From the IMG/VR virus record IMGVR_UViG_3300025771_000019: a DNA stretch of 64,000 nt. One strand, 5' to 3'. Origin of the DNA: an uncultured virus (IMG/VR IMGVR_UViG_3300025771_000019). Lineage: Duplodnaviria; Heunggongvirae; Uroviricota; Caudoviricetes. The notes below the pieces were generated by a model. That model worked only from the letters and a program-made list of their open reading frames with translations, made no database searches and was not told where the DNA came from. The translations under genes were made by a program, and so were the position numbers. Position 1 is the first letter of the stretch. The number at the start of each line of letters is the position of its first letter. Of the stretch, positions 1 to 64,000 are shown piece by piece.

Positions 1-40
1 TTTGCCTTGCCATTTCAGCTCCTAAGTTTTTAGTTATTTA

Positions 41-2248
41 TTATAATGCGTCAACCTTGAGGATGGTACTATCTACTGTAATGTCTGTTTTATCAGAAGT
101 TACTGCATAAGTATTCGCACTCTGTCCTGGTCCAACGACTGGTGGACCACCGACAACATAATCATCTTTACGTGTTAATGAGAATTTAGATCCAATATTT
201 GTTTCTACTTTTGTTTTATAAACGAATTTATTAAATGCTTTAGTACCTGCGGGGTGCACTGTTCTTTTGAGAATCTCATCATATTCGATTGGATCAACTA
301 CACCTTGAATCTCATAGGAGAATTCTTGGTAATAATCGTTATCTCGTATTTTATTCTCAGGCTTAATATGAGAATTAAAGTTTCCATGATAACCTTCGGT
401 CACACCCTGTTCTAGCGCGCTTAGAGTACCTTGTGCAACTACATCGTTGTTTGCATCTCTTAGATAAACAGTTTCTTGGTCAATATAACCAAAACCTGAA
501 TTAATTACTTTTACTTTATTAATGCGGCCGATTGAGAATTCAGTAAGAGTACTTACAAGAGCGTTTTCACCGAACTTTCTAGTATCATAGTTTCTTTCTG
601 CTGTAATTACATTGTATGAGTTACTTTCATGAACAATTGTTCCATTAGTAAACCCATAATAAGCATATGGTCTTACTTGTAAAACTTTGTTTGTAGAATC
701 AAATCCTATAATCTCACCCGTTACTGTTCCTTGTGTAATTATATCGCCTTTATCAAAGTTAGCACTAAATTCTGAAAGAACAAGGTTTTGATCGTGTCTT
801 TCAAAAGCTTCCATTACTGGATCTCTCAAAATAGCAAACACGTCATTTTCATATGATGCACCCGGATTAACATTAACAAGAGTTCTAACCTTACCGATAT
901 CAAACGGCGTAAGATCGAATGCCTCGTTAATAACAGAATCCAAGGCAGGAGTTGGATCAGCACCAGACATAGGAACTAGAGCTGGTGGCACGGTACTATA
1001 ATTTGTAGAGTTAATTGGAACATTTAAAAAGTTTCCAATAATATCTGTGATAAGCTCAACATTTTCTATATTACTTAAAGTGACTGTTACGTCATCAGGA
1101 TCTCCAGTATCTGGGAATAGATCGCCCGGCGACGAACTGTTTAATTCAGACAAAGAAAAATCAGCAGGTTGGAAAGTAATATTAGGTGATCTGTCGAGTG
1201 TTGAGATTGCTGTACCGTCAAACTCATTTCCAGCATTCATTTTAACGCCAACAGCAGCAGGGTTTTGCCCAGTTACAAAACCTTCATTTCCACTCGCATC
1301 TCTGAGTCTTTCTTCAATCACGAAGTCTTGGTTTTCATTATCTAGAATAATAACTTGATCTGAAACGTGCAATCTTGTTTCAGCAGTCGAATAACCAAAA
1401 CCACCATCTACAATTGTATATGAGATCGTTCCCGTAAATTCATCTTGCAATTCTGTAACAATTGCTCTGCCACCTTTACCAAGAGAAGATGTAAAGTCAA
1501 AAATATCACCGATATTATTATCTGTAGTTCTAGGTGCAGCCTGATCAATATCAATAGAAGAAGCAGAGCCTTGTACCTGACCAAACTTAACATCAGTGCC
1601 GTCTACCCTTGTAATAATATCATCGAATTTAATAAACGTGCCTTTAACATCGTTAATATAAATTACAGGAACAAGAGTTCTATTCAACATAATAAAGTTA
1701 ATTTTATCAACAGCAGCTCGCGCACCAGAAATACTACCGACAATGTTCTTACCAGCTAGTGAATCATATTCGTATATAATAGCTGAATTTGCTGGTGATG
1801 GGAATTCAGCATTGTTTGGGAACAACTGAAGATATGTACCAGTTTTCCAAGAAGAATCAGAGGGTTTTAGAATATTAGATGCAGGATAATATATCTCTAC
1901 ATCTTCTTGAAAGAACATTCTAAAGAAAAGAATAATACCGCTCTCAGAACCTTTTCTTCTATAAAGGCTCATAATATTTCTTACGATGAACTTGACCGTA
2001 CCTACGTCATCAAGTGGCAGATCTGCAAGAAACTTTTTCTGAAAGAATATAATCATTTCAGATAGAGTTGTAGCAATGTCACGATATTCAAACAAACGTC
2101 TGTTATTATACACAGACATATTAGTTTGTGTTTCTAGAAACTTATAGTATTCTTCTACAAATTTTACAAGCTCGTGACCTTCATCCCTGTAAAGTGCAGG
2201 GAACTGCAGCTGGATCTGGTGAGCAATATTTTTCTCGATTTTCGCCAT
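41..2248 (-). CDS. Baseplate wedge subunit (T4 gp7-like)
   Basis: 735 aa; N-terminal FVEEYYKFLE / LYRRKGSE...FFRMFF and C-terminal DNDYYQEFSY...VHPAGTK motifs typical of T4-like wedge proteins; directly downstream of gp6. Confidence 0.8.
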   Translation of the reverse strand: MAKIEKNIAHQIQLQFPALYRDEGHELVKFVEEYYKFLETQTNMSVYNNRRLFEYRDIATTLSEMIIFFQKKFLADLPLDDVGTVKFIVRNIMSLYRRKGSESGIILFFRMFFQEDVEIYYPASNILKPSDSSWKTGTYLQLFPNNAEFPSPANSAIIYEYDSLAGKNIVGSISGARAAVDKINFIMLNRTLVPVIYINDVKGTFIKFDDIITRVDGTDVKFGQVQGSASSIDIDQAAPRTTDNNIGDIFDFTSSLGKGGRAIVTELQDEFTGTISYTIVDGGFGYSTAETRLHVSDQVIILDNENQDFVIEERLRDASGNEGFVTGQNPAAVGVKMNAGNEFDGTAISTLDRSPNITFQPADFSLSELNSSSPGDLFPDTGDPDDVTVTLSNIENVELITDIIGNFLNVPINSTNYSTVPPALVPMSGADPTPALDSVINEAFDLTPFDIGKVRTLVNVNPGASYENDVFAILRDPVMEAFERHDQNLVLSEFSANFDKGDIITQGTVTGEIIGFDSTNKVLQVRPYAYYGFTNGTIVHESNSYNVITAERNYDTRKFGENALVSTLTEFSIGRINKVKVINSGFGYIDQETVYLRDANNDVVAQGTLSALEQGVTEGYHGNFNSHIKPENKIRDNDYYQEFSYEIQGVVDPIEYDEILKRTVHPAGTKAFNKFVYKTKVETNIGSKFSLTRKDDYVVGGPPVVGPGQSANTYAVTSDKTDITVDSTILKVDAL

Positions 2249-4047
2249 TATGTTATCTTAATCGGTTTAATGTTAATCGTTACATCTTCATCTTGGATAA
2301 AGAAGATTCTTCCGTTAGGTGACTTAATGTCGTCTCGTTTAGTTGTTGCCATCACTTTAATTCCAGCACCGGTATAGTTCTGCACTGTAAGTCCTGTCAA
2401 GTTAACTTCGCCGGTAGTATAATCTACTGTACCAGTTTTTGGTAGAATAACCTTAGGATCTACAGGATCGTTTGTTACGATTTGAATATTTCCTTTACCG
2501 TCGTCCTGCATGTAAACTTGAGTATTGTCATATGTGAAAGCGCCTGTTTTAATTGCAGGCTTATAATCTATAAATCCAATTGTATCATCAAAAGGATATG
2601 GCTTAACTAACTCAGCAAAGAATTTAAATGATGGGTTTGCCGATACGCCTTTTGCTGGTGAATACAAGATATATGGACACGCGTCAATCTCGTTAGATTG
2701 AATTGATACGTCTACATCATCTATATCACCCGAAAGTTTTGATACGCGAAGTGTTTTATTAAAGTCATCGAGATTATTATTACTATAAGTTGTAATAGCA
2801 GATCTGATCTCTGTTTCTATTTGATCTGGAGATTTGCTTGTAATATTTGAATCGTAATACACGTCGATAGACAAACAAGCATATAGGAATTCAGATTCAA
2901 TAAAGATCGGTTCAATAGCAACAGGAGATCTTTCTCGTAGGAACTCAATGTATCTTGCAGACAATGTTTGCGATAGACTGTCTTCTCTTTCACCAAGATA
3001 AACTGAAATAGCAACTCGTCCAAACTTTGGAGGTGTAAGATCCTCACCACCGTAAGCAGAAACGGCTTTAATTTCTGGGAAGTTTTGCTTCAATAGAATC
3101 TCATAGTCTGATGTTGTAATTGCTCGCTCTTGAATCTGCAGTGCTTTTGGCGCAAAGTAACGAATGCTTTCAAGAGATTCTCTTTCAGCACCACCTGACG
3201 CAGCACTAATTGTTTCAACAACAGCAGTACCACTATTCAATTCAAGACTAAATACATCAGCGCCATTTGGCTCTTCACCAGAACAGATTCTGTATCTTAC
3301 TCGAACATCCTCAAATTCTAGAGGCTGCAGACCGAATCTATTATTACCGAAGTAGATGGTGTATCTTCCATCAAAATATGGTTCTACATAGAATACTTTA
3401 TCTGTTGGACCAACACCAAAGATATCATTCTTTCTTACAAATATGTTTTGGTTTTCTGTTTCTTCAGCATCAACAAATACGACGATTGAATCTGTATCAG
3501 CATTCTCGTTTGAGAGGATAACACGAAGAATACCGTCAGCATCAACAAAATAACCTTCGCGTTCAAAGCTCGCAAGCATTTGACCTTCGAAGATCTCTAC
3601 ATTATCTGCAACAAATGTATTGACTGCAACCTTTTTAGCAACATAAGCTTTATCTGTAACAAACTCAAAGTTCTGACCTTGATATACACATTGGAACTGA
3701 GTATATTCTGGAATTGGAATAGTTTGGATTCCTGGCGTGTCGTTTGTGATTGTGATTTTAATAACAGCTTTTGCAGATCTTCTACTTCTTGGCAGATAGT
3801 TCAGTTCTTTAGCATGAGAAACAACCGAGTTCATAAGTACGGCTGAGTCGAGGAACATCTCGTTCAATGCCATATTAGAATAAAAGTTATTATGATAAGT
3901 GTTATATGCTAATACGTCAAGAAGAACACTCATGTTAGAGCCTTCAAAGTTATAGTCTTTGAATTGTGTTTGACTCTTCATATATTCTTTCAGTGACGAT
4001 TTCACTGTTGCGAAATCTAATTCATTAATTTTGAGTTTAGATGCCAT
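2248..4047 (-). CDS. gp6: Baseplate wedge subunit gp6
   Basis: LDF..KSSLKEY, DYNFEGSNMSVLLDVLAYNT, EMFLDSA, QERAITTSDY motifs. Confidence 0.95.
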   Translation of the reverse strand: MASKLKINELDFATVKSSLKEYMKSQTQFKDYNFEGSNMSVLLDVLAYNTYHNNFYSNMALNEMFLDSAVLMNSVVSHAKELNYLPRSRRSAKAVIKITITNDTPGIQTIPIPEYTQFQCVYQGQNFEFVTDKAYVAKKVAVNTFVADNVEIFEGQMLASFEREGYFVDADGILRVILSNENADTDSIVVFVDAEETENQNIFVRKNDIFGVGPTDKVFYVEPYFDGRYTIYFGNNRFGLQPLEFEDVRVRYRICSGEEPNGADVFSLELNSGTAVVETISAASGGAERESLESIRYFAPKALQIQERAITTSDYEILLKQNFPEIKAVSAYGGEDLTPPKFGRVAISVYLGEREDSLSQTLSARYIEFLRERSPVAIEPIFIESEFLYACLSIDVYYDSNITSKSPDQIETEIRSAITTYSNNNLDDFNKTLRVSKLSGDIDDVDVSIQSNEIDACPYILYSPAKGVSANPSFKFFAELVKPYPFDDTIGFIDYKPAIKTGAFTYDNTQVYMQDDGKGNIQIVTNDPVDPKVILPKTGTVDYTTGEVNLTGLTVQNYTGAGIKVMATTKRDDIKSPNGRIFFIQDEDVTINIKPIKIT

Positions 4048-4464
4048 TTATCTTGTCCTCTCTAGAAATACGTCAACTGATATTGGATTTGATTGGTTGC
4101 GTATCATAAATTCAACACGAACTCTTACAGTATTATCGTCAACTAGAGAGGATACTGTTACATCTAGTAATTCAGCTCTAGGCTCGTAAATATCTAGTGT
4201 TGTTCGTACTTGATCTTCGATTGTTTTTAAAACGCCGGGCGTTATATTTTCAAATAGCATGGCTTTGAGATGACCACCAAGATTTGGTTGCATCAATCTT
4301 TCACCACGATCAGTAAGTAATATATTTTTAATTGCTTCTTTTACAGACTCTTCGTCTTTGCGCACTGTCAGATCAGAAGACACAGGACTTTTCTCCATAT
4401 CCTTTTTAAAATCGGAATATATGGAGATCTTTTTAGTTCTACCTGTTAATAGTTCTATTGTCAT
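4048..4464 (-). CDS. gp25: Baseplate wedge subunit gp25
   Basis: AIKNILLTDRGERLMQPNLG and YEPRA motifs; lies between gp5 region and gp6. Confidence 0.93.
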   Translation of the reverse strand: MTIELLTGRTKKISIYSDFKKDMEKSPVSSDLTVRKDEESVKEAIKNILLTDRGERLMQPNLGGHLKAMLFENITPGVLKTIEDQVRTTLDIYEPRAELLDVTVSSLVDDNTVRVRVEFMIRNQSNPISVDVFLERTR

Positions 4465-6089
4465 ACTGACGTACCTAGTTGTTTTTGTTCTAGTGCTTTA
4501 AATTCTTCAGACTTCCACATTCTTGTTGGGCCTTTATCAATATGAATAAATCCTTTATAACGGCCAAACCCTCTAAAACCTACTTCTTTTGCTAGATCTA
4601 CAAAATCATAAGCTTCTTCAGAAACTGGTGTGCTTTCTCTATTCCAACCATCCCATGTAATATCAAAAGCCATTCCCTTAGTGTGCTGACCATTAAGTGT
4701 AGTAGTTTTACCAGCGTCATAAAGCATTTTCTGATACTGCATACTTCTCCAACAGCTGTTTACGATGAGACGCTTACCGACTTTAGCCTGAAGTTTCATT
4801 AGCATAGCTTTTACTTCAGCATCAGTTTGTGTCCATCCAGCACTTCCAAGAGCCTCTACCCAACCACCTTGAATACCAATCTTAGGATGTGTATTATCTT
4901 TAATTTCTTCCCAAGTTGGCACTCCTTCATACTCTTGAGTTGTTGGAGGCGGCACATTACCTTTTTGTTCAAATTTCTCTCTTGATTTATTTATTCTTTC
5001 TTTGCGTACCTCATCTTCTAATCTGATAGCTCCAGCTCTAATAGCCTCACCTTTTACTCGATCTGACACATTTTTTAGTGTATAAAACACTTCTTCGTAA
5101 CGATTTGAAAAGTCGTTGAGTGGATCTTTTAGTTTATTAATCACACCTTCAATACCAGTAATCAAACCACAGATTTTTGCAATTAAAAGTTGTACCTCTT
5201 CAAGAGATGGGTTTTCGAAAACACTCATAGCATAATCAATTTGAGCTTTAAGTTTCTTACCAAGATTCTTAATATTTTCTTCATCAAAGAATTCTAATAT
5301 TTCTTGTTTAAGCTGAGTAATTCTTTTTACAATTTTGTCGTTGACAAATGTTTCGATTTGTCCCATAATATTCTCAACACTAAAGTTTTTAATAGCATTC
5401 TCTACACGCTTTACGATTTTTTCAAATGCTTTTTCTACCTTTTCTTTAATGGCTTCAATAAGAGCTTTTACTTTAATTTTTTCAAATGCTGCTTGAATTT
5501 CATCAGCAACATTGCGTATCTTTGCAAGGAATGTAAAGGCATCCTGAATCAAACCATCGATATCATCAAGTAGATCAAAAAAAGCATCAATTGCAGCAAA
5601 TATATTTGGCATAAGTGCACAAAACTTTCCTAGAATACTATTCGAAGACGATCCAGTATAATAGTAATTTAGTTCAGATACAATCTGCGCAGGCTTTGTA
5701 TTATAAATGTTTTCAATAGAGGTGGGTGTATGATTAAACTCTCTTAAATATTCTGAATATTCTAAAGGAGTAATAGGACCACGATTTAATCTATATTCTA
5801 ATACTTCATTATCATCTGCACCAATATAAGTTTGTGCGATATCTCTTTTTAAGAAGTCAGTATTAAATTTAGAAAGAGAATCATAAAAGTTTGGAAATCT
5901 TTTTACAGATTGAATTAAAACATTTTCAGAAGTATCTTCGATCATGCTTGCTCTGAAATTAGCTTCAATTTGATCGAGAGCGCTGATCGTAAGCTCACCT
6001 CTACCGTTTACACCAGAAAGCTTCGTGGTTGTATCTACCTGTTGGCCAGGATTTAAACACTGTTCCATGCCACAACATTTACACGTCAT
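4461..6089 (-). CDS. Virion/baseplate-associated protein with helical region and C-terminal peptidase M15 domain
   Basis: C-terminal VNSCWRS...QHTKGMAFDI...GFGRYKGFIHID (M15A Zn peptidase H-x6-D...H motif). Confidence 0.75.
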   Translation of the reverse strand: MTCKCCGMEQCLNPGQQVDTTTKLSGVNGRGELTISALDQIEANFRASMIEDTSENVLIQSVKRFPNFYDSLSKFNTDFLKRDIAQTYIGADDNEVLEYRLNRGPITPLEYSEYLREFNHTPTSIENIYNTKPAQIVSELNYYYTGSSSNSILGKFCALMPNIFAAIDAFFDLLDDIDGLIQDAFTFLAKIRNVADEIQAAFEKIKVKALIEAIKEKVEKAFEKIVKRVENAIKNFSVENIMGQIETFVNDKIVKRITQLKQEILEFFDEENIKNLGKKLKAQIDYAMSVFENPSLEEVQLLIAKICGLITGIEGVINKLKDPLNDFSNRYEEVFYTLKNVSDRVKGEAIRAGAIRLEDEVRKERINKSREKFEQKGNVPPPTTQEYEGVPTWEEIKDNTHPKIGIQGGWVEALGSAGWTQTDAEVKAMLMKLQAKVGKRLIVNSCWRSMQYQKMLYDAGKTTTLNGQHTKGMAFDITWDGWNRESTPVSEEAYDFVDLAKEVGFRGFGRYKGFIHIDKGPTRMWKSEEFKALEQKQLGTSV

Positions 6090-8148
6090 AGGAACCTCCA
6101 GTTTCAGGTTTAGAAGTTATGGTAGTAGATGCTTTCTCATAGTTACCTTTAATCTCATCAAGCACTTTCTCAAATTCTCCAACAGTAATCTTAGCATTAT
6201 TCTTCACCAGTTTACCATCAGCATAAATTGGCTTAGAGTATCTGCTTTGACCAGCCTTTGGACCGTTTACAATTGGAAGTGAAGCCCACTCTGCAGCAAG
6301 ATTATTTGCAAAGGTTGTTCTAGATATATTACCGCTGAGATATCCGTCAAGACCGCGGCGTCTAAGTAATTCTACAGCCATCTTATCTTGGTTAATTGGA
6401 CTAAATTTATCGCTTAAGCTTAGACCTGCTCTTGCGTATAATGGATCGCCCGGAGGTGGCGGATCATTGTCATCGTTGTCATATCCACGGAGAGTATCTT
6501 CCATGATTTGATATCTGCCCATAGCCTCTGAACCTGAAACGCTATCAACAGATTCTTGATATTGAAGAACCTGCCCAATAGTCATAGTTGTGATTGGTCT
6601 AGATGGATGTAGTGCTCTATCAATTAATCCTGATATAGCGTTATACCCACCATCCTGATCTCCTTCAAATCTTCCAATAAGATTCAGGAGAGGAGTCAAA
6701 CTACTTTGCATTGCTGCCGTTGCAGGAGCAGTTGATGCAAGAGTTTCTGTGGTGGATACTGTTTCACCAGAATGGTCAGGTGAAGATGCACCAGCACTAC
6801 CACGAGATCCTGTGTCTTTATTTGTTTGTAGGTTAACACCTTTCTCAGGAGGCTCTGGAGCTTTAACGGGCTGTGCTTTGGTATCCATACCACCAGGTCT
6901 CGTGACATCCTGCGCGTCTCTAGCAGGGTCTGCACTGCCCTCAGCCATGCGAACAAAGTCGTCAATAAATGTTGTAGTACCACGAACCATCACATAACCA
7001 TCAGAACTGACTCTTAACTCAGCATCTCCTTTGAGATCAAATGAGTCTGTACCTTGGAATCTTACGTCAGCACCTTTGATCTTAAAGTCTTCTGCTGAAT
7101 CCATAGCAAATAATTTATCAGAATGCCAAAGCATTTCTTCTGACGCAGTACCAAATATTTTTGGTGCCTGAATACCGATACCTTGTCCGGCTTCTATCTG
7201 GGTTTCTTTCTTCGAAAGAAAAGACATGTAGCCAGCATTAGCTTCTACCTTTACCTGTCCTGCTCTCATCTGTAGGTTTTCAGATCCATTGATAATTGTT
7301 TCAGGTCCGCCTACACCGAGATAATAATTACCATGTACAATTTGTTTTAGATCTCCTTGGATCTCTTCTACTTTATGGCCTTTTACGTAGACATGTGCAT
7401 CACCATTAATTGTAACAGTACTTGCATTACCAACTAATACGTGCTGTTTTCTATCAATGACTTCATATTTGTCTGATGTTGATTTTTCTGTAACAGTACC
7501 ACGAGAATCGATCTGTACATAAGAACCTTCCTTATGCCAGACAGTAATTCTTTCTGAGCCGGGAGTATCATCAAGCTCAATAGTATGCACACCACTTTCG
7601 ATTACTTTATTATGCGGATATTCAGTATCATATGCTGGTGCGGGTTCATCCCATGTTTCGTCTGAATCTGCTACCTTAACATTTAAGGCTCTACCCATCT
7701 CCCATTCAACAAGATTTGTTTCGTGTAAATATTCACCACGGGCTAGTTTAGAAACGTCGTGTTGCCCGATACTTTCTGGCTCAGATCCTTTAGCAAGAAG
7801 GTGGGCGTCTTTTGGTGGAATAGTTCCCCAGCCATTTTTTTCTGGATCAATACCATCAAGATTCTGAGTTGGAATTGTACCAATAATCATAGGTTGCTGA
7901 GCATGTCTTCCGTCTAGGAATAAACCAAACACCCATTTATTTGTCTTTGCGCCGTGGAAAACGTTTGCGTCATAAGCACCTGAAACAAGAACAGCCCAAG
8001 GCAACTCATCGTCAGGTATATCTTTATTTGTTCCATGTATACCGAACGCACGTACCTGCACACGCCCTTCTTTACGAGGGTCGACTGTGTTTGCAATAAC
8101 ACCCACAAACCACAATGGGTCGCGTATTCCTATACCGTAATCAGGCAT
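6079..8148 (-). CDS. gp5: Baseplate hub / tail spike gp5 with C-terminal lytic transglycosylase/muramidase domain
   Basis: OB-fold WFVGVI..DP..GRVQVRAFGIH, YPHNKV.ESG.H.IELDDTPG.ERI, beta-helix region; C-terminal GRYQIM..TL / NQDKMA / EWASLP. Start set at ATG 8148 (AAGGA RBS). Confidence 0.9.
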   Translation of the reverse strand: MPDYGIGIRDPLWFVGVIANTVDPRKEGRVQVRAFGIHGTNKDIPDDELPWAVLVSGAYDANVFHGAKTNKWVFGLFLDGRHAQQPMIIGTIPTQNLDGIDPEKNGWGTIPPKDAHLLAKGSEPESIGQHDVSKLARGEYLHETNLVEWEMGRALNVKVADSDETWDEPAPAYDTEYPHNKVIESGVHTIELDDTPGSERITVWHKEGSYVQIDSRGTVTEKSTSDKYEVIDRKQHVLVGNASTVTINGDAHVYVKGHKVEEIQGDLKQIVHGNYYLGVGGPETIINGSENLQMRAGQVKVEANAGYMSFLSKKETQIEAGQGIGIQAPKIFGTASEEMLWHSDKLFAMDSAEDFKIKGADVRFQGTDSFDLKGDAELRVSSDGYVMVRGTTTFIDDFVRMAEGSADPARDAQDVTRPGGMDTKAQPVKAPEPPEKGVNLQTNKDTGSRGSAGASSPDHSGETVSTTETLASTAPATAAMQSSLTPLLNLIGRFEGDQDGGYNAISGLIDRALHPSRPITTMTIGQVLQYQESVDSVSGSEAMGRYQIMEDTLRGYDNDDNDPPPPGDPLYARAGLSLSDKFSPINQDKMAVELLRRRGLDGYLSGNISRTTFANNLAAEWASLPIVNGPKAGQSRYSKPIYADGKLVKNNAKITVGEFEKVLDEIKGNYEKASTTITSKPETGGSYDV

Positions 8149-9553
8149 TTCCTTGATCCGTTCTACTATCAGTTGCAGACCAATCAAACTTTACCAGAAG
8201 AAGAGAAGTTGTAAGTTCTCCATGTTTCATCTGATGACTTGTGGTCTTAATCATATATTTACCACCAAGAGTATCATTTCTTTTTGAGTCAACATTCAAC
8301 TGAGCAATATCTAATTGAATGATTTCACCAGGACGTAAATCCAATCTACCCTTAAGTGCAGCTTTTACTTGTACATTATTTAAGTGGTGATAATAAGAAA
8401 CTCTGTTCTGCGTAATCGTAGGAACAAATCTTTCTGCTCTAATATTAGATTTAATATCACCAACGCTTTGGTAATCTTTATATACTACAAAATGTCTTGC
8501 ATTTTCTTCAGTAAAAGTTTCATCTCTAAAAGCTTTTGTATGTGGCTGAGCATCAGGGCTGCTTTGACGGGCTTGGTTGCCGCTGAAGTCCATATAATCG
8601 GCGTCTTCATCATAATTAAAATTATAGTCTGTAACCTGTTTTCTTACAATATCAATCTCTGTTACTCTGCTTCTATAAGCTCCTGAAAAAATATCGGTGG
8701 CCGTATCCAAACCTTTATTTACAATTTGCAGTTGCTCAATTCTTTCGAGTTGAGCTAAAGGTCTATTTGGATCCATACTACCAACAGGACCGTAATATAA
8801 ATGCTTAATTTTCCCAGCATTATGTTTATGAATAAAGAACTCGTCTGTTACCCAATAATAAGATTCGAGAGTCTCAAAGAATCTATATGTGCATGAAGGA
8901 ACATTTGTATTGAATCCCATGCTTGCAAGTAAATTCATTGTGTAAGCTGGTGTATAACGTGGTACAGTTAAACCAGTTGCCGAAAAAGTATCCTGAAGAT
9001 AAAACTTTCTTTGTCCAAAATCTTCTTCAACAATGGTAGATTCTGTAAGGTTGTATCTCTTCGCAGATCTCATTGTAAAATCTTGGCCATACAGTTGATC
9101 TATTTCAGTTTCACCGCCTACCTTTGCGTAATAAGTTTGAAATACTCTTTTTGCAATCTCGTGTATTTGCCCATTGTAGGCTTTGATTACTTTTCTCTTG
9201 TTGGCATTAAAAGTTTCTTTAGAAACAAAGTGCATTTTATATACAGCACCGTCTGTATTTTCCATAGGTGTAATGTCACTTACACGGATCACTCTTGTTT
9301 CTAAAACAACCTTATACGGCATATCAGAAGAAATAATTGTCATAAGCAATGTTTCTTCTGCGCGCAACGGCAAATTCTCAAGAAGACCAACCGTCTCCTC
9401 GATCTCTAAAAATCCCTGATACTGATGAGCTTCCATGCTCTGCGAAATCTCAAAGCCGGTAATAAACTGAGCAATGTCCTCTACGCGTTTGGGATCAAAC
9501 TCGTTTACAATCTGGCAGGATACGACTTCGCATTGGGATAGATTACGTGACAT
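8141..9553 (-). CDS. Baseplate hub/tail protein (gp27-like)
   Basis: 470 aa; position upstream of gp5; YRFFET, G..DLRPG, LGGKYMI...H motifs. Confidence 0.65.
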   Translation of the reverse strand: MSRNLSQCEVVSCQIVNEFDPKRVEDIAQFITGFEISQSMEAHQYQGFLEIEETVGLLENLPLRAEETLLMTIISSDMPYKVVLETRVIRVSDITPMENTDGAVYKMHFVSKETFNANKRKVIKAYNGQIHEIAKRVFQTYYAKVGGETEIDQLYGQDFTMRSAKRYNLTESTIVEEDFGQRKFYLQDTFSATGLTVPRYTPAYTMNLLASMGFNTNVPSCTYRFFETLESYYWVTDEFFIHKHNAGKIKHLYYGPVGSMDPNRPLAQLERIEQLQIVNKGLDTATDIFSGAYRSRVTEIDIVRKQVTDYNFNYDEDADYMDFSGNQARQSSPDAQPHTKAFRDETFTEENARHFVVYKDYQSVGDIKSNIRAERFVPTITQNRVSYYHHLNNVQVKAALKGRLDLRPGEIIQLDIAQLNVDSKRNDTLGGKYMIKTTSHQMKHGELTTSLLLVKFDWSATDSRTDQGNA

Positions 9554-9810
9554 CAGCTATTTCTTAGTTTTCTAATAAATTCTTGTTCTATGCGTGGCAA
9601 ATATTCTCTATCGATTAAGAATATCTCTTTCTTATTTTCATTCAACGCATATTCTTCGTCATAAATCTTCCAAGGTTTCCACTCGTCTGGAATAATTCGT
9701 TTGATAATAATCTTACGACCTGTTTCAGTACGCAAGATAACGCGATCTTCTTTACGAAGATAAATCGTTCGGAAAGATTCTGGCGCTAGTTTGACAATTT
9801 CTACTGCCAT
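9553..9810 (-). CDS. C-terminal part of gp53-like baseplate wedge protein
   Basis: YDEEYALNENKKEIFLID..YL resembles the gp53 C-terminus; in frame with the upstream ORF; own GAGG RBS. Confidence 0.7.
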   Translation of the reverse strand: MAVEIVKLAPESFRTIYLRKEDRVILRTETGRKIIIKRIIPDEWKPWKIYDEEYALNENKKEIFLIDREYLPRIEQEFIRKLRNS

Positions 9811-9813
9811 CTA

Positions 9814-10188
9814 CTATACCTCTTTGTAATAATATATAATATTCTCGTCATTATCTTCTTTAGTCCAGTCGATAATGTCCTCACCTGTGAGTCCCGATGC
9901 TTCACCATATTTGTCAATTAAGAATAAATTGAACTCGTGATTTGATTTAGGCCATTCGTGGTATGGATCTGTAATATTGTTAGCCATATAAACTAGCCAT
10001 TCATAATCTACAGAGCCATAATACCACTCTGCAATATCCTGTGCTCTTTCGCCTTCCTTAATTGTATAAGGCATATAAAGAAGTGGATTGTTTGTAACTT
10101 CTTTTGTAAACGTATTGCGGCGAGTGATGTCTTTAACCTTAACACCTTCGTATTCAATAGTTGGAAATTTTTCAAAATATCTTGTCAT
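9814..10188 (-). CDS. gp53: Baseplate wedge gp53 (N-terminal LysM-like part)
   Basis: YFEKFPTIEY, YTIKEGER..DIA..YYGS..Y.WLVYMANNI.DPYHEWP. Confidence 0.9.
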   Translation of the reverse strand: MTRYFEKFPTIEYEGVKVKDITRRNTFTKEVTNNPLLYMPYTIKEGERAQDIAEWYYGSVDYEWLVYMANNITDPYHEWPKSNHEFNLFLIDKYGEASGLTGEDIIDWTKEDNDENIIYYYKEV

Positions 10189-11276
10189 GCCATTATCGTC
10201 CCATTATTGTTACCCTGATTTGTTTCAGCAGGAGGGGCTACTGACTCTGCAGTCGCAGGTGGAGGAGTAGCAATACCATAATCGTGTGCTGTCTCAACTT
10301 CAAGCTCTGATAACTGTATACCAAGTCCTACCGCTGCTGGTTTACCACCTCTCATAATCGATACGCCACCCGTGGGTCCATAATCAACAGTAATATTTTG
10401 AATCATAGCCGGTTTAAATTTCATAAAATGTTCACCATTTACACCAAGCAAATAAATGTTTACTGTAGATGGATATCTTAAAAATGCTGAATTGATTCCA
10501 AATAGATTTGCTGTTTGTGGTAAAGAGTGCTGTTTCAGGTGATAAACAATATTCTTAATTATATCTGAATCTCTTGTGTTATTTGGAAATAGCTCCCAGT
10601 TAAACTGGTGCTGTCTTAGGTTCACACCTTCAAATGTAAGGGTTTCACGGGGGTTCAGAACCTGTCCAGTAGCATTGTTTACTGCACGGGCATAGTCACC
10701 CGGCAATGCTTTTCTTAATAGGTACTGAGCACCAGTTACGACGTCAGCAATATCTGTACCCAGAACATTTTTAAGTGCACCTTGAAGCTGAGCCATTGCG
10801 CCACCACCACCCGACGTGCCACCACCTCCAAGCATACTTCCAACCGCAGCGCCCATACCTTGTAGAATTTTTGGAAGATCTCCAATAGTTTGGCCATTAC
10901 CACCAGATTGAATATAGTTGTTTACTCTTGTAGCAATTTGCTCTACAAAAGGATCTCTCTCAAAGTTATTTACTCTGAGGCTCGTTTGGTCTGTAAGCTG
11001 CTTTGGAAAAGGTAACTCGATTGATGTTGTAGTTCTAAGTGTTGCCGCAACAGTTCTACCAAACTGATCTTCCGGCGCTTCAAGAAGTCCACGTGCGGTT
11101 CCCACAGAATCTCCGTCTCCAAATAAAGATTTGAAGTCGTATTGTTTGAACACCATAAGTATCCTGTGCGGGTGACCTTCAGAAGGAAAGCTAAAAAATT
11201 TTGGAGCTTTATCTTCTTCTTTTTTAGTTCTTAGTATTTCCGGTGGGGTAAATTTTTTACCGATTGCGCCGATCAT
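10185..11276 (-). CDS. gp48: Baseplate tail-tube cap gp48
   Basis: NPRETLTFEGVNLRQHQFNWELFP, LRYP, LQLSELE motifs. Confidence 0.85.
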   Translation of the reverse strand: MIGAIGKKFTPPEILRTKKEEDKAPKFFSFPSEGHPHRILMVFKQYDFKSLFGDGDSVGTARGLLEAPEDQFGRTVAATLRTTTSIELPFPKQLTDQTSLRVNNFERDPFVEQIATRVNNYIQSGGNGQTIGDLPKILQGMGAAVGSMLGGGGTSGGGGAMAQLQGALKNVLGTDIADVVTGAQYLLRKALPGDYARAVNNATGQVLNPRETLTFEGVNLRQHQFNWELFPNNTRDSDIIKNIVYHLKQHSLPQTANLFGINSAFLRYPSTVNIYLLGVNGEHFMKFKPAMIQNITVDYGPTGGVSIMRGGKPAAVGLGIQLSELEVETAHDYGIATPPPATAESVAPPAETNQGNNNGTIMA

Positions 11277-11294
11277 TAAACTGCCGCCTTTTTA

Positions 11295-11323
11295 TATAAA
11301 TAGGTTATTATGATCTATTTATA
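11295..11323. promoter_or_regulatory. Divergent pair of T4-type late promoters (TATAAATA)
   Basis: TATAAATA on + at 11295-11302 and on - at 11316-11323, between divergent structural operons. Confidence 0.85.
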
Positions 11324-11330
11324 CTGAGAA

Positions 11331-11798
11331 ATGAGGCGGCACGTGGCGTATGGTGGAAGGTTTAGACCAAAGAACCCCGTAAAATATAAAGGTGATCCAA
11401 CAAAAATTTATTATAGATCAATGTGGGAGTTCAAATTCTTTCGTTATGTGGATGAACACCCGCATGTTTTATGGTGGGCTAGTGAGGAATATGTAATTCC
11501 ATACTATTCACCAATTGACGGTAAGAGGCATCGGTATTTTCCTGATGTTGTTGTTTGTAAAAAAGGACCGGATGGATCTCAATCTACTATGATGATTGAG
11601 ATCAAACCAAAAGGACAAACAAGACCGCCGGATAGATCTAAAATGAAAACAGCTAAGGGCAACTTATCAAGGCGATATATTAACGAGGTGAAAACATACG
11701 GTATCAATGAAGCAAAGTGGAAAGCAGCTCGAGCATGGTGTGCACAACGTGGATGGACATTCCACATATATACTGAGGACCAATTAGGAATCAAATAA
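11331..11798 (+). CDS. gp4: Head completion nuclease gp4
   Basis: PKNPVKYKGDP, YRSMWE, WASEE, HRYFPD, IEIKP, NEAKWKAA. Confidence 0.95.
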   Translation: MRRHVAYGGRFRPKNPVKYKGDPTKIYYRSMWEFKFFRYVDEHPHVLWWASEEYVIPYYSPIDGKRHRYFPDVVVCKKGPDGSQSTMMIEIKPKGQTRPPDRSKMKTAKGNLSRRYINEVKTYGINEAKWKAARAWCAQRGWTFHIYTEDQLGIK

Positions 11799-12424
11799 TG
11801 GCTGAGATATTTAGCAATATTCTATCACAAGGTATTAGAGCGGGTCAGATGCCTGCTCGTACAGCACAGGCTCGTGAATGGTATAGAGACCAAGCGAAAG
11901 AAGTTACTCGGTCATCTCGAAATAGAACTCGCGCAGATCAATTGATACGAGAGATTCGTAGAGATGGCGATAGACCACAGCGCAGTCAATTTAGACTAGG
12001 CGACATGTATCTTTTCACCTATGATCCAAAGCATAAAGACAAGCTTCCGTACTACGATAGGTTTCCTCTTATTTTTCCAATAAATAAAGCTAAGGGTGGA
12101 TTTCTAGGTATTAATATGCACTACCTACCGCCAGTATTAAGAGCAAAGTTAATGGATCAGTTGTATACTGTTACGACAAATAAACGTTTTGATGAGACTA
12201 CAAGATTGAGATTGTCATATGATATTTTGAACGGTGCGGCTAAGTTTAGAGAGTTTAAGCCGACAATCAAACATTATCTCAATGCTCATGTGAGAACAAA
12301 GCCAGCTTACATTTATCCAAGTGAGTGGGATGTTGCATTGTTCTTACCAACACAGAAATTTGTCGGTGCAAATGCTACTCAAGTTTATGCCGACTCTAGA
12401 AGAATTATAAGGGCATCGCGCTAA
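11798..12424 (+). CDS. gp2: DNA end protector gp2
   Basis: YDPKHKDKLPYYDRFPLIF, GINMHYLPP, KHYL, FLPT. Confidence 0.95.
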   Translation: MAEIFSNILSQGIRAGQMPARTAQAREWYRDQAKEVTRSSRNRTRADQLIREIRRDGDRPQRSQFRLGDMYLFTYDPKHKDKLPYYDRFPLIFPINKAKGGFLGINMHYLPPVLRAKLMDQLYTVTTNKRFDETTRLRLSYDILNGAAKFREFKPTIKHYLNAHVRTKPAYIYPSEWDVALFLPTQKFVGANATQVYADSRRIIRASR

Positions 12425-13215
12425 TGGCATTTAACCTATCACAATTCAAATCCCAGATGGACTGGTTCGGCGGACCAGATCGTGCCTCTTTATTTGAAGT
12501 TGAGCTCAGTGGCTTACCTTTAACTAAATCGAGAGCGGGTTCATATGACCTTAAATTTTTCTGTAAAAACGTAGCCATACCGGGCATGATCTTTAACCCT
12601 GCTCAGTATGAAGCTGTGGGTCAGATGCGTAAGGTCTATCCTATGGGATTCAACCCAGAACCAGTACAAGCAATCTTTTTACTTGATGCTGATAAACAAG
12701 TACTTACATTCTTTCATGGATGGGCACAGAGTATGGTAAACTTTAGTACCGCGGGTGGAGCATTCTCTGCGGTTGACGGTACAAAACCATTTGAAATTAA
12801 TTATCGTGATGATTATGCATGTCGAATGGTTATCAAACATTATAGTGCAAACTATACACAGACCGGACAATACTATGAGGTAATTCTAGATAAAGCGTTC
12901 CCAATTCAAATGGGTGATGTGGATCTTGCATGGGAGAATGGTGACAGTTTTGTCGTTCTACCAGTAAGTATTCAATATGATAGAATCGAGTTCTCAGGTG
13001 AAAGATACGGTTATCCTATAGGCGGGGATGGAAACAGCCTACTTAAATTACTTACAGCAGCTGGTAGAATCAACGACATTATGGGCGGCGGTATTCTTCC
13101 AACTGGTGTACAAGATGCAGTTAATAAACTCACTGGAATTAACGGCGAATTTGATAATATTTCTAGAAAAGGTCGAAGTCTCGCAAACCAGGTGGGTAGA
13201 TTCTTAGGTGGATGA
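12424..13215 (+). CDS. Tail tube initiator / tube-like protein (gp54/gp19 fold)
   Basis: LFEV, LKFFC..V.IPG, AFPI.MGDVDLAW; synteny between gp2 and gp26. Confidence 0.75.
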   Translation: MAFNLSQFKSQMDWFGGPDRASLFEVELSGLPLTKSRAGSYDLKFFCKNVAIPGMIFNPAQYEAVGQMRKVYPMGFNPEPVQAIFLLDADKQVLTFFHGWAQSMVNFSTAGGAFSAVDGTKPFEINYRDDYACRMVIKHYSANYTQTGQYYEVILDKAFPIQMGDVDLAWENGDSFVVLPVSIQYDRIEFSGERYGYPIGGDGNSLLKLLTAAGRINDIMGGGILPTGVQDAVNKLTGINGEFDNISRKGRSLANQVGRFLGG

Positions 13216-13232
13216 ACAGGAGAAATTAAATT

Positions 13233-13931
13233 ATGCTACCAAAAATTGATCTTCCTATTTTTGAAACAACCTTGCCATCAACAGGTGAGAAAGTCAAATA
13301 TAGAGCGTTTACGGTTAAAGAAGAAAAGATTCTTCTCGTTGCGCAGGAATCTAATGATATCGGCCAAACTATCTTAGCAATCAAACAGGTCGTAAATAAT
13401 TGTGTTCTTAGTCATGACGTAGCCGAGTTTGCTATGTTTGATCTAGAATACATGATGCTTATGATACGCGCTAGGGCAGTTGATGATACGGTAAAATTTG
13501 TAATCACAGATACAGATACTGATAAGCCAGTAAACTTAGAATTAGCTTTAGATGATGTACAGGTCGTCAAGAGTGATGAACATAAAAATGAAGTGGCTAT
13601 TAATGAAGAATACAATCTTTATTTAAAATATCCAACGATAGACCAGTTCATACGAATTGTAGAGATGGATCAGAGAGATCCTCTTGTAAATTATACTATT
13701 ATGATTTCTTGTTTGGATAAAGTCGCTTCAGAAGACGAGGTTCATGAGTTTAAGAACTACTCTGAAAAAGAGATAGATCAATTTATGGAAAACGTTGATA
13801 CTAAGGTTCTTAAAGGTATTCAAAAATTCTTTGAGACCATGCCAAAGTTAAAGCATGAAGTACATTATGAGAACGAAAATGGAGATAGTAAAGTATACAC
13901 TGTTGAAGGAATCAATAGTTTTTTTTTCTAG
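13233..13931 (+). CDS. gp26: Baseplate hub assembly protein gp26
   Basis: LPKIDLP, LPSTG..YR.FTVKEEKILL, FDLEY, FFETMPKL, ends SFFF. Confidence 0.92.
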   Translation: MLPKIDLPIFETTLPSTGEKVKYRAFTVKEEKILLVAQESNDIGQTILAIKQVVNNCVLSHDVAEFAMFDLEYMMLMIRARAVDDTVKFVITDTDTDKPVNLELALDDVQVVKSDEHKNEVAINEEYNLYLKYPTIDQFIRIVEMDQRDPLVNYTIMISCLDKVASEDEVHEFKNYSEKEIDQFMENVDTKVLKGIQKFFETMPKLKHEVHYENENGDSKVYTVEGINSFFF

Positions 13932-14098
13932 TGCTGAGCCACATTAGTTTGGCGGATTACTATAAAGTGGTGTTCGCTTTGGCTCAGCACCATAAATACT
14001 CTATAAGTGATATTGAAAACTTAATGCCATACGAGCGTGACATCTACTACAACATGATTATAAATTATATTGCAGAGCAAGAACAAAGTCGAGGTTAA
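13931..14098 (+). CDS. gp51: Baseplate hub assembly catalyst gp51-like (absent from ORF track)
   Basis: Hand-translated VLSHISLADYYKVVFALAQHHKYSISDIENLMPYERDIYYNMIINYIAEQEQSRG*; L.QHHKYS..DIE.LMP.ERDIY motif. Confidence 0.85.
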   Translation: MLSHISLADYYKVVFALAQHHKYSISDIENLMPYERDIYYNMIINYIAEQEQSRG

Positions 14099-14101
14099 GA
14101 G

Positions 14102-16063
14102 ATGGCCCTTTCAGAAGATACACAAGCTATCATAGATAGATTAAAAGCAGAAGGCGATTTGATCCGCAATAGCGGAACTAATTCTATGCGAGCTGTAAAT
14201 ATTAAACTAGATCGATTCGAAGGTCTGTTTAAAAGTATCAACGAAAATGTCGTCAGTCAAACCGATATGATGCGTCAGCAAATGGGCATAGCTGCTAAAC
14301 AAAGACGCCAGGAAGAAACTCGTCGTCAACAAGAAGAAGTACTACCGCCTGAACCAACGACCGAGCCGGCAGGAAGTCCAGTAAACGGCCGAGAAAATGG
14401 TGAAAGAAACATCGATAACGTAAGTAAGTCGATTGCCGAAGCTTTATCATTTAAGAACATTGTACTCGGTGGCGCTGCGTTGTTTGCAGGCTATAATATT
14501 CTAAAAGGTTTTATCGATCAGAAAACCGGCGGTGGCTTTACCGACATGGAAAGTGGCATCGGAGATTTTGCATCTAAATTAAAAGATTTTGAAATGCCAG
14601 ATTTTACAGCCACTATGGAAAAATTAAATAGTTCTATTGATGGCCTTAAAGCAACAATTGATCAATTAAAAACCGATATAGATAACGCCGCAGCTAAACT
14701 CAAAGATTGGCAATGGTGGATTGGTCTTGCTATTGGTGCTATTGGTCCTTTTGTTGCAATTAATAGACTGCTTAAAATTAGATTAGAAAGACTACGCCAA
14801 CAAACTATTGAAATGGAAAGGGCTCCTAATGTTACGTCTGATAGTCCAAACCAGCCTAGATTAGGCGCTTATGATGTAGATCCAGCCAATCCAAACTTCA
14901 AAGGATGGGGTGAAGACGGCAAACCAGTTTTTAGAGATGCACCTAATGCACCCAAAGTTGTTCTTCTACCAGATGGAACACCGGTTAGAGGCACTTCTCC
15001 TGTAAGAGTTCCTACACCAAGTACAGAGACTCCTCGCTTGGGAACACCAACAGACCTTGATAGACCACCAGTAGCACCTGGTGCATTCGCTGATGGCGCG
15101 CCAAGAATGACCACGCCAGATATGTCAACTCCAGAGTTGCGCGCACAGAACAGACCAATTATAGCAGATAGTATCACAAGAAGTGGTGGTAGGATTGGTT
15201 ATAATCAGCAAGCAGGTAGATTTACTGTAAACCCAGATGGAACTGGCGGGTTTCTTTCAGACGCAGAAGCTATTAAAATGATGGAACAAAATATAGCACA
15301 AGAAGCTCCGCGTTATTCTAAAGCTTTTGCTAATGTTGTTAAATTTTTAAAGTTTCTTGGGCCGCCTGCTTTGGCATACGAGATATTTAGAGTTTACGTT
15401 GAACTAACTTCAGACTCGACCAAAGAGCAAAAAATTGCAGCAGTATCAGGAATCATTGGTGGTATGGGTATTGGTTTCGTCGCAGGTGCTTTAACAGGAG
15501 CGCAGCTGGGTGTTTGGTTTGGACCTTGGGCTGCTCTTATAGGTGGTTTGCTTGCTGGTGTTGCTTTTGGCTTTGGCGGGGAATATCTTATTAGAGCTAT
15601 GGTAGAAGCTTTCTTTGAAGAGCCAGAAGCTAAGCAAGCAAGATACAAAGAAATGCAAGAGCACCAAGCAGAAGCTATGAGACAAAACGGATCATATGCC
15701 GACTATCTGGGCGCTATGGAAAGATTACAAATGGGCGGTGCAACTGCATTCTCAGATTCAGGCTTTATTCCAAATCTAGGATTTGGACAAGGTCGTTTGC
15801 TTGGAAATTCTAAAGGTAACTATTTCATGGGAATAGACGGTCAATTGTACCGTCAGGATGGACAGACTTATCGAGTTGAAAGAATGTCATTCGGTGGCGC
15901 TGGCCAAGGTAATGTTGTAATCAATGCACCTCAAATAAGTGCGCCTGTCGTGAATAATGTAGAAGGTGGGAAGTCGGCCAACTATATTCAGATGGCCTCC
16001 TTCGGTGGTGGCGGGGGCGGCTTTGGAAGCGACGACCCCTACAACCTATCATTTATTTCGTAG
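14102..16063 (+). CDS. Tape-measure-like / gp29-like baseplate hub protein
   Basis: 653 aa helical/coiled-coil protein with Gly/Ala-rich hydrophobic segments, immediately after gp26/gp51. Confidence 0.6.
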   Translation: MALSEDTQAIIDRLKAEGDLIRNSGTNSMRAVNIKLDRFEGLFKSINENVVSQTDMMRQQMGIAAKQRRQEETRRQQEEVLPPEPTTEPAGSPVNGRENGERNIDNVSKSIAEALSFKNIVLGGAALFAGYNILKGFIDQKTGGGFTDMESGIGDFASKLKDFEMPDFTATMEKLNSSIDGLKATIDQLKTDIDNAAAKLKDWQWWIGLAIGAIGPFVAINRLLKIRLERLRQQTIEMERAPNVTSDSPNQPRLGAYDVDPANPNFKGWGEDGKPVFRDAPNAPKVVLLPDGTPVRGTSPVRVPTPSTETPRLGTPTDLDRPPVAPGAFADGAPRMTTPDMSTPELRAQNRPIIADSITRSGGRIGYNQQAGRFTVNPDGTGGFLSDAEAIKMMEQNIAQEAPRYSKAFANVVKFLKFLGPPALAYEIFRVYVELTSDSTKEQKIAAVSGIIGGMGIGFVAGALTGAQLGVWFGPWAALIGGLLAGVAFGFGGEYLIRAMVEAFFEEPEAKQARYKEMQEHQAEAMRQNGSYADYLGAMERLQMGGATAFSDSGFIPNLGFGQGRLLGNSKGNYFMGIDGQLYRQDGQTYRVERMSFGGAGQGNVVINAPQISAPVVNNVEGGKSANYIQMASFGGGGGGFGSDDPYNLSFIS

Positions 16064-16286
16064 AATCACCTTTATCAGAAACGAAGGAATACATTTCTTT
16101 CGCTTTAGACATAAGCTCTTCTACAGAATACATTTCAATGTGCTTTTGAAATTCTTCCATCTGCATCTTACCTGCATCCATCATTTTTTCAGCAAATGAC
16201 ACGTTCATGTGATACTGCTGATCCATATAATCTTTTGCAAGTGTTAGCATTTCTGAACGAATTTCAAATGGGTTTTTATTAGCCAT
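16053..16286 (-). CDS. Conserved small phage protein (NPFEIR.EML..AKD)
   Basis: AAGGAG RBS upstream of ATG 16286; 77 aa helical. Confidence 0.7.
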   Translation of the reverse strand: MANKNPFEIRSEMLTLAKDYMDQQYHMNVSFAEKMMDAGKMQMEEFQKHIEMYSVEELMSKAKEMYSFVSDKGDSTK

Positions 16287-16371
16287 AACTTTCTCCTTTG
16301 TGTATGTATGTGTTAGCCAATCTGGGTGAATATCATAATAACCTGGATTACATATATTCATTTTGTTTTCC

Positions 16372-16406
16372 TTTTAAAGAAATGGGGAGCTAACCGTGGC
16401 TCCCCG
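16372..16406. terminator. GC-rich hairpin downstream of sHsp (intrinsic terminator, - strand)
   Basis: GGGGAGC-taaccgtg-GCTCCCC stem, followed on - strand by ATTTCTTT. Confidence 0.7.
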
Positions 16407-16422
16407 CGGATTCGTTACGGAA

Positions 16423-16863
16423 TCACCCGTTTAGAAGTTCTGGAGCTCGACTGATTTCAATCTTACGAGGCTTCTTCTCTTCTGGAATCACATTCTCCAA
16501 TTCAATTGTCAAAATGCCATCTGTAAAATGTGCACCACGTACGACAATCGTATCTGAGAGTGTAAAGGTACGACGGAAGTGGCGTGCTGAGATACCTTTG
16601 TGTAGGTATGTGCGCTCTTCCTCATCCTTCTTTGTCCCTTCAATATATAGAACACCGTCTTTTAGTTCGATGTCTAGTTCATCTTCGCCAAAGCCTGCGA
16701 CCGCCAATTCAATGGCATAGTTATCGTCGTCGATCTTTGCGATATTATATGGGGGATAATTAGTTTGACCCGGTGTTTGTTCTCTCATTCTTTCGATCAT
16801 GCGATCAAAACCGATGAAAAGTGGGTCATTGAGCATGTCTGCTCTAAAGCTACGTGTATTCAT
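16423..16863 (-). CDS. Small heat-shock protein (Hsp20/IbpA family)
   Basis: IGFDRM, NYPPYNI, IELAVAGF, YLHKGISAR.F.RTFTL, GILTI.LE..IPEEKKPRKIEI; AAGGAG RBS. Confidence 0.95.
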   Translation of the reverse strand: MNTRSFRADMLNDPLFIGFDRMIERMREQTPGQTNYPPYNIAKIDDDNYAIELAVAGFGEDELDIELKDGVLYIEGTKKDEEERTYLHKGISARHFRRTFTLSDTIVVRGAHFTDGILTIELENVIPEEKKPRKIEISRAPELLNG

Positions 16864-16920
16864 TGCTATCTCCTTTATTAAGCAAGATTTATAATAAGGG
16901 AACCCATTAGGCATTCCCTA
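16864..16920 (-). promoter_or_regulatory. ROSE-like RNA thermometer in sHsp 5' UTR
   Basis: ATCTTGCTT pairs with SD-containing AAGGAGAT leaving a bulged G; upstream hairpin GGGAA...TTCCC. Confidence 0.65.
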
Positions 16921-16940
16921 TATTATTTATATCACATTAT

Positions 16941-17315
16941 TTAGGAGATGTCAACTTTTTTTTCAAGAATTGCGTGTGCAATAATGTCCCCGTTCTTAAG
17001 GGCAACTAAACTGTCACATGTATTCTTGACTATCAATTTAATTTCAGAAGTCTCTTCTACAATCTGAACACACGAAGCGAGAACAAGCGATTTCTTAAGT
17101 GCCCAATCCTCTTTAATAAAAATCTTTGCAATATATCCTTCCGGCACTTCAAGAGTCTGCCCTGTTGGAATAATTGCTCTTACATCTGGAATCAACTGCA
17201 TTGCATCCGGATCGGGTCCGAAGCCTTTTACGTGCAGTTTTTGTCGTTTATTCCAATTATTATAAGTATCAACAAAGTCTCCATGCTTTAAGGAGACGGC
17301 AATATCAATCATCAT
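16941..17315 (-). CDS. dUTPase-like protein (degenerate)
   Basis: AIIPTG..LEVPEGY, LKKSLVLA, L.NGD.IA pattern, but canonical RSG/GVIDSDY motifs are absent. Confidence 0.55.
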   Translation of the reverse strand: MMIDIAVSLKHGDFVDTYNNWNKRQKLHVKGFGPDPDAMQLIPDVRAIIPTGQTLEVPEGYIAKIFIKEDWALKKSLVLASCVQIVEETSEIKLIVKNTCDSLVALKNGDIIAHAILEKKVDIS

Positions 17316-17713
17316 TTTTTTCCTATATTGTACTTAGCCTCTAAGTTCCATTCATTTTTCTCTTTGTGAGATAGAATCTTAATTTGATTAAGCTGAGCAA
17401 CTGGATCTTGAGCTTTCTCCGTATTTACAACTGAGATGAGATCCCATTCCTCAAGCAAGTTTACGATAGTATTTCTTCTAGCCTTATCTTCTTCTGAGAA
17501 GGTGTCTTTCTTTCCGTCTAGGATAAACAACTCTTTAAAATGTAGAATTGCATAACGACCTTGTTTGTGAAGAATATGGCAAGTTTGATATAAAGTCTTA
17601 TCTTTACGAGATGAAATACCGATTCGTGTTAGGGTTTCTTTGACTTTTAAAAAGCTATCTGGCGAGGGAAGAGAGATCTCAATTCCTACCCCCTTAAAAA
17701 TATCTTCTTGCAT
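17312..17713 (-). CDS. regA: Translational repressor RegA
   Basis: FLKVKETLTRIGI, LYQTCHILHKQGRYAILHFKELF, RRNTI..LL..W, KYNIG. Confidence 0.97.
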   Translation of the reverse strand: MQEDIFKGVGIEISLPSPDSFLKVKETLTRIGISSRKDKTLYQTCHILHKQGRYAILHFKELFILDGKKDTFSEEDKARRNTIVNLLEEWDLISVVNTEKAQDPVAQLNQIKILSHKEKNEWNLEAKYNIGKK

Positions 17714-17786
17714 AACCACAGCATCCTTATTATTGTTATTATTATCACGATGCTCACCATGACCATCCAAACAATATTTATATTTT

Positions 17787-18185
17787 TCACACTCCCCCTG
17801 TGACAAGTTTGCTATGTATATATTTCATATCTTCTTTACTCAAAGCTTTCTGATACATCTTTGCTACGGTACGGTTACACTGATAGACCTGTTGGATTGC
17901 ATCTAAGTCTGCATCTTTATCGGCCTTTGGCCACTTTGAGAAACGTTTACGCTTGCGTAGTGCTCCACGATAATATTGAAACTGAGCGGCATGGAACATA
18001 TGAGCTCGTTGATTCATTTCATTCGCATGTAAGATAGTATCCTCGAAGTTTGCGAAACCACGATTTACCATATAAGGAATATATTGCTTTTCAATCAGTT
18101 CTGGATTTTCGTTATTGTTAATCAGATCTTCCTTCGAGAAAGAAGCTGCTGTCATAAAATCAAATGGGTTATAGTCCTTCGCCAC
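17787..18185 (-). CDS. gp62: Clamp loader small subunit gp62
   Basis: PFDF, Y.PYMVNRG, ANEMN, KRKRFSKW, ends GG; GTG start assumed. Confidence 0.9.
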   Translation of the reverse strand: MAKDYNPFDFMTAASFSKEDLINNNENPELIEKQYIPYMVNRGFANFEDTILHANEMNQRAHMFHAAQFQYYRGALRKRKRFSKWPKADKDADLDAIQQVYQCNRTVAKMYQKALSKEDMKYIHSKLVTGGV

Positions 18186-18366
18186 GAGCTTCCTCAATCT
18201 TTTTCAAAATATCATTTAAATCATCTGCACAAGTAGGGCAGGCTTTTAATTCAAGAGGCCCTTCACTTGTATCTAATTTTATACTAAACAAGTCAGCTTT
18301 GTCAACTGTTTTTTCACAATAAAAGCAAGTATGCTTTTTAATGAGACGTTTCATCCATTCGCTCAT
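18169..18366 (-). CDS. Small Zn-finger-like protein
   Basis: CFYC ... CPTC. Confidence 0.6.
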   Translation of the reverse strand: MSEWMKRLIKKHTCFYCEKTVDKADLFSIKLDTSEGPLELKACPTCADDLNDILKKIEEARGEGL

Positions 18367-18588
18367 TTACCACTCCGGCGCTGAATAATCTTTGTGCAAT
18401 TTATATGAAGCTATTCCATCTAATCCATAAGATGGGCAAACGTGAATGTATTCAGGCAAACCTAAATCGTCTTTCTCACCCGCTTCACCACAAATAAAGT
18501 ATGCACCAGTTTTTTCAGGTGAGCTATGCTTCCAAATTTTTAAGAGCTTTTGGTAAAGCTGATATTCATTATCACTAATTTCAACCAT
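18367..18588 (-). CDS. Hypothetical protein
   Basis: Tightly packed ORF; GAYFICG..G.KD..GLPEYIHVCP.YG. Confidence 0.6.
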   Translation of the reverse strand: MVEISDNEYQLYQKLLKIWKHSSPEKTGAYFICGEAGEKDDLGLPEYIHVCPSYGLDGIASYKLHKDYSAPEW

Positions 18589-18769
18589 CATCTTCTTCCC
18601 AATATCTACAATAAAAATGATTGCCACATGCATCAATCTCGTGCTGCGGATAACCTTCGCTCAACAGCCAAGGAAGGATACTTTCATCTTCGCCTAAGTC
18701 TGCGGGTAAAGGTTTAGGAAAACCATACTTCCAACCGCTGGGCGGATCGCACATCATCACTTTAGCCAT
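18581..18769 (-). CDS. Hypothetical phage protein (DPPSGWKYGFPK)
   Basis: Tightly packed ORF with a motif seen in T4-like phages. Confidence 0.65.
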   Translation of the reverse strand: MAKVMMCDPPSGWKYGFPKPLPADLGEDESILPWLLSEGYPQHEIDACGNHFYCRYWEEDDG

Positions 18770-18770
18770 T

Positions 18771-18992
18771 TCATACTACAATATCAACGAATTGTCCCTG
18801 TGGTTTCTCATCAATCACTCGACCAGCATGGTCGTAACGGGTCCATTGAACGGTTTCAACCCATGTCACTCCAGTCGGTGTTTCAAGATGTTTCGTTTGT
18901 GTTACCTTAACACCATGAACAGTAGTATTAGTGGTGTAGTAATTACTTGTTGTAATCTGTGGCATGATGCCATATACTTCTACGTTATTCAT
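18771..18992 (-). CDS. Hypothetical protein
   Basis: Coupled to the gp44 stop. Confidence 0.5.
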   Translation of the reverse strand: MNNVEVYGIMPQITTSNYYTTNTTVHGVKVTQTKHLETPTGVTWVETVQWTRYDHAGRVIDEKPQGQFVDIVV

Positions 18993-19942
18993 TTAAAGGA
19001 TGTCTCCATCATGATTTCAGTGAGGCATGCAACCATATTTATCTCAAGATCAGCGACAAAGTTTGCTTTGTACATATAGTCTGCAAGAGTTACGATAAAG
19101 CCTGGCTGAGATCTGAGTTCGACCTTATCATTGGCCATATCATAGATACGACGGAACATCTCGTTCATATCTTGATCTGAGTTCTTTGCAACCCACTTAC
19201 GCATGTTTGTGAAGTCTTTACTCTTTAGAAGTTTAAAGAGTTCATCAAGGGATTCTTGTTTGAGATTAACAAAGATACCTTCATCAATAGCGCCAGAAGC
19301 GGAGTAAGATTGCAACTCTGTAAGTACACGTCGAAAATCAGGGAAGTGTTTTTGGATTACTTTTGCAACAACTGCTTTATCATACGCAACGTTTTCTTGT
19401 TCAAGAATAGCTTCAACACGGCGTAGGAATTGCATCGCGAGCTTTGGCCGATCGGATTGCTCGATGGTAAAGTCAACCTCTGACAAACGAGAACGAAGTG
19501 GAGAGATTATACGATTTTTAAAGTTACAAGTAAAGATGAACCCGCAGTTGCTTGAATATTCTTCAATAAAGTTTCGAAGTGCGGGTTGAACATTTGCTGC
19601 GTTGAGATAGTCCGCCTCGTCAAAGATGACGTATTTTCTACCACCTGTGAAGGAAACCGCTGAGGCAAACGTGGAGATATCATATCGGAGGGTATCGATA
19701 TTGACGTTAAGTGAGCCGTTTTTAATAATATAATCGCAGCCAAGTTCATCGAGCATAGCTTTTGCGATTGTAGTTTTTCCAACACCTGGACCGCCAGTGA
19801 GTAGTAAGTTAGGAATAGATTTATCTGCTACAAATTTTTTGAAAGCAGATTTAGTTTTGTCTGGTAGAATTGTGTCGCCAATTACCATTGGCCTGTACTT
19901 CTCTACCCAAAGTACTTCATTTGCTTTTGCGTCAATAGACAT
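18989..19942 (-). CDS. gp44: Clamp loader large subunit gp44
   Basis: LWVEKYRP, Walker A GGPGVGKTT, DEAD, ALRNFIEE, PLRSR. Confidence 0.97.
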   Translation of the reverse strand: MSIDAKANEVLWVEKYRPMVIGDTILPDKTKSAFKKFVADKSIPNLLLTGGPGVGKTTIAKAMLDELGCDYIIKNGSLNVNIDTLRYDISTFASAVSFTGGRKYVIFDEADYLNAANVQPALRNFIEEYSSNCGFIFTCNFKNRIISPLRSRLSEVDFTIEQSDRPKLAMQFLRRVEAILEQENVAYDKAVVAKVIQKHFPDFRRVLTELQSYSASGAIDEGIFVNLKQESLDELFKLLKSKDFTNMRKWVAKNSDQDMNEMFRRIYDMANDKVELRSQPGFIVTLADYMYKANFVADLEINMVACLTEIMMETSFK

Positions 19943-19961
19943 TCAATCACCATCATCATAT

Positions 19962-19995
19962 AAAAAGAAATGAGGGGGCCAAAGCCCCACTCATT
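19962..19995 (-). terminator. Intrinsic terminator
   Basis: - strand AATGAGTGGGGC-TTTG-GCCCCCTCATT-TCTTTTT. Confidence 0.75.
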
Positions 19996-20281
19996 ATTGT
20001 ACCACTTTGTCAGCGAGTGGTGCGTCCTCAGGTACATCCGGAGCTGGAGCATCGGCTGCCGGCATGTTACCATCGGGAGCTCCTTGCGGAGCATTCTGTT
20101 GTAGGAACATTTCGATTTTGTTACGAAGCATTCCAATAATTGCCATCTCGTTACCGGCTACTGCGCCGCGGCGAGACGCAACATCTACAAACTGTACAAC
20201 AGTTGCTAGATCCTGAAGAGAAAGTTGGATCGGTTGAGGTGCTTGTGCCTCGGGTGCTTGAGCTGCTTGAGCTTCATTCAT
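19994..20281 (-). CDS. Conserved hypothetical protein downstream of gp45
   Basis: L.LQDL....FVDVASRRGA..G.E motif; AAGGA RBS. Confidence 0.75.
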   Translation of the reverse strand: MNEAQAAQAPEAQAPQPIQLSLQDLATVVQFVDVASRRGAVAGNEMAIIGMLRNKIEMFLQQNAPQGAPDGNMPAADAPAPDVPEDAPLADKVVQ

Positions 20282-20287
20282 AATTTG

Positions 20288-20950
20288 TTATCCTTTCTGA
20301 TAAGTCGACTTAGTATCAATTGCCACGAAGTACGTGGCGTCCGTACCCTTGAACTCAGAGATTCCCTTTGCGCAAAGAGAAACTTTGTAATCCTGAGGCA
20401 AGAGCTTAAGATTATCGGTTTTAATGATAATCTTAAATTCATCAGATGTAGTGCCGATTTCAACACCATAATCATCAGAATTTTGGTTGTTGCTATCAAT
20501 AGCTTTCAACCAGATTTTCCCTTCGGTCCCTACAAAGGCTACCTCAGCGAATTGCAACACGCCAGCAGCCTTAAGAACAGACTGTAGGTCTTCCCAAGAA
20601 ACATCAACAACTACATCCAGAGATGGCAGTTGAATCTCTTTTTCGGGAGCTGCATGAATCATTGATATGTCAGCGTAAACATATTTCGTCTTACGACGAC
20701 CATCGTTGATCATAAAGTATTTATCATGAAACTCTACGTCGGGATCCTTGTAAAGTGATAAAATTGACAAAAATCTTGACAAATCATAGATACATGCTTG
20801 AGATGGGATCTGATCTGGGATAGTTGCAGACGCCACCAGTGTCTTTTCAGGTGTTACTGTTTTAAGTATATCACCGGGTTTCATAAGAATCGACTTGTTG
20901 ATAGTCGAAAAACTCTTAAGAATGGTAAGAGTACGTTCACTAAACTTCAT
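20288..20950 (-). CDS. gp45: Sliding clamp gp45
   Basis: MKFSERTLTILKSFSTINKSI, IYDLSRFL, NLKLLP.DY. Confidence 0.95.
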   Translation of the reverse strand: MKFSERTLTILKSFSTINKSILMKPGDILKTVTPEKTLVASATIPDQIPSQACIYDLSRFLSILSLYKDPDVEFHDKYFMINDGRRKTKYVYADISMIHAAPEKEIQLPSLDVVVDVSWEDLQSVLKAAGVLQFAEVAFVGTEGKIWLKAIDSNNQNSDDYGVEIGTTSDEFKIIIKTDNLKLLPQDYKVSLCAKGISEFKGTDATYFVAIDTKSTYQKG

Positions 20951-20976
20951 TATATAAGCTCCTTACAAATTTCACA

Positions 20977-21876
20977 TTATGTATTAATTTTACTACGTTT
21001 TTTGGATTTTGTCAACTGTTTTTTATTGGCATAAGTCTTACGATTGCTTTTACTGTCTGCGGTGGCTGACACGCCGAGAGAACCAATAGCAGCCATATTA
21101 CCTTTAAAGATATACGTGCCAATGTGATTGAGGTGCATCCAAGGGCACATAATCACTTTCATACCGATGTCACGAGCTTTCTTACAGAAGAAGTAGTCCT
21201 CTGATAGATAACGACGCGATTCCGGATCAATTACACAGTCAAAGAAAGCTGTGATATCTCTTGAACCATCAAACTTGTCTGTACGAACGTGGTCTGGTTT
21301 GTATTGAAGTTCAGGATAGGCATCACGATATTTCTCAAGTGTTTCTCTTGGAATACACATAAAGCCTGTGCCACCTTCACCAATCTCAAGTGGTTCACCA
21401 ACGTTAAACGTATCTAACTTCTTAACAGGATTGAATACGTAGTCTGCTGTATAGTTATCAAGATCGAATGGATTGTCGTCACCTTTACCAAGTTGTGCAG
21501 CCTTAGCAACCTTTTCCCATGCGATTGTTTTCTTAGGATAAGGTCCTACAACAATATTATGATTCTCGGCGTCTGCTAGGTTTACAGCAATCAATCCTAG
21601 AACATCCTTAGCATTAAATGCGATGTCTGAATCGATGAATATAAGGTGAGTACAATCAGATCTGAGGAACTCATCTACAACATAGTTACGTGCCCTCTGA
21701 ATGAGGCTCTCGTTAAAGAGATAATAGAAACGGATAGGAATACCATTTGCTGCACACATCATAGCCAGGTCGTTACAGGACTTAGCATATGAGCCTGAGC
21801 AGTTACCACCGTACATCGGAGTACCGATAAAGAGCTTCTGCTCTTTGAGTTTGTCTAAAGAGATTTCAATTTTCAT
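20977..21876 (-). CDS. GT-A-fold glycosyltransferase-like protein
   Basis: TPMYGG, ESLIQRARN, FIDSDI (DxD), GTGFMCI, YLSEDYFFC. Confidence 0.7.
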   Translation of the reverse strand: MKIEISLDKLKEQKLFIGTPMYGGNCSGSYAKSCNDLAMMCAANGIPIRFYYLFNESLIQRARNYVVDEFLRSDCTHLIFIDSDIAFNAKDVLGLIAVNLADAENHNIVVGPYPKKTIAWEKVAKAAQLGKGDDNPFDLDNYTADYVFNPVKKLDTFNVGEPLEIGEGGTGFMCIPRETLEKYRDAYPELQYKPDHVRTDKFDGSRDITAFFDCVIDPESRRYLSEDYFFCKKARDIGMKVIMCPWMHLNHIGTYIFKGNMAAIGSLGVSATADSKSNRKTYANKKQLTKSKKRSKINT

Positions 21877-22508
21877 ATTTCTACTTGCTCCATATCATTT
21901 TCTGCTCTATGAATAGCTTGAATCCGAAGGATGTCTGCTGCAACATCATGTCTGCTATCATGAGCACTAAATACTTTTTCCCATTGCTCAGTATCTGCAA
22001 CGGGTACGAATCCATTCTTTGTTGTAAAGTTAAACTTCGCATCAATAAATGTACGAGTATCACGTATACGCCAGTAAGGAATGTACTCGTTTAGAAACTT
22101 GTCCTTGCCTACGGCCATTGCCATATGATCTAGAATAACTGGATCAAAACCGTTTGAACGGCTCCACCAGTAATCAACTTTATCTTGAGTACGAAGATAT
22201 CCGATCATCTGCTCAATAAACTGTGGTAGCTTAAGATCATCTGGCTTTGGTTTTAAAAGCTTACGAACTTCTGGTGCTTGCTGTAGCCACCAATCAAGAT
22301 CTGACTTTTGATATTCAAAGTCATAGTTCTTCATTTGATCTTGCAAATCAAGTTTTGCTTTTTGAATGATACCTAAAAGTTCTTGAAAAGAATAAGGCTT
22401 ATCAAGAAAGCGATCCCATACAAATGTTGTATAAGAACACTCAATGCCAGGCGCCTTACGAGCACACTGGCCAATTGTTTCAAAGTCTAGGATAAAGTCA
22501 GTTCTCAT
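21873..22508 (-). CDS. dexA: DexA-like 3'-5' exonuclease
   Basis: DFILDFET, WSRSNGFD, RDTRT, HDSRHDVAAD (DEDDh). Confidence 0.85.
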   Translation of the reverse strand: MRTDFILDFETIGQCARKAPGIECSYTTFVWDRFLDKPYSFQELLGIIQKAKLDLQDQMKNYDFEYQKSDLDWWLQQAPEVRKLLKPKPDDLKLPQFIEQMIGYLRTQDKVDYWWSRSNGFDPVILDHMAMAVGKDKFLNEYIPYWRIRDTRTFIDAKFNFTTKNGFVPVADTEQWEKVFSAHDSRHDVAADILRIQAIHRAENDMEQVEI

Positions 22509-23713
22509 AGAAAAGCCTCAAGTGTAGTAATGTTTTCTTGATATTCAAGCTTCTGAGTACCATTATACTGCAAAATGTAATCGGTGTCAACCATTTTTCT
22601 TAGACCTTTAAGTGTTGCTAGAACCTCTGTGGCCATGTCTGTGGCTGTTTGCACGGGGACATTTTGGCAAATATGATTTGCTACCTTAGGGCCCGCATCG
22701 ACCAATTCAAAGTCTTCTGGCAATCCCATGATAGACATAGCTTCTCGGTAATTAATAAATCGATCTTCATCAGGATGAGTAAGCATAGTAGGATAGTGGC
22801 CAACGAAAGCGCCGATACGATCTTTTGGAACAATGACACCTCTTCTCATAATCGACCCACCCTTAGCAAGTTTCTCATGTTTATAGCGGCACTTATCAAC
22901 TTCTTTCTCAAAACCGTTTGCAGCCATCCAGTCAGCAACTTCATTATAAGTTTTACCTGCTCTTTCGATATAAGAGAAAGAATCCACACCACGAGCTGAC
23001 GTTGGATCTACATCGCGAGAATGCTCTGTATGAGTTTTGCCTCCTTCAATCTCTTCAAGAATGTACTTATAGTACGGGTTGTCGGAAGGCTTTTTAGTAT
23101 TGATAGGTTCAGTTTGAAAGTTTGATTTTACATTACGAATTAATTCTTCGATTGGTGTGTACTCACGATTGTAGTATTCAAAGATTGGTACGCCGTTATC
23201 TCGTTTCCAGAAGAAATAAAATGAGCGTTCTCGTACCTGTGGAACACCATGAAGTAGAGATCTAGTCCGGTATACACTCATCGTATATCCATTGTCCTTA
23301 CCAATCTGTTTCAATTGATTACGAACATTAGTTCCAATCTTACCAGCAAATCCTGGAGCGTTCTCGCCCCAGAAACAGTCTGGTCTATAGTCACCAAGAA
23401 TATACTTTGCAGTCTCAATCATCCATTTGTTGTTTTCGTTGTCGTCACCGTATCCATGTGACATCATTGATAAACCAGCGCATGGACACACTGATGATAC
23501 AACATTTGCTCTTTCGCCTGGCGGTGGCCTATGTCCTTTATCTAGAACATAATATGGAATCTTGTTGTCGTAATAATTTAGAATATGTCTGTCATTACCA
23601 GCAAAAGGTTCATATGACATAAAATGAATTGGAGGTGCACCAAAGGCTCGATGGGAACCAATAGTTTCACCTCCAATTAGTGGTACAATACTTGCGTGGG
23701 TAATATCACTCAT
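22505..23713 (-). CDS. DNA cytosine-C5 methyltransferase-like protein
   Basis: PCAGLS (motif IV), ENAPG (VI), PQVRERSF (VIII), RE...MGLPEDF and QNVP (IX/X); motif I is atypical (PLIGG). Confidence 0.8.
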   Translation of the reverse strand: MSDITHASIVPLIGGETIGSHRAFGAPPIHFMSYEPFAGNDRHILNYYDNKIPYYVLDKGHRPPPGERANVVSSVCPCAGLSMMSHGYGDDNENNKWMIETAKYILGDYRPDCFWGENAPGFAGKIGTNVRNQLKQIGKDNGYTMSVYRTRSLLHGVPQVRERSFYFFWKRDNGVPIFEYYNREYTPIEELIRNVKSNFQTEPINTKKPSDNPYYKYILEEIEGGKTHTEHSRDVDPTSARGVDSFSYIERAGKTYNEVADWMAANGFEKEVDKCRYKHEKLAKGGSIMRRGVIVPKDRIGAFVGHYPTMLTHPDEDRFINYREAMSIMGLPEDFELVDAGPKVANHICQNVPVQTATDMATEVLATLKGLRKMVDTDYILQYNGTQKLEYQENITTLEAFL

Positions 23714-24711
23714 GCTAAAAACTTTCTCACTGTTGAGAGCGCCGTGCTTACCGCCTGATGCATATCAAGATAGGCGTACAAACCACAACGACCGATAAAG
23801 GTCATATGCTCTGGAATTTCTGCTTTATATTTCTTATATAGCTCTCGGTTCTTACCATCACGATCTTTTACGGGATAATAACGTTCATAGTTATTCTCAG
23901 AGTAATCGCATGGTTCCTCGAACGTTAGCGTTGTGATATATTTATTATCGCCGTGACAGGGAATATTCTTCCATTCAGTAACACGAGTCTTTGGGCCGTG
24001 ATGAGTAAAGTTTACAGTAGCGGTTGGTAATGCCCGTGGAATCGGCAGGCTTACAGTCTCAAACTTGATTGAACGATATGGAAGCTTATCATATTTCCAT
24101 TCAAACCATTCATCAATTGGCATAGAATTAAACACATGATCGTATTCTTTATCCATATGATAATTATATTCAGTATTTAAAGATACAGTTATATTGTGGT
24201 GAGTGAGAATGTTCTCAACCATTTTGGTATAGCCATGCCGTGGCATGTACTGTATCTTATCATTTGGAAAGTATTCTTCGTTGTAATCATCACGAATAGG
24301 AACTCGATTGATAATATCAGGATTTAGCTGATCGAGTTCAACACCCCACATCTTCTTAGTATATGGTCTGAAGAATACATCAAGAACATTCTCCTCACCT
24401 ACAATATCTTTTGTTTCACGATTTACTGGTAGCGTAACATATTGGCCATCAGCAAGTTGAGCCTTAACTTTATGTCTATACTCAACCCACTCAGTAAACC
24501 GTGAAAGCCATTCAAATACTTCTTCATTATTAGTATGAAATAGATGAGGACCATACTTATGAACTCGAATGCCATGTTCATTCTCATAATCATATGCATT
24601 ACCGGCTACGTGATCTCGTTTATCAATTACATCTACATTATGTCCTGCTCTTGCAAGCTCACGAGCAACCACACAACCTGATAGACCCGCACCTACTACT
24701 AAATACTTCAT
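23710..24711 (-). CDS. glf: UDP-galactopyranose mutase
   Basis: VVGAGLSG, HVAGNAYD, HKYGPHLFHT, YTKKMWG, LPYRS, RVTEWK, RYYPV, GRCGLYAYLDMHQ. Confidence 0.95.
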   Translation of the reverse strand: MKYLVVGAGLSGCVVARELARAGHNVDVIDKRDHVAGNAYDYENEHGIRVHKYGPHLFHTNNEEVFEWLSRFTEWVEYRHKVKAQLADGQYVTLPVNRETKDIVGEENVLDVFFRPYTKKMWGVELDQLNPDIINRVPIRDDYNEEYFPNDKIQYMPRHGYTKMVENILTHHNITVSLNTEYNYHMDKEYDHVFNSMPIDEWFEWKYDKLPYRSIKFETVSLPIPRALPTATVNFTHHGPKTRVTEWKNIPCHGDNKYITTLTFEEPCDYSENNYERYYPVKDRDGKNRELYKKYKAEIPEHMTFIGRCGLYAYLDMHQAVSTALSTVRKFLA

Positions 24712-25805
24712 GCTGCTAATACTCTCTTAAGCTCGTTTCTTTGAATGCTCTGATCCAAAGGATGGTTATCATATAGAGCATCTCGCTGAGCTTTGGCAGT
24801 AGCTTGCAATTGAGTAAGATCCATTGCTTCTACGTCTTGTACTCGAAGTCCAGCAAGACCCTCATCTTTATAATACACCATCATTTCTGGTTTGTCACCA
24901 ATAATAATAGAGCCGGCGTCAGCAACCTGTAGTGGGCGTGCTCGCCACCAACCAGAACCTGCATGAAAGTATCCGGGCATTAAACAGCCCCATTGCTGTT
25001 CGAATACTTTCACCATTTCTGGCTCGGTTTTACGCTCTGACTTATATTTACCACGCTTGGCTCCGTAGTAAACAATTTCCCACTTCCAATCGTCAGGTTG
25101 CTGCGCCTTGAGCCATTTTCGCGTTTTCTCTTGAACAAGAGACGCAAAATTCCATTTCATTTCTTTTTCTGGTGTATCACCAAAGAAACTATCCAAACCA
25201 ACACTACCTGTTCCATAACCATTGTCTGCACGGCGATTTAGATGATAAGGATTTGGATTATATGTGTAAACATTTTCTCCTTTCCAGCCAAGTTCTAGTG
25301 TTGACATATCACCACCTGCAAAGGCGCTTACAAGCAAACGATTCTCTTTACTGGTGATAATGTTACAAGCATCGATATATTGTTCTTTATAGGACGCTAC
25401 AGTTTCTTTATCTTCTACACCTTGCCATAGATCAAAGAGATACTGGCGAAATACACCTTCATCGTTTGCTTCGAGCTTCTCTTTATATGTTTCAATAGTG
25501 CTATAGATCTGTTTAAACTGCCAATCGTCAAAAGCTAAGATGCAGTTTGGGCGAGCATGTACGGCATACAGTCCGGACCATAGGAATTGACAGAAGGCCT
25601 GGATGCTGTGAATGTATACCACTACCTCATCATAGTGATCTAGGTTCTCGCCTAGTCTGACAGGCCGCTGTTCAACCTCATATCCCATATCTTCAAGGCA
25701 ACGAATGAGTGAATAGTGAGATGGCACAACCTGAAGTTGTTGCTGCAGAAAGAAGTCTTTCGTACACTGCAGCTTATTCATACCTGTTACAAGGATTTTT
25801 TTCAT
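24708..25805 (-). CDS. Putative DNA-modifying glycosyltransferase (GT-B fold)
   Basis: AFDDWQ and GCLMPGY.HAGSGWWRAR..Q motifs; context next to dCMP hydroxymethylase and glf. Confidence 0.6.
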   Translation of the reverse strand: MKKILVTGMNKLQCTKDFFLQQQLQVVPSHYSLIRCLEDMGYEVEQRPVRLGENLDHYDEVVVYIHSIQAFCQFLWSGLYAVHARPNCILAFDDWQFKQIYSTIETYKEKLEANDEGVFRQYLFDLWQGVEDKETVASYKEQYIDACNIITSKENRLLVSAFAGGDMSTLELGWKGENVYTYNPNPYHLNRRADNGYGTGSVGLDSFFGDTPEKEMKWNFASLVQEKTRKWLKAQQPDDWKWEIVYYGAKRGKYKSERKTEPEMVKVFEQQWGCLMPGYFHAGSGWWRARPLQVADAGSIIIGDKPEMMVYYKDEGLAGLRVQDVEAMDLTQLQATAKAQRDALYDNHPLDQSIQRNELKRVLAA

Positions 25806-26167
25806 TTCGACTCCATATATCTTTTACATTCTTTAAGTTTCATCTCTTCATATTCAATATCATTCAATAGTCTATTTAGTGGTGAAGGATGAGGCATAAC
25901 AAAGTGTTCAATACCTAGTCTATTTAGCGTTTCTGACACGAAGTTGCCGAGAGCAATAACTCTTTTATAACCATTAATATAACATAGTAGAGTCTCTTTG
26001 TCAACCATAGATTGATTGTAAGGTCCGGTTTCGTGAATAACATTGGTAAATGCATAGTACCTTATACCGAGGTGATCCATCCACTGATTCAATCTTTTAA
26101 TAGTAGGACTCTGCTGATGTGCAGGACCGTTTGAAGGATTTATACCAACTACAATCATATCAATCAT
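25802..26167 (-). CDS. Uracil-DNA glycosylase-superfamily protein (small)
   Basis: VVGINPS, IALGN, MPHPSPLNR motifs. Confidence 0.7.
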   Translation of the reverse strand: MIDMIVVGINPSNGPAHQQSPTIKRLNQWMDHLGIRYYAFTNVIHETGPYNQSMVDKETLLCYINGYKRVIALGNFVSETLNRLGIEHFVMPHPSPLNRLLNDIEYEEMKLKECKRYMESK

Positions 26168-26684
26168 CTAATGTTGTTACTACCACGCCGGCTTCTTTAT
26201 ACATGGGAAGTGATTCTTTATACCATACCTCTTCCCAATTACCCTTGTCTGTCTTTGCAGTAGGCATTACAACTCGTTTAATACCAGCTTGGATAACGCA
26301 CTTTGTGCATGCTGGGCAAACTGGCAGGCCATAAACATATAGTGTGGCATCCTTTACAGTAACGCCATTATACAAAGCATTCATAAGAGCATTCATTTCA
26401 GCATGAATTATACGAGGATACTTTTCATCTCGATTGTTGAGTCGTTCATCGCTATCTTCAATACCTCGAGGAAAACCATTGTAACCGGTGGCAAGGATCC
26501 GCCTTTCAGCATTAACAACAACAGCACCTATCTTACTCGACGGATCCTTACTCCAGCCAGAGATGATCTCAGCCATCTCCATGAAACGACGATCCCATTT
26601 TGTATCCTTGGCATCTTCCTCACGCATACGCCGTCCCATGTAATCGTGGTAACTTTCTCGATAATATTCCATTCTACTCATCAT
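26160..26684 (-). CDS. dCMP deaminase
   Basis: SKDPS.KIGAV, GYNGFPRG, HAEMNA, CPAC. Confidence 0.93.
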   Translation of the reverse strand: MMSRMEYYRESYHDYMGRRMREEDAKDTKWDRRFMEMAEIISGWSKDPSSKIGAVVVNAERRILATGYNGFPRGIEDSDERLNNRDEKYPRIIHAEMNALMNALYNGVTVKDATLYVYGLPVCPACTKCVIQAGIKRVVMPTAKTDKGNWEEVWYKESLPMYKEAGVVVTTLDD

Positions 26685-26913
26685 CTTTTTTGTCTAGAAG
26701 CTTTTGCTCCATTTGTTCCTTAATATCATGAACTCGTTCTTTTTCAATTAAGTCGATAATCAGATTTGTAAGATCTAGATCTTTCTTGAGAAAAAACATT
26801 CTTTGCTGTATCTTCTCAAGTTGCTTTTGATAGTACTCTAATTCCTTTTCTTTACGCAATCTAGTCTCAATGATATCAGAAATCATTATAAGTTTGCCGG
26901 GCTCATGATCCAT
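26674..26913 (-). CDS. Hypothetical coiled-coil protein
   Basis: Translationally coupled ORF inside the operon. Confidence 0.65.
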   Translation of the reverse strand: MDHEPGKLIMISDIIETRLRKEKELEYYQKQLEKIQQRMFFLKKDLDLTNLIIDLIEKERVHDIKEQMEQKLLDKKDDE

Positions 26914-27608
26914 TATTTCACCAAATTAAAATGTCTTTCATACACGTGTAAATTCATGACTTGCCAGATGAGCATACCTTTTTCAATCTCACCGTGTTCA
27001 CCTGTAACTGCAGCCATTTCATTCCAATTAGAAACAAACTTGTCCATAAGGTATTGTGCCCAAGCATAATCATTCTTATAGCCAAAAACAACATCATTAG
27101 AACGCATTTGAGATACCATCATCAAGACACCATCACGAATATAGAATGTTTGTGCATTTGTACAGATGAAGTCAGACTTGCCGCCTTCATTGAATTCAAC
27201 CCAGATTGATGGACGGTTGTAAACCATTTGAGCACGGCGGCTGTCTGGATTACACCATAATTCATCAAAGGCCATATAAAATTGTTTAAAGTACTTATCC
27301 GAGAAAACAAGATGGCCATAGTTAGAGTTGATATTGCCATGATCGTCTGCTGAATATTTCCAAGCTGCGGGTGGATCTTGGTTCTTGCCATGAATATCAT
27401 AGATATTTGTACTTTGGCTTTCATACCAATCCAACTCAGCTTCAATATAAGCTTGATTTGGTGTGCCAAAGATAGATGGTTCAGATGCAACGAAGTTTGC
27501 ACCAATCATCTCGATGGTTTTCTGGCCAGTTTTATCGATTGTAAATGCCTCATCCGCGAGCTCACCAATAAAGAACTCACGGATGTCTTTTACATTATTC
27601 ATCAACAT
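26913..27608 (-). CDS. gp42: dCMP hydroxymethylase (thymidylate synthase superfamily, T4 gp42-like)
   Basis: INSNYG, SRRA, DFICT, MRSNDVVFGYKNDYAW (Asp at the cytosine-specificity position), NLHVYERHF. Confidence 0.88.
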   Translation of the reverse strand: MLMNNVKDIREFFIGELADEAFTIDKTGQKTIEMIGANFVASEPSIFGTPNQAYIEAELDWYESQSTNIYDIHGKNQDPPAAWKYSADDHGNINSNYGHLVFSDKYFKQFYMAFDELWCNPDSRRAQMVYNRPSIWVEFNEGGKSDFICTNAQTFYIRDGVLMMVSQMRSNDVVFGYKNDYAWAQYLMDKFVSNWNEMAAVTGEHGEIEKGMLIWQVMNLHVYERHFNLVK

Positions 27609-27954
27609 TCGTCACCTGTCGGTTAATTGGACGATTAAAAATATCACGGGAACCGTCTTGGCCTTCAATTTTACCACGACAATATGCAACAAAGAAAGAT
27701 GCATAGTTGATTAGATCTTTAGCACTATCTTCGAGCGATTCGAAGTTTGGTTCATAGTCTTCGCCACGCATGGCTTCCATAACAGATTTCAGACGAAGCA
27801 TTTTACCATGCATGACATCATGGATCGATTGTACGCCGTTTGGATAGTAATCGGCTTGTTGTACAGTTGAGTTCGGATTTTGATAATCACGAGACTTTTT
27901 GACTTGGATCTCAGCACATTCGGCTAAGACTTTTGCGGATTCAGGTGTCGACAT
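27595..27954 (-). CDS. Nucleotide-modification-associated domain 1 (DUF1599-like)
   Basis: KKSRDY, K.LRL, ESLEDSAKDLINYA. Confidence 0.75.
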   Translation of the reverse strand: MSTPESAKVLAECAEIQVKKSRDYQNPNSTVQQADYYPNGVQSIHDVMHGKMLRLKSVMEAMRGEDYEPNFESLEDSAKDLINYASFFVAYCRGKIEGQDGSRDIFNRPINRQVTNVDE

Positions 27955-27956
27955 AA

Positions 27957-28415
27957 TTAACCTCTCTTGTATGTTCGCATTTCTTTTGAATGTTCATATA
28001 GTTGGATTGCTGCATCTCCGTTTATTATAGACAAAGCAATGCAATTTGTCAACTTATAATTTCGCATAGGCTTTCCGTAATACGTAAATTCTGTGTATGA
28101 ACTTGGATCTTTATGATTATTAAACAAGTACATTATGGCGTTGTCGCCTCGATTTTCTGGAACGTTTACAAAAATCAAAACATCAACATTATCAAGCTTC
28201 CAAAATTGACTTTGCTCAATCCAAAAACCTTGATCTCTATGATTAAGACGTAATGTTTTGCACTCATAACGGAGCACATCTAACCAGCCATCTTTTACTC
28301 GATCATACCAATCAGGTGTTTTTTTAGCGTGAGGAAAAAAGTTTGCAACTAGATCTTCGCCAATTGAACCCACCGCAAGAGCGTGTTCTTCTCTTTTATT
28401 TAGCATTTGTAGCAT
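27957..28415 (-). CDS. Hypothetical protein, possible PD-(D/E)xK nuclease
   Basis: GSIGE..V, KDG..D..YECKT. Confidence 0.4.
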   Translation of the reverse strand: MLQMLNKREEHALAVGSIGEDLVANFFPHAKKTPDWYDRVKDGWLDVLRYECKTLRLNHRDQGFWIEQSQFWKLDNVDVLIFVNVPENRGDNAIMYLFNNHKDPSSYTEFTYYGKPMRNYKLTNCIALSIINGDAAIQLYEHSKEMRTYKRG

Positions 28416-28423
28416 GTTTTACC

Positions 28424-29149
28424 TCATATTTTTTCACAACGGGGAAACAGTTTATAGCCACGCTTTGGCACGTGGAAGTAACCCATAATTGGAATTATAC
28501 CACGAGAATCGTTTTTTGTAAAGGAAAGACTTGAGCGAGCGCCGTTTCCGGATATCCAGTTTGTTGTCGTGTCTTCAAGGTTGACAAGAGAAATATGAAC
28601 ACCGGTGATATGGCAATCTTCATTAAGTTCAAAACGCTTAAGAAGATGCATAGATACTTTTTCACCAGAGTTAGCGTTGCCAGTCCACATGTTAAATTTA
28701 TCAAAAGCTTGAGACATGCAGTTTTTGTCTTCGATTTGAGTGTCACGAGTATTTCTGTAAACCCAGTCGTATCCATCACGTTCTTCAGCAAACATATTAA
28801 ATGTTTCAGAGTTTTTGATGAAGTCTTCCATGTTGTTGTTTATAAACACACCAAGCATTTTAGAAAGCTCAGCGGAGCGTTGACTCATATCAAATCCATT
28901 GAAATGATCTTTTGCCGTTTTACGAAAGCCTTTTGGGAACCATTCGTCAACGACATATCCGTTGAAATGTTCTACAAATTCTGGCATGATTCCACGAATA
29001 CCTTCGATAAGAGGAGTGTACTCGCCGTCGGCATTGAATGTTTCTTGACCAGATGTTTCTGCGATGTTGTCATCAGCATAATGTAATTGTGATTCTTGTG
29101 AAGCCAAGAAGTCGCCAGCAGTAGTAAATTTCATATCGCCCATAAACAT
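28424..29149 (-). CDS. Hypothetical protein, possible PD-(D/E)xK nuclease
   Basis: 241 aa; GYD...IEDK; own promoter (TTGACA at 29205-29210). Confidence 0.4.
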   Translation of the reverse strand: MFMGDMKFTTAGDFLASQESQLHYADDNIAETSGQETFNADGEYTPLIEGIRGIMPEFVEHFNGYVVDEWFPKGFRKTAKDHFNGFDMSQRSAELSKMLGVFINNNMEDFIKNSETFNMFAEERDGYDWVYRNTRDTQIEDKNCMSQAFDKFNMWTGNANSGEKVSMHLLKRFELNEDCHITGVHISLVNLEDTTTNWISGNGARSSLSFTKNDSRGIIPIMGYFHVPKRGYKLFPRCEKI

Positions 29150-29206
29150 TGTGTGTGTTCCTTTCTGTGTAACGATAATTCTATTATATCAGGATTAGAG
29201 AGAATG

Positions 29207-29488
29207 TCAACTATAATTGCGCACATAAACGTCAAAATGTGTCGCATTTTCTGCAGGAGTGTCCTTGGCCCAAGAATTCTCACGAGGACCACGAGGACGA
29301 ATACGAAGACCTTGCGTATTCTGTTTACCATAGTAACTCAAAGTGCCATATAGTTTACGAGCACGAGTGATGTATCCATTGCGCTCAACAAGCAAAGCTT
29401 TCAATTCAGCGATCGCAGGATCGTCAAGAGACTTTACCGTGAAACGATAATCAAGAGAAGTGCGGTTTTTGTAAGTTACGTATGCCAT
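29207..29488 (-). CDS. Hypothetical early protein
   Basis: RPRGPR...A..FDVY; AAGGA RBS. Confidence 0.6.
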   Translation of the reverse strand: MAYVTYKNRTSLDYRFTVKSLDDPAIAELKALLVERNGYITRARKLYGTLSYYGKQNTQGLRIRPRGPRENSWAKDTPAENATHFDVYVRNYS

Positions 29489-29621
29489 TATTTTGTGTCC
29501 TTATTCACGATGATGTAAACTGTTGGCTCGTCGAGCTTAGAGCCGATAAAGGCTTTTGCATCTTCTAAGCGAGAGCACATAGCGATGATCTGGTTGTTTG
29601 CTGCATTTTGAATATAGTACA

Positions 29622-29936
29622 TTAGAGTACCTCCTGTGGAGATACTCTCTTAGCACTAGAGACGAGGAAGTCACGATAATCATCGTCCAACTCTGCGAGT
29701 TCATTTTCCCACTCGTCGTGAGTGCGGAACGTGACAGGAAACTCTTTGAAATACAGATTATTCTGCATGCATAGAGCACCAACGAAAGCAACGGCATCTT
29801 GAATACGCTCAAGACCGCTGACGATGTAGTCAGCTCCGCCCTTCATCTTCCAGTAGGCGTTACCATCCGAAAACTTACCAGACTCACAGTGAGCACCATA
29901 GTTTTCAAGACACTGAGTAGAGATTACATATTTCAT
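29622..29936 (-). CDS. Hypothetical early protein (TQ..ENYGAH...YWK.KGG)
   Basis: AGGAGG RBS and early promoter upstream. Confidence 0.75.
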   Translation of the reverse strand: MKYVISTQCLENYGAHCESGKFSDGNAYWKMKGGADYIVSGLERIQDAVAFVGALCMQNNLYFKEFPVTFRTHDEWENELAELDDDYRDFLVSSAKRVSPQEVL

Positions 29937-29964
29937 AGGTGGTTCCTCCTTTTCCTATAATAGT

Positions 29965-29996
29965 AATATAGTACATTTGCTAGCAAATGTCAACCC
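29965..29996 (-). promoter_or_regulatory. Early sigma70-like promoter
   Basis: GGGTTGACA-N17-TATATT. Confidence 0.85.
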
Positions 29997-30007
29997 TTTT
30001 TTTCATT

Positions 30008-30208
30008 TTATTTGAAAAAAGTTTCAACTACTTGATTTTCTTTCATCAAGGTAACGACCCTAGAATTGCTATGCCTACCTCTAACATGAACTTGAAACCA
30101 TTCCCTAGCTTCTTTTTCAGTTTCGCATATGACAGCACAGTACTCAGGCAATTCACTCTCGACTGCTTGGCACATAGTGCTAAATTGTGTTGTTACTGTC
30201 CAAGTCAT
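30008..30208 (-). CDS. Hypothetical early protein
   Basis: ORF in early cassette, GGAG RBS. Confidence 0.55.
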   Translation of the reverse strand: MTWTVTTQFSTMCQAVESELPEYCAVICETEKEAREWFQVHVRGRHSNSRVVTLMKENQVVETFFK

Positions 30209-30212
30209 AGTA

Positions 30213-30518
30213 TTACTCCACGGTTACGTGTACATCATGACGGCTATGGCCATCAACGACAAATCCTGGAGAACAGGGGCAAGAGCAGCCTGCATATTGG
30301 CTCCAACGAACCTTGGTATCAGCAGGTAAACCCATTGCTTCCAAGACGCCAGGAATAACTTCTTTTTTGTAAACAGTATGTTCACGTTGCTTACGGTTCA
30401 TCAAGTTTTCCATGATGGTCTCACCCTGTGGCCAAACATAGATGCGAGTTTGCTTAGAGTACTCTCTCCAAGATACCATTGGACCACGTTCACGGATATC
30501 GATATCAGTCGTTTTCAT
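30213..30518 (-). CDS. Hypothetical early protein (WSQYAGCSCPCSPGF)
   Basis: Motif recurring in T4-like phages; GGAGG RBS. Confidence 0.7.
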   Translation of the reverse strand: MKTTDIDIRERGPMVSWREYSKQTRIYVWPQGETIMENLMNRKQREHTVYKKEVIPGVLEAMGLPADTKVRWSQYAGCSCPCSPGFVVDGHSRHDVHVTVE

Positions 30519-30847
30519 TACACCGCCTCCTTTTCAATAAAGCCAAAACCTAAAACTTCATATTCAACACCGTCAACTTCCATACGATCAAACATTGAAG
30601 TTGAACGAAGACCGTAACCACCCTCATGAAGAGGAGCCAAACGAGTAACGTTTGGATTGTAGTCACCGTTATCTTCGATGTCTGTACGGCTCCAAGAACC
30701 CATTACGTTGTTAGTCCAACGGTAAGCATACTCAAGAGCATCCATTACATTGTCGAAACCTTCAGCAAGAACTTCTGCTACTGGAGTGAAACCTTCAACG
30801 TCACCAGAGATTTCGTTGCGGTCCATGTGCTTAACGATGATTTTCAT
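30518..30847 (-). CDS. Hypothetical early protein
   Basis: LEYAYRWTNN..GSWS, GLRSTS..D. Confidence 0.7.
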   Translation of the reverse strand: MKIIVKHMDRNEISGDVEGFTPVAEVLAEGFDNVMDALEYAYRWTNNVMGSWSRTDIEDNGDYNPNVTRLAPLHEGGYGLRSTSMFDRMEVDGVEYEVLGFGFIEKEAV

Positions 30848-30876
30848 GTTGTTTCCTTTTCATTCCTTATAATAGT

Positions 30877-30908
30877 AATATAGTACTTTCGAAGGCAAAT
30901 GTCAACCC
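30877..30908 (-). promoter_or_regulatory. Early sigma70-like promoter
   Basis: GGGTTGACA-N17-TATATT. Confidence 0.85.
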
Positions 30909-31004
30909 TTTTTCGCACTTTTTTTCAAATAAAATGAAAAAAGATTCGTATGGAAATCAATGGCTTATAATTTTTTTACAATTTTTTCACATGTCAATAG
31001 CTTT

Positions 31005-31012
31005 TATAAATA
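31005..31012 (+). promoter_or_regulatory. T4-type late promoter
   Basis: TATAAATA 26 nt upstream of the nitroreductase start. Confidence 0.8.
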
Positions 31013-31038
31013 AATTGTAGCCAAAGAAAGGAATACGT

Positions 31039-31665
31039 ATGGAAAACTCTGCTATAATTAAAGCTGTAATCCGCAGTCAACATTGCCAACGTAACTTTGA
31101 TCTGAATAAAACAATCCCAGAAGAAGATATGAAGTTATTGGAAACAGCGATTACAGAATGCCCAAGCAAACAAAATTTTGCTTTTTACAAAGCTAATTTT
31201 ATTACAGATAGAAAAACTATTGAAGCAATTCATGAAAACACTGAAGGCTTTGGCGTTTTAGCAAATCCTGATGAACCTTATTCAAAAGATAATGTCAAAT
31301 GGACAACAAATTCTCAAACTCTTGCAAACTTGTTAGTTGTAATGGAATATGTTAAACCATCTGAGTCTCAAGAATGGAGAAACAGCGAATTTGGCGATCC
31401 TTGGAAAAGAGATGCTGATATGGCTGTAGGTATTGCCGCAGGTTATTTAAATGTTATTTCATCGATGAAAGGCTATAGAACTGGTTGTTGTGCGTGTTTT
31501 AATAACGAAGCAGTAAAGAAAGTTTTAAATACTAAAAACGATATTGCACTAATGATGGGAATTGGATTTAAAGACGAAACAAGACCAAGAAGAGAACACC
31601 ATTCAGATCCAGACTTTGTATTCCCAACAAAAGCAAAAGAAAAAATTGAGGTAGCTTATATTTAA
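31039..31665 (+). CDS. Nitroreductase-family protein
   Basis: QRNFD..K.IP, PSKQN, AVGIAAGYL...GY.TGCC, MGIG. Confidence 0.8.
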   Translation: MENSAIIKAVIRSQHCQRNFDLNKTIPEEDMKLLETAITECPSKQNFAFYKANFITDRKTIEAIHENTEGFGVLANPDEPYSKDNVKWTTNSQTLANLLVVMEYVKPSESQEWRNSEFGDPWKRDADMAVGIAAGYLNVISSMKGYRTGCCACFNNEAVKKVLNTKNDIALMMGIGFKDETRPRREHHSDPDFVFPTKAKEKIEVAYI

Positions 31666-31668
31666 ATT

Positions 31669-32361
31669 ATGATACATCCGCGAAATGAGAGTACCAATCG
31701 GTACCCACTATTTAATGAATTGATACCTGAATATACAAAAGACTCTAAGTTGCTAGACTACGGTGGCAGCTCTGGTAACCTTTTATATTTTTCAAACGGT
31801 TCTATCAACGAGAGTACATACACTTGCGTTGATGTTACAGAAGAATCTATCGCAGCAGGACAATACGAGTTTCCTAAAGCAGAGTTTGTTCATCTAAACA
31901 AATACAATGAAATGTATAATCATGATGGAACAAACGATCCCTACGTTTATCCAGTAATGACTCATAAAGATTTCATATGGGCGTATTCAGTTTTTAGCCA
32001 CACGGTTTTAGAAGATATCGTATCTGCTCTTTGGTGGTTTAAATCTTTAAATCCAAAAAAGGTTGTCGTATCGTATCTGTGTAACGACGGTGATGAAAAT
32101 TCTCAGAAGGTATTACAATACTTTTATGATAGAAGAATAGATCAATTCGGCTCAACTGTAGATTTTCGTTCCAACCTAGACGATTACTTTTATCTATCAG
32201 ACAATGAATATGGTGTAAAGTCAGCAGAAACTTTTATTGCTGTGTACAATACCGAATGGCTAATAAATAAGTTATACGAAAAGGGAATAATAGCAAGAAA
32301 GATTACGTCTACTCTTACTTCTATTCCATTTTTAGAGGTTGAATATGAAAATTCTTATTAA
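31669..32361 (+). CDS. Class I SAM-dependent methyltransferase
   Basis: LLDYGGSSG, CVDV, AYSVFSH. Confidence 0.75.
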   Translation: MIHPRNESTNRYPLFNELIPEYTKDSKLLDYGGSSGNLLYFSNGSINESTYTCVDVTEESIAAGQYEFPKAEFVHLNKYNEMYNHDGTNDPYVYPVMTHKDFIWAYSVFSHTVLEDIVSALWWFKSLNPKKVVVSYLCNDGDENSQKVLQYFYDRRIDQFGSTVDFRSNLDDYFYLSDNEYGVKSAETFIAVYNTEWLINKLYEKGIIARKITSTLTSIPFLEVEYENSY

Positions 32362-32791
32362 TAGAATACTCAAAGAACTTGAAGCTTTGCCGCCGTATGA
32401 TTATCAAATTGCTCTTCAAGGTGTGCAAGGGCAAACTGACCCATTCTATGGCATTGGAAAGCTCGCAGGTTTGCAGCATAAAGAGCCCGATTTCATACAC
32501 CCTATTTTTCCTGAATTGAAGTATACAAATAAAGTATTGTTTGATCTAGGAATGTGTAGAAGTAGATTAATGTTGCTGAAACCGTCTTCATGTTATTCAT
32601 ATCATAAGGATGCTTCAGAAAGAATTCATATTCCTTTAATTACAAATGAAAATTGTTTTATGGTAATAGAAGATGAAGTGATAAGATATCCCGCGGATGG
32701 TTCACATTATTTAATAAATACAACTAAGATGCATACTGCGATAAACGCGTCAAAAGAAGATCGACTGCACATTGTTGGATGTGTATATTAG
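32345..32791 (+). CDS. 2OG-Fe(II) oxygenase (aspartyl/asparaginyl beta-hydroxylase-like)
   Basis: YSYHKD, RIHIPLITN, HTAIN...DRLHIV. Confidence 0.75.
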   Translation: MKILINRILKELEALPPYDYQIALQGVQGQTDPFYGIGKLAGLQHKEPDFIHPIFPELKYTNKVLFDLGMCRSRLMLLKPSSCYSYHKDASERIHIPLITNENCFMVIEDEVIRYPADGSHYLINTTKMHTAINASKEDRLHIVGCVY

Positions 32792-32800
32792 GAGAAAGTA

Positions 32801-33109
32801 ATGCCTGTAATTTATAACGTAGTTCATACAAGACCAAACACGAGTGCTGCTTGGATTGCTGATGAAGATCCAGATTTCATCTCAGATTTTCAGGCTAAAA
32901 CAAACGAGTATATCGCGTCAGGTCATATTGTAAGCTTTACACACTCACATCCAAACGATCTAGAGCATCATGCCACTCTTACGATTACAGATGAAGCAGC
33001 AGACGCTGTTATCCTGGCCGATGCTTCTTGGAGATATTTTGGTGATACTATCCATGATAATTATCAACCAAAAGGAATTACCACTGTTCAAACTAGAACA
33101 GTAGAATAA
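32801..33109 (+). CDS. Hypothetical protein
   Basis: AGGAG RBS; 102 aa. Confidence 0.65.
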   Translation: MPVIYNVVHTRPNTSAAWIADEDPDFISDFQAKTNEYIASGHIVSFTHSHPNDLEHHATLTITDEAADAVILADASWRYFGDTIHDNYQPKGITTVQTRTVE

Positions 33110-33942
33110 GGATAGCTCTCATAAACATTGCCGTAATCTAACGCAATTCTATGAAGAACTCTTTCTTCCATTCTATCAAATTCCCATCTCTTATGAATGC
33201 TCATCCATTGATCTGATAAAATAATTTGTCCATCCACCCAATCATGGTGGTAAGCATATGATTCATCTTTTAAAATTTGGTGAACTAATTCTGAGTGTAC
33301 TTCTTGAAACTCATCTTCGTTTAAACCGTCCATACCGAATACCTGATAAAACGGATAATATAATCCAGTAATTCCAGCTTCTGTAGTCATGACTAGATCA
33401 AAAAGATTTTCTTTGTTCACATGATCGTGGAACCAAGGCGTGGTACTATATCTTCCTTTCTCATATCCAAAATAGCACTTTAAATTTGCAATCGATTTTT
33501 GCAGGTTTTCTGACATGCCTTCATAGACCTTTGCCATATTAATAAAGCTTGTTCTAGAGCCTTCCATGTGTTCTGCACCATACATCCAAACAATAGGCTG
33601 TCTTGCTTTATTACTTGCCATATTGGCATGCCATTCTAAAGCGCTCGCGTGGCCAAATAATCCTGGCTCGCCTTTATCATCTTTCTTACCTGTAACTCTG
33701 ATAACACCTTCATGCAAATAAATGCTATGTGTTCTTTTCTTATCTTTTGCTTTCATTACATTGCCAATCACCTCTGCAATACGCAGCTGTTCTGCTGGTT
33801 CTATAAATTCTGGCTCAGGAAAAACAACGACAGTTTGTTTTGAGAGTAGTCGAGCTACTTCAATTATCTCATCATCAGTTAGAGACGTAATAGGGTTATG
33901 AACTCGTAAAGTCCAGCCGTTATCATCAAAACTTATTTCCAT
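33088..33942 (-). CDS. TauD/TfdA-family dioxygenase
   Basis: LEWHAN, G.RTSFIN, HHDWVDG.IILSDQ...HKR, RVLHR. Confidence 0.85.
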   Translation of the reverse strand: MEISFDDNGWTLRVHNPITSLTDDEIIEVARLLSKQTVVVFPEPEFIEPAEQLRIAEVIGNVMKAKDKKRTHSIYLHEGVIRVTGKKDDKGEPGLFGHASALEWHANMASNKARQPIVWMYGAEHMEGSRTSFINMAKVYEGMSENLQKSIANLKCYFGYEKGRYSTTPWFHDHVNKENLFDLVMTTEAGITGLYYPFYQVFGMDGLNEDEFQEVHSELVHQILKDESYAYHHDWVDGQIILSDQWMSIHKRWEFDRMEERVLHRIALDYGNVYESYPYSTVLV

Positions 33943-34475
33943 TAGATGTTCATTTCTGTATATGGAAAATCATGTACTGCCAATCTAAACAGCAAACGAT
34001 CTTCTGTTGGCTCTTCTACCCAATGAACTTTCTTCGTGTTTAGAATAAACATATTGTTGTACACTACTCGCACCTCGCCATCATCATCTTTAATTCCAAG
34101 CGCGCCAGTATTTTTAGATAGTGGCATAAGGAAAGCAATCTCAGAATGTACATCAGCATGAGGAGGCATGCTACCACCTTCCTCTACTAAAAAGAAATCG
34201 AGTCTAAAATCTTTTGTTCTAATACCATATTTTTTGAATTGAGATAGAACAAACCTTCTGAGTTTCATGTCATGCATTTCTGGCGGAATGTGCTTTACAT
34301 AAAACCGTTTCATCAGTTCTCCGCCTGTACATTCTGGAATCTTTTCTCCATAATGCTCAAACGATTCTACCCAGTCTAATTTATCATAATATTCTTGGAA
34401 AAATTCCATTCCAAGATTTACGTCTGTTTGTATTCCATATTGTTTCATTCTTCCCTCCAAGCTATATACTGCCAA
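33942..34475 (-). CDS. 2OG-Fe(II) oxygenase-like (DSBH) protein
   Basis: PPHAD...VHWV...DRLL; true start may be the downstream Met. Confidence 0.6.
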   Translation of the reverse strand: MAVYSLEGRMKQYGIQTDVNLGMEFFQEYYDKLDWVESFEHYGEKIPECTGGELMKRFYVKHIPPEMHDMKLRRFVLSQFKKYGIRTKDFRLDFFLVEEGGSMPPHADVHSEIAFLMPLSKNTGALGIKDDDGEVRVVYNNMFILNTKKVHWVEEPTEDRLLFRLAVHDFPYTEMNI

Positions 34476-34978
34476 GAGTTCGGCACTGTTTCATACAGTT
34501 CAGCAGTAAGCTTCCATTTATTTGTGCTCTTTTTATTTATTGCTCCAACAAATCTTTTAAAATAATTTGCTTGCCTTTTTTCTCTAGAAATAATAGCGTT
34601 CTTTTCTACAAGCAAAGATTGGTGTTCAAGCATTGCTTGAATAGTTGGTCTTAAAAGTTCACGAGTAAACTGAACTCTATTGTCTGGTGTTTGATATAAC
34701 CGCGACAAAATTCTAGAACCTAGTTCAATATCTTGGACGCCCGAGAAGCCAACTATCCTGCCTTCTCTTCTCATTATAGATATCGTATGCAAATTTTCAA
34801 TCTGTTCTATTTTATAATTATCGATCAAATAATGATCGTCTTTTACAGCATGCATACATGCCTCTATCTCAACGAGATCATAGTCAGTTGTTTTTCTTGT
34901 CCACACTTCTGCTGGTCGAGTATCATTTGCAGTAGGCATAGGCGTGTATAGCCAATCATCTATTTTCTGTATAAGCAA
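34445..34978 (-). CDS. Hypothetical protein, possibly GNAT-like
   Basis: IVGFSG...RILSRLY; weak resemblance only. Confidence 0.4.
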   Translation of the reverse strand: MLIQKIDDWLYTPMPTANDTRPAEVWTRKTTDYDLVEIEACMHAVKDDHYLIDNYKIEQIENLHTISIMRREGRIVGFSGVQDIELGSRILSRLYQTPDNRVQFTRELLRPTIQAMLEHQSLLVEKNAIISREKRQANYFKRFVGAINKKSTNKWKLTAELYETVPNSWQYIAWREE

Positions 34979-35607
34979 TGCTGTGTACTCTCTATTCCGG
35001 TTTCATAATCTGTTGGTATCACTTCGCCAAACTGCTTCATATAGTCGGTGTGATGCGCAACTAAAAAATACCAAATATTATTCATACGTGGTATATCTTC
35101 CAAGCCTTCATACACCATTACGTCTTCTGGTGTTGCAACAACATAGGCATATTCTTTATTATAAACCTGATCAAAAACGTCGGGTCTATCTTTTAATCTA
35201 TAGTTGAGTGCTCGCCTTAACATAGTCTCGTCATCTGTGGGAATGAATGTTGAGTACAATGGTGATTGAATTTTTTGAATATATCTTTTCATTTCAGATA
35301 TAGTCATATGCGTAAAGATTGAAAACATTAATGTTACATCGGCAGGCAGATCTAATTCTTCATCTTTACCATTTCTCCAATATTGATGATTGTAAGCATC
35401 TAGGTGGTGCCATTCATGTTCTGGCCAAATATGTCGATTTTCTTCTATAAGTTCCCAATCAACATCAACGCCCACGTACTCAAAATCACATGGCTGATAC
35501 TTAAGCATGTTTCCATGATTGCATCCCCAGTCAACTACGCGCTTTCCTTTTAATGGAACTATACGCTCAAAATATTTTCTTACATCATACTCAAGATAAA
35601 TTTTCAT
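34960..35607 (-). CDS. Class I SAM-dependent methyltransferase
   Basis: VVDWGCNHG, YVGVDVD, FSIFTH; shares motifs with 31669..32361. Confidence 0.75.
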   Translation of the reverse strand: MKIYLEYDVRKYFERIVPLKGKRVVDWGCNHGNMLKYQPCDFEYVGVDVDWELIEENRHIWPEHEWHHLDAYNHQYWRNGKDEELDLPADVTLMFSIFTHMTISEMKRYIQKIQSPLYSTFIPTDDETMLRRALNYRLKDRPDVFDQVYNKEYAYVVATPEDVMVYEGLEDIPRMNNIWYFLVAHHTDYMKQFGEVIPTDYETGIESTQHCLYRK

Positions 35608-36215
35608 TTTGGTGTTTCGAATTTTATCCTAGGTTCTGGGTTTAAATATTTCTCATAAAATTCTCTATAAGATACACTGATATTAAACTGCAAATTTACT
35701 CTGTCGTCATGTCTTTGATTAAACACTGCATGTGGTTGTCTACAGTTCCAAGCCCAGGCTGAGCCGGCCTCAGTCTTTCCTATAGAATAAATTGTTTCAT
35801 CTGAATATATTTCAAGAGGAGTGTATACTTCATCCTCATAACACATAGGCGCAATAATACTGCTTGCTCTTACTGGGTCGCAATGAGGTAGGACGTCAGC
35901 TCCACCGTCTATCTTAAGAAATAAACACCCGTATATCTCATCGTATTTTTCTACGATTTCAAGAGCCCACGGATGAGTGACATACGCAAAGTTAAAAGCA
36001 AAGTACGGCTCATATGTGGCAGACTTTGCTTCTTGTAATATTTCGCTATAAACATCTGGAGGAATATCGCAAAACTTTGCGGCCAGTGTCCACGGATAAT
36101 TCTTTCTTCCGTGGTGTGGGCTAGATCTCATTGCATATTGATCTCTTTCACCTACTCGGCTATCATAGCCTTTCATGTCTTTTATTTTACGATCATTTGT
36201 CTTTTCATCAACCAT
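35604..36215 (-). CDS. 2OG-Fe(II) oxygenase-like protein
   Basis: LPHCD...PHAVFN...DRVNLQ. Confidence 0.65.
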   Translation of the reverse strand: MVDEKTNDRKIKDMKGYDSRVGERDQYAMRSSPHHGRKNYPWTLAAKFCDIPPDVYSEILQEAKSATYEPYFAFNFAYVTHPWALEIVEKYDEIYGCLFLKIDGGADVLPHCDPVRASSIIAPMCYEDEVYTPLEIYSDETIYSIGKTEAGSAWAWNCRQPHAVFNQRHDDRVNLQFNISVSYREFYEKYLNPEPRIKFETPK

Positions 36216-36817
36216 TCTAATACAGCTCCAGTTTGATCGAAACGATGGAATCTCAAATTCTTTCCTTTATGATGTTCAGCATGATACCCTTCGCCAGCTG
36301 TCATCACATTAATTGCTGGAACATTACGAGACTTGCCGCCTATGTGACAAACGCCGTTTACGAGACCAAAGCCAATTAGAGCGCATACCGAAGGAATTAC
36401 TGTATAAGCTACAAGCACCTGCCAGCTGATTGCTAAAGCAATTAATGCCTGGGCACCCCAGATGATATGCCAGTACTTATGAAAGAAAAGAATACGAGGA
36501 TTCACATACAAATCTTTTACATATTTTGGTGGAATATGATCTACTCGCCATATTCCGAATAGAACCTTCCAAAATCCTACCTTTAATGGAGAATGCGGAT
36601 CAAGTTCTGTATCTGAGTGATGGTGATGCATGCGATGTACACCAATCCATCCAATAGGACTTCTTAATCCTATCAGGTTAGTTGTCCATAGAACAAATAT
36701 CTCATAAAGCCAGTGCGCCTTAAACGCTTTATGAGCAAAATATCGATGCAATCCTGCTGATACTGAAACATGGGCTATAAGAAGATACCACAAAAAGCCC
36801 CAGACTAAAAATTCCAC
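36182..36817 (-). CDS. Fatty acid desaturase (delta-9 type)
   Basis: His boxes HRYFAH, HRMHHHHSDT..DPHSP, GEGYHAEHH; TM segments. Confidence 0.92.
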   Translation of the reverse strand: MEFLVWGFLWYLLIAHVSVSAGLHRYFAHKAFKAHWLYEIFVLWTTNLIGLRSPIGWIGVHRMHHHHSDTELDPHSPLKVGFWKVLFGIWRVDHIPPKYVKDLYVNPRILFFHKYWHIIWGAQALIALAISWQVLVAYTVIPSVCALIGFGLVNGVCHIGGKSRNVPAINVMTAGEGYHAEHHKGKNLRFHRFDQTGAVLEWLMKRQMIVK

Positions 36818-36840
36818 TTCATATATCCTCCTGTTTATTG

Positions 36841-38550
36841 CTATTTATCAAAGACTAACCCAAAATTCTTACTGATAAAATGAGTCATTACTGTGTTTTC
36901 TCTTTTCACGATGTCCCACAGTCTTGTACTAGAAACGTCCCATTGTGCGGTACCCTTCTTAAACGATCTAGGATCATTGACATCATGCTTGTTATGCCAC
37001 ATCTCGCATAAACTCTCGACGGGCACCTGATTCTTTTCTACCTTATAGGACATAATTGTTTCATTATCATATCCAAACGCAGCTTGAATCTGCGGTGGAT
37101 AGATTGAAAACTCTTTAAGCTCTTTCATCTTTGCAATCACTTCTTCTATATCACTAAAATAATCAAGCTGCGCCATGATAGGCCTAGAAGCCATCATAAT
37201 TCCCGTATTAAAAATATCGTTACCTGGTTCTAGATCTTCATCTTGTAATAAAGCGTGCGCATTCCAATATTTGCTTTGAGGGGATCTAAAATCATAGTGG
37301 TAATTTTTAAAATAGTTTGGTTTGTTTGGAAATACTTCAGCCTCTTCTTTTGTTGTTTTATTACAACAAAGAGCCACCTCTGCTTTCAAATAATTAAACG
37401 CGTCTACATGACTATGGAAGTATACGTCGTAATCAATATATAGAACTAGATCGTAATCGTGTGTAAGCTTGTCAAGCAACCAAACTTTGTATAGATTAAT
37501 TATATCATATACTGAAAGATCTGTAAACCTTTTTGCGAACTCAATATACTGATCATCATGCCCAAACTCGATGTAATCCGCGCCTATGGCCTTTGCATAC
37601 TCTGCGTGATTTTGATGCAACTGTTCTTTGTATTGGGCTAAACGCTCTTTTGTTCTTTTACTTTTATTTACAGGATCATCTTCATGTCCTCTTGGATTAT
37701 CAAGCTTGTCGTCTGGTATTTCAATATAGATTGAATACACGCATTTTGTTTTATCATTAAAATAAGCATTAAACTTTTTGTTTACAAAATGAGCTATCTT
37801 GATCTTATTCCAATCTGGTATGACAGGATCTCGGCTTAAAATCCAATTCCATTCTTTATCCATTATAACATAAGGTACCTTATATTTTTCCATAATATAA
37901 GAAAAGATGCTCTCATTGTTTGGATAATAGTAAGCTCTTAGAAAATGAGCGTCGTCTCTATATACGTTGCCATCCTTAATATTTTTAATAAGATCTGCGG
38001 CTTCAATCATACGCTCTGAATATTTTATTTCTTTAATATGCTCTGATTTAGCAATCATGATTCCAGTATTCATCACGTGATTATCTTGACCATCCAACAT
38101 GTCTTTTGTAATATGGTACTTAATCGTAGGACTGCGTTGACCAACCATCTCAAATAAAATACTCTCGAGCTCTTTATTCTTAATATCCTCATCTTGATCT
38201 ATTATATGAATGCCTTTGCTTAGATCTAATTCTTCAAACACATTTTCATTCGTATTGAAGATTACATCCATATCTACATACATCACCTCGTCATATTTTT
38301 CTGCAAGCTGAGCAAATAATACATGCTTATATAGATTCGCCTTCGTGAATTCATTATCGCCGATATCCATATCATCCATCTGATTGTGATAGAATATCCA
38401 ATCCACTCCAATCTTTTCGGCATAATCCTTTTTATTTTGGATCAACCTGTCAAAGTATTCAGAAATCATATGCTGAGCATGATCCGCCACTTGCCATCTA
38501 TCTTTTGGTATGTCAATATTGTCGTATGTTGTAAAGATTACTCTCTTCAT
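36841..38550 (-). CDS. Glycosyltransferase with two tandem GT-A-like domains
   Basis: Duplicated YD.VMYVDMDV / YDLVLYIDYDV, NTGIM (x2), NE.I.SY (x2), HF (x2). Confidence 0.7.
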   Translation of the reverse strand: MKRVIFTTYDNIDIPKDRWQVADHAQHMISEYFDRLIQNKKDYAEKIGVDWIFYHNQMDDMDIGDNEFTKANLYKHVLFAQLAEKYDEVMYVDMDVIFNTNENVFEELDLSKGIHIIDQDEDIKNKELESILFEMVGQRSPTIKYHITKDMLDGQDNHVMNTGIMIAKSEHIKEIKYSERMIEAADLIKNIKDGNVYRDDAHFLRAYYYPNNESIFSYIMEKYKVPYVIMDKEWNWILSRDPVIPDWNKIKIAHFVNKKFNAYFNDKTKCVYSIYIEIPDDKLDNPRGHEDDPVNKSKRTKERLAQYKEQLHQNHAEYAKAIGADYIEFGHDDQYIEFAKRFTDLSVYDIINLYKVWLLDKLTHDYDLVLYIDYDVYFHSHVDAFNYLKAEVALCCNKTTKEEAEVFPNKPNYFKNYHYDFRSPQSKYWNAHALLQDEDLEPGNDIFNTGIMMASRPIMAQLDYFSDIEEVIAKMKELKEFSIYPPQIQAAFGYDNETIMSYKVEKNQVPVESLCEMWHNKHDVNDPRSFKKGTAQWDVSSTRLWDIVKRENTVMTHFISKNFGLVFDK

Positions 38551-39212
38551 ATTCCAATCACCATATATCTTGTATATTCTTCGGAGGGGCTCATTTCACC
38601 CTTATAAAATACTCTTACTAAATCTAAAGACTCTACAAAAGAATCTAGACTATCGTGAGTATTAATGTGTTCTGGTTCTGCGTGATAGTTGTTTGATTGA
38701 AAGCAAACCATCGTATTATGATCTTTAGAATTTGCGATGAGCTTAATATCGTCGGGCTCCATGTGTTCACAGCTTGTATTAATAATCAGCTGAAAAGCAT
38801 CTTTTCTTTCTAAGAAATAATTAATAGCATCATCAGTTATGCCAATATTGTTTCTACACTCAGGAATATCTTGTTTTAATTCCCAGTGAATGCGTTCACA
38901 CATAGGATCTGAATCAACATTCCAGATCTTTACTTCTTCATTAATGTGTTCTCTTAGTAAAATTCCAGTAAGACCGTACCAACTTCCCATTACCAGAATA
39001 TCTTTCAAAGGTGCATCTGGATAATAGTCATCAGTAAGATAGTTTGAGAGCTCAGATACTAGCCATTCTTTACTAGCCATTTGTGCATCGTTAATGCTGT
39101 TTATAATATCGAACGATCTATATAAATCTTCGTCTTGGTTATATTGTGAATCTTTATAAATTCTTTCGATTTCTTGAATAGCATTCTTATAGATCAGTTC
39201 TTTGTAGTTCAT
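38547..39212 (-). CDS. SAM-dependent methyltransferase-like protein
   Basis: SKEWL, VMGSWYG, VDSD, IINTSCEH, QSNNY, RYMVIG. Confidence 0.7.
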   Translation of the reverse strand: MNYKELIYKNAIQEIERIYKDSQYNQDEDLYRSFDIINSINDAQMASKEWLVSELSNYLTDDYYPDAPLKDILVMGSWYGLTGILLREHINEEVKIWNVDSDPMCERIHWELKQDIPECRNNIGITDDAINYFLERKDAFQLIINTSCEHMEPDDIKLIANSKDHNTMVCFQSNNYHAEPEHINTHDSLDSFVESLDLVRVFYKGEMSPSEEYTRYMVIGI

Positions 39213-39801
39213 ATTTTAATCCATTATACATATCAATTGGCGCATCCCATTCAGCAGGGTTTGCTATGCTGTTTACTATTCCATTTTTAAATGTGTTGTG
39301 TGGAATCTTTTCGTGCACAAGAAACCTATCAATGCCTGGATACTTTCTCATGAAGTAATCCTTATTAGATAGAAAGTGTTCCCATACATCACGTTGCTGT
39401 CCTGCCGTCCATGTAATTACAGAACTATTTATGTGCACGTCATAGGCATGCGGAGCCATGTAAAGATCGTCTTTCCAATAGTCTTTTAAAATAGTAAGAC
39501 CATTCCATGTAATAAACTCAGACGGATCTCTTTTAATATCCATATCTAAATCAAAGTAAAGACACTTACCTTCTACAGGAAAGTCTTTACTGAACATAGC
39601 AAGCTTATTCCACCAGTATTTTAGTTTTGGTTTTTCAAATACTGGAATACATGGAATAGCTACACCGTAAGTATCGTCTGTATAACAATAGAATTTTGCT
39701 AATGGAAAATACTTTACTAATTGTTCTGTTAATCTGTTTACGTGTTCATAGCTGTACTTATCGCCATGTTTTACGAATATAATGTTTAACAATCCTGCCA
39801 T
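39187..39801 (-). CDS. Glycosyltransferase (GT-A)
   Basis: KHGDKYS..HV..L, CYTDD, WWNKL, YFDLD, NSSV. Confidence 0.75.
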   Translation of the reverse strand: MAGLLNIIFVKHGDKYSYEHVNRLTEQLVKYFPLAKFYCYTDDTYGVAIPCIPVFEKPKLKYWWNKLAMFSKDFPVEGKCLYFDLDMDIKRDPSEFITWNGLTILKDYWKDDLYMAPHAYDVHINSSVITWTAGQQRDVWEHFLSNKDYFMRKYPGIDRFLVHEKIPHNTFKNGIVNSIANPAEWDAPIDMYNGLKYELQRTDL

Positions 39802-40862
39802 CTAAATCCTCGTATGCCATTCATAATTTCAATTTTACGATATAACTCATCGTACATAGACTGATCAAATTCAGACACTAATCCTTGATTGACTGTATCT
39901 AATTCTTCTTGTGTTCGAGTAGTTAAATAGTTCATTTCAGGCGGATTAAATAATAGATTATAACTTCTAAGTTCATTGTCTCCTATAAACACGTGAGGAT
40001 TATCAGCATAAAAATCATTGATTTCTTGCATATCAAGTATATTAAAATAAGATACAGTAGGAACTACTTTCGGGACAATACCAGCTTCTTCGTTGAGCTT
40101 TTTAATTGTTTCTAGTGTATTGTTAAAATTAGTTCCACGTATCCATTCATATTTTCTGCCAATATGATCTAGACTCGCTACCATTTCTACTTTTTTAAAT
40201 TTTTTTAAAGTGGTCATAAATCGTTTTGAAATTAAAGAGCAATTTGATGTAAGCCACACAGTACAATCAGGATTTACTTCTGCTAACTCTTCAAGTATTT
40301 TAGCATTTCGTAGATCAGAAAAAGGTTCACCACCTTTAATATGCAATACATGCAGATCAGGCAATAAGCTTATAATCTTTTCAATATCAGACTCAGTCAA
40401 ATTAACATGAGGCTGTTGATGATTACCAAATAAATGATCGATTGTGGCCCATTTAGTACTGAAATAACTACTACACATTATACAAGTTTGGTTGCAAATA
40501 TTGCTTGTAGTAAATTCTAAATAACTAATCTTTCCCGGCTCATATTTTCTCCATTCTGGATTCAGCCAATAGAATGCTCCAGCGTGGGTACCATCTTTTT
40601 GTTTTATTCTTGAAGCACAATTATCGCATGCAACAGTTCCCATAATACCTTTTTCTTCAAGCTCTCGTCTTATATGCATATTCAAATCAGAGTAGGGAAA
40701 GTCTTCATATTCAGTTGCAGTAGCAATTTTGTATTCTTCTATACTATCAGTTGCAATAATTTCATTTATGTGTCTAGTGAATACCATGCAACAAGGCTTG
40801 AGCCAACCTTGTGGATCAATTACTAACGCATGATCTGGCCATCTACACGCGGGTATATTCAT
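39786..40862 (-). CDS. Radical SAM protein with N-terminal twitch/SPASM-like domain
   Basis: CNQTCIMC, KGGEPF; N-terminal C..P...G..PCC..C..C. Confidence 0.9.
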   Translation of the reverse strand: MNIPACRWPDHALVIDPQGWLKPCCMVFTRHINEIIATDSIEEYKIATATEYEDFPYSDLNMHIRRELEEKGIMGTVACDNCASRIKQKDGTHAGAFYWLNPEWRKYEPGKISYLEFTTSNICNQTCIMCSSYFSTKWATIDHLFGNHQQPHVNLTESDIEKIISLLPDLHVLHIKGGEPFSDLRNAKILEELAEVNPDCTVWLTSNCSLISKRFMTTLKKFKKVEMVASLDHIGRKYEWIRGTNFNNTLETIKKLNEEAGIVPKVVPTVSYFNILDMQEINDFYADNPHVFIGDNELRSYNLLFNPPEMNYLTTRTQEELDTVNQGLVSEFDQSMYDELYRKIEIMNGIRGFRWQDC

Positions 40863-42025
40863 TTCAGTCTCTCAATATATTGACGATACATTTCAATATT
40901 TTTAATGCAAATTTGTTCATCAGTACCAAACTCAATAAGAGCACTGTTTAAATAGTTTCTAAGCTTATCTAAATACTCTGGAGTCTCTTCTTCTACTGCC
41001 CAAGGTGCGATGTCTTGCGGGGATGTTGTTCCACCCATAGGAGCCAAGACATGATAGGCAAAAGAAAGATTTTTTCTATTACAAAATGATAGTATTTTAG
41101 GTAAAGTCCACACGTTATCTTTACTAATCACAAATGAACAACCGACATCAGCAACACCATATGATTGAAGTTCATCTATATGTTTTAAAACCGTTTCTAA
41201 ATTACCATTTCTTCTTAAATCTTGATATATCTCAGGATCAATTGAATCTAATGAAATCGTAAATTCAGTGTTTGGCCTTTGAGCAAATTTTCTCGCGTAT
41301 CCATTTAAGATACTGCCGTTTGTTGTAAATTGAATGCGAAGCTTTTCTGGGTTTTCCTCTTCTACCATCTTAAGAATTTTATGTACTATTCTTTGAGCAA
41401 ATGGCTCCCCGCCTGTAAAGTTTAATTTATAAACTTCATGTATAATTTCACGTAAAGATTCTACGAAAGCATCACCAACTTCTGGATCATCATATATACT
41501 TGTAAATCTATGCGCAGTTTCTGGATTCTTCTTTACAAAATCTTCCATATGTTGAGAAGAATGATATGGACTGCAGAATTTGCATTTATAATTACAAGTA
41601 TTTGAAAGTTCTAATTCTATATCCCTTGGAACAGGATGATTTAAGTCTCTCTCACCACCTACCCAATCTGCATCTAAACTGCTTGGAGGTTTATCTGCAT
41701 CGCATTGCTCTTTGCAATACCTGCACCATTCATGCAAATCACCCATCATAGAAGCTTGACGAATTTCTTCAAAGCCTTCATCATTTTGCCATAGATCTCT
41801 TAAGCTGTCTCCTGGTTTCCATCGTGCCTGATTGGTAAAAGGATCTTTTTCGTAAGGTGTAGTATCTTTATGCTCTCTTACATGGCGCATAACAAACGGG
41901 CAGACCTTTAAATTGCCTTTCTTATTAATATGAATAGCTTGAAAAGGCGCCCAACAACTTACTGTTTTATATAAAGCTGGTAGTTCCGGTCTTCTATACT
42001 TGTTAATTTTATCGACGTATTTCAT
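40859..42025 (-). CDS. Radical SAM protein with N-terminal twitch/SPASM-like domain
   Basis: CNYKCKFC, TGGEPF, TTNGS, ISLDS. Confidence 0.9.
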   Translation of the reverse strand: MKYVDKINKYRRPELPALYKTVSCWAPFQAIHINKKGNLKVCPFVMRHVREHKDTTPYEKDPFTNQARWKPGDSLRDLWQNDEGFEEIRQASMMGDLHEWCRYCKEQCDADKPPSSLDADWVGGERDLNHPVPRDIELELSNTCNYKCKFCSPYHSSQHMEDFVKKNPETAHRFTSIYDDPEVGDAFVESLREIIHEVYKLNFTGGEPFAQRIVHKILKMVEEENPEKLRIQFTTNGSILNGYARKFAQRPNTEFTISLDSIDPEIYQDLRRNGNLETVLKHIDELQSYGVADVGCSFVISKDNVWTLPKILSFCNRKNLSFAYHVLAPMGGTTSPQDIAPWAVEEETPEYLDKLRNYLNSALIEFGTDEQICIKNIEMYRQYIERLK

Positions 42026-43221
42026 TTATATTCCTTTAAATATGGAGCCAACTCATATATGTCTTCGTTATTTTCTCGTGCTACTAAACAAAAATCAATC
42101 CATTCAATCATTCTTTTTCTTATTTCCGCAGGAGTTTTAAACGGATCTATTGTTGTTTCAACACTCATTACGTTGTTTAAATTACTTACATGCAGTTTAT
42201 CACTTACCCAATATGTGTCTGATCTTTTAGTAAACTTAGATTCTAAATAATCAAATAGATTTTTCTTTCCTTCTTCCTGATGTTGTATTGTTAAGAAGTT
42301 AGGTGAACAATACTTTGGAAACGTTACAAGGTTCGCCATACTGATACGAGGAACACCTGGCACATCAATAAAATAATCAATGAGTTCTGGAAGATGCATC
42401 CAGTTATAAACCGAAACAGTGGATACTACGATAACATGCCTGCCTGCATATTTATGATATCGTTTAATGTTGTTTATTGTTTTTTGAAAATTGCCTCCTC
42501 GAATCCAATCATACATTTCATGCACACCGTCAATGCTTGCTTGGACATGAACTTCATCAATGCGATGTAGCAACTCAATTACATAATCAGTAACTAACTG
42601 AAAATTAGTGCAAATCTCAACACGGCACTTCGGATTCGTTTCAGCAAGCTTTTTAAGGATAAGAATATTATTTGGATCGGCGAACGGCTCGCCACCTTTA
42701 ATCGTAAGATGCTGTAGATGTGGTACTAGATCTAATACCTTATCCACATCTTCTTTCGTCATCTTATACATTTCAGTATGAAACTTATGGTTCTCATCTC
42801 GCCAAGTAAGGCCAGATTCTACAGCCATTTTCTCGTATGGCGCCCATTTAGAACTATACTTACCAGAGCAAGTAACACACATCTGGTTACAAATATTGCT
42901 CGTAGTAATTTCCAAAAATCGAATCGGAGTAATTGGCGCGCCCTTATCTTCTTCATATGTTGGAAAAATAAAGCGATTATAAGAATCGAAACGGGCTATA
43001 CGACCAGCTTCCCAGTGTACCTTACACACGTTACATTGTTTTGGAAAGTTACCTTCTTTAAAATCTTTACGAAGCTTATCATAAACTTCACCATTAAAGA
43101 ACTCAGTAAGATCAGGAACGTCTTTAATATGAGATATAGATGTGTTGTCCCCAGCACAGCATAGAACTATTTCGCCAATAGGATTAATTGTTATTCCCGT
43201 TTCAGGCACCATACATTTCAT
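42022..43221 (-). CDS. Radical SAM protein with N-terminal twitch/SPASM-like domain
   Basis: CNQMCVTC, KGGEPF, SIDG...YDWIRG. Confidence 0.9.
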   Translation of the reverse strand: MKCMVPETGITINPIGEIVLCCAGDNTSISHIKDVPDLTEFFNGEVYDKLRKDFKEGNFPKQCNVCKVHWEAGRIARFDSYNRFIFPTYEEDKGAPITPIRFLEITTSNICNQMCVTCSGKYSSKWAPYEKMAVESGLTWRDENHKFHTEMYKMTKEDVDKVLDLVPHLQHLTIKGGEPFADPNNILILKKLAETNPKCRVEICTNFQLVTDYVIELLHRIDEVHVQASIDGVHEMYDWIRGGNFQKTINNIKRYHKYAGRHVIVVSTVSVYNWMHLPELIDYFIDVPGVPRISMANLVTFPKYCSPNFLTIQHQEEGKKNLFDYLESKFTKRSDTYWVSDKLHVSNLNNVMSVETTIDPFKTPAEIRKRMIEWIDFCLVARENNEDIYELAPYLKEYK

Positions 43222-43238
43222 AATATAACTCTATAAGA

Positions 43239-43799
43239 TTATTTAATTAAACTGTCGATTATCGCCAAGCCTTCGGTAATTCTAGTTGATTTTCTAATTT
43301 TTGATTTAATGTCTTTATCAGCTTCTTTTACTACATCAAGTTCTAAAGCCCATAACTTAAACTTAAACAGCTCTTCTTTACTTTCATTATCTTGCCAAAG
43401 AATTTGAAAGAACCCAGTGTCAATCTCATTCTTTTTGATCTTAACTTGTTTGTCTAAATTGAGTAGAGTTGACTCTTTATCAGAAACTTTCTTTTCAAGT
43501 TCTTCTTTTTGATCTTGAAGAACCTTCAGACCTAGCATTTCACGAGCAAGTTCTTTCGCTGCGAGATTGATTTGTATGTTATGTGCTTTTGATTCTGCTT
43601 TTAATCTATCGACAGTATCATTCAAAATTTTATCGTGATCCCAACCTTCTTCCATCAATGCTTGATAGTCTGGATTGTTTTCATCATTTGGAAACGAATA
43701 AGGAAAAAGCTTTTCATCTTCCTCATATAGTACTTTTATAATAGTGCGCTCTGTGTTAGCATACTGAGCACTTACTATTCTTCCGCTAAAATCTGCCAT
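43239..43799 (-). CDS. Hypothetical protein (possible fibre assembly chaperone)
   Basis: AGGAG RBS; follows fibre-like gene; helical C-terminus. Confidence 0.55.
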   Translation of the reverse strand: MADFSGRIVSAQYANTERTIIKVLYEEDEKLFPYSFPNDENNPDYQALMEEGWDHDKILNDTVDRLKAESKAHNIQINLAAKELAREMLGLKVLQDQKEELEKKVSDKESTLLNLDKQVKIKKNEIDTGFFQILWQDNESKEELFKFKLWALELDVVKEADKDIKSKIRKSTRITEGLAIIDSLIK

Positions 43800-43818
43800 T
43801 TATTTACTCCTCATGCTG

Positions 43819-44844
43819 TTAAGTACCTTGATAAATCTTAAATGATTGGCTTCCTACAACCGTTGTGGTACCAGTTGGAAATTCTTGTGTACGATAATCG
43901 TTAGTGTTAACATAAAGCTGTTGATAGTTACCACCGCCTCCAGCACTTCCGTCTGGAGTACGACGTTCGTCTATATACAGTGCACCATTTAGAACACCAT
44001 TAGATCCGTCTACATTATATGAGAGTTGATACTGACCAGCAGAGTTTGAAGATAGATAGTATCTCAAAAATTTATTCATAAGAGCTGACCAAGACGCTGG
44101 AGTATGGGCATTGATTCTATTGTTTGCAAAATCCCAATAGAGTGGAAGTTGGTCATAAACTTCTGGATAGGCAGTTGCAGGATAATCTACTTTTGCTAGA
44201 TAATAATTCGTATCGATAGTTTGTTCTACTGCTTCCGGGATACCTGAGGCTGTATAAGCTGCCGTATCTGATACCTTGTTTACTGCTATGGGTGTAGTGC
44301 TTACGAGCGTAGCGTTCGCAGGTGATTGGGTTGTAGTAATGAAATATGTTCCGCCTTTTGCAGCAGTCTGTCCACCTCCACCAAACTGAGTTAAAACCGG
44401 ATCCACAAAAGTATCATAGAAGTCTGTAATTGTCATAGCTCGCAAGTGAGTATTGACATCTGCACCTCCTGCACCGTCTGGATTATACAAGTATAAAGGA
44501 TACTCGTGATTATTTAAATCTCCAGAAGGCGCTGATACGGCATCTGTTACTTGACGAATACGTGAATAGTTCTCAGTAGTGAGTACAATATCTGCTGTTT
44601 CTGCTTCAGTTGCAAATCTATCAACACGAGTACTATAAGCACCAGCGACATAAAATGTATCTACGAAAGGCTGCCCTGAAATGGCTGTGCCGTTTGCGCC
44701 TTGTACTTCGAGTGATGGATTAGGATCTTGAGCAAAGGCATATCCTGCAAACTCATGAAGAGCTGTCATATATGTTGAATCGCCTTCTGCAATTTGGTTC
44801 GTACCTGATGCGTCTGATAAGAAAAGTGGTGATCTTACTGCCAT
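43819..44844 (-). CDS. Virion structural / fibre-like protein
   Basis: Thr/Gly/Ala/Tyr-rich; MAVRSPL N-terminus, DYRTQEFP.G C-terminus. Confidence 0.6.
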   Translation of the reverse strand: MAVRSPLFLSDASGTNQIAEGDSTYMTALHEFAGYAFAQDPNPSLEVQGANGTAISGQPFVDTFYVAGAYSTRVDRFATEAETADIVLTTENYSRIRQVTDAVSAPSGDLNNHEYPLYLYNPDGAGGADVNTHLRAMTITDFYDTFVDPVLTQFGGGGQTAAKGGTYFITTTQSPANATLVSTTPIAVNKVSDTAAYTASGIPEAVEQTIDTNYYLAKVDYPATAYPEVYDQLPLYWDFANNRINAHTPASWSALMNKFLRYYLSSNSAGQYQLSYNVDGSNGVLNGALYIDERRTPDGSAGGGGNYQQLYVNTNDYRTQEFPTGTTTVVGSQSFKIYQGT

Positions 44845-44854
44845 AACAAAACTC

Positions 44855-45073
44855 CTATACTATTGCCTGGATACCAGGCGTAACAGCAAAGTACCAAGTT
44901 TTAGTTACACTACCAGACGAATCATAAATTTTAAGGGTATGATTCTGCATACGAATTCCCATTGCTATGGAAGATGCAGATGTTGCATCAGTGTTTGCAA
45001 TATTTAATAAATGTCGGTTATCATTAATAACCTCACCACTGAACGTGGTGTTCGCAGAAACTCTAAGTACCAT
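44855..45073 (-). CDS. Small fibre-related protein (paralog of 45083)
   Basis: VINDNRHLLNIANTD...LKIYDSSG. Confidence 0.65.
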   Translation of the reverse strand: MVLRVSANTTFSGEVINDNRHLLNIANTDATSASSIAMGIRMQNHTLKIYDSSGSVTKTWYFAVTPGIQAIV

Positions 45074-45082
45074 GATCTACTC

Positions 45083-45268
45083 CTATGTTACAGCCGCAGC
45101 GTATAGCGTACGTACTTCTGTCCCGGTAGAATCATATATTCTTAGAACGTTATCTTGAATTGCCACCGCATAATTGATAGATCCCCTCGTTGTGACATCT
45201 GTATTAGCGATGTTTTGTAGGACAAGTGAATTTGTTATCACTGTCGTTGTGCTTACTTTAATTGCCAT
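45083..45268 (-). CDS. Small fibre-related protein (paralog of 44855)
   Basis: MAIKVSTTTVI...LQNIANTD...LRIYDSTG; AAGGAG RBS. Confidence 0.65.
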   Translation of the reverse strand: MAIKVSTTTVITNSLVLQNIANTDVTTRGSINYAVAIQDNVLRIYDSTGTEVRTLYAAAVT

Positions 45269-45294
45269 CTTCAACTCCTTTGGGTTTCAGGCTA

Positions 45295-45492
45295 TTATCC
45301 ACGGTCGTATCGGCGTAATCTCTCCTCTCGACCTATTCTCTTACCATAACCAAGATCTTTCATAATTCTCATACGCTCTTCTTCAGCGTAATTAGACCAT
45401 TCAGAGATCTGTTCTTTCGTTCTACCACAGCCTATGCAATAACCCTTAGAAGGATCAATATAACAGATAGACATGCATGGTGTTACGTACAT
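45295..45492 (-). CDS. DUF1289-like Cys-rich protein
   Basis: TPCMSIC...YCIGCGRT.EQI..W. Confidence 0.85.
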   Translation of the reverse strand: MYVTPCMSICYIDPSKGYCIGCGRTKEQISEWSNYAEEERMRIMKDLGYGKRIGREERLRRYDRG

Positions 45493-45510
45493 TATCGACC
45501 TCTTTATTTT

Positions 45511-45524
45511 CTATTTATAAATAG
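45511..45524. promoter_or_regulatory. Palindromic bidirectional late promoter
   Basis: CTATTTATAAATAG gives TATAAATA on both strands. Confidence 0.8.
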
Positions 45525-45575
45525 TATTGTGAACTCTTCGGCATGAATTTGAACTTAATTATATAGGAGATTAAG

Positions 45576-45887
45576 ATGGCCGAAGATAAAGGTTACCATC
45601 CAGCGGATACAAACGGCGACGGTGTTGTAGATGACGTCGAACGCGAAATGTATCTTGAATTTAAAAGAAAAGAATTAGAAGACAAGGACGCACAGCGTGA
45701 TGCTATGCGTGGGATGACATGGTTTGCTTTATTCGGCATGCTACTCTATCCATTCGCAATTGTCTTAACATCATATTTTGGTTTAGATACTGCAGCAACT
45801 ATTGTTGGTGATATTGCTCCAACATATTTTGTTGCTATTTCTGCTTTGGTTGCAGCATTCTTTGGTGCTGACGCTATCCGTAAGTAG
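45576..45887 (+). CDS. Two-TM membrane protein with EF-hand-like loop (holin-like)
   Basis: DTNGDGVVDDVE; two hydrophobic helices; AGGAG RBS. Confidence 0.7.
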   Translation: MAEDKGYHPADTNGDGVVDDVEREMYLEFKRKELEDKDAQRDAMRGMTWFALFGMLLYPFAIVLTSYFGLDTAATIVGDIAPTYFVAISALVAAFFGADAIRK

Positions 45888-45895
45888 ATAAATCA

Positions 45896-45926
45896 AAAGG
45901 GAGGCCTTCCTAGGTGCCTCCCTTTC
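45896..45926. terminator. Bidirectional intrinsic terminator
   Basis: AAAAGGGAGGC-loop-GCCTCCCTTT with T-tracts on both strands. Confidence 0.85.
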
Positions 45927-46312
45927 TATCTGTTTGTTTCGATGTACAGCACCCGGCTAGCTTTCCATTCGGTACTAGCGACTCACCGACCTAGATAAGA
46001 GGGCCTCTTCCTCACCTAGGGTTTGTTGGGTACATTCGACGTGATTGTCAGGCTTTCCCCGTGCGCCATAAGTAACGAGGACTGAGTTCTTACTGCCTGG
46101 TCGAGTTTTCCTCAGTCCTCGCTAATTCTGGTTTTCACGTCACCGGTATTTCACGGGCGGTATATTCACCAGAATTTTCGCGCGCAATCCGCGGATTGCT
46201 TGCCCGACCTTGTTTACTAACGACGCGCAGGCTACGTCAGGCAATATATCTCTTTACGTCATTTTTGGAACTTTAGAACCAGGGATTTGACTACCACTCA
46301 ATATTGCCTTGA
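45896..46312 (-). ncRNA. Candidate ~410-nt structured non-coding RNA of unknown class
   Basis: No ORF in the track, visibly GC-richer than its flanks, at least six stems plus an H-type pseudoknot, early promoter upstream and terminator downstream. Confidence 0.7.
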
Positions 46313-46319
46313 TACTATT

Positions 46320-46350
46320 AATATATACTTTTTCTAGTAAATGTCAACCC
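46320..46350 (-). promoter_or_regulatory. Early sigma70-like promoter driving the candidate ncRNA
   Basis: GGGTTGACA-N16-TATATT. Confidence 0.8.
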
Positions 46351-46366
46351 TTTTATTGAATTTTTT

Positions 46367-46567
46367 TCAAATTTCTTCTACCGTTACCTTATACAACTTA
46401 CCGTTGAAGTCTTCCATAGTAATGGTTTTCTTCGTTGACAGCATGTAACCATCGATAGGATGCAAATCCATTTTTACTCTACCAACCTGAGTAATCTTGT
46501 TTTCTGGTTTATCATTGTTAAAAGCGGTACTGATCACGTGTGCGATATAGTCGCAATAAGCCAACAT
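46367..46567 (-). CDS. Hypothetical early protein
   Basis: GAGG RBS; 66 aa. Confidence 0.6.
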   Translation of the reverse strand: MLAYCDYIAHVISTAFNNDKPENKITQVGRVKMDLHPIDGYMLSTKKTITMEDFNGKLYKVTVEEI

Positions 46568-46581
46568 AACAAAAATTCCTC

Positions 46582-46794
46582 TTAACGCATTGTAGCGTTA
46601 TCTACATAGACTCCATCGTCGTTTTCGCCGACATAAACGCGGTTGATATTTGAACCATATGCTATCTTATAAACCCACTCGCCACTGGCATTGCGGATAT
46701 CGTCGGTAACACATACAGTAACGGGATCTCCATCCCAGCCTTGATCTGCTAGGAGGGTGTTCATTTGTTCAACTGTAATATTTGCAGGATCCAT
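46582..46794 (-). CDS. Hypothetical early protein
   Basis: GAGG RBS; 70 aa. Confidence 0.55.
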   Translation of the reverse strand: MDPANITVEQMNTLLADQGWDGDPVTVCVTDDIRNASGEWVYKIAYGSNINRVYVGENDDGVYVDNATMR

Positions 46795-47008
46795 TTAAGC
46801 CTCTTTCATATATTCTACGATAAGTTGCAGATCTTCTTTAGAAAAATCTGATTTACGAGTACCCCAAGCAGCGCCGAAGCGAGTAAGCTTGTCACCAACT
46901 TGCGCGAGATGATTAGATTTTGCATCATCTTTTTCTGTGGCTGCACAGTTCATCATGTAACGACCGATAACACCAAGCTTTTTCTGGTTAGGAGTAGTTT
47001 CCATCATA
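46795..47008 (-). CDS. Hypothetical early protein
   Basis: GAGG RBS near MMETT; promoter -35 at 47059-47064; start approximate. Confidence 0.55.
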
Positions 47009-47060
47009 TTTATATTCCTCGTTGATTGTAGAACTATTATATCAAAGTTTGAAAGAGTTG

Positions 47061-47288
47061 TCAACCCTTTTTTTGAAAAAACTTCACGAAATCTAAAAAT
47101 AATTCGTAAGCTACTTCCTCAACATAGTCGATTGGAGTATGACACAACAAAGGCTCAGCTGCATACGCATCCAAAACGATTTGTTTGTAAGCAGGGAATG
47201 ATGTAACGTTCTCATTCTCAGCTTGTTCATCGATTACATCTACGATGCGTTCTTCCATTTCCATTACTAATTCTTTCATTTGACCCAT
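47061..47288 (-). CDS. Hypothetical early protein (MGQMKEL)
   Basis: AAGGAG RBS; promoter -35 at 47339-47344. Confidence 0.65.
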   Translation of the reverse strand: MGQMKELVMEMEERIVDVIDEQAENENVTSFPAYKQIVLDAYAAEPLLCHTPIDYVEEVAYELFLDFVKFFQKKG

Positions 47289-47347
47289 ATTGGTCTCCTT
47301 TCATCTTATATTAATAATATAGTACTTTCAGAATGCAATGTCAACCC

Positions 47348-47779
47348 CTAAAGTGAAAAATTTAGTGTTTTTATGCATTTTAATGCAAGTTTTTCTTCCA
47401 TTCTGAATGCTTGTAACTCCCAAGGTGCCTTAGAGTAAGGCGTTTTGCTGTGATCTTTGGTTTTCCACTTAGTTTTACCATTAACATCACGTAATTCTTT
47501 CTTAGCATACTGCTTTACGTGAATCATCTCATGAACGATAGTGGATACTAGATCGTAAAATGACAAACCTTTTTTGATTGTAAGCGTAAACTCACGACCT
47601 TTGAAGTCTTCATTCATACAATACCCATAAGCCTCGATTTTTCCATCGAATTCTAAGGATATGTCAAGTGTACGAATACGAGGCATCATTTCTTTGATGC
47701 ACCAGTCAACAACAAGGGCGGCAAGCTCGCGTTCTTTAGCTTTACCGCCCCTAAAGTATACTTCGTTTGCCATATGCAT
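47348..47779 (-). CDS. Zincin-like metallopeptidase (HEXXH)
   Basis: TIVHEMIHVKQY, PWE.QA; paralog of 60337..60717. Confidence 0.75.
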   Translation of the reverse strand: MHMANEVYFRGGKAKERELAALVVDWCIKEMMPRIRTLDISLEFDGKIEAYGYCMNEDFKGREFTLTIKKGLSFYDLVSTIVHEMIHVKQYAKKELRDVNGKTKWKTKDHSKTPYSKAPWELQAFRMEEKLALKCIKTLNFSL

Positions 47780-47875
47780 TTCCTTTCATTTGATATATCT
47801 ATTATACCACATTCAAGGAGGAAATGTCAACTGTTTTTGTAAAATAAATTCCTTTTGAAATCAATGGCTTAGAAA

Positions 47876-48358
47876 TTATTTTTTCTCATTTGCCTCTTCA
47901 ATGACCATTTTTTCGTATTCTTCACGATCTACGATGCCTTCTCTAAGAAGCTTTTCACGGTTTGCTAGGTGTTTCATAGCAATTTCTTCTTTAGATCCGC
48001 CAAAGTAAGCCACACAATGGCCTTCTTCGATCATAATGTCAGTCACCAAACGACCATCCGCTGCACGGAAATCACCAAGGATACGACCAAACTTACCCTT
48101 CATATCTTCGCCTGATTTATCTTCTGTGGTAATGAGTTTTGCGTCTTTTTCTAGCAGAGAATAGAGTCTATCCTTTGCTGCAAGACCAAAGAGTTTTTCT
48201 ACTCTGTCTGAAGTTCTACTTTCGGGCGTATCAATACCCATGATTCGAACTCTTTCGTCTTTAAGGCAGATACCGAAACCTAGATCAATGTCTACATCTA
48301 CAGTATCACCATCAACTACTTTAATGACGTGAACGTCGTATTCATTTTGCGTTGCCAT
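47876..48358 (-). CDS. Staphylococcal nuclease (SNase)-like endonuclease
   Basis: KVVDGDTVDVDIDLGF, RIMGIDTPESRT, GKFGRILG; late promoter at 48410-48417. Confidence 0.9.
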   Translation of the reverse strand: MATQNEYDVHVIKVVDGDTVDVDIDLGFGICLKDERVRIMGIDTPESRTSDRVEKLFGLAAKDRLYSLLEKDAKLITTEDKSGEDMKGKFGRILGDFRAADGRLVTDIMIEEGHCVAYFGGSKEEIAMKHLANREKLLREGIVDREEYEKMVIEEANEKK

Positions 48359-48412
48359 GTGTTCCTCCACCTGAGCGTTATTGTTATCATGGTAAAGAAA
48401 TCACAATAATAT

Positions 48413-49603
48413 TTATAGTTCTTTTAGTTGTGGATGCAGTTCATATATGTTTATGTTTCTTTTTAAATTCATAAACGAAGCAAACATGTGCATTCGACTG
48501 CGCCAATTGTTATAATCTTCTATGGTCGGTATGATCGGATCGTTACTCATAAATTCTTCATTTTTAATAAACATGTGCCTATGCAAATTATCTGGCCATT
48601 TCTTATAGTTATTTCGCCAATCTTCTAGTTCTTTAAAAGTTAGAATTCTTTGAGGTGCAGCGTATTTTGGTTCGTGAACCCATCCCATCTGTGTAAAGCT
48701 TACTTGAGTGTCGTTTACTCTTTGATTCCAGTAATCAAGCACTTCATTGTAGTTCCACATATTAAAAATGTTTAAGCGATGATTGATATTAATCCATCCA
48801 GTAATTCCAGATGATTTCCATCTTTCAATATTTTCTATTGTTTGCTCAAAAGGAGTGGATCTTACCCATTCGTATGTTTTACCAATACCATCCATTGAAA
48901 CGGATATCTTTACTGGATTTGAAGCTTTAGATAGTAAGTCAATATATCGCTGTGGAACCTTTGACATGTTTGTTGTCATATCAATCAAGCACTTATCATT
49001 TACTTTTACGAGTTCTTCTAAGATGTAATAGTTGTTATTGTCAGCGAAAGGCTCACCGCCTTTTACAACGATCTGTTCTAAGTTAGGAAGTATAGGTAAG
49101 ATCTTTTCAATGTCTGAATCCGACATTCTGTATAATGAAGCACCAAAGTCATTGAAGCCCGGTTCACCGGGATTCTTCCAGGATTCTAAGTCAAGTGACA
49201 TTTCAGTTGCTTCCTGCTCTAACCCAATCCATTTAGAACTATAATAACTTGAACATGTCACGCAGGTTTGATTGCATAGATTTGAAGTTGTAAATTCTAG
49301 AAAGCGTATCGTCTTATCTGTTGGAATACTCGCTCTACGAGATTCACCTTTTACATTTGCGTGAAACCATGAATTCTTCATGCCAAGTTTAGCGTTGTTT
49401 AAACAGTATCCACAAACTTTACTTACCAAAGGCTCTTTATCTTGACGCAGAGATTCTAAATCTGAATGGTTGTCCCATAATTCAGCAATATTATCTACAT
49501 TACTAATATGATTAAAAGACCAAGTTCTTTCTGCTGCACAGCATATAGAAAGATTACCGTCTGGTTGAATTGTTAGTGAATTGTGAGGAGCAGTACAATA
49601 CAT
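48413..49603 (-). CDS. Radical SAM protein with N-terminal twitch/SPASM-like domain
   Basis: CTAP...ICC, CNQTCVTC, KGGEPF, SMDG; close paralog of 42022 and 39786. Confidence 0.9.
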   Translation of the reverse strand: MYCTAPHNSLTIQPDGNLSICCAAERTWSFNHISNVDNIAELWDNHSDLESLRQDKEPLVSKVCGYCLNNAKLGMKNSWFHANVKGESRRASIPTDKTIRFLEFTTSNLCNQTCVTCSSYYSSKWIGLEQEATEMSLDLESWKNPGEPGFNDFGASLYRMSDSDIEKILPILPNLEQIVVKGGEPFADNNNYYILEELVKVNDKCLIDMTTNMSKVPQRYIDLLSKASNPVKISVSMDGIGKTYEWVRSTPFEQTIENIERWKSSGITGWININHRLNIFNMWNYNEVLDYWNQRVNDTQVSFTQMGWVHEPKYAAPQRILTFKELEDWRNNYKKWPDNLHRHMFIKNEEFMSNDPIIPTIEDYNNWRSRMHMFASFMNLKRNINIYELHPQLKEL

Positions 49604-49708
49604 AGTAACCTTTTATTACCCTTGTTACATCTTGTCAAAAATTTGACACTTTTCAACATATGTCAAAATATGTTACATGTCAATTCTATATTTATGGGGT
49701 TTAGTTTG

Positions 49709-49716
49709 TATAAATA
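49709..49716 (+). promoter_or_regulatory. T4-type late promoter of the exported-protein operon
   Basis: TATAAATA. Confidence 0.8.
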
Positions 49717-49763
49717 ACAGGGAATAGAGATTGACTTCACATAATGAATTCTTGGAGGATACA

Positions 49764-50327
49764 ATGAGAATTTTACTATTACTTTGCGTGTTATTTCTTG
49801 GGTCTGCTGCAGCGGCTCAGGAAGCGCCTGAATGTCCGGAAGGCTACGTTTGTACTCAATCGGGCACAGACAGTACTATTAGGTCTGAAGGCAATATGAC
49901 GACTACGATCGTTCAACCGCCGCCGTCTGCAGTTTCACCACAATTTAGCGCCGGCAATAATAACGATCTATGTACGATCGGCGTAGCTGCTGCGGTGCAA
50001 ACTCAGATTCTGGGTATTTCTGGTGGCGGAACATTTACTGAAGAAAACTGTAAGCGATTGAAGAACGCTAAAGTATTGTATGATATGGGAATGAAAGTTG
50101 CGGCTGTATCTGTAATGTGTCAAGATGAGAATGTTTTTGACGCGATGATGCAAGCTGGAACGCCTTGCCCTTATGACGGACAAATCGGCGATGCTGCAAA
50201 GCTTGGCTGGGAAACGCACAAAGAAAAAATAAGAGAGGAAACAGGTGGCGGAAATCTTAAAGAAAATGCTAAGAACGCAGCTCCTTTTGCTGGCCTTGGT
50301 ATTTTGGCCTTCTTACTCTTCCTCTGA
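49764..50327 (+). CDS. Exported protein with signal peptide, six Cys and C-terminal TM anchor
   Basis: MRILLLLCVLFLGSAAAA|Q; C-terminal AAPFAGLGILAFLLFL; GGAGG RBS. Confidence 0.75.
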   Translation: MRILLLLCVLFLGSAAAAQEAPECPEGYVCTQSGTDSTIRSEGNMTTTIVQPPPSAVSPQFSAGNNNDLCTIGVAAAVQTQILGISGGGTFTEENCKRLKNAKVLYDMGMKVAAVSVMCQDENVFDAMMQAGTPCPYDGQIGDAAKLGWETHKEKIREETGGGNLKENAKNAAPFAGLGILAFLLFL

Positions 50328-51174
50328 GAGTATTAAGCCTTACTATGGAGCTACTCCGAACGCTGCTGCAAACGGACTTTCTTGGTCTATGGGCAATGTA
50401 TTGCCGACTCCTCCGGGATTAGATATTCAGAACGTGTTGTATAGTTATACCATCATTAAAGAAGATGGCGAAGCTGTTACAGTATACGTTCAAAACAAAT
50501 TAGCTGGCTCAGATAATGAGTACATTTTTAGAGATCGCGAAGACTGGTCTCCTACATCGCCATCAGGACAAGAAGTGCGTAAAGTAATTCCTGTTGGCAA
50601 CTTACATAGAGATCTATGGGGTGATGGGGAGATAGATGTACAAGGAAACGGATCTGTGGAAAATCCTAGTGTGATTTATACATATCGTGTAGATCCATGT
50701 TATAATCCGCAGTTCGATCCTAACTGCCCCGGTTATGAGGTTCCATACGTAGAGCCTCCAGAAATTGATTACGAAATTTACGACGCAGTTGCAGAAGGCG
50801 ACGCTCAACGTGATCAATACCGTTATGAAGATGATGATGAACTGCAAGAAGAGGAAGATGAAGAGAAAAGACTGGCAGAACTTGAAGACGAAGAACGTGA
50901 GAGGAACGACCGTTTAGAAAAGGCAATGTTTGAAGCTGGCCGTGCCGAGCTTTTTGCATTGGCTTTTGCGAGAGGTCAAATGAAAGACTCAATTAATCTT
51001 AACATGAACTCTTATTATGATGCAAACATTCCAGGTGGTACTTATAATGACTCGCTTGTTTTATTAGATACCAAACTTCCTGAAAACCAAAGTGGTTTAC
51101 GCAATGGACTTGCACAACAATTACTACACCAACAAATGGTTGATATGCAATATAATTTAAGTACAGGACAATAA
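50245..51174 (+). CDS. Exported protein, beta-rich N-domain and acidic/helical C-region
   Basis: Hydrophobic leader LLLLALVFWPSYSSS; DPC.NPQ.DPNCPGY. Confidence 0.7.
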   Translation: MAEILKKMLRTQLLLLALVFWPSYSSSESIKPYYGATPNAAANGLSWSMGNVLPTPPGLDIQNVLYSYTIIKEDGEAVTVYVQNKLAGSDNEYIFRDREDWSPTSPSGQEVRKVIPVGNLHRDLWGDGEIDVQGNGSVENPSVIYTYRVDPCYNPQFDPNCPGYEVPYVEPPEIDYEIYDAVAEGDAQRDQYRYEDDDELQEEEDEEKRLAELEDEERERNDRLEKAMFEAGRAELFALAFARGQMKDSINLNMNSYYDANIPGGTYNDSLVLLDTKLPENQSGLRNGLAQQLLHQQMVDMQYNLSTGQ

Positions 51175-51185
51175 GGAGGACTTCA

Positions 51186-51695
51186 ATGTTCAAATCAACT
51201 TTCATAGGTGCCACTATCGCTCTTATCGCTTCATGCGGAGTTGCGGTTGCTGCTGACACTCCTATAAACGGCTCAGTACAGTCGCGATGTATTATTCAAA
51301 CAGATACATCAGGTACTTATGCTAACCCCAATGCTTACACACTTACAACATCGTCAACTGATGGCGGCGAGAAAGCACGCATTCGTGTAGATATTTCTCT
51401 GGCAAATGCTTATTACGTTGAGATTACAGCGCCTACAGAATTCTCATCTTCACCTAACCTCCCTGATGTGGTAAGTTGGACTGGAGATACTACAGTAGAT
51501 GCTGTTTCAGATGCTACCAATATGGGTGATTATGAAACAAATAAAGTAGAACTTGGAATGATGGACCGTTACGACATGACAGCGACTGGATCAACGTGGT
51601 TTGTAACCTCGTCGGTTGCTACTATGGGAGGCAATAAAGCATTTCCAGGCGGTAACTATACTGCTGTAGTGCAAGCGGAATGCATCGCTCAATAA
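51186..51695 (+). CDS. Exported pilin/fimbrial-subunit-like protein
   Basis: Signal peptide ...VAVAA|; N-terminal I.G.V...C and C-terminal FPGGNYTAVV..C, like chaperone-usher (Csu/spore-coat-U type) subunits. Confidence 0.55.
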   Translation: MFKSTFIGATIALIASCGVAVAADTPINGSVQSRCIIQTDTSGTYANPNAYTLTTSSTDGGEKARIRVDISLANAYYVEITAPTEFSSSPNLPDVVSWTGDTTVDAVSDATNMGDYETNKVELGMMDRYDMTATGSTWFVTSSVATMGGNKAFPGGNYTAVVQAECIAQ

Positions 51696-51710
51696 AAAGG
51701 TTTATACATC

Positions 51711-52100
51711 ATGAAGTATTTGTTTATGCTGGTTTTTCTCGTATTTACGAGTAAAGCTTATGCACATGAGATGGTACCTACCTATCCTGTGTTAAAGCAA
51801 TCTTACATGGATGGGCTATTTGTAACCACTATGACAATGTTTAATAAACGGCCGGAAGTAGATTACTACGAGATTGGTGTTTATGACGACAATTGGGAGC
51901 CCATCCGTTTTGTTTCCAATTATAAGATTTGGAAAATTCCGTATTTAAGTACGGTTTCTTTTGATATCTATATACGCGGTGATGATAAATATAAGGTTAG
52001 ATATATATGCTCAAAGTCTAAACTACGTAAGAGCAACATGACAAGGGCCGCCGTTTCATCTAGAATTTGTTCAAAAGTGAAAAGGCCGGATGAAGAGTGA
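51711..52100 (+). CDS. Exported Ig-fold protein resembling a pilus-chaperone (PapD-like) N-domain
   Basis: Signal peptide ...KAYA|H; P......MTMFN.....YEI.VYD......F.....K.P.....F.IY pattern; two C-terminal Cys. Confidence 0.5.
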   Translation: MKYLFMLVFLVFTSKAYAHEMVPTYPVLKQSYMDGLFVTTMTMFNKRPEVDYYEIGVYDDNWEPIRFVSNYKIWKIPYLSTVSFDIYIRGDDKYKVRYICSKSKLRKSNMTRAAVSSRICSKVKRPDEE

Positions 52101-52522
52101 TGAAAAGATATATAATATTAGCAGCTTTGCTTTTTAGCTCGCCAGTACTGGCAGATAATATTGGCCTACAGTTACCCAATATGGGGCAGGCTTATGGTCA
52201 AGATAGCATTCGCTCAGGTGAAATTGATTGTAAGAATTCAATCGGTGGTTCAACAAATCTTGAGTTTGGAGTAACCGGTATAATTGATAATTATAATAGC
52301 CCGTTTAGTGGTGGTAATGATATGGATACGAGTCGAGATATAGGTGTTTATGCTCGTATTATTATTCCACTCGACGGACCTAAAGAAAGAATTAATTGTA
52401 ACGATTTGTATGAACTTGAATTGAGAAAGAAGAGACTTGAGGTCTTAAAGCTACAACAAGAACTTGAGCAACTTCGTCGTTTGAATGAGAATAGTGAGGG
52501 AGAAATCTCATTTGAAAACTAA
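52097..52522 (+). CDS. Exported protein with C-terminal coiled coil
   Basis: Signal peptide ...PVLA|D; GVYARIIIPL, two Cys, LYELEL...LQQELEQL. Confidence 0.7.
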   Translation: MMKRYIILAALLFSSPVLADNIGLQLPNMGQAYGQDSIRSGEIDCKNSIGGSTNLEFGVTGIIDNYNSPFSGGNDMDTSRDIGVYARIIIPLDGPKERINCNDLYELELRKKRLEVLKLQQELEQLRRLNENSEGEISFEN

Positions 52523-52534
52523 ATAGGAGTTTCT

Positions 52535-53176
52535 ATGGCCGATAAAGACCTAGGGGATGGCCTTGAACAACTTGACGAAGAAGTAGAAAAGTTAAAGAAT
52601 ACCAAGTTTAAGTTATTTGGTATTTCTATGACACCAACTACTATTGGTGCAGCTTTTGCCTTGCTTGGGGCAATTGGCGGATCCTTATATGGATCCTTTG
52701 AAGTCTATAAAGACTATATGGACATGAAAGAAATTGTTCAAAATATTGATGTTGATTCAATAACAACACGCAATAATGAAATTGAAGTATCGGTCGAGAA
52801 TGCAAAGACTGAACTGATAATTCAAATAGCTTCCATCCAAAAACAAATAGACGACTTAGAAAAACGCACACGAGAAAATAAAGTTGATACGAGAGATCAA
52901 ATCAACACTATGGATTCGCAAGTTCGCCGTGTCGAAAAGCTCGTGCGTGATACTGAATCAGACGTAAGACAAATAATTCAAAATGCTGAGGAGCGTTTTG
53001 ATAATAAAAGGGATGCGCTACAGAATCAGTATGATACAAAAGCTTCTCAATTAAGAGAATCTAGTGACACTCGGATCACTGATTTAGAAAACAAAGTTGA
53101 ACGAGACATGCGTAATCTAGAAACAGAACTCACGAATAAACTACAAAAGGCCTTAGACAATCCACTAGCAAACTAG
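52535..53176 (+). CDS. Single-TM membrane-anchored long coiled-coil protein
   Basis: TM IGAAFALLGAIGGSLYG followed by ~150 aa of heptad-like sequence; ends LDNPLAN. Confidence 0.75.
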   Translation: MADKDLGDGLEQLDEEVEKLKNTKFKLFGISMTPTTIGAAFALLGAIGGSLYGSFEVYKDYMDMKEIVQNIDVDSITTRNNEIEVSVENAKTELIIQIASIQKQIDDLEKRTRENKVDTRDQINTMDSQVRRVEKLVRDTESDVRQIIQNAEERFDNKRDALQNQYDTKASQLRESSDTRITDLENKVERDMRNLETELTNKLQKALDNPLAN

Positions 53177-53185
53177 GAGTGAGAC

Positions 53186-53353
53186 ATGATCGGACCAAAA
53201 CGTACTTGTAAAAATTGCGGACATAGGTGTCACTGTTATCAACCGGATTGCGATGATTGTCATAACGACGTTTGCATTAAATGCGATTGCAAAACACCAG
53301 ACGAAAAACAAACAAATACGGATGCACGATCATGGGATGGCTATTTAAAGTAG
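53186..53353 (+). CDS. Cys/His-rich small protein (metal-binding; absent from ORF track)
   Basis: MIGPKRTCKNCGHRCHCYQPDCDDCHNDVCIKCDCKTP...YLK*, 55 aa, 9 Cys; AGGAG RBS. Confidence 0.75.
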   Translation: MIGPKRTCKNCGHRCHCYQPDCDDCHNDVCIKCDCKTPDEKQTNTDARSWDGYLK

Positions 53354-53583
53354 AGAAAGAAGACGATGATGCAGAACTTGCCAAACGGTTGGAATTTGAT
53401 TTTAAAATTCGAGACATCCGCAGAAGAATTGAAAAGCTCAGGGAGAATTTTCATACCCCACGACGAGTACGAGTGGAAGAGCCACCTGAAGTGGATGAAC
53501 AGGCACAAAACACCAGACAACAACGCGACAAAGATAATGAAATTAATGAGATCAAGGCAAAACTCTTAGGGAGGAAAAAATGA
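53332..53583 (+). CDS. Hypothetical charged protein
   Basis: Fills the gap up to the lipase with overlapping stop/start; start uncertain. Confidence 0.55.
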   Translation: MGWLFKVEKEDDDAELAKRLEFDFKIRDIRRRIEKLRENFHTPRRVRVEEPPEVDEQAQNTRQQRDKDNEINEIKAKLLGRKK

Positions 53584-54290
53584 TTTGTAACAAAATGGCT
53601 AGGCTAGCTGAATTGGCTTACTTAGATGGTAAAGAAGCTAAGAACAAAATGAAAGCTCTCGGTTACACCGGACACAAGTTCTTTGAGAACGATGGAGCTC
53701 AGTGTCACGCGGTATGGAATAAAGAAGAATATGTTCTTGCATTTCGTGGTACAGAACCAACCGAGATCTCAGATGTCCTTGCAGATCTAAATGCTATTCC
53801 ACGTGGAGCAATGACACATGGTTTAGTTCATTCGGGTTTTAGAGGTGAATGTGATAAAATATGGGATGAGATTGTAGCACATCACGGTAAAGGCCATAAA
53901 GAGAAAAAGCTTTGGATCACAGGGCACTCTCTTGGCGCTGCTATGGCTACTATTGCAACTTCAAGATTCGAAGAAACTCAGAAGGTTGAGCAACTTACAA
54001 CGTTTGGCTCACCTAGAGTTGGTACTCGTAGTTTTGTGAAACATATTGAAACAAAGCATATGCGGTTTGTTAACAATAACGACATCGTTACAAAGGTTCC
54101 ACTTATGCTGATGGGTTACAAACACCACGGCGAATTAAAGTATATTAATTTTTATGGTAATGTCCGCAAAATGACTCCTTGGCAGATGCTCAAGGATCGT
54201 TGGCGCGGTTGGAAATCAGGTTTACTAGATGGTGCAAAGGATCATGGTATGGATAACTATGTTCGTTGCACTGATAAATTGGAGTACTAA
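53580..54290 (+). CDS. Lipase class 3
   Basis: LAFRGTE, VHSGF, ITGHSLGAA, TFGSPRVG, NDIVTKVP, DH.MDNY. Confidence 0.92.
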   Translation: MICNKMARLAELAYLDGKEAKNKMKALGYTGHKFFENDGAQCHAVWNKEEYVLAFRGTEPTEISDVLADLNAIPRGAMTHGLVHSGFRGECDKIWDEIVAHHGKGHKEKKLWITGHSLGAAMATIATSRFEETQKVEQLTTFGSPRVGTRSFVKHIETKHMRFVNNNDIVTKVPLMLMGYKHHGELKYINFYGNVRKMTPWQMLKDRWRGWKSGLLDGAKDHGMDNYVRCTDKLEY

Positions 54291-54293
54291 ACT

Positions 54294-54605
54294 ATGTGGG
54301 AAATGATAACAAGAATGTTCGGCGATACGCTATGGATTTATACGGCTATCGCTGGCTCTTTGGTTGGTGCAGCATTTTTAGCATGGTTTCGTAATACACA
54401 CGCAGCACTTTATTTGATGGGAAAATTTGATGGTTTCTTAGATTATTTGGTCGATAGATTTGGTTGGGATTGGCTGCAAGATGATCCCGAAGCATGGCGT
54501 AAACGTTATCCAAAGGTCACGAAAAAAATCGACGATTTAGAGCTTCGTATAAAAAATTTAGAAGCTCAAGCTAAAACTAAAGTCATTAGACAAAAGGAGA
54601 AATAG
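54294..54605 (+). CDS. Membrane protein (holin/spanin-like)
   Basis: N-terminal TM LWIYTAIAGSLVGAAFLAWF, basic coiled-coil tail. Confidence 0.6.
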   Translation: MWEMITRMFGDTLWIYTAIAGSLVGAAFLAWFRNTHAALYLMGKFDGFLDYLVDRFGWDWLQDDPEAWRKRYPKVTKKIDDLELRIKNLEAQAKTKVIRQKEK

Positions 54606-54606
54606 G

Positions 54607-54672
54607 ATGTCTTGTAACAGTCCTAATTGCAAATGTGGTCCTACGTGTGACTGTAAGGATTGCAATTGCTAA
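54607..54672 (+). CDS. 21-aa metallothionein-like peptide (absent from ORF track)
   Basis: MSCNSPNCKCGPTCDCKDCNC*, 7 Cys; AGGAG RBS 7 nt upstream. Confidence 0.65.
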   Translation: MSCNSPNCKCGPTCDCKDCNC

Positions 54673-54872
54673 ACGTCTACTTAGAATTTATCGTAGATCA
54701 AACTTTACACAATATTTCAACATACGACAAAGCTTTAGGGACTAATCTTGCTAGAGATTATAAAAGATTTGTATGGTGGAATATGAGAGAACTTCAGAAA
54801 CCTGTGCTGAATTCTCTATTCGAAAACGGTAGAGTGTGGCGTCTATTAATGGACAAACACTTATCCCTATAG
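54660..54872 (+). CDS. Hypothetical protein
   Basis: ORF filling the operon gap; TTG start, weak support. Confidence 0.4.
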   Translation: MQLLNVYLEFIVDQTLHNISTYDKALGTNLARDYKRFVWWNMRELQKPVLNSLFENGRVWRLLMDKHLSL

Positions 54873-54887
54873 TAAAAGGAGACTAAT

Positions 54888-55040
54888 ATGAACTGGTTAA
54901 TGTCAAGACTAAAAGAGCGTACTTCATGGGATGGAGCAGCTCTTATCGGTGTTGGCCTAGTAGGCTTGCTTATGCCACTAGACCTCGTATCTTACGCGGC
55001 GATCGCGTGGGGTGTTATCACGCTACTAAAGTCTGAGTAG
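54888..55040 (+). CDS. Holin-like 50-aa two-TM protein (absent from ORF track)
   Basis: MNWLMSRLKERTSWDGAALIGVGLVGLLMPLDLVSYAAIAWGVITLLKSE*; AAGGAG RBS. Confidence 0.75.
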   Translation: MNWLMSRLKERTSWDGAALIGVGLVGLLMPLDLVSYAAIAWGVITLLKSE

Positions 55041-55308
55041 CATAGTACTTTTTATATAGCTCGGCGATCTTATCAAGCTCAGGATGATTGTGAATCCATT
55101 GACCAGTGGAAGGATCAAATTCTTTCTTGAAAAAATCGTCGAGCTTTTTATTGCCGGTATCAAGTTGAGGATCTATAGCAAGACAAAGCTTATCGAACTC
55201 TCCATCAGAAATAACTGATTCGTTCTCTTTCTCATATGCATACGCGTATATACAGAGTTTAATACGATTACGTATTTCTTTCTCCGCTACAGATCCCCAG
55301 CTCATCAC
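55018..55308 (-). CDS. Stand-alone protein resembling the N-terminal (Ia) domain of NAD-dependent DNA ligase
   Basis: AYAYE....SVISD.EFD.L motif. Confidence 0.6.
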   Translation of the reverse strand: MMSWGSVAEKEIRNRIKLCIYAYAYEKENESVISDGEFDKLCLAIDPQLDTGNKKLDDFFKKEFDPSTGQWIHNHPELDKIAELYKKYYATQTLVA

Positions 55309-55445
55309 CCTCGCCCTTGTCCTCTATATTTCTTCATACTTGCTTTTTTACTTTTATTCATAGAAGATAACTTAAGGTTTCGTTTACCAATCGAAGTTTT
55401 CTTATAATTTTTTTGCTTTACAGCAACACCTACTGTTTTTGCCAT
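55305..55445 (-). CDS. Small basic protein (ends KKYRGQGRG; absent from ORF track)
   Basis: Hand-translated MAKTVGVAVKQKNYKKTSIGKRNLKLSSMNKSKKQSMKKYRGQGRG*; GAGGAG RBS. Confidence 0.7.
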   Translation of the reverse strand: MAKTVGVAVKQKNYKKTSIGKRNLKLSSMNKSKKASMKKYRGQGRG

Positions 55446-55448
55446 ACT

Positions 55449-56273
55449 TTACTCCTCAATTTTAAATAAATTACCAAATGTTTGGCCAGTATCTTTAGGA
55501 CAACACCAATCGTAATCAAATAGCTGATCTAACGTTGCATGTTCTCCCTTTAAGTTCCACCAGTTACGAACATACTCAAAAGAAACTTGAGCAACTCTTG
55601 CTAGCTTAGCATCTGAGTGATCGTGAACTGTAGTTGGAAATCTTTCTACATTGTGATTAAACAATGGATGAATATGAGTAATACCCAAGCCATATATGAT
55701 ATTCTCGATGGTTGGTTTCATTCTCACGGTTTTCTCTTTATCAAGTCTTAGAAGCAAAGGCATTCTAAAACGAATATGATTATCATCTAGAAAATAATAA
55801 TCTACAATTTTCTTAGCATAGCCACGCTTAATAATATAACATTGTAAGCCATGATCCCATCCAACTCTATGCCGTGGAGCCATCACTGCCCACCCTTCGT
55901 GCATTACACAAAGCTGCAAAGCATCCCATAGAACACCATGTTTTTTTACATAGTCTTCCCATACGAATGGCCATTGGTCTATTTGATTGAAAAGGCAGTC
56001 ATCCTCAAAGATAGCAACCATATCTTCATCTGTTTCTTCATACCATTTTTTGATTGTAAGTAGATGAGATGATGTCGCGCCAAAAGGTAAGATTTGGCAC
56101 TCAGGTGTGCCAGTGATCTTGAGATTAGAATCTTCTAATCGAGGATAAGAACATATTCTATAGTTGGTTATTCCTAGCTTCTCAAATTCACCAATCATAT
56201 ATTCTCGGCGGTCTTTACTCTCTTCAAGATTGACCACCCAACAGCTGGGAAACCCCTTCAATTTTGGATGCAT
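55449..56273 (-). CDS. Glycosyltransferase family 25
   Basis: VNLEESKDRREYM, GATSSHL, IFEDD. Confidence 0.8.
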   Translation of the reverse strand: MHPKLKGFPSCWVVNLEESKDRREYMIGEFEKLGITNYRICSYPRLEDSNLKITGTPECQILPFGATSSHLLTIKKWYEETDEDMVAIFEDDCLFNQIDQWPFVWEDYVKKHGVLWDALQLCVMHEGWAVMAPRHRVGWDHGLQCYIIKRGYAKKIVDYYFLDDNHIRFRMPLLLRLDKEKTVRMKPTIENIIYGLGITHIHPLFNHNVERFPTTVHDHSDAKLARVAQVSFEYVRNWWNLKGEHATLDQLFDYDWCCPKDTGQTFGNLFKIEE

Positions 56274-56497
56274 TATTTAATTCCGTTGTTATATTCACTC
56301 ACTAGTTCTTGTATACTATCAATTGCCATATCTAATTGAATATCGGTAATTGGTGGCAATTCTTTCTTGTACATTGCAATGATGATTTCGTCTTCAATCT
56401 TATCGCGATTTACTTTACCATTTTTAATAGGCAAATGAAAACCATTTTGCATAATGTCAATCGCGAGTTCACATGATATCATTACATCTTTGTCCAT
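56273..56497 (-). CDS. Hypothetical protein
   Basis: GGAG RBS; promoter -35 at 56544-56549. Confidence 0.6.
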   Translation of the reverse strand: MDKDVMISCELAIDIMQNGFHLPIKNGKVNRDKIEDEIIIAMYKKELPPITDIQLDMAIDSIQELVSEYNNGIK

Positions 56498-56552
56498 ACT
56501 TTTTCTCCGTATATATCTGTAAATATATTACATAATGAAGAAATGTCAACCC

Positions 56553-57017
56553 TTAATCCCACAAATTTTCATAATATTTTCCAAATAATCTGAAGCCGTT
56601 GCTCATTCGTTCCTGATGCGCCTTCAAGCCGTCACGATCAATCCATTCAAAATCGCCTAGGCCACTATCACTTGGAATATGTGGTCCATAATACTCATCT
56701 TCCCAATTGTCTTTTACTTTTTGTTCAAAGGCCCAGATCATTTCATCCATAATCCAATCCCAACGATCAAAAAACTTAGGATCAGCTGTACCGTCACCTT
56801 CGTATGCACGTTTCCATTTAGTAGTAGGACGCAACTCTTTTGGTACATCACTTGGATCTGTATTAGGAGCGCCGTGCTTTGTTTCTTTCAACTGTTTTAG
56901 CATAGGCAAGATAATCGGTGCAAGGGTATAATCCATGCTCCAAGTATCATAATCGTGTATTGCGACTTCTATCTTTTGCGGCCTATCATCTTTATAGGGC
57001 CCTATATAAACTTTCAT
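56553..57017 (-). CDS. Conserved hypothetical phage protein
   Basis: MKVYIGPY, DTWSMDYTLA.II.PML, RWDWIMDEMIWAF, GFRLFGKYY..LWD. Confidence 0.8.
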   Translation of the reverse strand: MKVYIGPYKDDRPQKIEVAIHDYDTWSMDYTLAPIILPMLKQLKETKHGAPNTDPSDVPKELRPTTKWKRAYEGDGTADPKFFDRWDWIMDEMIWAFEQKVKDNWEDEYYGPHIPSDSGLGDFEWIDRDGLKAHQERMSNGFRLFGKYYENLWD

Positions 57018-57526
57018 TATATAAACAACTCCCAACTTGGATGTTTGATTGTAAATTCCATTTGTTTACGTTTACGAACTAATTCCCAGTAACCAGGTCT
57101 ATATGGTTTATATTTAGGCTTCCAGTCCATCCTGTTTCCTTTAGTAGAATTACAAGAATTGCAGGCTGCTACTATATTGGTCCACTCTGTTTTACCACCA
57201 CGGCTGAGTGGAACAACGTGATCCATAGTCAAATGTGATCTACTAAACTTATATCCGCAATACAAACATTTGTACTGATCGCGTAAATAAAGGTTAGATT
57301 TTGAAAACCTAACCTCTGACTTGGATTTGATATATTGTTTCATCATAATCACAGCGGGAACTTTGGTTTCCCAAGAGGGGCTCCGGACTAGCCAATCGTC
57401 ATACCATTCTAACACATCACATTTATCGTGATAAATGTACCGTATGGCTTCTTTCCAATTAATAACGCTGAGAGGTAGATAGTTGACGGGTTGAGCATCT
57501 GCATTAAGAATCAAAACGTCGGACAT
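57017..57526 (-). CDS. HNH endonuclease
   Basis: RDQYKCLYCG, TMDHVVPLSRGG, N.VAAC..CN..KG. Confidence 0.92.
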   Translation of the reverse strand: MSDVLILNADAQPVNYLPLSVINWKEAIRYIYHDKCDVLEWYDDWLVRSPSWETKVPAVIMMKQYIKSKSEVRFSKSNLYLRDQYKCLYCGYKFSRSHLTMDHVVPLSRGGKTEWTNIVAACNSCNSTKGNRMDWKPKYKPYRPGYWELVRKRKQMEFTIKHPSWELFI

Positions 57527-57546
57527 CTATCTTTCCTTTGCTGCTT

Positions 57547-58413
57547 TTAACTATTTATCTCCAATCTGTACTGATCTTCACACATTTGGTAGATATCTTT
57601 CGTGAGTACACAATATTCTGATAATTCATCAACTACTGAAGCAGTAGCATCACCTTCTCTACGATCTTCGAAAACTCGTTTCATTTCTTTGCCGGTAACT
57701 TTATCCATAGCATCTAAGACTTCAAGAACACTGAATCCTGTATTACTACCAAGGCATTCATACGGAGTATTACGAGGACCTTCTTCTACAGCCTTTACTA
57801 TAGCAGCACTAAGATCACAGACGTGTATATAATCGCGAATGCAAGTACCGTCCCTAGTATCATAATCGTTACCAAAGATGCTAATGTGGGGATATTTTTC
57901 AGCAGCCACCATAGCAGCAACACGAATAAGATGGGTTGGAGCACCCAATTGCCGATTAACGCCATCAGTACCAGAGACATTAAAAAAGCGAAAAATAGTA
58001 TAACCATTGGCTTTCTCCTTAATAATATCTTCAGCAGCCACCTTACTGCGAGCATAAGGCGAAGCCATCTCCCATGCTGATGATGTACTTGCAAAGATAA
58101 AGTTTGGAGTTTTTACTTTGTCAAGCATATTTGATGTGCCCATAGCATTTACACGGTAATACTCCGTGGGCTCTTTAAGTGACTGAGGTACGACACTGCG
58201 ACCGGCCAAATGAACTACAGCATCATATGTACCATGTACAGCAAAGGGATCTGTGACATCTACGGGCTCAAACATATCCACATATTTTGATATATCATTG
58301 TGCTCGCCATGAATATTCGTATCCCAACCATCGACATAATGGCCATACTCTTTAAGCAGTTTACATACATGGCTGCCAATATAACCCGTGGCACCCGTTA
58401 CCAGAACTTTCAT
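57547..58413 (-). CDS. galE: UDP-glucose 4-epimerase-like NAD-dependent epimerase
   Basis: VTGATGYIGSH, HLAG, YARSK, RFFNV, DGTCIRDYIHV.DL, RREGD. Confidence 0.88.
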   Translation of the reverse strand: MKVLVTGATGYIGSHVCKLLKEYGHYVDGWDTNIHGEHNDISKYVDMFEPVDVTDPFAVHGTYDAVVHLAGRSVVPQSLKEPTEYYRVNAMGTSNMLDKVKTPNFIFASTSSAWEMASPYARSKVAAEDIIKEKANGYTIFRFFNVSGTDGVNRQLGAPTHLIRVAAMVAAEKYPHISIFGNDYDTRDGTCIRDYIHVCDLSAAIVKAVEEGPRNTPYECLGSNTGFSVLEVLDAMDKVTGKEMKRVFEDRREGDATASVVDELSEYCVLTKDIYQMCEDQYRLEINS

Positions 58414-58481
58414 ACAATCCTCCTATACATAATAATACTATTCTATAATGTATTTAGCCAAATGTCAACTATAAATAAAGC

Positions 58482-59000
58482 ATGAAACATTTACTATTAC
58501 TTCCACTGATTATATATCTAACAGCATGCTCGAGTGATACCGATTATGCTCTTTCTCGCAAATTGCCAGAATCAAAACAAACTCTAGCTCACAAGGCGTA
58601 TTTCTGGTATGGCTTGTCAGAAGAAAAAGATCGCCAAACAATCAAAGATATTACGGGAGTAGATCCAGTAACTACTGAGTGGTGTGCTGCTTTTGTGAAT
58701 ATGGTGTTACTTGAAAATGAACTACCAACATCAAGATCTGTGAGTGCTTTCCCACTTATGGCTAGATCATTTATAACTTACGGTCAAGAAGTTACAACTC
58801 CCGAAAAGGGAGATATTTTAGTCTTTGAAAGAGGCGAAGCCGGATGGCAAGGCCACGTTGGTTTTTATGTCAGTCAAACCAAAGATATGTCGACCGGTCA
58901 AATTTGGTATAACGTAATTGGCGGAAATCAAAATGATAGTGTTTCCATACAAAAATACCCAGCCGATAAATTAATCACAATACGTAGAGTTTCACTTTAA
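58482..59000 (+). CDS. Lipoprotein, NlpC/P60-CHAP-like amidase (TIGR02594-like)
   Basis: Lipobox LTAC; WCAAFVN, GDI.VF.RG, GHVGFY, GGNQ; late promoter TATAAATA at 58470-58477. Confidence 0.8.
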   Translation: MKHLLLLPLIIYLTACSSDTDYALSRKLPESKQTLAHKAYFWYGLSEEKDRQTIKDITGVDPVTTEWCAAFVNMVLLENELPTSRSVSAFPLMARSFITYGQEVTTPEKGDILVFERGEAGWQGHVGFYVSQTKDMSTGQIWYNVIGGNQNDSVSIQKYPADKLITIRRVSL

Positions 59001-59213
59001 AGTTCTAGGATCAAATTCTAGTGGTATACATACCGCTTGAGTGTTTGGCGGGTAATAACCAGATGGCATTTCAAAAAGAGCTGAAGATAAACTTTCTCTT
59101 GCTTTAAAACAATCTACGTTCGTTGTAAAAAAGCCCATATTTTGTGCGTTAACGTGTAAGGCTTCTTTAGTTGGTAATAACATGACAAGTACTAGTACGT
59201 ATATAGTATTCAT
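58992..59213 (-). CDS. Small exported hypothetical protein
   Basis: Hydrophobic N-terminus, two Cys. Confidence 0.55.
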   Translation of the reverse strand: MNTIYVLVLVMLLPTKEALHVNAQNMGFFTTNVDCFKARESLSSALFEMPSGYYPPNTQAVCIPLEFDPRTLK

Positions 59214-59238
59214 AGCACTGCCTTTTCGGTTGTTAAAT

Positions 59239-59321
59239 TGGTGCCCGTGGCCGGACTCGAACCGGCAAGCCTAAGCGACACATTTTAAGTGTGTTGAGTT
59301 TACCAATTTCTCCACGCGGGC
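59239..59321 (-). tRNA. tRNA-Leu(TAA)
   Basis: Cloverleaf; anticodon arm ACACA-CTTAAAA-TGTGT, variable arm, GGTTCGAGTCC, 3' ACCA. Confidence 0.95.
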
Positions 59322-59326
59322 TTTTC

Positions 59327-59402
59327 TGGTGCCCCCACACGGACTCGAACCGCGGACCTACTGATTACAAATCAGTTGCTCTACCAGCTGAGCTATAGGG
59401 GC
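59327..59402 (-). tRNA. tRNA-Thr(TGT)
   Basis: 76 nt; ACTGA-TTTGTAA-TCAGT, GGTTCGAGTCC, 3' ACCA. Confidence 0.97.
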
Positions 59403-59415
59403 ATTACTTATTTAT

Positions 59416-59493
59416 TGGCCTGCGCTGAGGGACTCGAACCCCCGACCTAGTGCTTAGAAGGCACTTGCTCTAATCCAGCTGAGCTAAGCGCAG
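59416..59493 (-). tRNA. tRNA-Arg(TCT)
   Basis: AGTGC-CTTCTAA-GCACT, GGTTCGAGTCC, 3' GCCA. Confidence 0.95.
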
Positions 59494-59602
59494 ATTCTTT
59501 AAGCGTTATCAATAAAACGCTGGAAAATTTTCTCTGGTATCATACAAAGCTGTATATAAACAGCCCAGAAACCAATATTCCAAATGATGATTTCAGGCCA
59601 GT

Positions 59603-60061
59603 TCATTTACGAAACTCCACTTGATACCACTTGCCATCATGTTTAAATTTGATGATGCTGTGAGAATAAACTGATTTATTTTGATTTTCATACAGTGTTT
59701 TAGTCTCACATTTCTCTTGAAGGCGGTAGCCAACAATTTTGTCACTACCTTTTTGTGCCTTATCAGCTCCAATAATACCACCAATTACTGCACCTGCTGC
59801 AGCACCTTGGTCATTACCAGAAGCGCCTTTACCAAGTAGACCACCAATAATCATACCCATCAAAGCACCGCCCGCGGCATCACCTTGTTCATTAGAGTAT
59901 ACGGGTACTTCTACCTCATAACACTCAGTATGCTGAAAAGGAACTCGCTGAGTTACGTAACGATATTCGTCAGTGATAGTAGCTTGCACTTTATCAGCAT
60001 AAGCTGGCGCTGCTACCAATAGAGCTAGAGCACTAACTCCAATCTTTGATATCATAGACAT
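59603..60061 (-). CDS. Glycine-zipper 2TM exported protein
   Basis: Signal peptide; GALMGMIIGGLLG...GAVIGGIIG. Confidence 0.8.
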   Translation of the reverse strand: MSMISKIGVSALALLVAAPAYADKVQATITDEYRYVTQRVPFQHTECYEVEVPVYSNEQGDAAGGALMGMIIGGLLGKGASGNDQGAAAGAVIGGIIGADKAQKGSDKIVGYRLQEKCETKTLYENQNKSVYSHSIIKFKHDGKWYQVEFRK

Positions 60062-60312
60062 CTTTATAAACCTTTTCTGTGTCATTGTGGCCGTGGCGAT
60101 ATCCCACAACATATCCAATTACTCCACCAAGGATTGTACAAATTAAAGCCATTTCTGTTACAATACTCATGATGCTCACCCTTGTTGAATAAAGTTTGGT
60201 TGAATGCTACTACAACCATTGCAGTATTCAAATGGATCTGAGTATCCAAAAACAGCTAGCATGCCGTCGTATTCTTGTTCTATCATGTTTGATTCCTTCT
60301 TATTATTATATT

Positions 60313-60343
60313 AATATAGTACTTTCTTGGAGAATGTCAACCC
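60313..60343 (-). promoter_or_regulatory. Early sigma70-like promoter (upstream of small ORFs and tRNA cluster)
   Basis: GGGTTGACA-N16-TATATT. Confidence 0.8.
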
Positions 60344-60717
60344 TTTCTTTGAAATTTTTTCACAAATTCTAAAAGAATTTTCTCCGATCGTTCTCTGGCT
60401 TCTTGTTCCCACCAACAAGTGTCATAGTTGTAACCCTTGTCAAGAAGCTCTCCAAGATTATCATACATGAACTGCTTCACATGAACCATTTCGTGGGCTA
60501 TACTAGTATATATCTGGCTTATGTTCTTGTTCTTCTTAGAAATCAAAATTAAATAGTTATCTTCATCAATATCAATACACAGGCCAGACTTATCGTTTAC
60601 GATCTTATCTTCTGCAACAATCTCAATACTCTTTGGCCAAGCTGGCAAATTCTCGCAGCAAAAACGAGTAAAGTGAGTTGTGAGTTTTGGATCTAATCCT
60701 TTTACCTTAACTTTCAT
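60337..60717 (-). CDS. Zincin-like metallopeptidase (HEXXH)
   Basis: IAHEMVHVKQF, WWEQEA. Confidence 0.7.
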   Translation of the reverse strand: MKVKVKGLDPKLTTHFTRFCCENLPAWPKSIEIVAEDKIVNDKSGLCIDIDEDNYLILISKKNKNISQIYTSIAHEMVHVKQFMYDNLGELLDKGYNYDTCWWEQEARERSEKILLEFVKKFQRKG

Positions 60718-60958
60718 CTCTGTACAACGTAGTTCTGCTATTGATTGCTTGATGAATGATTTTCCACTTTACCCATGCTTCCATGCAATGTTCTATTTCT
60801 TTATAGAAGATAGCATTGAGCAACCAAACTAAATGCCATTTACCATTTCTTTTCCTTTCCCACTGAGCTGCAGAAAAAGATTGATTTAACCTGCCACCAA
60901 TTATAACATTAAAAAGAATAGAAGTGGCAATAATTATTCTTTTAAAGTACATTTTCAT
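60707..60958 (-). CDS. Hypothetical protein
   Basis: S..FNVIIGG..NQSFSA..W motif; coupled ORF. Confidence 0.6.
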   Translation of the reverse strand: MKMYFKRIIIATSILFNVIIGGRLNQSFSAAQWERKRNGKWHLVWLLNAIFYKEIEHCMEAWVKWKIIHQAINSRTTLYRDES

Positions 60959-62299
60959 TTAATCTAATCCCTGTAGATCACTCTCATATTGTTTTGCGGG
61001 GGTTGTTTTATTCCAGAAATTTAATTCTGCTTGAGTTGATTTAATTTCTTTGGCTAGTTCCTTTACCATTTCATCTGTCAAGCTCATGATATTGATACGT
61101 AGCAATCTATCAACGTCAGATTCAATAGCATGTGTATTTTGTAGTATCTGATCGCCAACATCTTTCTTCTTACGGTTTTTAAACACGATGCGATCGTCAA
61201 GTACTGCTTGAATAAATTGCATCTTCACATTAAGCCAACGAAGATCTTCTTGAGCTTCTTCTCTACGCTTCTCAATTCGTTGTTGTAGTATACCAAGACG
61301 ATAGTCGACAAAGTCTTTGATTAAAAGACGCTCATCATCATACTCACGAAGCTTTCCGTCCGGACCAATTACTGTAAGGTTTTCACTTAATGGCTTACTC
61401 AGCTTGAATTTAGAAATAATCTTAGCATCATTCCAGTTTGCTGAAGTGTTTTGCTTTAATTTGATTTCAAAAGAGAAACCAGTCTTATCACAAAGATCTT
61501 CATATGATACGATGTCACCATCATCTTCAAGCTTATCAAGTACCTTAACATATGATTCACGATCAAAACCATATGGAACTTCAGTAATCATCATTACTGT
61601 TTTGGTTTTCTTATGATACTTACCATAAACAATGTGGCGATCTTCAACAGGATCATAGTCGACTCGTCCTTTGAACTCAGGAAATGACACTGGAGCCTTG
61701 TTGGTTATATTACCATCCGACAAGTATTCACGAACGAGGCGAGAGAGGTCGTCTACTGATCGTGGAAGGATGTTTGTAGCAAAACCAGTGGCAATACCCT
61801 TAGTTCCATTAGCCAATACCAAAGGAAGTACTGGTAGATAGAATGCTGGTGGTTCGTGTTCCGGATCGGGGTGTGCGGGGGCCAGGTCAACATCGCGAAT
61901 ATACTTCTCAAAGTTTTCGCTTAAGCGCGTGTAAACATAACGTGCTGCGCCTGCTTCTTGAACTAGTCGAGTACCAAAGGAACCACGACCCTCGACTAGG
62001 CAGACATTGTTATTCCACGTTGCAGCCATTAGTTGCCCGGCCCCCGCGGCAGACGTCTCTCCATGATTGTACCCATAGTCTGATATAATACCTGCAACAG
62101 CGGATACTTTCTTAAAGTCACGCTTTGAGTTGAGGATACTGCTATAAAGGTAGAACCTTTGGACAGGCTTTAACCCGTCAATCATATTAGGAATCGCTCG
62201 TGATTCCACGGTGTACATTGCAAATGATTTCCACTCGTTGGATGCAACCTTCGAGATTGGATATTCATTTTCTTCAACTGTAAATTCCATCAATGACAT
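60959..62299 (-). CDS. gp52: DNA topoisomerase II medium subunit (gp52)
   Basis: RAIPNMIDGLKPVQR, YNHGE, GSFGTR, AARY (catalytic Tyr), GIATGF. Confidence 0.96.
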   Translation of the reverse strand: MSLMEFTVEENEYPISKVASNEWKSFAMYTVESRAIPNMIDGLKPVQRFYLYSSILNSKRDFKKVSAVAGIISDYGYNHGETSAAGAGQLMAATWNNNVCLVEGRGSFGTRLVQEAGAARYVYTRLSENFEKYIRDVDLAPAHPDPEHEPPAFYLPVLPLVLANGTKGIATGFATNILPRSVDDLSRLVREYLSDGNITNKAPVSFPEFKGRVDYDPVEDRHIVYGKYHKKTKTVMMITEVPYGFDRESYVKVLDKLEDDGDIVSYEDLCDKTGFSFEIKLKQNTSANWNDAKIISKFKLSKPLSENLTVIGPDGKLREYDDERLLIKDFVDYRLGILQQRIEKRREEAQEDLRWLNVKMQFIQAVLDDRIVFKNRKKKDVGDQILQNTHAIESDVDRLLRINIMSLTDEMVKELAKEIKSTQAELNFWNKTTPAKQYESDLQGLD

Positions 62300-62352
62300 G
62301 ACGAACCCTTTTTCAATTTATAGTACCATTCTATCACAGTTTTTGGTATATG

Positions 62353-62562
62353 TCAACCAAAATATTTTTCAAGCATGTCTAAAACGTCTTGATATTTAGC
62401 CATTTCAAGGATTTCTGTTTCCATCGCCTCAAACACATCAGGGTGCTCGCCAATTCCTGCTGGATTATTAAGATATACTTCGACGTTCATTCTATGTTTT
62501 TGAATATGTCCGTGGGCATGAGCCTTCATTGCTTCAATCATTACTTCTTGTTCTAGTGCCAT
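62353..62562 (-). CDS. Conserved hypothetical phage protein (NPAGIGEHPD)
   Basis: AAGGAG RBS; motif recurring in marine T4-like phages. Confidence 0.8.
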   Translation of the reverse strand: MALEQEVMIEAMKAHAHGHIQKHRMNVEVYLNNPAGIGEHPDVFEAMETEILEMAKYQDVLDMLEKYFG

Positions 62563-62573
62563 TATTTTTCTCC

Positions 62574-64000
62574 TTATTGGAACATGTAGTCTTTACGTAA
62601 TTGCGAATCTTTTCCAAACATCATTTGGAACATACCAGCATCGTCAACCGTAACTGTGTCGTACACTGGTTTATTGATAATAGTATCATATTCTTCTTCC
62701 GTCAAACTTCCCAAACCTTTGATGTAGCGATGTTTCCACCCATCTTTGCTTGACTTAAATTCATTCGCCTCTTCATATGTATAAAACCACTTGATTTGAG
62801 ATCCTTTTGTAGAAATCATAATAGGCGTTCTAGTGATCTTGACTTTCTTTTCAAGAAGAAGCCGTGGCCAAAACTTGTAAAAGAAGGCAATTAAAAGAGG
62901 ACTAATGTGGCCGATACCATCATGGTCAGCATCAGTCAGTGTTGCAATATGTTCATATGTCATATCATCAACTGAGTTTGGATTTGTAATATCCAATCCA
63001 AGAACTGAGATCAATTCTGAGAGCTCTTTGTTCTTAAGAACATCAGCAGGTTTCATATCCCACGTGTTCATAATAACACCACGAAGAGGATAAGCACCCA
63101 CCTTATTTGGATCACGTACTTTGAGAAGGAAGCCCATCGCTGAGTCACCCTCCACAATTTTCAAAGTAGCATCATCCTTATTTGCTGCAATATGCTTAGC
63201 CACTTTAACCTTACGCAATTTCTTTTGAGCAAGAGTAGCAGCTCGTTTGTCTGCAGCGATTTTCTTTGCAAGCTGAGCCTCAATAATCGGATCAATAATA
63301 GATGGAGTATTCAGGATCTTACGAGCAAAGAAATCAGCCTCACGAATGCCAGACGCAATCGCATGTTCCTTTACATTACCCATTGGATTCGTCAGTCTTT
63401 CTTTTGTCTGCGAGTCAAATTTTGGGTTAGTAAAGTTCTTAGCGAACATGACAAACGTGAGACCGTTCTTAATTGTCGACTTGACAACTTCGATTTTATG
63501 CTTGCGCTTAATCATAGTTGTAAGTTCTTCAACAATACCATTCACGATAAAGTCTACATATGTACCACCTTGTCGTGTATTCACACCATTTACAAATGAG
63601 TTGTTACGGAAACCATCTTCAGATGTAGTGATGAAGAATGAAAGATCTTCAGTTTTCTCGATGATTGCTTCTTCACCAAAAAGCTCAGCATACTTTTTCA
63701 GGTTGTTGACCTTGATGCGTCGCTTATTAAAAGAGAATGCAATTTCAGGGAATGCCATTTGAAGCGAAGACAAACGATCTTCAACTAAAGCAACTGTATC
63801 GAGTTCTTGTAAACTGTCGACTTCGAACAAATCGAAATCAGGAGTAAACCAAACTTCGGTTCCGTTTCCGTCTTTTGGAGTTTGCTTTTCACGAATATCC
63901 TCTGCACCATTCTTACATTCAACTGTAAGCATATTGCCGTTAGACCAAGTCTTACCGACAAACTTAGATGATAAGAAGTTAGTAGCAGCCGAGCCAACAC
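62574..64000 (-). CDS. gp39: DNA topoisomerase II large subunit (gp39+gp60 fused), 5' end outside window
   Basis: SFVNG, FDSQTKERL, EGDSA, PLRG, TDADHDG.GHI, YIKGLGSL. Confidence 0.95.
   Translation of the reverse strand, partial: VGSAATNFLSSKFVGKTWSNGNMLTVECKNGAEDIREKQTPKDGNGTEVWFTPDFDLFEVDSLQELDTVALVEDRLSSLQMAFPEIAFSFNKRRIKVNNLKKYAELFGEEAIIEKTEDLSFFITTSEDGFRNNSFVNGVNTRQGGTYVDFIVNGIVEELTTMIKRKHKIEVVKSTIKNGLTFVMFAKNFTNPKFDSQTKERLTNPMGNVKEHAIASGIREADFFARKILNTPSIIDPIIEAQLAKKIAADKRAATLAQKKLRKVKVAKHIAANKDDATLKIVEGDSAMGFLLKVRDPNKVGAYPLRGVIMNTWDMKPADVLKNKELSELISVLGLDITNPNSVDDMTYEHIATLTDADHDGIGHISPLLIAFFYKFWPRLLLEKKVKITRTPIMISTKGSQIKWFYTYEEANEFKSSKDGWKHRYIKGLGSLTEEEYDTIINKPVYDTVTVDDAGMFQMMFGKDSQLRKDYMFQ

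Follow-up and report, generated by a model that had tools for sequence, protein, structure and literature searches.

In phage T4, glucosylated hydroxymethylcytosine (hmC) is a shield against restriction enzymes and CRISPR nucleases. The enzymes of this T-even system are the hydroxymethylase gp42 and the alpha- and beta-glucosyltransferases (AGT and BGT). Furanose sugars on a C5-modified cytosine have been described for the T4-like phages RB69 and DLP3, which use GT-B transferases to produce arabinofuranosyl-5-hydroxycytosine; there the sugar is a pentose rather than a hexose, its link to the base is an ether, and the donor is made by another pathway, free of UDP-galactopyranose mutase (Glf) (PMC13326640). 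For Rhizobium phage RL38J1, a phage Glf has been proposed as the source of UDP-galactofuranose (UDP-Galf) for the base-proximal galactose in the DNA (PMC13326640). Like the locus described here, RL38J1 and the Pootjesviridae combine a phage-encoded mutase and a C5-modified cytosine with a thymidylate-synthase homolog and DNA glycosyltransferases; in RL38J1, however, a D169N enzyme provides 5-hydroxycytosine as the acceptor, and the Glf (gp84) is encoded far from the transferases gp151, gp215 and gp237 (PMC13326640). Other clusters join a C5-methyltransferase (C5-MT) and TET/5mYOX with a DNA glycosyltransferase, sometimes together with sugar epimerases (PMC8256090; bioRxiv 10.1101/2023.12.21.572611); neither a mutase nor a furanose is mentioned in the latter preprint (0 occurrences). 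An association of GT-B enzymes with dCMP deaminase and with homologs of thymidylate synthase has also been reported (Pyle et al.).

The stretch of DNA analyzed here (64 kb, the window) comes from an uncultured T4-like phage, and carries a minus-strand block (20977–27954) that probably serves to put hmC in the place of cytosine, after which a BGT-like enzyme would add galactofuranose (Galf), a sugar with a five-membered ring. The block consists of ten co-directional, overlapping genes, with overlaps of 1–14 nt between consecutive ORFs, and adjoins clamp and clamp-loader replication genes. Its features, and those of an epimerase gene located 30 kb from it, are:

20977–21876, minus strand, 299-aa glycosyltransferase of GT-A fold, containing a DSD motif, a possible second transferase (model pLDDT 82.6; phrog_1574)
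21873–22508, minus strand, 3'-5' exonuclease, Rv2179c-like (PF16473, 39.7 bits; phrog_255, 1.4e-30)
22505–23713, minus strand, C5-cytosine DNA methyltransferase family protein with a 'PCA' variant of motif IV (PF00145, 70.6 bits)
23710–24711, minus strand, UDP-galactopyranose mutase, Glf (PF03275, 173 bits over the whole profile; PF13450)
24708–25805, minus strand, 365-aa T4 beta-glucosyltransferase-like GT-B glycosyltransferase, predicted to act on hmC in DNA (AlphaFold model; phrog_14998)
25802–26167, minus strand, 121-aa mini UDG-superfamily-like protein (sub-threshold in Pfam: DUF1643, PF07799, 20.3 versus 22.5; UDG, PF03167, 17.7 versus 24.3)
26160–26684, minus strand, dCMP deaminase (PF00383, 77.1 bits; phrog_174, 2.9e-49)
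26674–26913, minus strand, 79-aa ORF, predicted protein (tblastn matches only in the close relatives L007–L013 and L018)
26913–27608, minus strand, gp42-type dCMP hydroxymethylase, 5-hydroxymethyl-dCMP synthase (PF00303, 42.6 bits)
27595–27954, minus strand, 119-aa protein, weakly DUF1599/Nmad1-like, conserved first gene of the block (PF07659, 15 bits versus a cut-off of 25)
28024–28052, minus strand, sigma-70-like promoter match just upstream of the first gene (TTGACA-17-TATAAT, 12/12; consensus match only)
57547–58413, minus strand, GalE-like NAD-dependent sugar epimerase (PF01370, 124 bits)

The arrangement is not due to chance: 80 related viral loci show this gene order too. All seven genes named in the preliminary description were found on the minus strand where it had placed them; the GT-A-fold glycosyltransferase, the 3'-5' exonuclease and the 79-aa ORF were absent from it. 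The region contains 39 promoter-like sites, compared to 28.5 ± 6.0 in shuffles. With the T-even system the locus shares the gp42-type active-site signature, the dCMP deaminase and the position beside the clamp and clamp-loader genes, as well as a GT-B enzyme resembling DNA glucosyltransferases, with T4 BGT as its closest structural match. It differs in a transferase without sequence-level membership of the BGT family, in the addition of a C5-methyltransferase, a mini UDG-like protein and a GT-A transferase, and in its Glf and GalE-type epimerase, which point to UDP-Galf and not to host UDP-glucose.

In the PDB, the 26913–27608 protein matches T4 deoxycytidylate hydroxymethylase (1b49/1b5e, E 6.4e-63), and its motifs SDFICTN and MRSNDVVFGYKND align with SDFMCTN and MRSNDVVFGFRND of the T4 enzyme. 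The choice between a hydroxymethyl and a 5-hydroxy product was judged by the residue at the position of D169 in E. coli ThyA, which is Asn in 5-hydroxy-dCMP synthases (PMC13326640). The window enzyme and 63/63 thymidylate-synthase homologs from related loci have D/C/D/D at the ThyA positions L143/C146/D169/N177, and the hydroxymethyl-dCMP signature is also present in the enzymes of Aeromonas phage 25 and Erwinia FBB1. The proposed gp42-like hydroxymethylase in its Asp form is thereby upheld. The dCMP deaminase, encoded upstream of the UDG-like gene, is upheld by its Pfam match.

The 365-aa transferase was modeled with high confidence (pLDDT 93.8, pTM 0.91). T4 BGT is its top match both in Foldseek (1qkj, E 2e-7) and in VIA-align (1c3j, Z 16.7, 293 residues aligned at rmsd 3.7), where T4 AGT (1y6f, Z 15.4) and the phage HY126 DNA glycosyltransferase, related to those of RB69 and DLP3 (9iqz, Z 13.2), also align. 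At the sequence level there is no link to BGT: a Pfam search returned no family even at E ≤ 1, and a profile search against PDB sequences gave no match. Judged by the model, the protein is a T4-BGT-like GT-B enzyme; two independent structural aligners agree with the GT-B fold proposed earlier and show a likeness to BGT and AGT, though donor specificity is not readable from a GT-B fold. Its relatives comprise 446 cluster representatives at E ≤ 0.001. The RL38J1 transferases are not close relatives, as tblastn matched no Rhizobium phage at E ≤ 1e-5.

The identification of Glf is supported by a match to D. radiodurans UGM (3hdq, E 9.8e-76) in addition to the whole-profile Pfam match. The galE-like protein, already recognized in the preliminary description, has TIGR01179 (galE) as its best NCBIfam model; both it and Glf score under their NCBIfam equivalog cut-offs (205.7 bits versus 262.3 for GalE; 286 bits for Glf against TIGR00031, just below 303.75). 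The window epimerase is 52% identical to epimerases directly adjoining the transferase-Glf pair in two related loci (L055 and L059), shares 45% identity with its counterpart in a third (L085), and is the ortholog of these epimerases.

The preliminary description had called for a check on the co-occurrence of glf with this transferase. Glf lies directly downstream of the transferase in 53 of the 80 related loci, and the two are adjacent in 22/23 records of closer phages (those of C48C1, Aeromonas, Stenotrophomonas IME13 and Erwinia FBB1); the cultured Aeromonas, Stenotrophomonas and Erwinia phages in which Glf adjoins the transferase also encode a gp42-type enzyme. In the remaining 27 loci, two of which are truncated just downstream, Glf is absent, from which it follows that the transferase family does not need Glf. 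The slot beside the transferase holds lineage-dependent nucleotide-sugar enzymes in five states: Glf; Glf with an SDR epimerase; UDP-glucose dehydrogenase with an SDR epimerase/dehydratase; an epimerase-transferase-Glf-cytidylyltransferase arrangement; or nothing. In the transferase tree, Glf-less members fall mostly in one clade (20 rows, SH-aLRT 97), and the five slot labels together need 7 changes compared to a shuffled mean of 27.4. Comparative genomics thus supports Galf as the predicted sugar.

The C5-methyltransferase motifs PCAGLS, GEN(A/S)P, QxRxR and QNVP are each present in 65/65 homologs, and its Pfam assignment agrees with the earlier annotation. In other phages the transferase domain is fused to a C5-methyltransferase (11/17 long relatives) or to a UDG (2/17), fusions that are new here, and because of the former the methyltransferase belongs to the module. 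The UDG-like protein gave tblastn matches in 38/80 loci; its homologous ORFs carry G(I/M)NP(S/A/G) in 32/37 and HPSxxN in 36/37 cases (GINPS and HPSPLN in the window). In the ESM Atlas, 21/30 matches lie in clusters with 20–27% PF03167 members, and the share reaches 74% in one cluster of structural neighbours. With its sub-threshold Pfam matches, its earlier designation is best kept as a lead. The same applies to Nmad1, a label for which 21/30 Atlas matches in the PF07659 set speak but which, at its sub-cut-off score, does not amount to membership; this protein matches phrog_18404 ('hydrolase', 1.3e-12), and a homolog upstream of the thymidylate-synthase gene is a complete ORF in 47 instances among the 80 loci. 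Like the methyltransferase, the mini UDG-like protein is part of this conserved module. If hmC is supplied by the gp42-type enzyme, the window methyltransferase has no evident precursor-making role, unlike in the C5-MT + TET/5mYOX clusters; no TET/JBP gene is present in the nearest record (G001, 29% complete). Were all C replaced by hmC, a strictly conserved C5-methyltransferase would lack an obvious substrate.

Taken together, the locus would encode a T-even-type pre- and post-replicative cytosine hypermodification with a different sugar. From knowledge of the families, the gp42-type enzyme would produce 5-hydroxymethyl-dCMP, which would be phosphorylated and incorporated instead of dC, and the deaminase would supply dUMP for thymidylate synthesis, as Cd does in T4. 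From the context, the GalE-like epimerase would yield UDP-galactopyranose, Glf would contract it to UDP-Galf, the BGT-like enzyme (24708–25805) would move Galf onto the hydroxymethyl of hmC residues in the DNA, and the GT-A enzyme (20977–21876) may attach another sugar. The 64 kb window yielded neither a dCTPase nor a dNMP kinase and the genome is incomplete, so that full replacement of C remains a prediction.

The GT-A model has Foldseek matches to STIV A197 (4.1e-9), LH3 (8.8e-7) and GlfT2 (4fiy, 1.4e-6, and also 4fix, 9nj0, 9nj1 and 9dtp). Going by its match to GlfT2, the mycobacterial galactofuranosyltransferase and a GT-A enzyme using UDP-Galf, the modeled enzyme could be the Galf user instead of the BGT-like one. 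The latter would then place a hexose from host-supplied UDP-glucose or UDP-galactopyranose on hmC, with Glf serving the GT-A enzyme and Galf as a second sugar, in the DNA but away from the base. We consider this rather unlikely. Transferases acting in succession are known to build di- and trisaccharides on DNA (PMC13326640; bioRxiv 10.1101/2023.12.21.572611), and the BGT-like family occurs without Glf, as noted above; yet GlfT2 is one among many similarly scoring GT-A matches, Glf adjoins the BGT-like gene and not the GT-A gene, and the latter does not track Glf, being equally frequent in Glf-less loci (e.g. L036, L037, L040–L048). Moreover, Aeromonas phage 25 and Erwinia FBB1, which both carry gp42 and the Glf-transferase pair, have no GT-A homolog, so that there the BGT-like enzyme is the Glf-adjoining transferase.

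It is decidedly unlikely that Glf and the epimerase, together with either or both of the transferases, act on a target other than DNA (for example proteins of the virion or a glycan on the host surface), leaving the DNA with only hmC or another sugar. Distant transferase relatives (22–25% identity) do occur in Gordonia and other actinophages with no Glf match, a phage Glf has been interpreted as a host cell-wall gene (PMC6630229), and among contigs that encode related transferases about 65% have no base-modification enzyme as a neighbour (Pyle et al.). Here, however, the transferase is surrounded by nucleotide-metabolism and DNA enzymes in 80/80 related loci, with a gp42-type gene inside the fetched flanks of 68/80; the fusions to a DNA C5-methyltransferase and a UDG, and the DNA glucosyltransferases as best structural matches, argue likewise for DNA.

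Bacterial Glf can also interconvert UDP-arabinopyranose and UDP-arabinofuranose, and the product could accordingly be arabinofuranosyl-hmC, an option of the preliminary description that we regard as very improbable and that nothing in our data supports. Cytosine-linked arabinofuranose is established in RB69 and DLP3, but their donor is made through arabinose-5-phosphate isomerase, phosphatase and kinase/nucleotidyltransferase (PMC13326640). No such genes are annotated in the window, and the epimerase travelling with the transferase-Glf pair is GalE-type, with UDP-glucose 4-epimerase as its best model. 5-Hydroxycytosine with an ether-linked sugar, as in RB69, DLP3 and RL38J1, had likewise been left open ('hC') and is the base of the Glf-carrying Pootjesviridae (PMC13326640), but is almost certainly wrong here given the Asp in place of the diagnostic D169N in the window and 63/63 related loci, and a hydroxymethylase far closer to T4 gp42 than to other PDB entries.

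What stands of the proposed GalE-Glf-transferase route to a furanosyl-hmC is thus its Galf form, the reading that the comparative data support best. The suggestion that the modification may be undescribed is narrowed, as arabinofuranosyl-5-hydroxycytosine has been published and phage UDP-Galf proposed for RL38J1 (PMC13326640); in the literature we found no nucleoside analysis of any carrier phage. If Galf is indeed placed on hmC, the modified DNA would be shielded from restriction enzymes and CRISPR nucleases, and the predicted galactofuranosyl-hydroxymethylcytosine is most likely a variant of T4's sugar camouflage against host nucleases.

The window forms part of a T4-like myovirus genome: the PHROG scan (82 ORFs) identified baseplate genes, the gp44/62 clamp loader, regA and topoisomerase II. 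No close cultured relative was found, as a megablast search with positions 20900–28500 against the phage collection returned no match, and the nearest record to the window (G001) is a 62-kb fragment with an estimated completeness of 29%. Ten ORFs on the minus strand, from 27954 down to 20977, overlap successively by 1–14 nt. They are listed here in gene order, with flanking and regulatory features.

28052–28024, minus strand: perfect sigma-70-type promoter match directly upstream of the block (consensus match only)
27595–27954, minus strand: 119-aa protein (Nmad1-like)
26913–27608, minus strand: TS homolog (gp42-type enzyme)
minus strand, next in order: 79-aa ORF, then dCMP deaminase
25802–26167, minus strand: 121-aa protein (UDG-like)
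26004–25976 and 22590–22562, minus strand: sigma-70-type promoter matches within the block (consensus matches only)
24708–25805, minus strand: 365-aa protein (BGT-like transferase)
23710–24711, minus strand: UDP-galactopyranose mutase (Glf)
22505–23713, minus strand: C5-methyltransferase
minus strand, next in order: 3'-5' exonuclease
20977–21876, minus strand: 299-aa protein (GT-A protein)
20288–20950: gp45 clamp (PHROG scan)

The dCMP deaminase, Glf and the methyltransferase all score comfortably above their Pfam cut-offs. A consensus-level scan of the block region revealed no convincing minus-strand terminator that would break the block. Three 12/12 matches to the sigma-70 consensus fall in a 7-kb stretch of the minus strand (29210–29183, 28052–28024 and 22590–22562), consistent with T4-type early promoters. 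Neither a dCTPase nor a dNMP kinase was identified in the PHROG scan of the window, which derives from an incomplete genome. A 124-aa protein adjoining regA (16941–17315) shows a sub-threshold dUTPase match (19.5 bits, cut-off 22) and could be relevant to control of the dCTP/dUTP pool.

The TS homolog aligns over residues 6–230 with the T4 deoxycytidylate hydroxymethylase (PDB 1b49/1b5e; E = 6.4e-63, 215.6 bits), and carries SDFICTN and MRSNDVVFGYKND. According to the available part of PMC13326640 (2026), TS homologs that make 5-hydroxy-dCMP have an Asn at the position of E. coli ThyA D169, whereas hydroxymethylases keep the Asp and in addition carry N177D and L143D/E; the same part assigns catalysis to the Cys, dCMP specificity to the Asp at N177 and the hydroxymethyl product to the acidic residue at L143. 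The window enzyme has D, C, D and D at the positions of L143, C146, D169 and N177, as do all complete homologs that adjoin related transferases (63/63) and the TS homologs of Aeromonas phage 25 and Erwinia phage FBB1. On the basis of this signature the base in the window is predicted to be 5-hydroxymethylcytosine (hmC), and 26913–27608 is predicted to encode a 5-hydroxymethyl-dCMP-producing enzyme. The preliminary description had also allowed for 5-hydroxycytosine (hC), to which the arabinofuranoses of RB69 and DLP3 are ether-linked (PMC13326640, available part). This alternative is disfavoured, since the D169N hallmark of the RB69, DLP3 and RL38J1 systems is missing and the Asp is kept in the window and in each of the 63 related loci.

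The 365-aa protein had been proposed to be a GT-B glycosyltransferase, to be compared with T4 beta-glucosyltransferase (BGT). An alignment of 61 relatives was built, and the folded protein gave a model (pLDDT 93.8, pTM 0.91) with the two-Rossmann GT-B fold. Foldseek ranked T4 BGT first (1qkj, E = 2e-7, TM 0.58), and so did an independent structural search of 48,161 chains (1c3j, Z 16.7, rmsd 3.7 over 293 residues), in which the T4 alpha-glucosyltransferase (Z 15.4) and the DNA glycosyltransferase of phage HY126 (Z 13.2) followed. The GT-B fold of the modelled protein is certain but its lean towards the DNA transferases is modest, because numerous bacterial GT-B enzymes also score Z 13–16. Pfam returned no glycosyltransferase family for this protein at E ≤ 1 and NCBIfam no match, a profile of the 61 relatives found no transferase among PDB sequences at E ≤ 10 (noise only, at E ≥ 0.4), and the sole PHROG match is phrog_14998, of unknown function. 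The fold thus agrees with the label, with BGT as the nearest structure, but sequence profiles do not place the protein in the BGT family (CAZy GT63/Pfam PF09198); in the model, kinship to BGT is seen at the level of the fold only. Transfer of a sugar from a UDP-sugar donor to hmC in duplex DNA is predicted from context, namely the gp42-type neighbors and the fusions to methyltransferase and UDG domains described below. The module is widespread: at E ≤ 0.001 the transferase has 446 cluster representatives, and its presence was confirmed in 233 stretches of viral contigs.

Glf matches PF03275 at 173 bits (profile positions 2–203 of 203) and PF13450 at 74.1 bits, contains VVGAGLSG as its N-terminal FAD-binding Rossmann motif, and aligns with the solved mutase 3hdq at E = 9.8e-76. 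Against the TIGR00031 equivalog it reaches 286 bits, below the cut-off of 303.75. Compared with mutases of solved structure it lacks some 35–45 residues, and the alignment opens a gap behind residue ~109. When aligned to 3hdq and 1wam it retains PxR, TRxTE, YYP and GRxxxYxYLDM, which may hold the substrate-binding Arg and Tyr positions of the mutases. The GalE-like protein encoded at 57547–58413 (288 aa) matches the SDR epimerase domain PF01370 at 124 bits; its best NCBIfam model is TIGR01179 galE (profile length 332; 205.7 bits, cut-off 262.3). This epimerase shares 52% identity (E about 1e-99) with the epimerases that adjoin the transferase and Glf in two related viral loci, L055 and L059, and 45% with that of a third (L085). 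Some relatives thus encode all steps of the predicted route (UDP-Glc, UDP-Galp, UDP-Galf, transferase) in adjoining genes, while in the window these genes lie apart. In the available part of PMC6630229, a phage Glf was interpreted as a cell-wall gene.

A tblastn search with the transferase matched 34 of 50,697 phage records. The 23 closer ones (26.9–35.4% identity), several of which are GenBank/RefSeq duplicates, comprise one record of Phage C48C1, 19 of Aeromonas phages, two of Stenotrophomonas IME13 and one of Erwinia FBB1. A search with Glf recovers the same phage groups, and the listed coordinates place it beside the transferase in 22 of the 23; the remaining record, avDM4, has no Glf row among the matches listed. 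The 11 distant records are assigned to Gordonia (7), Actinomycetia (1), Providencia (2) and Morganella (1), and at least the Gordonia phages are without a Glf match. The 233 viral-contig stretches were obtained by an alignment-based locus search, and the best 80 of them (43–100% identity) were scored by tblastn with the window proteins. As many contigs are near-copies, the resulting counts are not independent.

Features of the best 80 of 233 viral-contig loci
Glf directly downstream of the transferase: 53/80
No Glf: 27/80 (2 of the 27 truncated just downstream)
gp42-type gene: 68/80 (7 of the 12 without it cut off upstream)
Methyltransferase: 68/80 (2 of the 12 without it truncated)
UDG-like gene: 38/80
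GT-A gene (complete ORFs): 41/80

Co-occurrence of glf with this transferase, for which a test had been suggested, is supported by their adjacency in both collections. The safest statement is that the transferase family travels with enzymes predicted to make a 5-hydroxymethylpyrimidine.

A further transferase in the block, the GT-A protein, was not listed in the preliminary description. Its model (pLDDT 82.6) has a GT-A fold, and Foldseek matched it to many GT-A enzymes, such as the transferase A197 of STIV (4.1e-9), GlfT2 (1.4e-6) and the transferase domain of LH3. The gene is found in Glf-containing and Glf-less loci alike. Aeromonas phage 25 and Erwinia FBB1, which have gp42 and the Glf-transferase pair, lack a homolog in their complete genomes. 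This favours the BGT-like enzyme, rather than the GT-A protein, as the putative user of galactofuranose (Galf). C48C1 gave only a 12.6-bit match to the GT-A protein, which is a candidate for the addition of a second sugar or for a different target. A 274-aa protein (55449–56273) matches phrog_2835, 'glucosyltransferase' (1.2e-30), with an N-terminal Glyco_transf_25 match of 24.9 bits. Its gene follows the GalE-like gene at a distance of ~1.3 kb downstream, with an HNH endonuclease and ORFs of 160 and 74 aa in between, and the protein is a third candidate sugar transferase.

The slot beside the transferase that appears to hold the sugar-donor genes differs by lineage, with Glf alone being the type found in the window.

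Other contents of the slot beside the transferase in related loci
Glf and SDR epimerase: L074–L077, L081, L083, L084
SDR epimerase/dehydratase and UDP-glucose/GDP-mannose dehydrogenase: L061–L064, L066, L067, L069, L078
Epimerase-transferase-Glf-cytidylyltransferase, adjoining ThyX and ribonucleotide reductase: L055, L059
dATP/dGTP diphosphohydrolase-like gene, then TS, epimerase, transferase and Glf: L085
Empty slot, transferase abutting the methyltransferase: e.g., L036, L037, L040–L048

At L061:8085–9855, a 318-aa SDR epimerase/dehydratase and a UDP-glucose/GDP-mannose dehydrogenase-like gene take the place of Glf. The dehydrogenase type suggests that the base carries a different sugar, which could be a uronic acid or a uronic-acid-derived pentose. 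In a quick IQ-TREE search of the transferases (82 sequences, collapsed by identity to 68), most of the Glf-less members group in a single 20-row clade (SH-aLRT 97), to which all 7 rows of the dehydrogenase type belong; L079 and L080 alone are Glf-less within a Glf clade. The five slot labels require 7 changes on this tree against a shuffled mean of 27.4, and 0 of 200 shuffles were as low. As relatedness by itself clusters labels, this shows co-variation and not causation.

The methyltransferase scores 70.6 bits against PF00145 (cut-off 22). Its Pfam match begins at profile position 69. The catalytic motifs, here PCAGLS, GEN(A/S)P, QxRxR and QNVP, are all invariant among the homologs of the lineage of the window (65/65 for each); an N-terminal PLIGGE with partial likeness to the SAM-binding motif I (FxGxG) occurs in 55/65. 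A scan of 17 relatives of the transferase with unusual length or architecture found 11 in which a PF00145 domain precedes the transferase-like domain (P0164, P0166, P0167, P0172, P0181, P0183, P0186, P0208, P0209, P0212 and P0257), and in P0172 and P0257 a strong PF03167 UDG domain lies between the two. For one of the 17, the fusion partner is an all-alpha dUTPase_2 domain. In P0172 and P0181 an intein that contains a LAGLIDADG endonuclease (PF14890, PF03161) splits the methyltransferase domain. Searches for related loci found none with P0208 alone, and with P0172 gave matches confined to the intein/LAGLIDADG part. As the same domains are fused in these relatives, the methyltransferase, transferase and UDG-like genes of the window (22505–26167) look like the split form of one module.

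When the fused forms were aligned and used as the query, the loci recovered belonged to phages with an A-type DNA polymerase. Their gene order is methyltransferase, MazG-like pyrophosphatase, transferase, thymidylate-kinase-like protein, TS homolog, dCMP deaminase and polymerase, sometimes with an SDR sugar enzyme close by:

L204:7001–13160, polA-type locus
L190:3861–13147, polA-type locus
L170:4852–10401, polA-type locus, methyltransferase and transferase fused
L161:5464–9496, polA-type locus, methyltransferase and transferase fused

The labels given earlier to the 119-aa and 121-aa proteins of the block correspond to Pfam scores below threshold, and they stand as leads from conserved motifs and from language-model and structure neighbors. 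The UDG-like protein remains below the cut-offs of both UDG PF03167 (17.7 bits, 24.3 needed) and DUF1643 (20.3 bits, 22.5 needed). Signatures of the UDG superfamily are a GxNPG-like motif A and the HPSPxx motif B; homologs of the UDG-like protein conserve a motif A-like sequence in 32/37 and a motif B-like sequence in 36/37, and PF03167 is found in 74% of the members of one structural neighbor cluster in the ESM Atlas (TM 0.87). An HMM built from 30 distinct homologs did not match the UDG domains of P0172 and P0257, and gave one weak match (13.9 bits), to a 157-aa ORF beside the fused gene in L170. For the Nmad1-like protein, PF07659 (Nmad1/DUF1599) scores 15 bits (cut-off 25, E = 0.033); 21 of 30 Atlas matches are related to PF07659, and the family occurs in 48% of one cluster. 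An HMM from 37 distinct homologs of this protein did not match MazG-like neighbors, and phmmer searches of PDB sequences with the 119-aa and 121-aa proteins gave chance-level matches only.

In phage clusters that combine a C5-methyltransferase, a TET enzyme and a glycosyltransferase, the methyltransferase makes the TET substrate, according to the available parts of PMC8256090 and bioRxiv 10.1101/2023.12.21.572611. The window differs from these C5-MT, TET/5mYOX and GT clusters in that its predicted hmC is assigned to the gp42-type enzyme and that the incomplete genome G001 has no PF12851 (TET/JBP) match at E ≤ 1. A TauD-family protein (33088–33942) was considered as TET partner of the methyltransferase and dropped, being unrelated to the TET of C48C1. 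A PF00145 gene is absent from Aeromonas phage 25, Erwinia FBB1 and C48C1, so the methyltransferase is not required by all members of the transferase family. Should replacement be only partial in the window, its role may be to methylate the cytosines that are left; otherwise it may have a non-methylating task on hmC. A more daring version of the latter, to which we give little credence, is that the methyltransferase-family protein, the mini-UDG and the BGT-like transferase constitute a single machine acting at the DNA level, with the 'methyltransferase' applying covalent Cys-C6 chemistry and base flipping to hmC instead of methylating. Acting in a genome in which the cytosines already bear hydroxymethyl groups, it would, for example, present or activate hmC so that the base can be glycosylated or derivatised a second time at specific sites. 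Together with Galf-hmC this would amount to two-layer hypermodified DNA of an undescribed kind. A conserved and sometimes fused C5-methyltransferase in an hmC pathway is in any case a mechanistic puzzle.

Phage C48C1 (OQ984149.1; L001:5580–9027) encodes, in this order, a Tet_JBP dioxygenase (62.6 bits, cut-off 34.9), a BGT-like transferase and Glf. As its genome contains neither a TS homolog nor a PF00145 C5-methyltransferase, the TET enzyme may act on thymine, and a study of phage T-dioxygenases reportedly agrees with this. The modification in C48C1 is possibly a thymine-derived (5hmU) galactofuranosyl base.

Elsewhere in the window, four radical SAM proteins are encoded at 39786–43221 and 48413–49603, and in three of them a SPASM-like domain precedes the radical SAM core. 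The neighborhood also contains genes for a phrog_1962 glycosyltransferase (39187–39801), a fatty-acid-desaturase-like protein (36182–36817), a methyltransferase (34960–35607) and the TauD-family dioxygenase. This region is a putative second biosynthetic cluster.

The core of the predicted Galf-hmC modification is well supported by context. Glucose and gentiobiose are the sugars known on hmC. The modification had been put forward as possibly undescribed, and in literature on phage mutases, hydroxymethylcytosine, galactofuranosyl DNA modification and Aeromonas phages we found no report of Galf on hmC; the preprint of Pyle et al. contains 0 occurrences of 'mutase' or 'furanos'. The novelty is narrower for the donor, as use of UDP-Galf has already been proposed for 5-hydroxycytosine in RL38J1 (PMC13326640, available part). 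If the predicted chemistry is true, galactofuranosyl-hmC would be a new natural DNA base, and would extend the sugars of hmC to a furanose hexose. Cultured Aeromonas, Stenotrophomonas and Erwinia phages have the gp42 and Glf-transferase set, which makes the prediction testable in existing isolates. The variable donor slot hints at a family of related hmC glycans, and may be a source of enzymes for labelling hmC with sugars other than glucose.

What the first reader, a model, noticed from the sequence alone, without database searches (positions are those of the whole stretch)
45896..46350. ~410-nt highly structured non-coding transcript with its own early promoter and terminator
Seen: this is the only long ORF-free, GC-richer stretch in a gene-dense genome, bounded by TTGACA-N16-TATATT (46347-46320, -) and a terminator (45896-45926). 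Complementary pairs: 46239-47/46301-09 (9 bp); perfect 16-nt palindrome GCAATCCGCGGATTGC at 46184-99; 46124-32/46168-76 (9 bp); 46076-86/46111-21 (11 bp); 45990-94/46016-20 enclosing an AAGAG/CTCTT hairpin; 45939-47/46030-39 (one bulge) closing a domain with an H-type pseudoknot (45956-60/45975-79 crossed with 45969-73/45985-89). It lacks recognisable tRNA, tmRNA, RNase P or group II intron hallmarks. Inference: a possibly undescribed large phage ncRNA expressed immediately on infection (anti-defence decoy, antitoxin mimic, protein sponge or ribozyme).
Basis: partly seen in the sequence, partly recalled or inferred. Interest (0 to 1): 0.85.

Follow-up and report, generated by a model that had tools for sequence, protein, structure and literature searches.

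The report
Modular stable RNA unit of phage
This gene-free stretch of an uncultured T4-like phage makes a real, heavily folded, expressed RNA of about 415 bases that is in no RNA catalogue, but it is a chain of separate RNA modules that related phages use around their tRNA genes, and what they do is unknown.

Summary
Window 45888-46366 is the longest ORF-free gap.

It matches no Rfam family. Contigs from all four metatranscriptome runs I laid cover it.

It is not one large fold. It is a chain of modules:
- M1: a 112-nt pseudoknotted 5' module (46311-46200). 15 of its 30 pairs change on both sides across 21 sequences.
- A window-only palindrome hairpin.
- Two hairpin modules, H_A and H_B.
- A 3' pseudoknot module (D3b) plus a terminator with a conserved loop. 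10 of its 24 pairs change on both sides across 9 sequences.

In related uncultured phages:
- Module order is shuffled.
- M1 heads tRNA arrays, a tmRNA or ORFs, or stands alone.
- D3b plus terminator closes tRNA arrays or the gene 32 region.
- tRNAs can sit between M1 and D3b.

Best reading: a tRNA-less "stable-RNA operon", closest in kind to T4 rnaC/rnaD and, more loosely, to GOLLD/ROOL. Function is unknown. This scan reached the same reading before on other DNA (e1-5875496).

The parts
46320..46347 (-). sigma-70-like promoter TTGACA-16-TATATT, preceded by an A-rich stretch
   Evidence: scores it 11 of 12. A similar promoter sits in the same position in 15 of 24 related loci.
46200..46311 (-). 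Module M1, a 112-nt pseudoknotted 5' RNA. Helices: P1 46309-46301/46247-46239; S2 46297-46294/46284-46281, crossing S4 46291-46288/46261-46258; S3 hairpin 46280-46267 with loop CUAAAG; S5 hairpin 46238-46222 with loop UAGCCUGCG; tail AAGGUCGGGC 46211-46202, which may pair with the S5 loop.
   Evidence: Model R1 scores it 134.7 bits and finds no other credible copy in the window. 93.5% of 628 cells are paired, 15 of 30 pairs change on both sides, and 0 of 500 shuffles reach the covariation score.
46184..46199 (-). Perfect 16-nt palindrome hairpin, specific to this lineage
   Evidence: Seen. It is missing from L006/L090 as part of a 20-nt gap.
46124..46176 (-). Module H_A, a hairpin with an invariant core and three GUGAA..ACC-like repeats
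   Evidence: The core (47 nt) is 100% identical in the L090 and L093 lineages and 98% in L088. It lies 5' of M1 in L093. It is inserted in a different RNA in L151, L158 and L159.
46076..46121 (-). Module H_B, an 11-bp stem with a conserved internal loop
   Evidence: The stem is kept through compensatory changes in L088 and L102 (read). It lies 5' of M1 in L088, L102 and, in altered form, L093.
46022..46067 (-). D3a, the 5' half of the 3' domain (GGGGAAAGCC ... GUACCCAA)
   Evidence: Present in the window, L090, L088, L124 and L151. Absent from L131, L133, L093 and L159.
45990..46021 (-). Variable hairpin
   Evidence: L090 and others carry a different sequence here that still pairs.
45927..45991 (-). 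Module D3b: an H-type pseudoknot (45989-45985/45973-45969 crossing 45979-45975/45960-45956) plus the hairpin 45949-45930
   Evidence: Model R2, which covers D3b plus the terminator (45888-45992), scores 124.8 bits and finds a single copy on this strand.
45888..45926 (-). Intrinsic terminator. The stem covaries and the loop CACCUAGGAAGG is conserved. It lies 9 nt after the stop of the convergent ORF, so it may act in both directions.
   Evidence: 6 of 9 stem pairs change on both sides. The loop motif occurs once in the window.
45576..45887 (+). Convergent 103-aa ORF with no family match. It is a neighbour, not part of the RNA.

Best explanation
The stretch is one transcription unit of an uncultured T4-like phage. 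It makes a ~415-nt non-coding RNA built from independently folding, independently inherited modules: M1, palindrome hairpin, H_A, H_B, D3a, variable hairpin, D3b, terminator. It is a tRNA-less version of the 'stable-RNA / tRNA operon' of related phages.

Shown:
- The modules are real structures, supported by covariation.
- Their order is shuffled between phages.
- M1 normally sits right after a sigma-70-like promoter at the head of tRNA arrays, a tmRNA or ORFs, and once stands alone.
- D3b plus terminator closes tRNA arrays or the gene 32 region.
- Each module occurs at most once per record searched.
- The RNA is found in metatranscriptomes.

Inferred:
- The primary transcript accumulates as a stable RNA because M1 and the D3b-terminator cap its two ends.
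- M1, and probably H_A and H_B, act in trans by binding a conserved host or phage partner through their invariant unpaired nucleotides.
- Where tRNAs follow, RNase P cleavage 8-15 nt downstream would release M1.
For: Phage type: baseplate wedge, gp5-like hub lysozyme, DNA end protector, clamp loader and topoisomerase II hits mark a T4-like phage.

M1:
- The pattern found 14 viral and 24 metagenome loci, which collapse to 26 distinct sequences.
- 21 were aligned. 93.5% of cells are paired, 15 of 30 pairs change on both sides, 0 of 500 shuffles reach the score, and slid controls pair at 32-41%.

Context of M1 in 24 loci:
- A promoter of 10 of 12 or better ends 6-13 nt before P1 in 15.
- A tRNA or tmRNA follows on the same strand within 900 nt in 16.
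- The first tRNA starts 8-15 nt after M1 in 7.
- In L092, M1 is followed only by two terminators.

Module order:
- Window and L090: M1-H_A-H_B-D3.
- L088: H_B-M1-H_A-D3.
- L093: H_B'-H_A-M1-(tRNA-like)-tRNA-Thr-tRNA-Pro-D3b.

D3b without M1:
- After gp32 in L131 (PF08804, E 4.8e-47), and after gp32 plus one ORF in L124.
- After tRNAs in L133.
- Structure: 96.3% of cells paired, 10 of 24 pairs change on both sides.

H_A is also inserted in another unannotated RNA.

Copy number is 0 or 1 per record:
- R1 (M1): window 1, G001 1, G003 1, G004 1, three other records 0.
- R2 (D3b plus terminator): window 1, G001, G004, G005 and G006 1 each, two records 0.

Conservation: H_A, H_B, D3b and the terminator are 100% identical between the window and L006. 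The adjacent ORF shows several substitutions within about 40 nt.

Expression:
- 18 of the 22 runs listed are on record as RNA, from 19 studies.
- In 4 of 4 runs laid, RNA contigs cover the unit.
- Depths: 82 against 3.5-6.3 for flanking contigs in X2, and 16.6 against 2.3-4.9 in X4.
Against: - No end mapping. Only assembled contigs could be laid, and these cannot show starts, ends, strand or processing. DNA carry-over in RNA libraries is not excluded.
- In X1 and X3 the covering contig runs on upstream into the neighbouring ORF. Read-through from upstream promoters is therefore possible.
- H_A, H_B and D3a have only three or four distinct homologues, so their independence rests on a few lineages.
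- Their 100% identity could reflect recent exchange rather than selection.
- The position-specific use of M1 (always 5') and D3b (always 3') fits a purely cis-acting role as well as a trans one.
- Nothing here shows a partner, a cleavage event or a phenotype.
Confidence: 0.6

Rival explanations
1. It is one integrated large ncRNA of the GOLLD/ROOL kind. The modules are domains of a single tertiary, possibly multimeric, assembly, and tRNAs are tolerated in a linker between the 5' and 3' domains.
For: - All four lineages that carry H_A together with M1 also carry H_B (or a variant) and D3b in the same transcript.
- In L093 the tRNAs lie between M1 and D3b. GOLLD sometimes has tRNAs in its linker, and both GOLLD and ROOL lie near phage tRNA islands (PMC12286853, passages read).
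- The terminator loop keeps a 6-nt palindrome through two double changes: CCUAGG in 6 of 9 sequences and CUGCAG in 3 of 9. Many variable hairpins carry CUGCAG in their loop. This is what kissing-loop self-association would need.
Against: - Module orders are neither conserved nor circular permutations of one another.
- M1, D3b and H_A each occur without the others.
- No GOLLD or ROOL hit up to E = 10.
- Six-base palindromes are not distinctive overall. The RNA has 11 against 5.5 +/- 2.2 in shuffles, and 140 of 1272 windows of the same DNA reach 11.
- The long-range helix in the minimum-energy fold clashes with the covarying S5 hairpin. Its partner sequence is absent in L088.
Confidence: 0.13
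2. M1 and the D3b-terminator are purely cis-acting transcript ends. M1 is a 5' leader that protects against 5' decay or Rho termination, or helps processing. D3b is a 3' trailer that blocks 3' exonucleases. The window unit is then an 'empty' or hairpin-only cassette with no trans function.
For: - M1 is always 5' of varied cargo and D3b is always 3' of varied cargo, including gene 32.
- The unit is deeper than its flanks in RNA contigs.
Against: - M1 stands alone before two terminators in L092.
- The cargo-less window unit keeps its modules 100% identical across lineages.
- M1 occurs at most once per record, although the window alone shows three strong promoters within 1 kb. A general-purpose leader would be expected on several operons.
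Confidence: 0.17
3. One or more modules are self-cleaving ribozymes that trim the precursor, like the HDV-like theta ribozymes beside phage tRNAs.
For: - Both M1 and D3b are compact pseudoknots with many invariant unpaired nucleotides.
- They sit directly beside tRNAs in relatives.
- Ribozymes next to phage tRNAs have a precedent (10.1101/2023.06.13.544163, seen only as a search listing and the start of its abstract).
Against: - No hit to any Rfam ribozyme model up to E = 10.
- The helix order of D3b and of the M1 core leaves no room for the P3 hairpin of the HDV fold. This comparison is against a fold recalled from memory, not tested.
- A 375-nt RNA contig spans all internal junctions without a break. 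This is weak, because contigs cannot show cleavage.
Confidence: 0.06
4. It is an anti-defence decoy or protein sponge. This is a special case of the trans-acting reading.
For: - Promoter of early type.
- Relatively deep in RNA contigs.
- H_A holds three GUGAA..ACC-like repeats and is re-used as an insert in another RNA, as a protein-binding hairpin might be.
Against: - No similarity to CRISPR repeats, ToxI-like repeats or retron RNAs was seen in Rfam.
- No defence or counter-defence gene was identified beside it.
- This is entirely inference.
Confidence: 0.1

Closest known systems
Phage T4 small stable RNAs rnaC (species 1, 139 nt) and rnaD (species 2, 119 nt)
   Same: - Both are non-coding structured RNAs of a T4-type phage. 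The T4 record annotates rnaC and rnaD as 'small, stable RNA' directly after tRNA-Arg in the tRNA cluster (NC_000866 annotation).
- The modules found here sit in tRNA operons of relatives.
- That the function of rnaC and rnaD is still unknown is recalled, not checked.
   Different: - No sequence or structure match: R1 scores at best 7.6 bits on the T4 region, and that hit lies outside rnaC/rnaD. R2 finds nothing.
- In this window the unit has its own promoter and terminator and no tRNA. The three tRNAs lie 13 kb away.
- M1 is at the head of the operon, whereas rnaC and rnaD are at the tail.
GOLLD and ROOL RNAs (large phage/prophage RNAs near tRNA islands)
   Same: - Phage-borne, ornate and pseudoknotted, of unknown function, and located near tRNAs.
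- tRNAs are sometimes found inside the GOLLD linker (PMC12286853 passages; PMC5737381 passages). L093 has tRNAs between M1 and D3b.
   Different: - No CM hit.
- About 415 nt, against about 580 nt and over 800 nt.
- Module order is shuffled and the modules occur singly.
- Multimer formation is untested.
HDV-like theta ribozymes beside phage tRNAs
   Same: Small pseudoknotted RNAs adjacent to phage tRNA genes (search listing and start of abstract only).
   Different: No Rfam HDV-like hit. The helix order does not fit the HDV fold as recalled. No cleavage data.
Candidate structured RNAs (csRNAs) mined from IMG/VR (PMC10690425)
   Same: That catalogue holds 8,495 unnamed 29-151-nt candidates from the same collection. 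They include terminators and elements next to gp32 (passages read). M1 or D3b may be among them.
   Different: This could not be checked. The alignment and CM files were not searchable here.

Membership tests
Any Rfam 15 family | Covariance-model score at or above the family's gathering score | tested here: not met
   At gathering score the whole window gives only three tRNAs at 59242-59493. For 45700-46500 up to E = 10, the best hits are 21 bits or less, far below the gathering scores.
tRNA / tmRNA | Cloverleaf or tmRNA call by ARAGORN | tested here: not met
   None in 45888-46366.
GOLLD / ROOL | Match to the family's covariance model | tested here: not met
   Neither family is listed up to E = 10.
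GOLLD / ROOL | Phage-borne and near tRNA genes, with tRNAs sometimes inside a linker | tested here: met
   Met in relatives: 16 of 24 M1 loci have a tRNA or tmRNA downstream, and L093 has tRNAs between M1 and D3b. In the window itself the tRNAs lie 13 kb away.
GOLLD / ROOL | RNA-only homo-oligomer (nanocage) | not testable with these tools
   Palindromic loops are compatible with it.
T4 rnaC / rnaD | Homology in sequence or structure | tested here: not met
   Neither R1 nor R2 finds a credible hit in T4 68500-74500.
T4 rnaC / rnaD | Stable RNA co-transcribed with, and processed from, a tRNA precursor | tested here: inconclusive
   Relatives have the modules inside tRNA operons. The window unit has no tRNA. 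Processing cannot be seen in contigs.
Self-cleaving ribozymes (HDV-like/theta, hammerhead, twister, pistol, hatchet) | Match to a family model, or observed cleavage | tested here: not met
   No model hit. Cleavage is not testable here.
Intrinsic (rho-independent) terminator | GC-rich hairpin followed by a U tract | tested here: met
   9-bp stem at 45926-45896 followed by UUUUGAUUU. The stem covaries in 6 of 9 pairs.
Riboswitch or attenuator leader | Aptamer followed by an alternative terminator or an RBS-sequestering platform, upstream of a consistent gene set | tested here: not met
   tRNAs start 8-15 nt after M1 with no intervening terminator. The downstream cargo is heterogeneous: tRNAs, a tmRNA, unrelated ORFs, or nothing.

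The most novel reading that the evidence does not exclude
M1 is a new class of catalytic or ligand/protein-sensing double-pseudoknot RNA. It is single-copy, sits at the head of the stable-RNA/tRNA operon of a group of T4-like phages, and has about 55 invariant positions. Alternatively, or in addition, the whole composite self-associates through its palindromic loops (CCUAGG, CUGCAG) into a GOLLD/ROOL-like RNA-only assembly that can carry tRNAs in its linker.
Probability: 0.12. Interest if true: 0.85.

Novelty: new variant of a known kind. Interest (0 to 1): 0.6.

Why it matters
T4's two 'stable RNAs' in its tRNA cluster have no known function (recalled, not checked), and the function of the large phage RNAs GOLLD and ROOL is also undescribed (PMC12286853).

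This locus shows that a group of uncultured T4-like phages keeps a toolkit of at least four well-conserved, covariation-supported RNA modules. The modules are shuffled among tRNA operons, the gene 32 region and free-standing units.

Here the modules appear without any tRNA or ORF cargo, yet the unit is covered by RNA-library contigs that are deeper than the flanking ones. That makes this unit a clean substrate for testing what such modules do: stability, processing, partner binding or assembly. M1 in particular is a compact target of riboswitch or ribozyme grade, 112 nt with a covariation-supported pseudoknot and a second possible one.

Tried and rejected
- Known families: Rfam at gathering score and at E up to 10 gave nothing. 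ARAGORN gave nothing.
- blastn against GenBank phages gave no match for the region or for M1 alone. Records very near the window's genome may be left out of that collection's results.
- Small protein: the 34-aa TTG ORF at 46140-46244 overlaps the 20-nt stretch that L006/L090 lacks. A conserved peptide is therefore rejected.
- The long-range helix in the minimum-energy fold, between the S5 region and the start of D3a, is rejected. It competes with the covarying S5 hairpin, and its partner is absent in L088.
- Palindrome enrichment is not distinctive.
- The bacterial and archaeal genome scan with the M1 pattern gave one match, in a Clostridiales MAG. Model R1 does not hit it, so it is taken as chance. 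No host assignment came from it.
- Chance pattern matches dropped by eye: L122, and L128, L134, L138, L137, L140, L141, L143 and L145.
- PHROGs and Pfam left most neighbouring ORFs unnamed. No partner protein emerges from the context.
- R1 and R2 gave nothing credible on the T4 tRNA region.
- Parts of the flanks without RNA-contig cover, and contig ends at 45922/45923 in two runs, are not used as evidence of RNA ends. The terminator is shared with other loci, and assembly graphs branch at such places.
- The supplements of PMC10690425 could not be searched fully.
- Records behind metagenome loci could not be searched by handle. Viral records were used instead.
- Resemblances to pistol and HDV folds came from memory only. 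No model hit supports them.

Full report
**What is there.** The window comes from a T4-like myophage. Large ORFs hit baseplate wedge subunits, the gp5-type hub/lysozyme, the DNA end protector, the clamp loader and topoisomerase II.

Window 45888-46366 is the longest stretch free of ORFs of 60 aa or more: 479 nt, GC 0.453 against 0.383 for the window. The next longest is the tRNA cluster at 59214-59592. The largest ORF inside is 34 aa.

On the - strand:
- A TTGACA-16-TATATT promoter-like site lies at 46347-46320.
- A 9-bp GC-rich hairpin followed by UUUUGAUUU lies at 45926-45888.
- The RNA between them folds to -142.5 kcal/mol, z -3.79, with 0 of 100 shuffles as good. The opposite strand reaches z -2.27.

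No tRNA or tmRNA is called. No Rfam family matches at gathering score or meaningfully up to E = 10.

**Relatives.**
- The window's assembly is not held. A 62-kb IMG/VR record carries the identical unit.
- Flanks of the convergent 103-aa ORF were fetched from 80 viral loci. They gave one near-full homologue, L006: 87% identity over 458 aligned columns, lacking the 16-nt palindrome and carrying a different variable hairpin. Two further loci share only the promoter and the first ~110-140 nt, followed by tRNA genes.
- A pattern from the shared part found 14 viral and 24 metagenome loci, or 26 distinct sequences. One of these, L122, is a chance match judged by eye.

**Module M1 (46311-46200).** I aligned 21 of the 26 distinct sequences. 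L093, L094, L116 and L118 were dropped as near-duplicates of kept rows in this part, and L122 as chance.

Overall:
- 93.5% of 628 cells form standard pairs.
- 15 of 30 pairs change on both sides.
- 0 of 500 shuffles reach the covariation score.
- Slid controls pair at 32-41%.

| Helix | Pairs that change on both sides |
|---|---|
| P1 | 7 of 9 |
| S3 hairpin | 3 of 4 |
| S4 | 2 of 4 |
| S5 | 2 of 4 |
| S2 (crosses S4, forming a pseudoknot) | 1 of 4 |
| S5 loop with 3' tail (second possible pseudoknot) | 0 of 5, never varies |

- The S5-loop/tail pairing stays intact in a diverged copy found only by the model.
- About 55 columns are invariant.

**Where M1 sits.** Across 24 loci:
- A promoter of 10 of 12 or better ends 6-13 nt upstream of P1 in 15. 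Two more have it 51-57 nt upstream, with an extra hairpin between.
- A tRNA or tmRNA follows on the same strand within 900 nt in 16.
- The first tRNA, usually tRNA-Asn, starts 8-15 nt after M1 in 7.

Elsewhere M1 precedes ORFs (L087, L106, L109, L114, L121). In L092 it precedes nothing but two terminators and a convergent gene.

**The 3' module.** A D3b pattern found 26 viral loci in 18 distinct groups. Seven groups (8 loci) are chance matches in GC-rich coding-like DNA, judged by eye.

D3b plus terminator occurs without M1 in these places:
- Directly after gp32 in L131 (PF08804, E 4.8e-47).
- After gp32 plus an 87-aa ORF in L124.
- After tRNAs in L133.

Model R1 finds no M1 in those loci.

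Pair counts on 9 sequences, with duplicates dropped:
- 96.3% of 216 cells are paired, and 10 of 24 pairs change on both sides.
- By helix: terminator stem 6 of 9, pseudoknot helix 45979-75/45960-56 2 of 5, hairpin 45949-30 2 of 5.
- The other pseudoknot helix (45989-85/45973-69) does not vary apart from 2 unpaired cells.

The terminator loop is conserved and holds a 6-nt palindrome: CCUAGG in 6 sequences and CUGCAG in 3.

It has no 5' partner in L131, L133, L093 or L159.

**Shuffling.** Module order differs between lineages:

| Lineage | Order |
|---|---|
| Window, L090 | M1-(palindrome)-H_A-H_B-D3 |
| L088 | H_B-M1-H_A-D3, directly after a small ORF |
| L093 | promoter-H_B variant-H_A-M1-(uncalled tRNA-like stretch)-tRNA-Thr-tRNA-Pro-variable hairpin-D3b-terminator |

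These orders are not circular permutations of one another.

In L151, L158 and L159, H_A forms the tip of a hairpin in a different unannotated RNA. That RNA also has no Rfam hit.

The stems of H_A and H_B keep pairing through compensatory changes in L088 and L102 (read).

**Copy number and conservation.** Each model hits 0 or 1 times per record:
- R1 (M1): window, G001, G003 and G004 one each; G002, G005 and G006 none.
- R2 (D3b plus terminator): window, G001, G004, G005 and G006 one each; G002 and G003 none.

H_A, H_B, D3b and the terminator are 100% identical between the window and L006. The neighbouring ORF differs at several sites.

**Expression.**
- 22 runs hold the stretch. 18 are on record as RNA, from 19 studies in freshwater, aquatic and salt-marsh samples.
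- All 4 runs laid have RNA contigs over the unit.
- X2: 45923-46297 at depth 82, against 3.5-6.3 beside it.
- X4: 45944-46261 at 16.6, against 2.3-4.9.
- X1 and X3: contigs at 8.1 and 26.9 that also run upstream.
- Contigs cannot show ends, strand or level, and DNA carry-over is possible. This supports presence in RNA pools and hints at abundance, no more.

**Reading.** The unit is best seen as the tRNA-less form of a phage 'stable-RNA / tRNA operon' assembled from separate RNA modules.
- Single copy per record, the free-standing M1 of L092 and the cargo-less but perfectly conserved window unit argue that at least M1 has a function of its own, probably in trans.
- The strict 5' and 3' placement of M1 and D3b argues that they also, or instead, serve the transcript's ends.
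- I put 0.6 on the modular stable-RNA reading. What the modules do remains open.

**Comparison with what is known.**
- Closest in kind are T4 rnaC and rnaD, annotated as small stable RNAs beside tRNA-Arg. Models R1 and R2 find no homology to them.
- GOLLD and ROOL share the phage and tRNA-island context, and GOLLD sometimes has tRNAs in its linker (PMC12286853 and PMC5737381, passages read). There is no model match, and the modular behaviour differs.
- Theta ribozymes are a precedent for small RNAs beside phage tRNAs (listing only).

**In print?** Four full-text searches found no description of these modules. The IMG/VR csRNA catalogue (PMC10690425, passages read) may contain them, but its alignment files could not be searched.

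**Earlier findings.** This scan reached the same reading on another genome that shares sequence words with M1 (e1-5875496). Its 'after gene 32' lead was checked here and holds.

Noticed in passing
L094 about 320-480 (+), also L101 and L118; L151, L158 and L159 around the H_A match: There is a second unannotated structured RNA of about 165-215 nt, closed by a terminal helix. It lies between M1 and tRNA-Gly in some phages and is intergenic before ORFs or tRNA-Pro in others. In L151, L158 and L159 the H_A module is inserted at the tip of one of its hairpins. It has no Rfam hit.
   Followed up: partly
L086 6-428 (-), L087 893-1293 (-), L094 1519-1811 (+): Related phages carry a permuted, alphaproteobacterial-type tmRNA with tag ANDNVAPSDYALAA downstream of M1. 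This hints at an alphaproteobacterial host. The window holds no tmRNA.
   Followed up: no
L093 about 1385-1490 (-); also L089 and L110: Between M1 and tRNA-Thr there is a ~105-nt stretch with an acceptor-like stem and a T-arm-like GGTTCGATTCC. Neither ARAGORN nor Rfam calls it. It may be a tRNA with a long insert or a tRNA-like RNA.
   Followed up: no
window 45896-45926: The terminator hairpin lies 9 nt after the stop of the convergent 103-aa ORF (45576-45887, +). A T-rich run follows on that strand too, so it may terminate both transcripts.
   Followed up: no
window 45576-45887 (+): The 103-aa ORF has an acidic N-terminus and a hydrophobic C-terminal half. It matches no Pfam or PHROG family. 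It has relatives in at least 595 viral contigs and in Methylophilales phage Melnitz and Roseobacter phage CRP-207.
   Followed up: partly
window 39786-43221 and 48413-49603 (-): There are four paralogous ORFs of 358-399 aa. Two of them, 42022-43221 and 48413-49603, match radical-SAM PHROGs. They bracket the region.
   Followed up: no
window 47036-47064 and 47316-47344 (-): Two more strong sigma-70-like promoters (12 of 12 and 11 of 12) lie within 1 kb upstream on the same strand, before small ORFs. This looks like an early-gene block.
   Followed up: no
window 60119-60336: This is the third ORF-free gap: 218 nt, GC 0.339. It was not examined.
   Followed up: no
window 45295-45492 (-): A 65-aa DUF1289 protein (PF06945, E 1.3e-16) is encoded just downstream of the unit's neighbour.
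   Followed up: no
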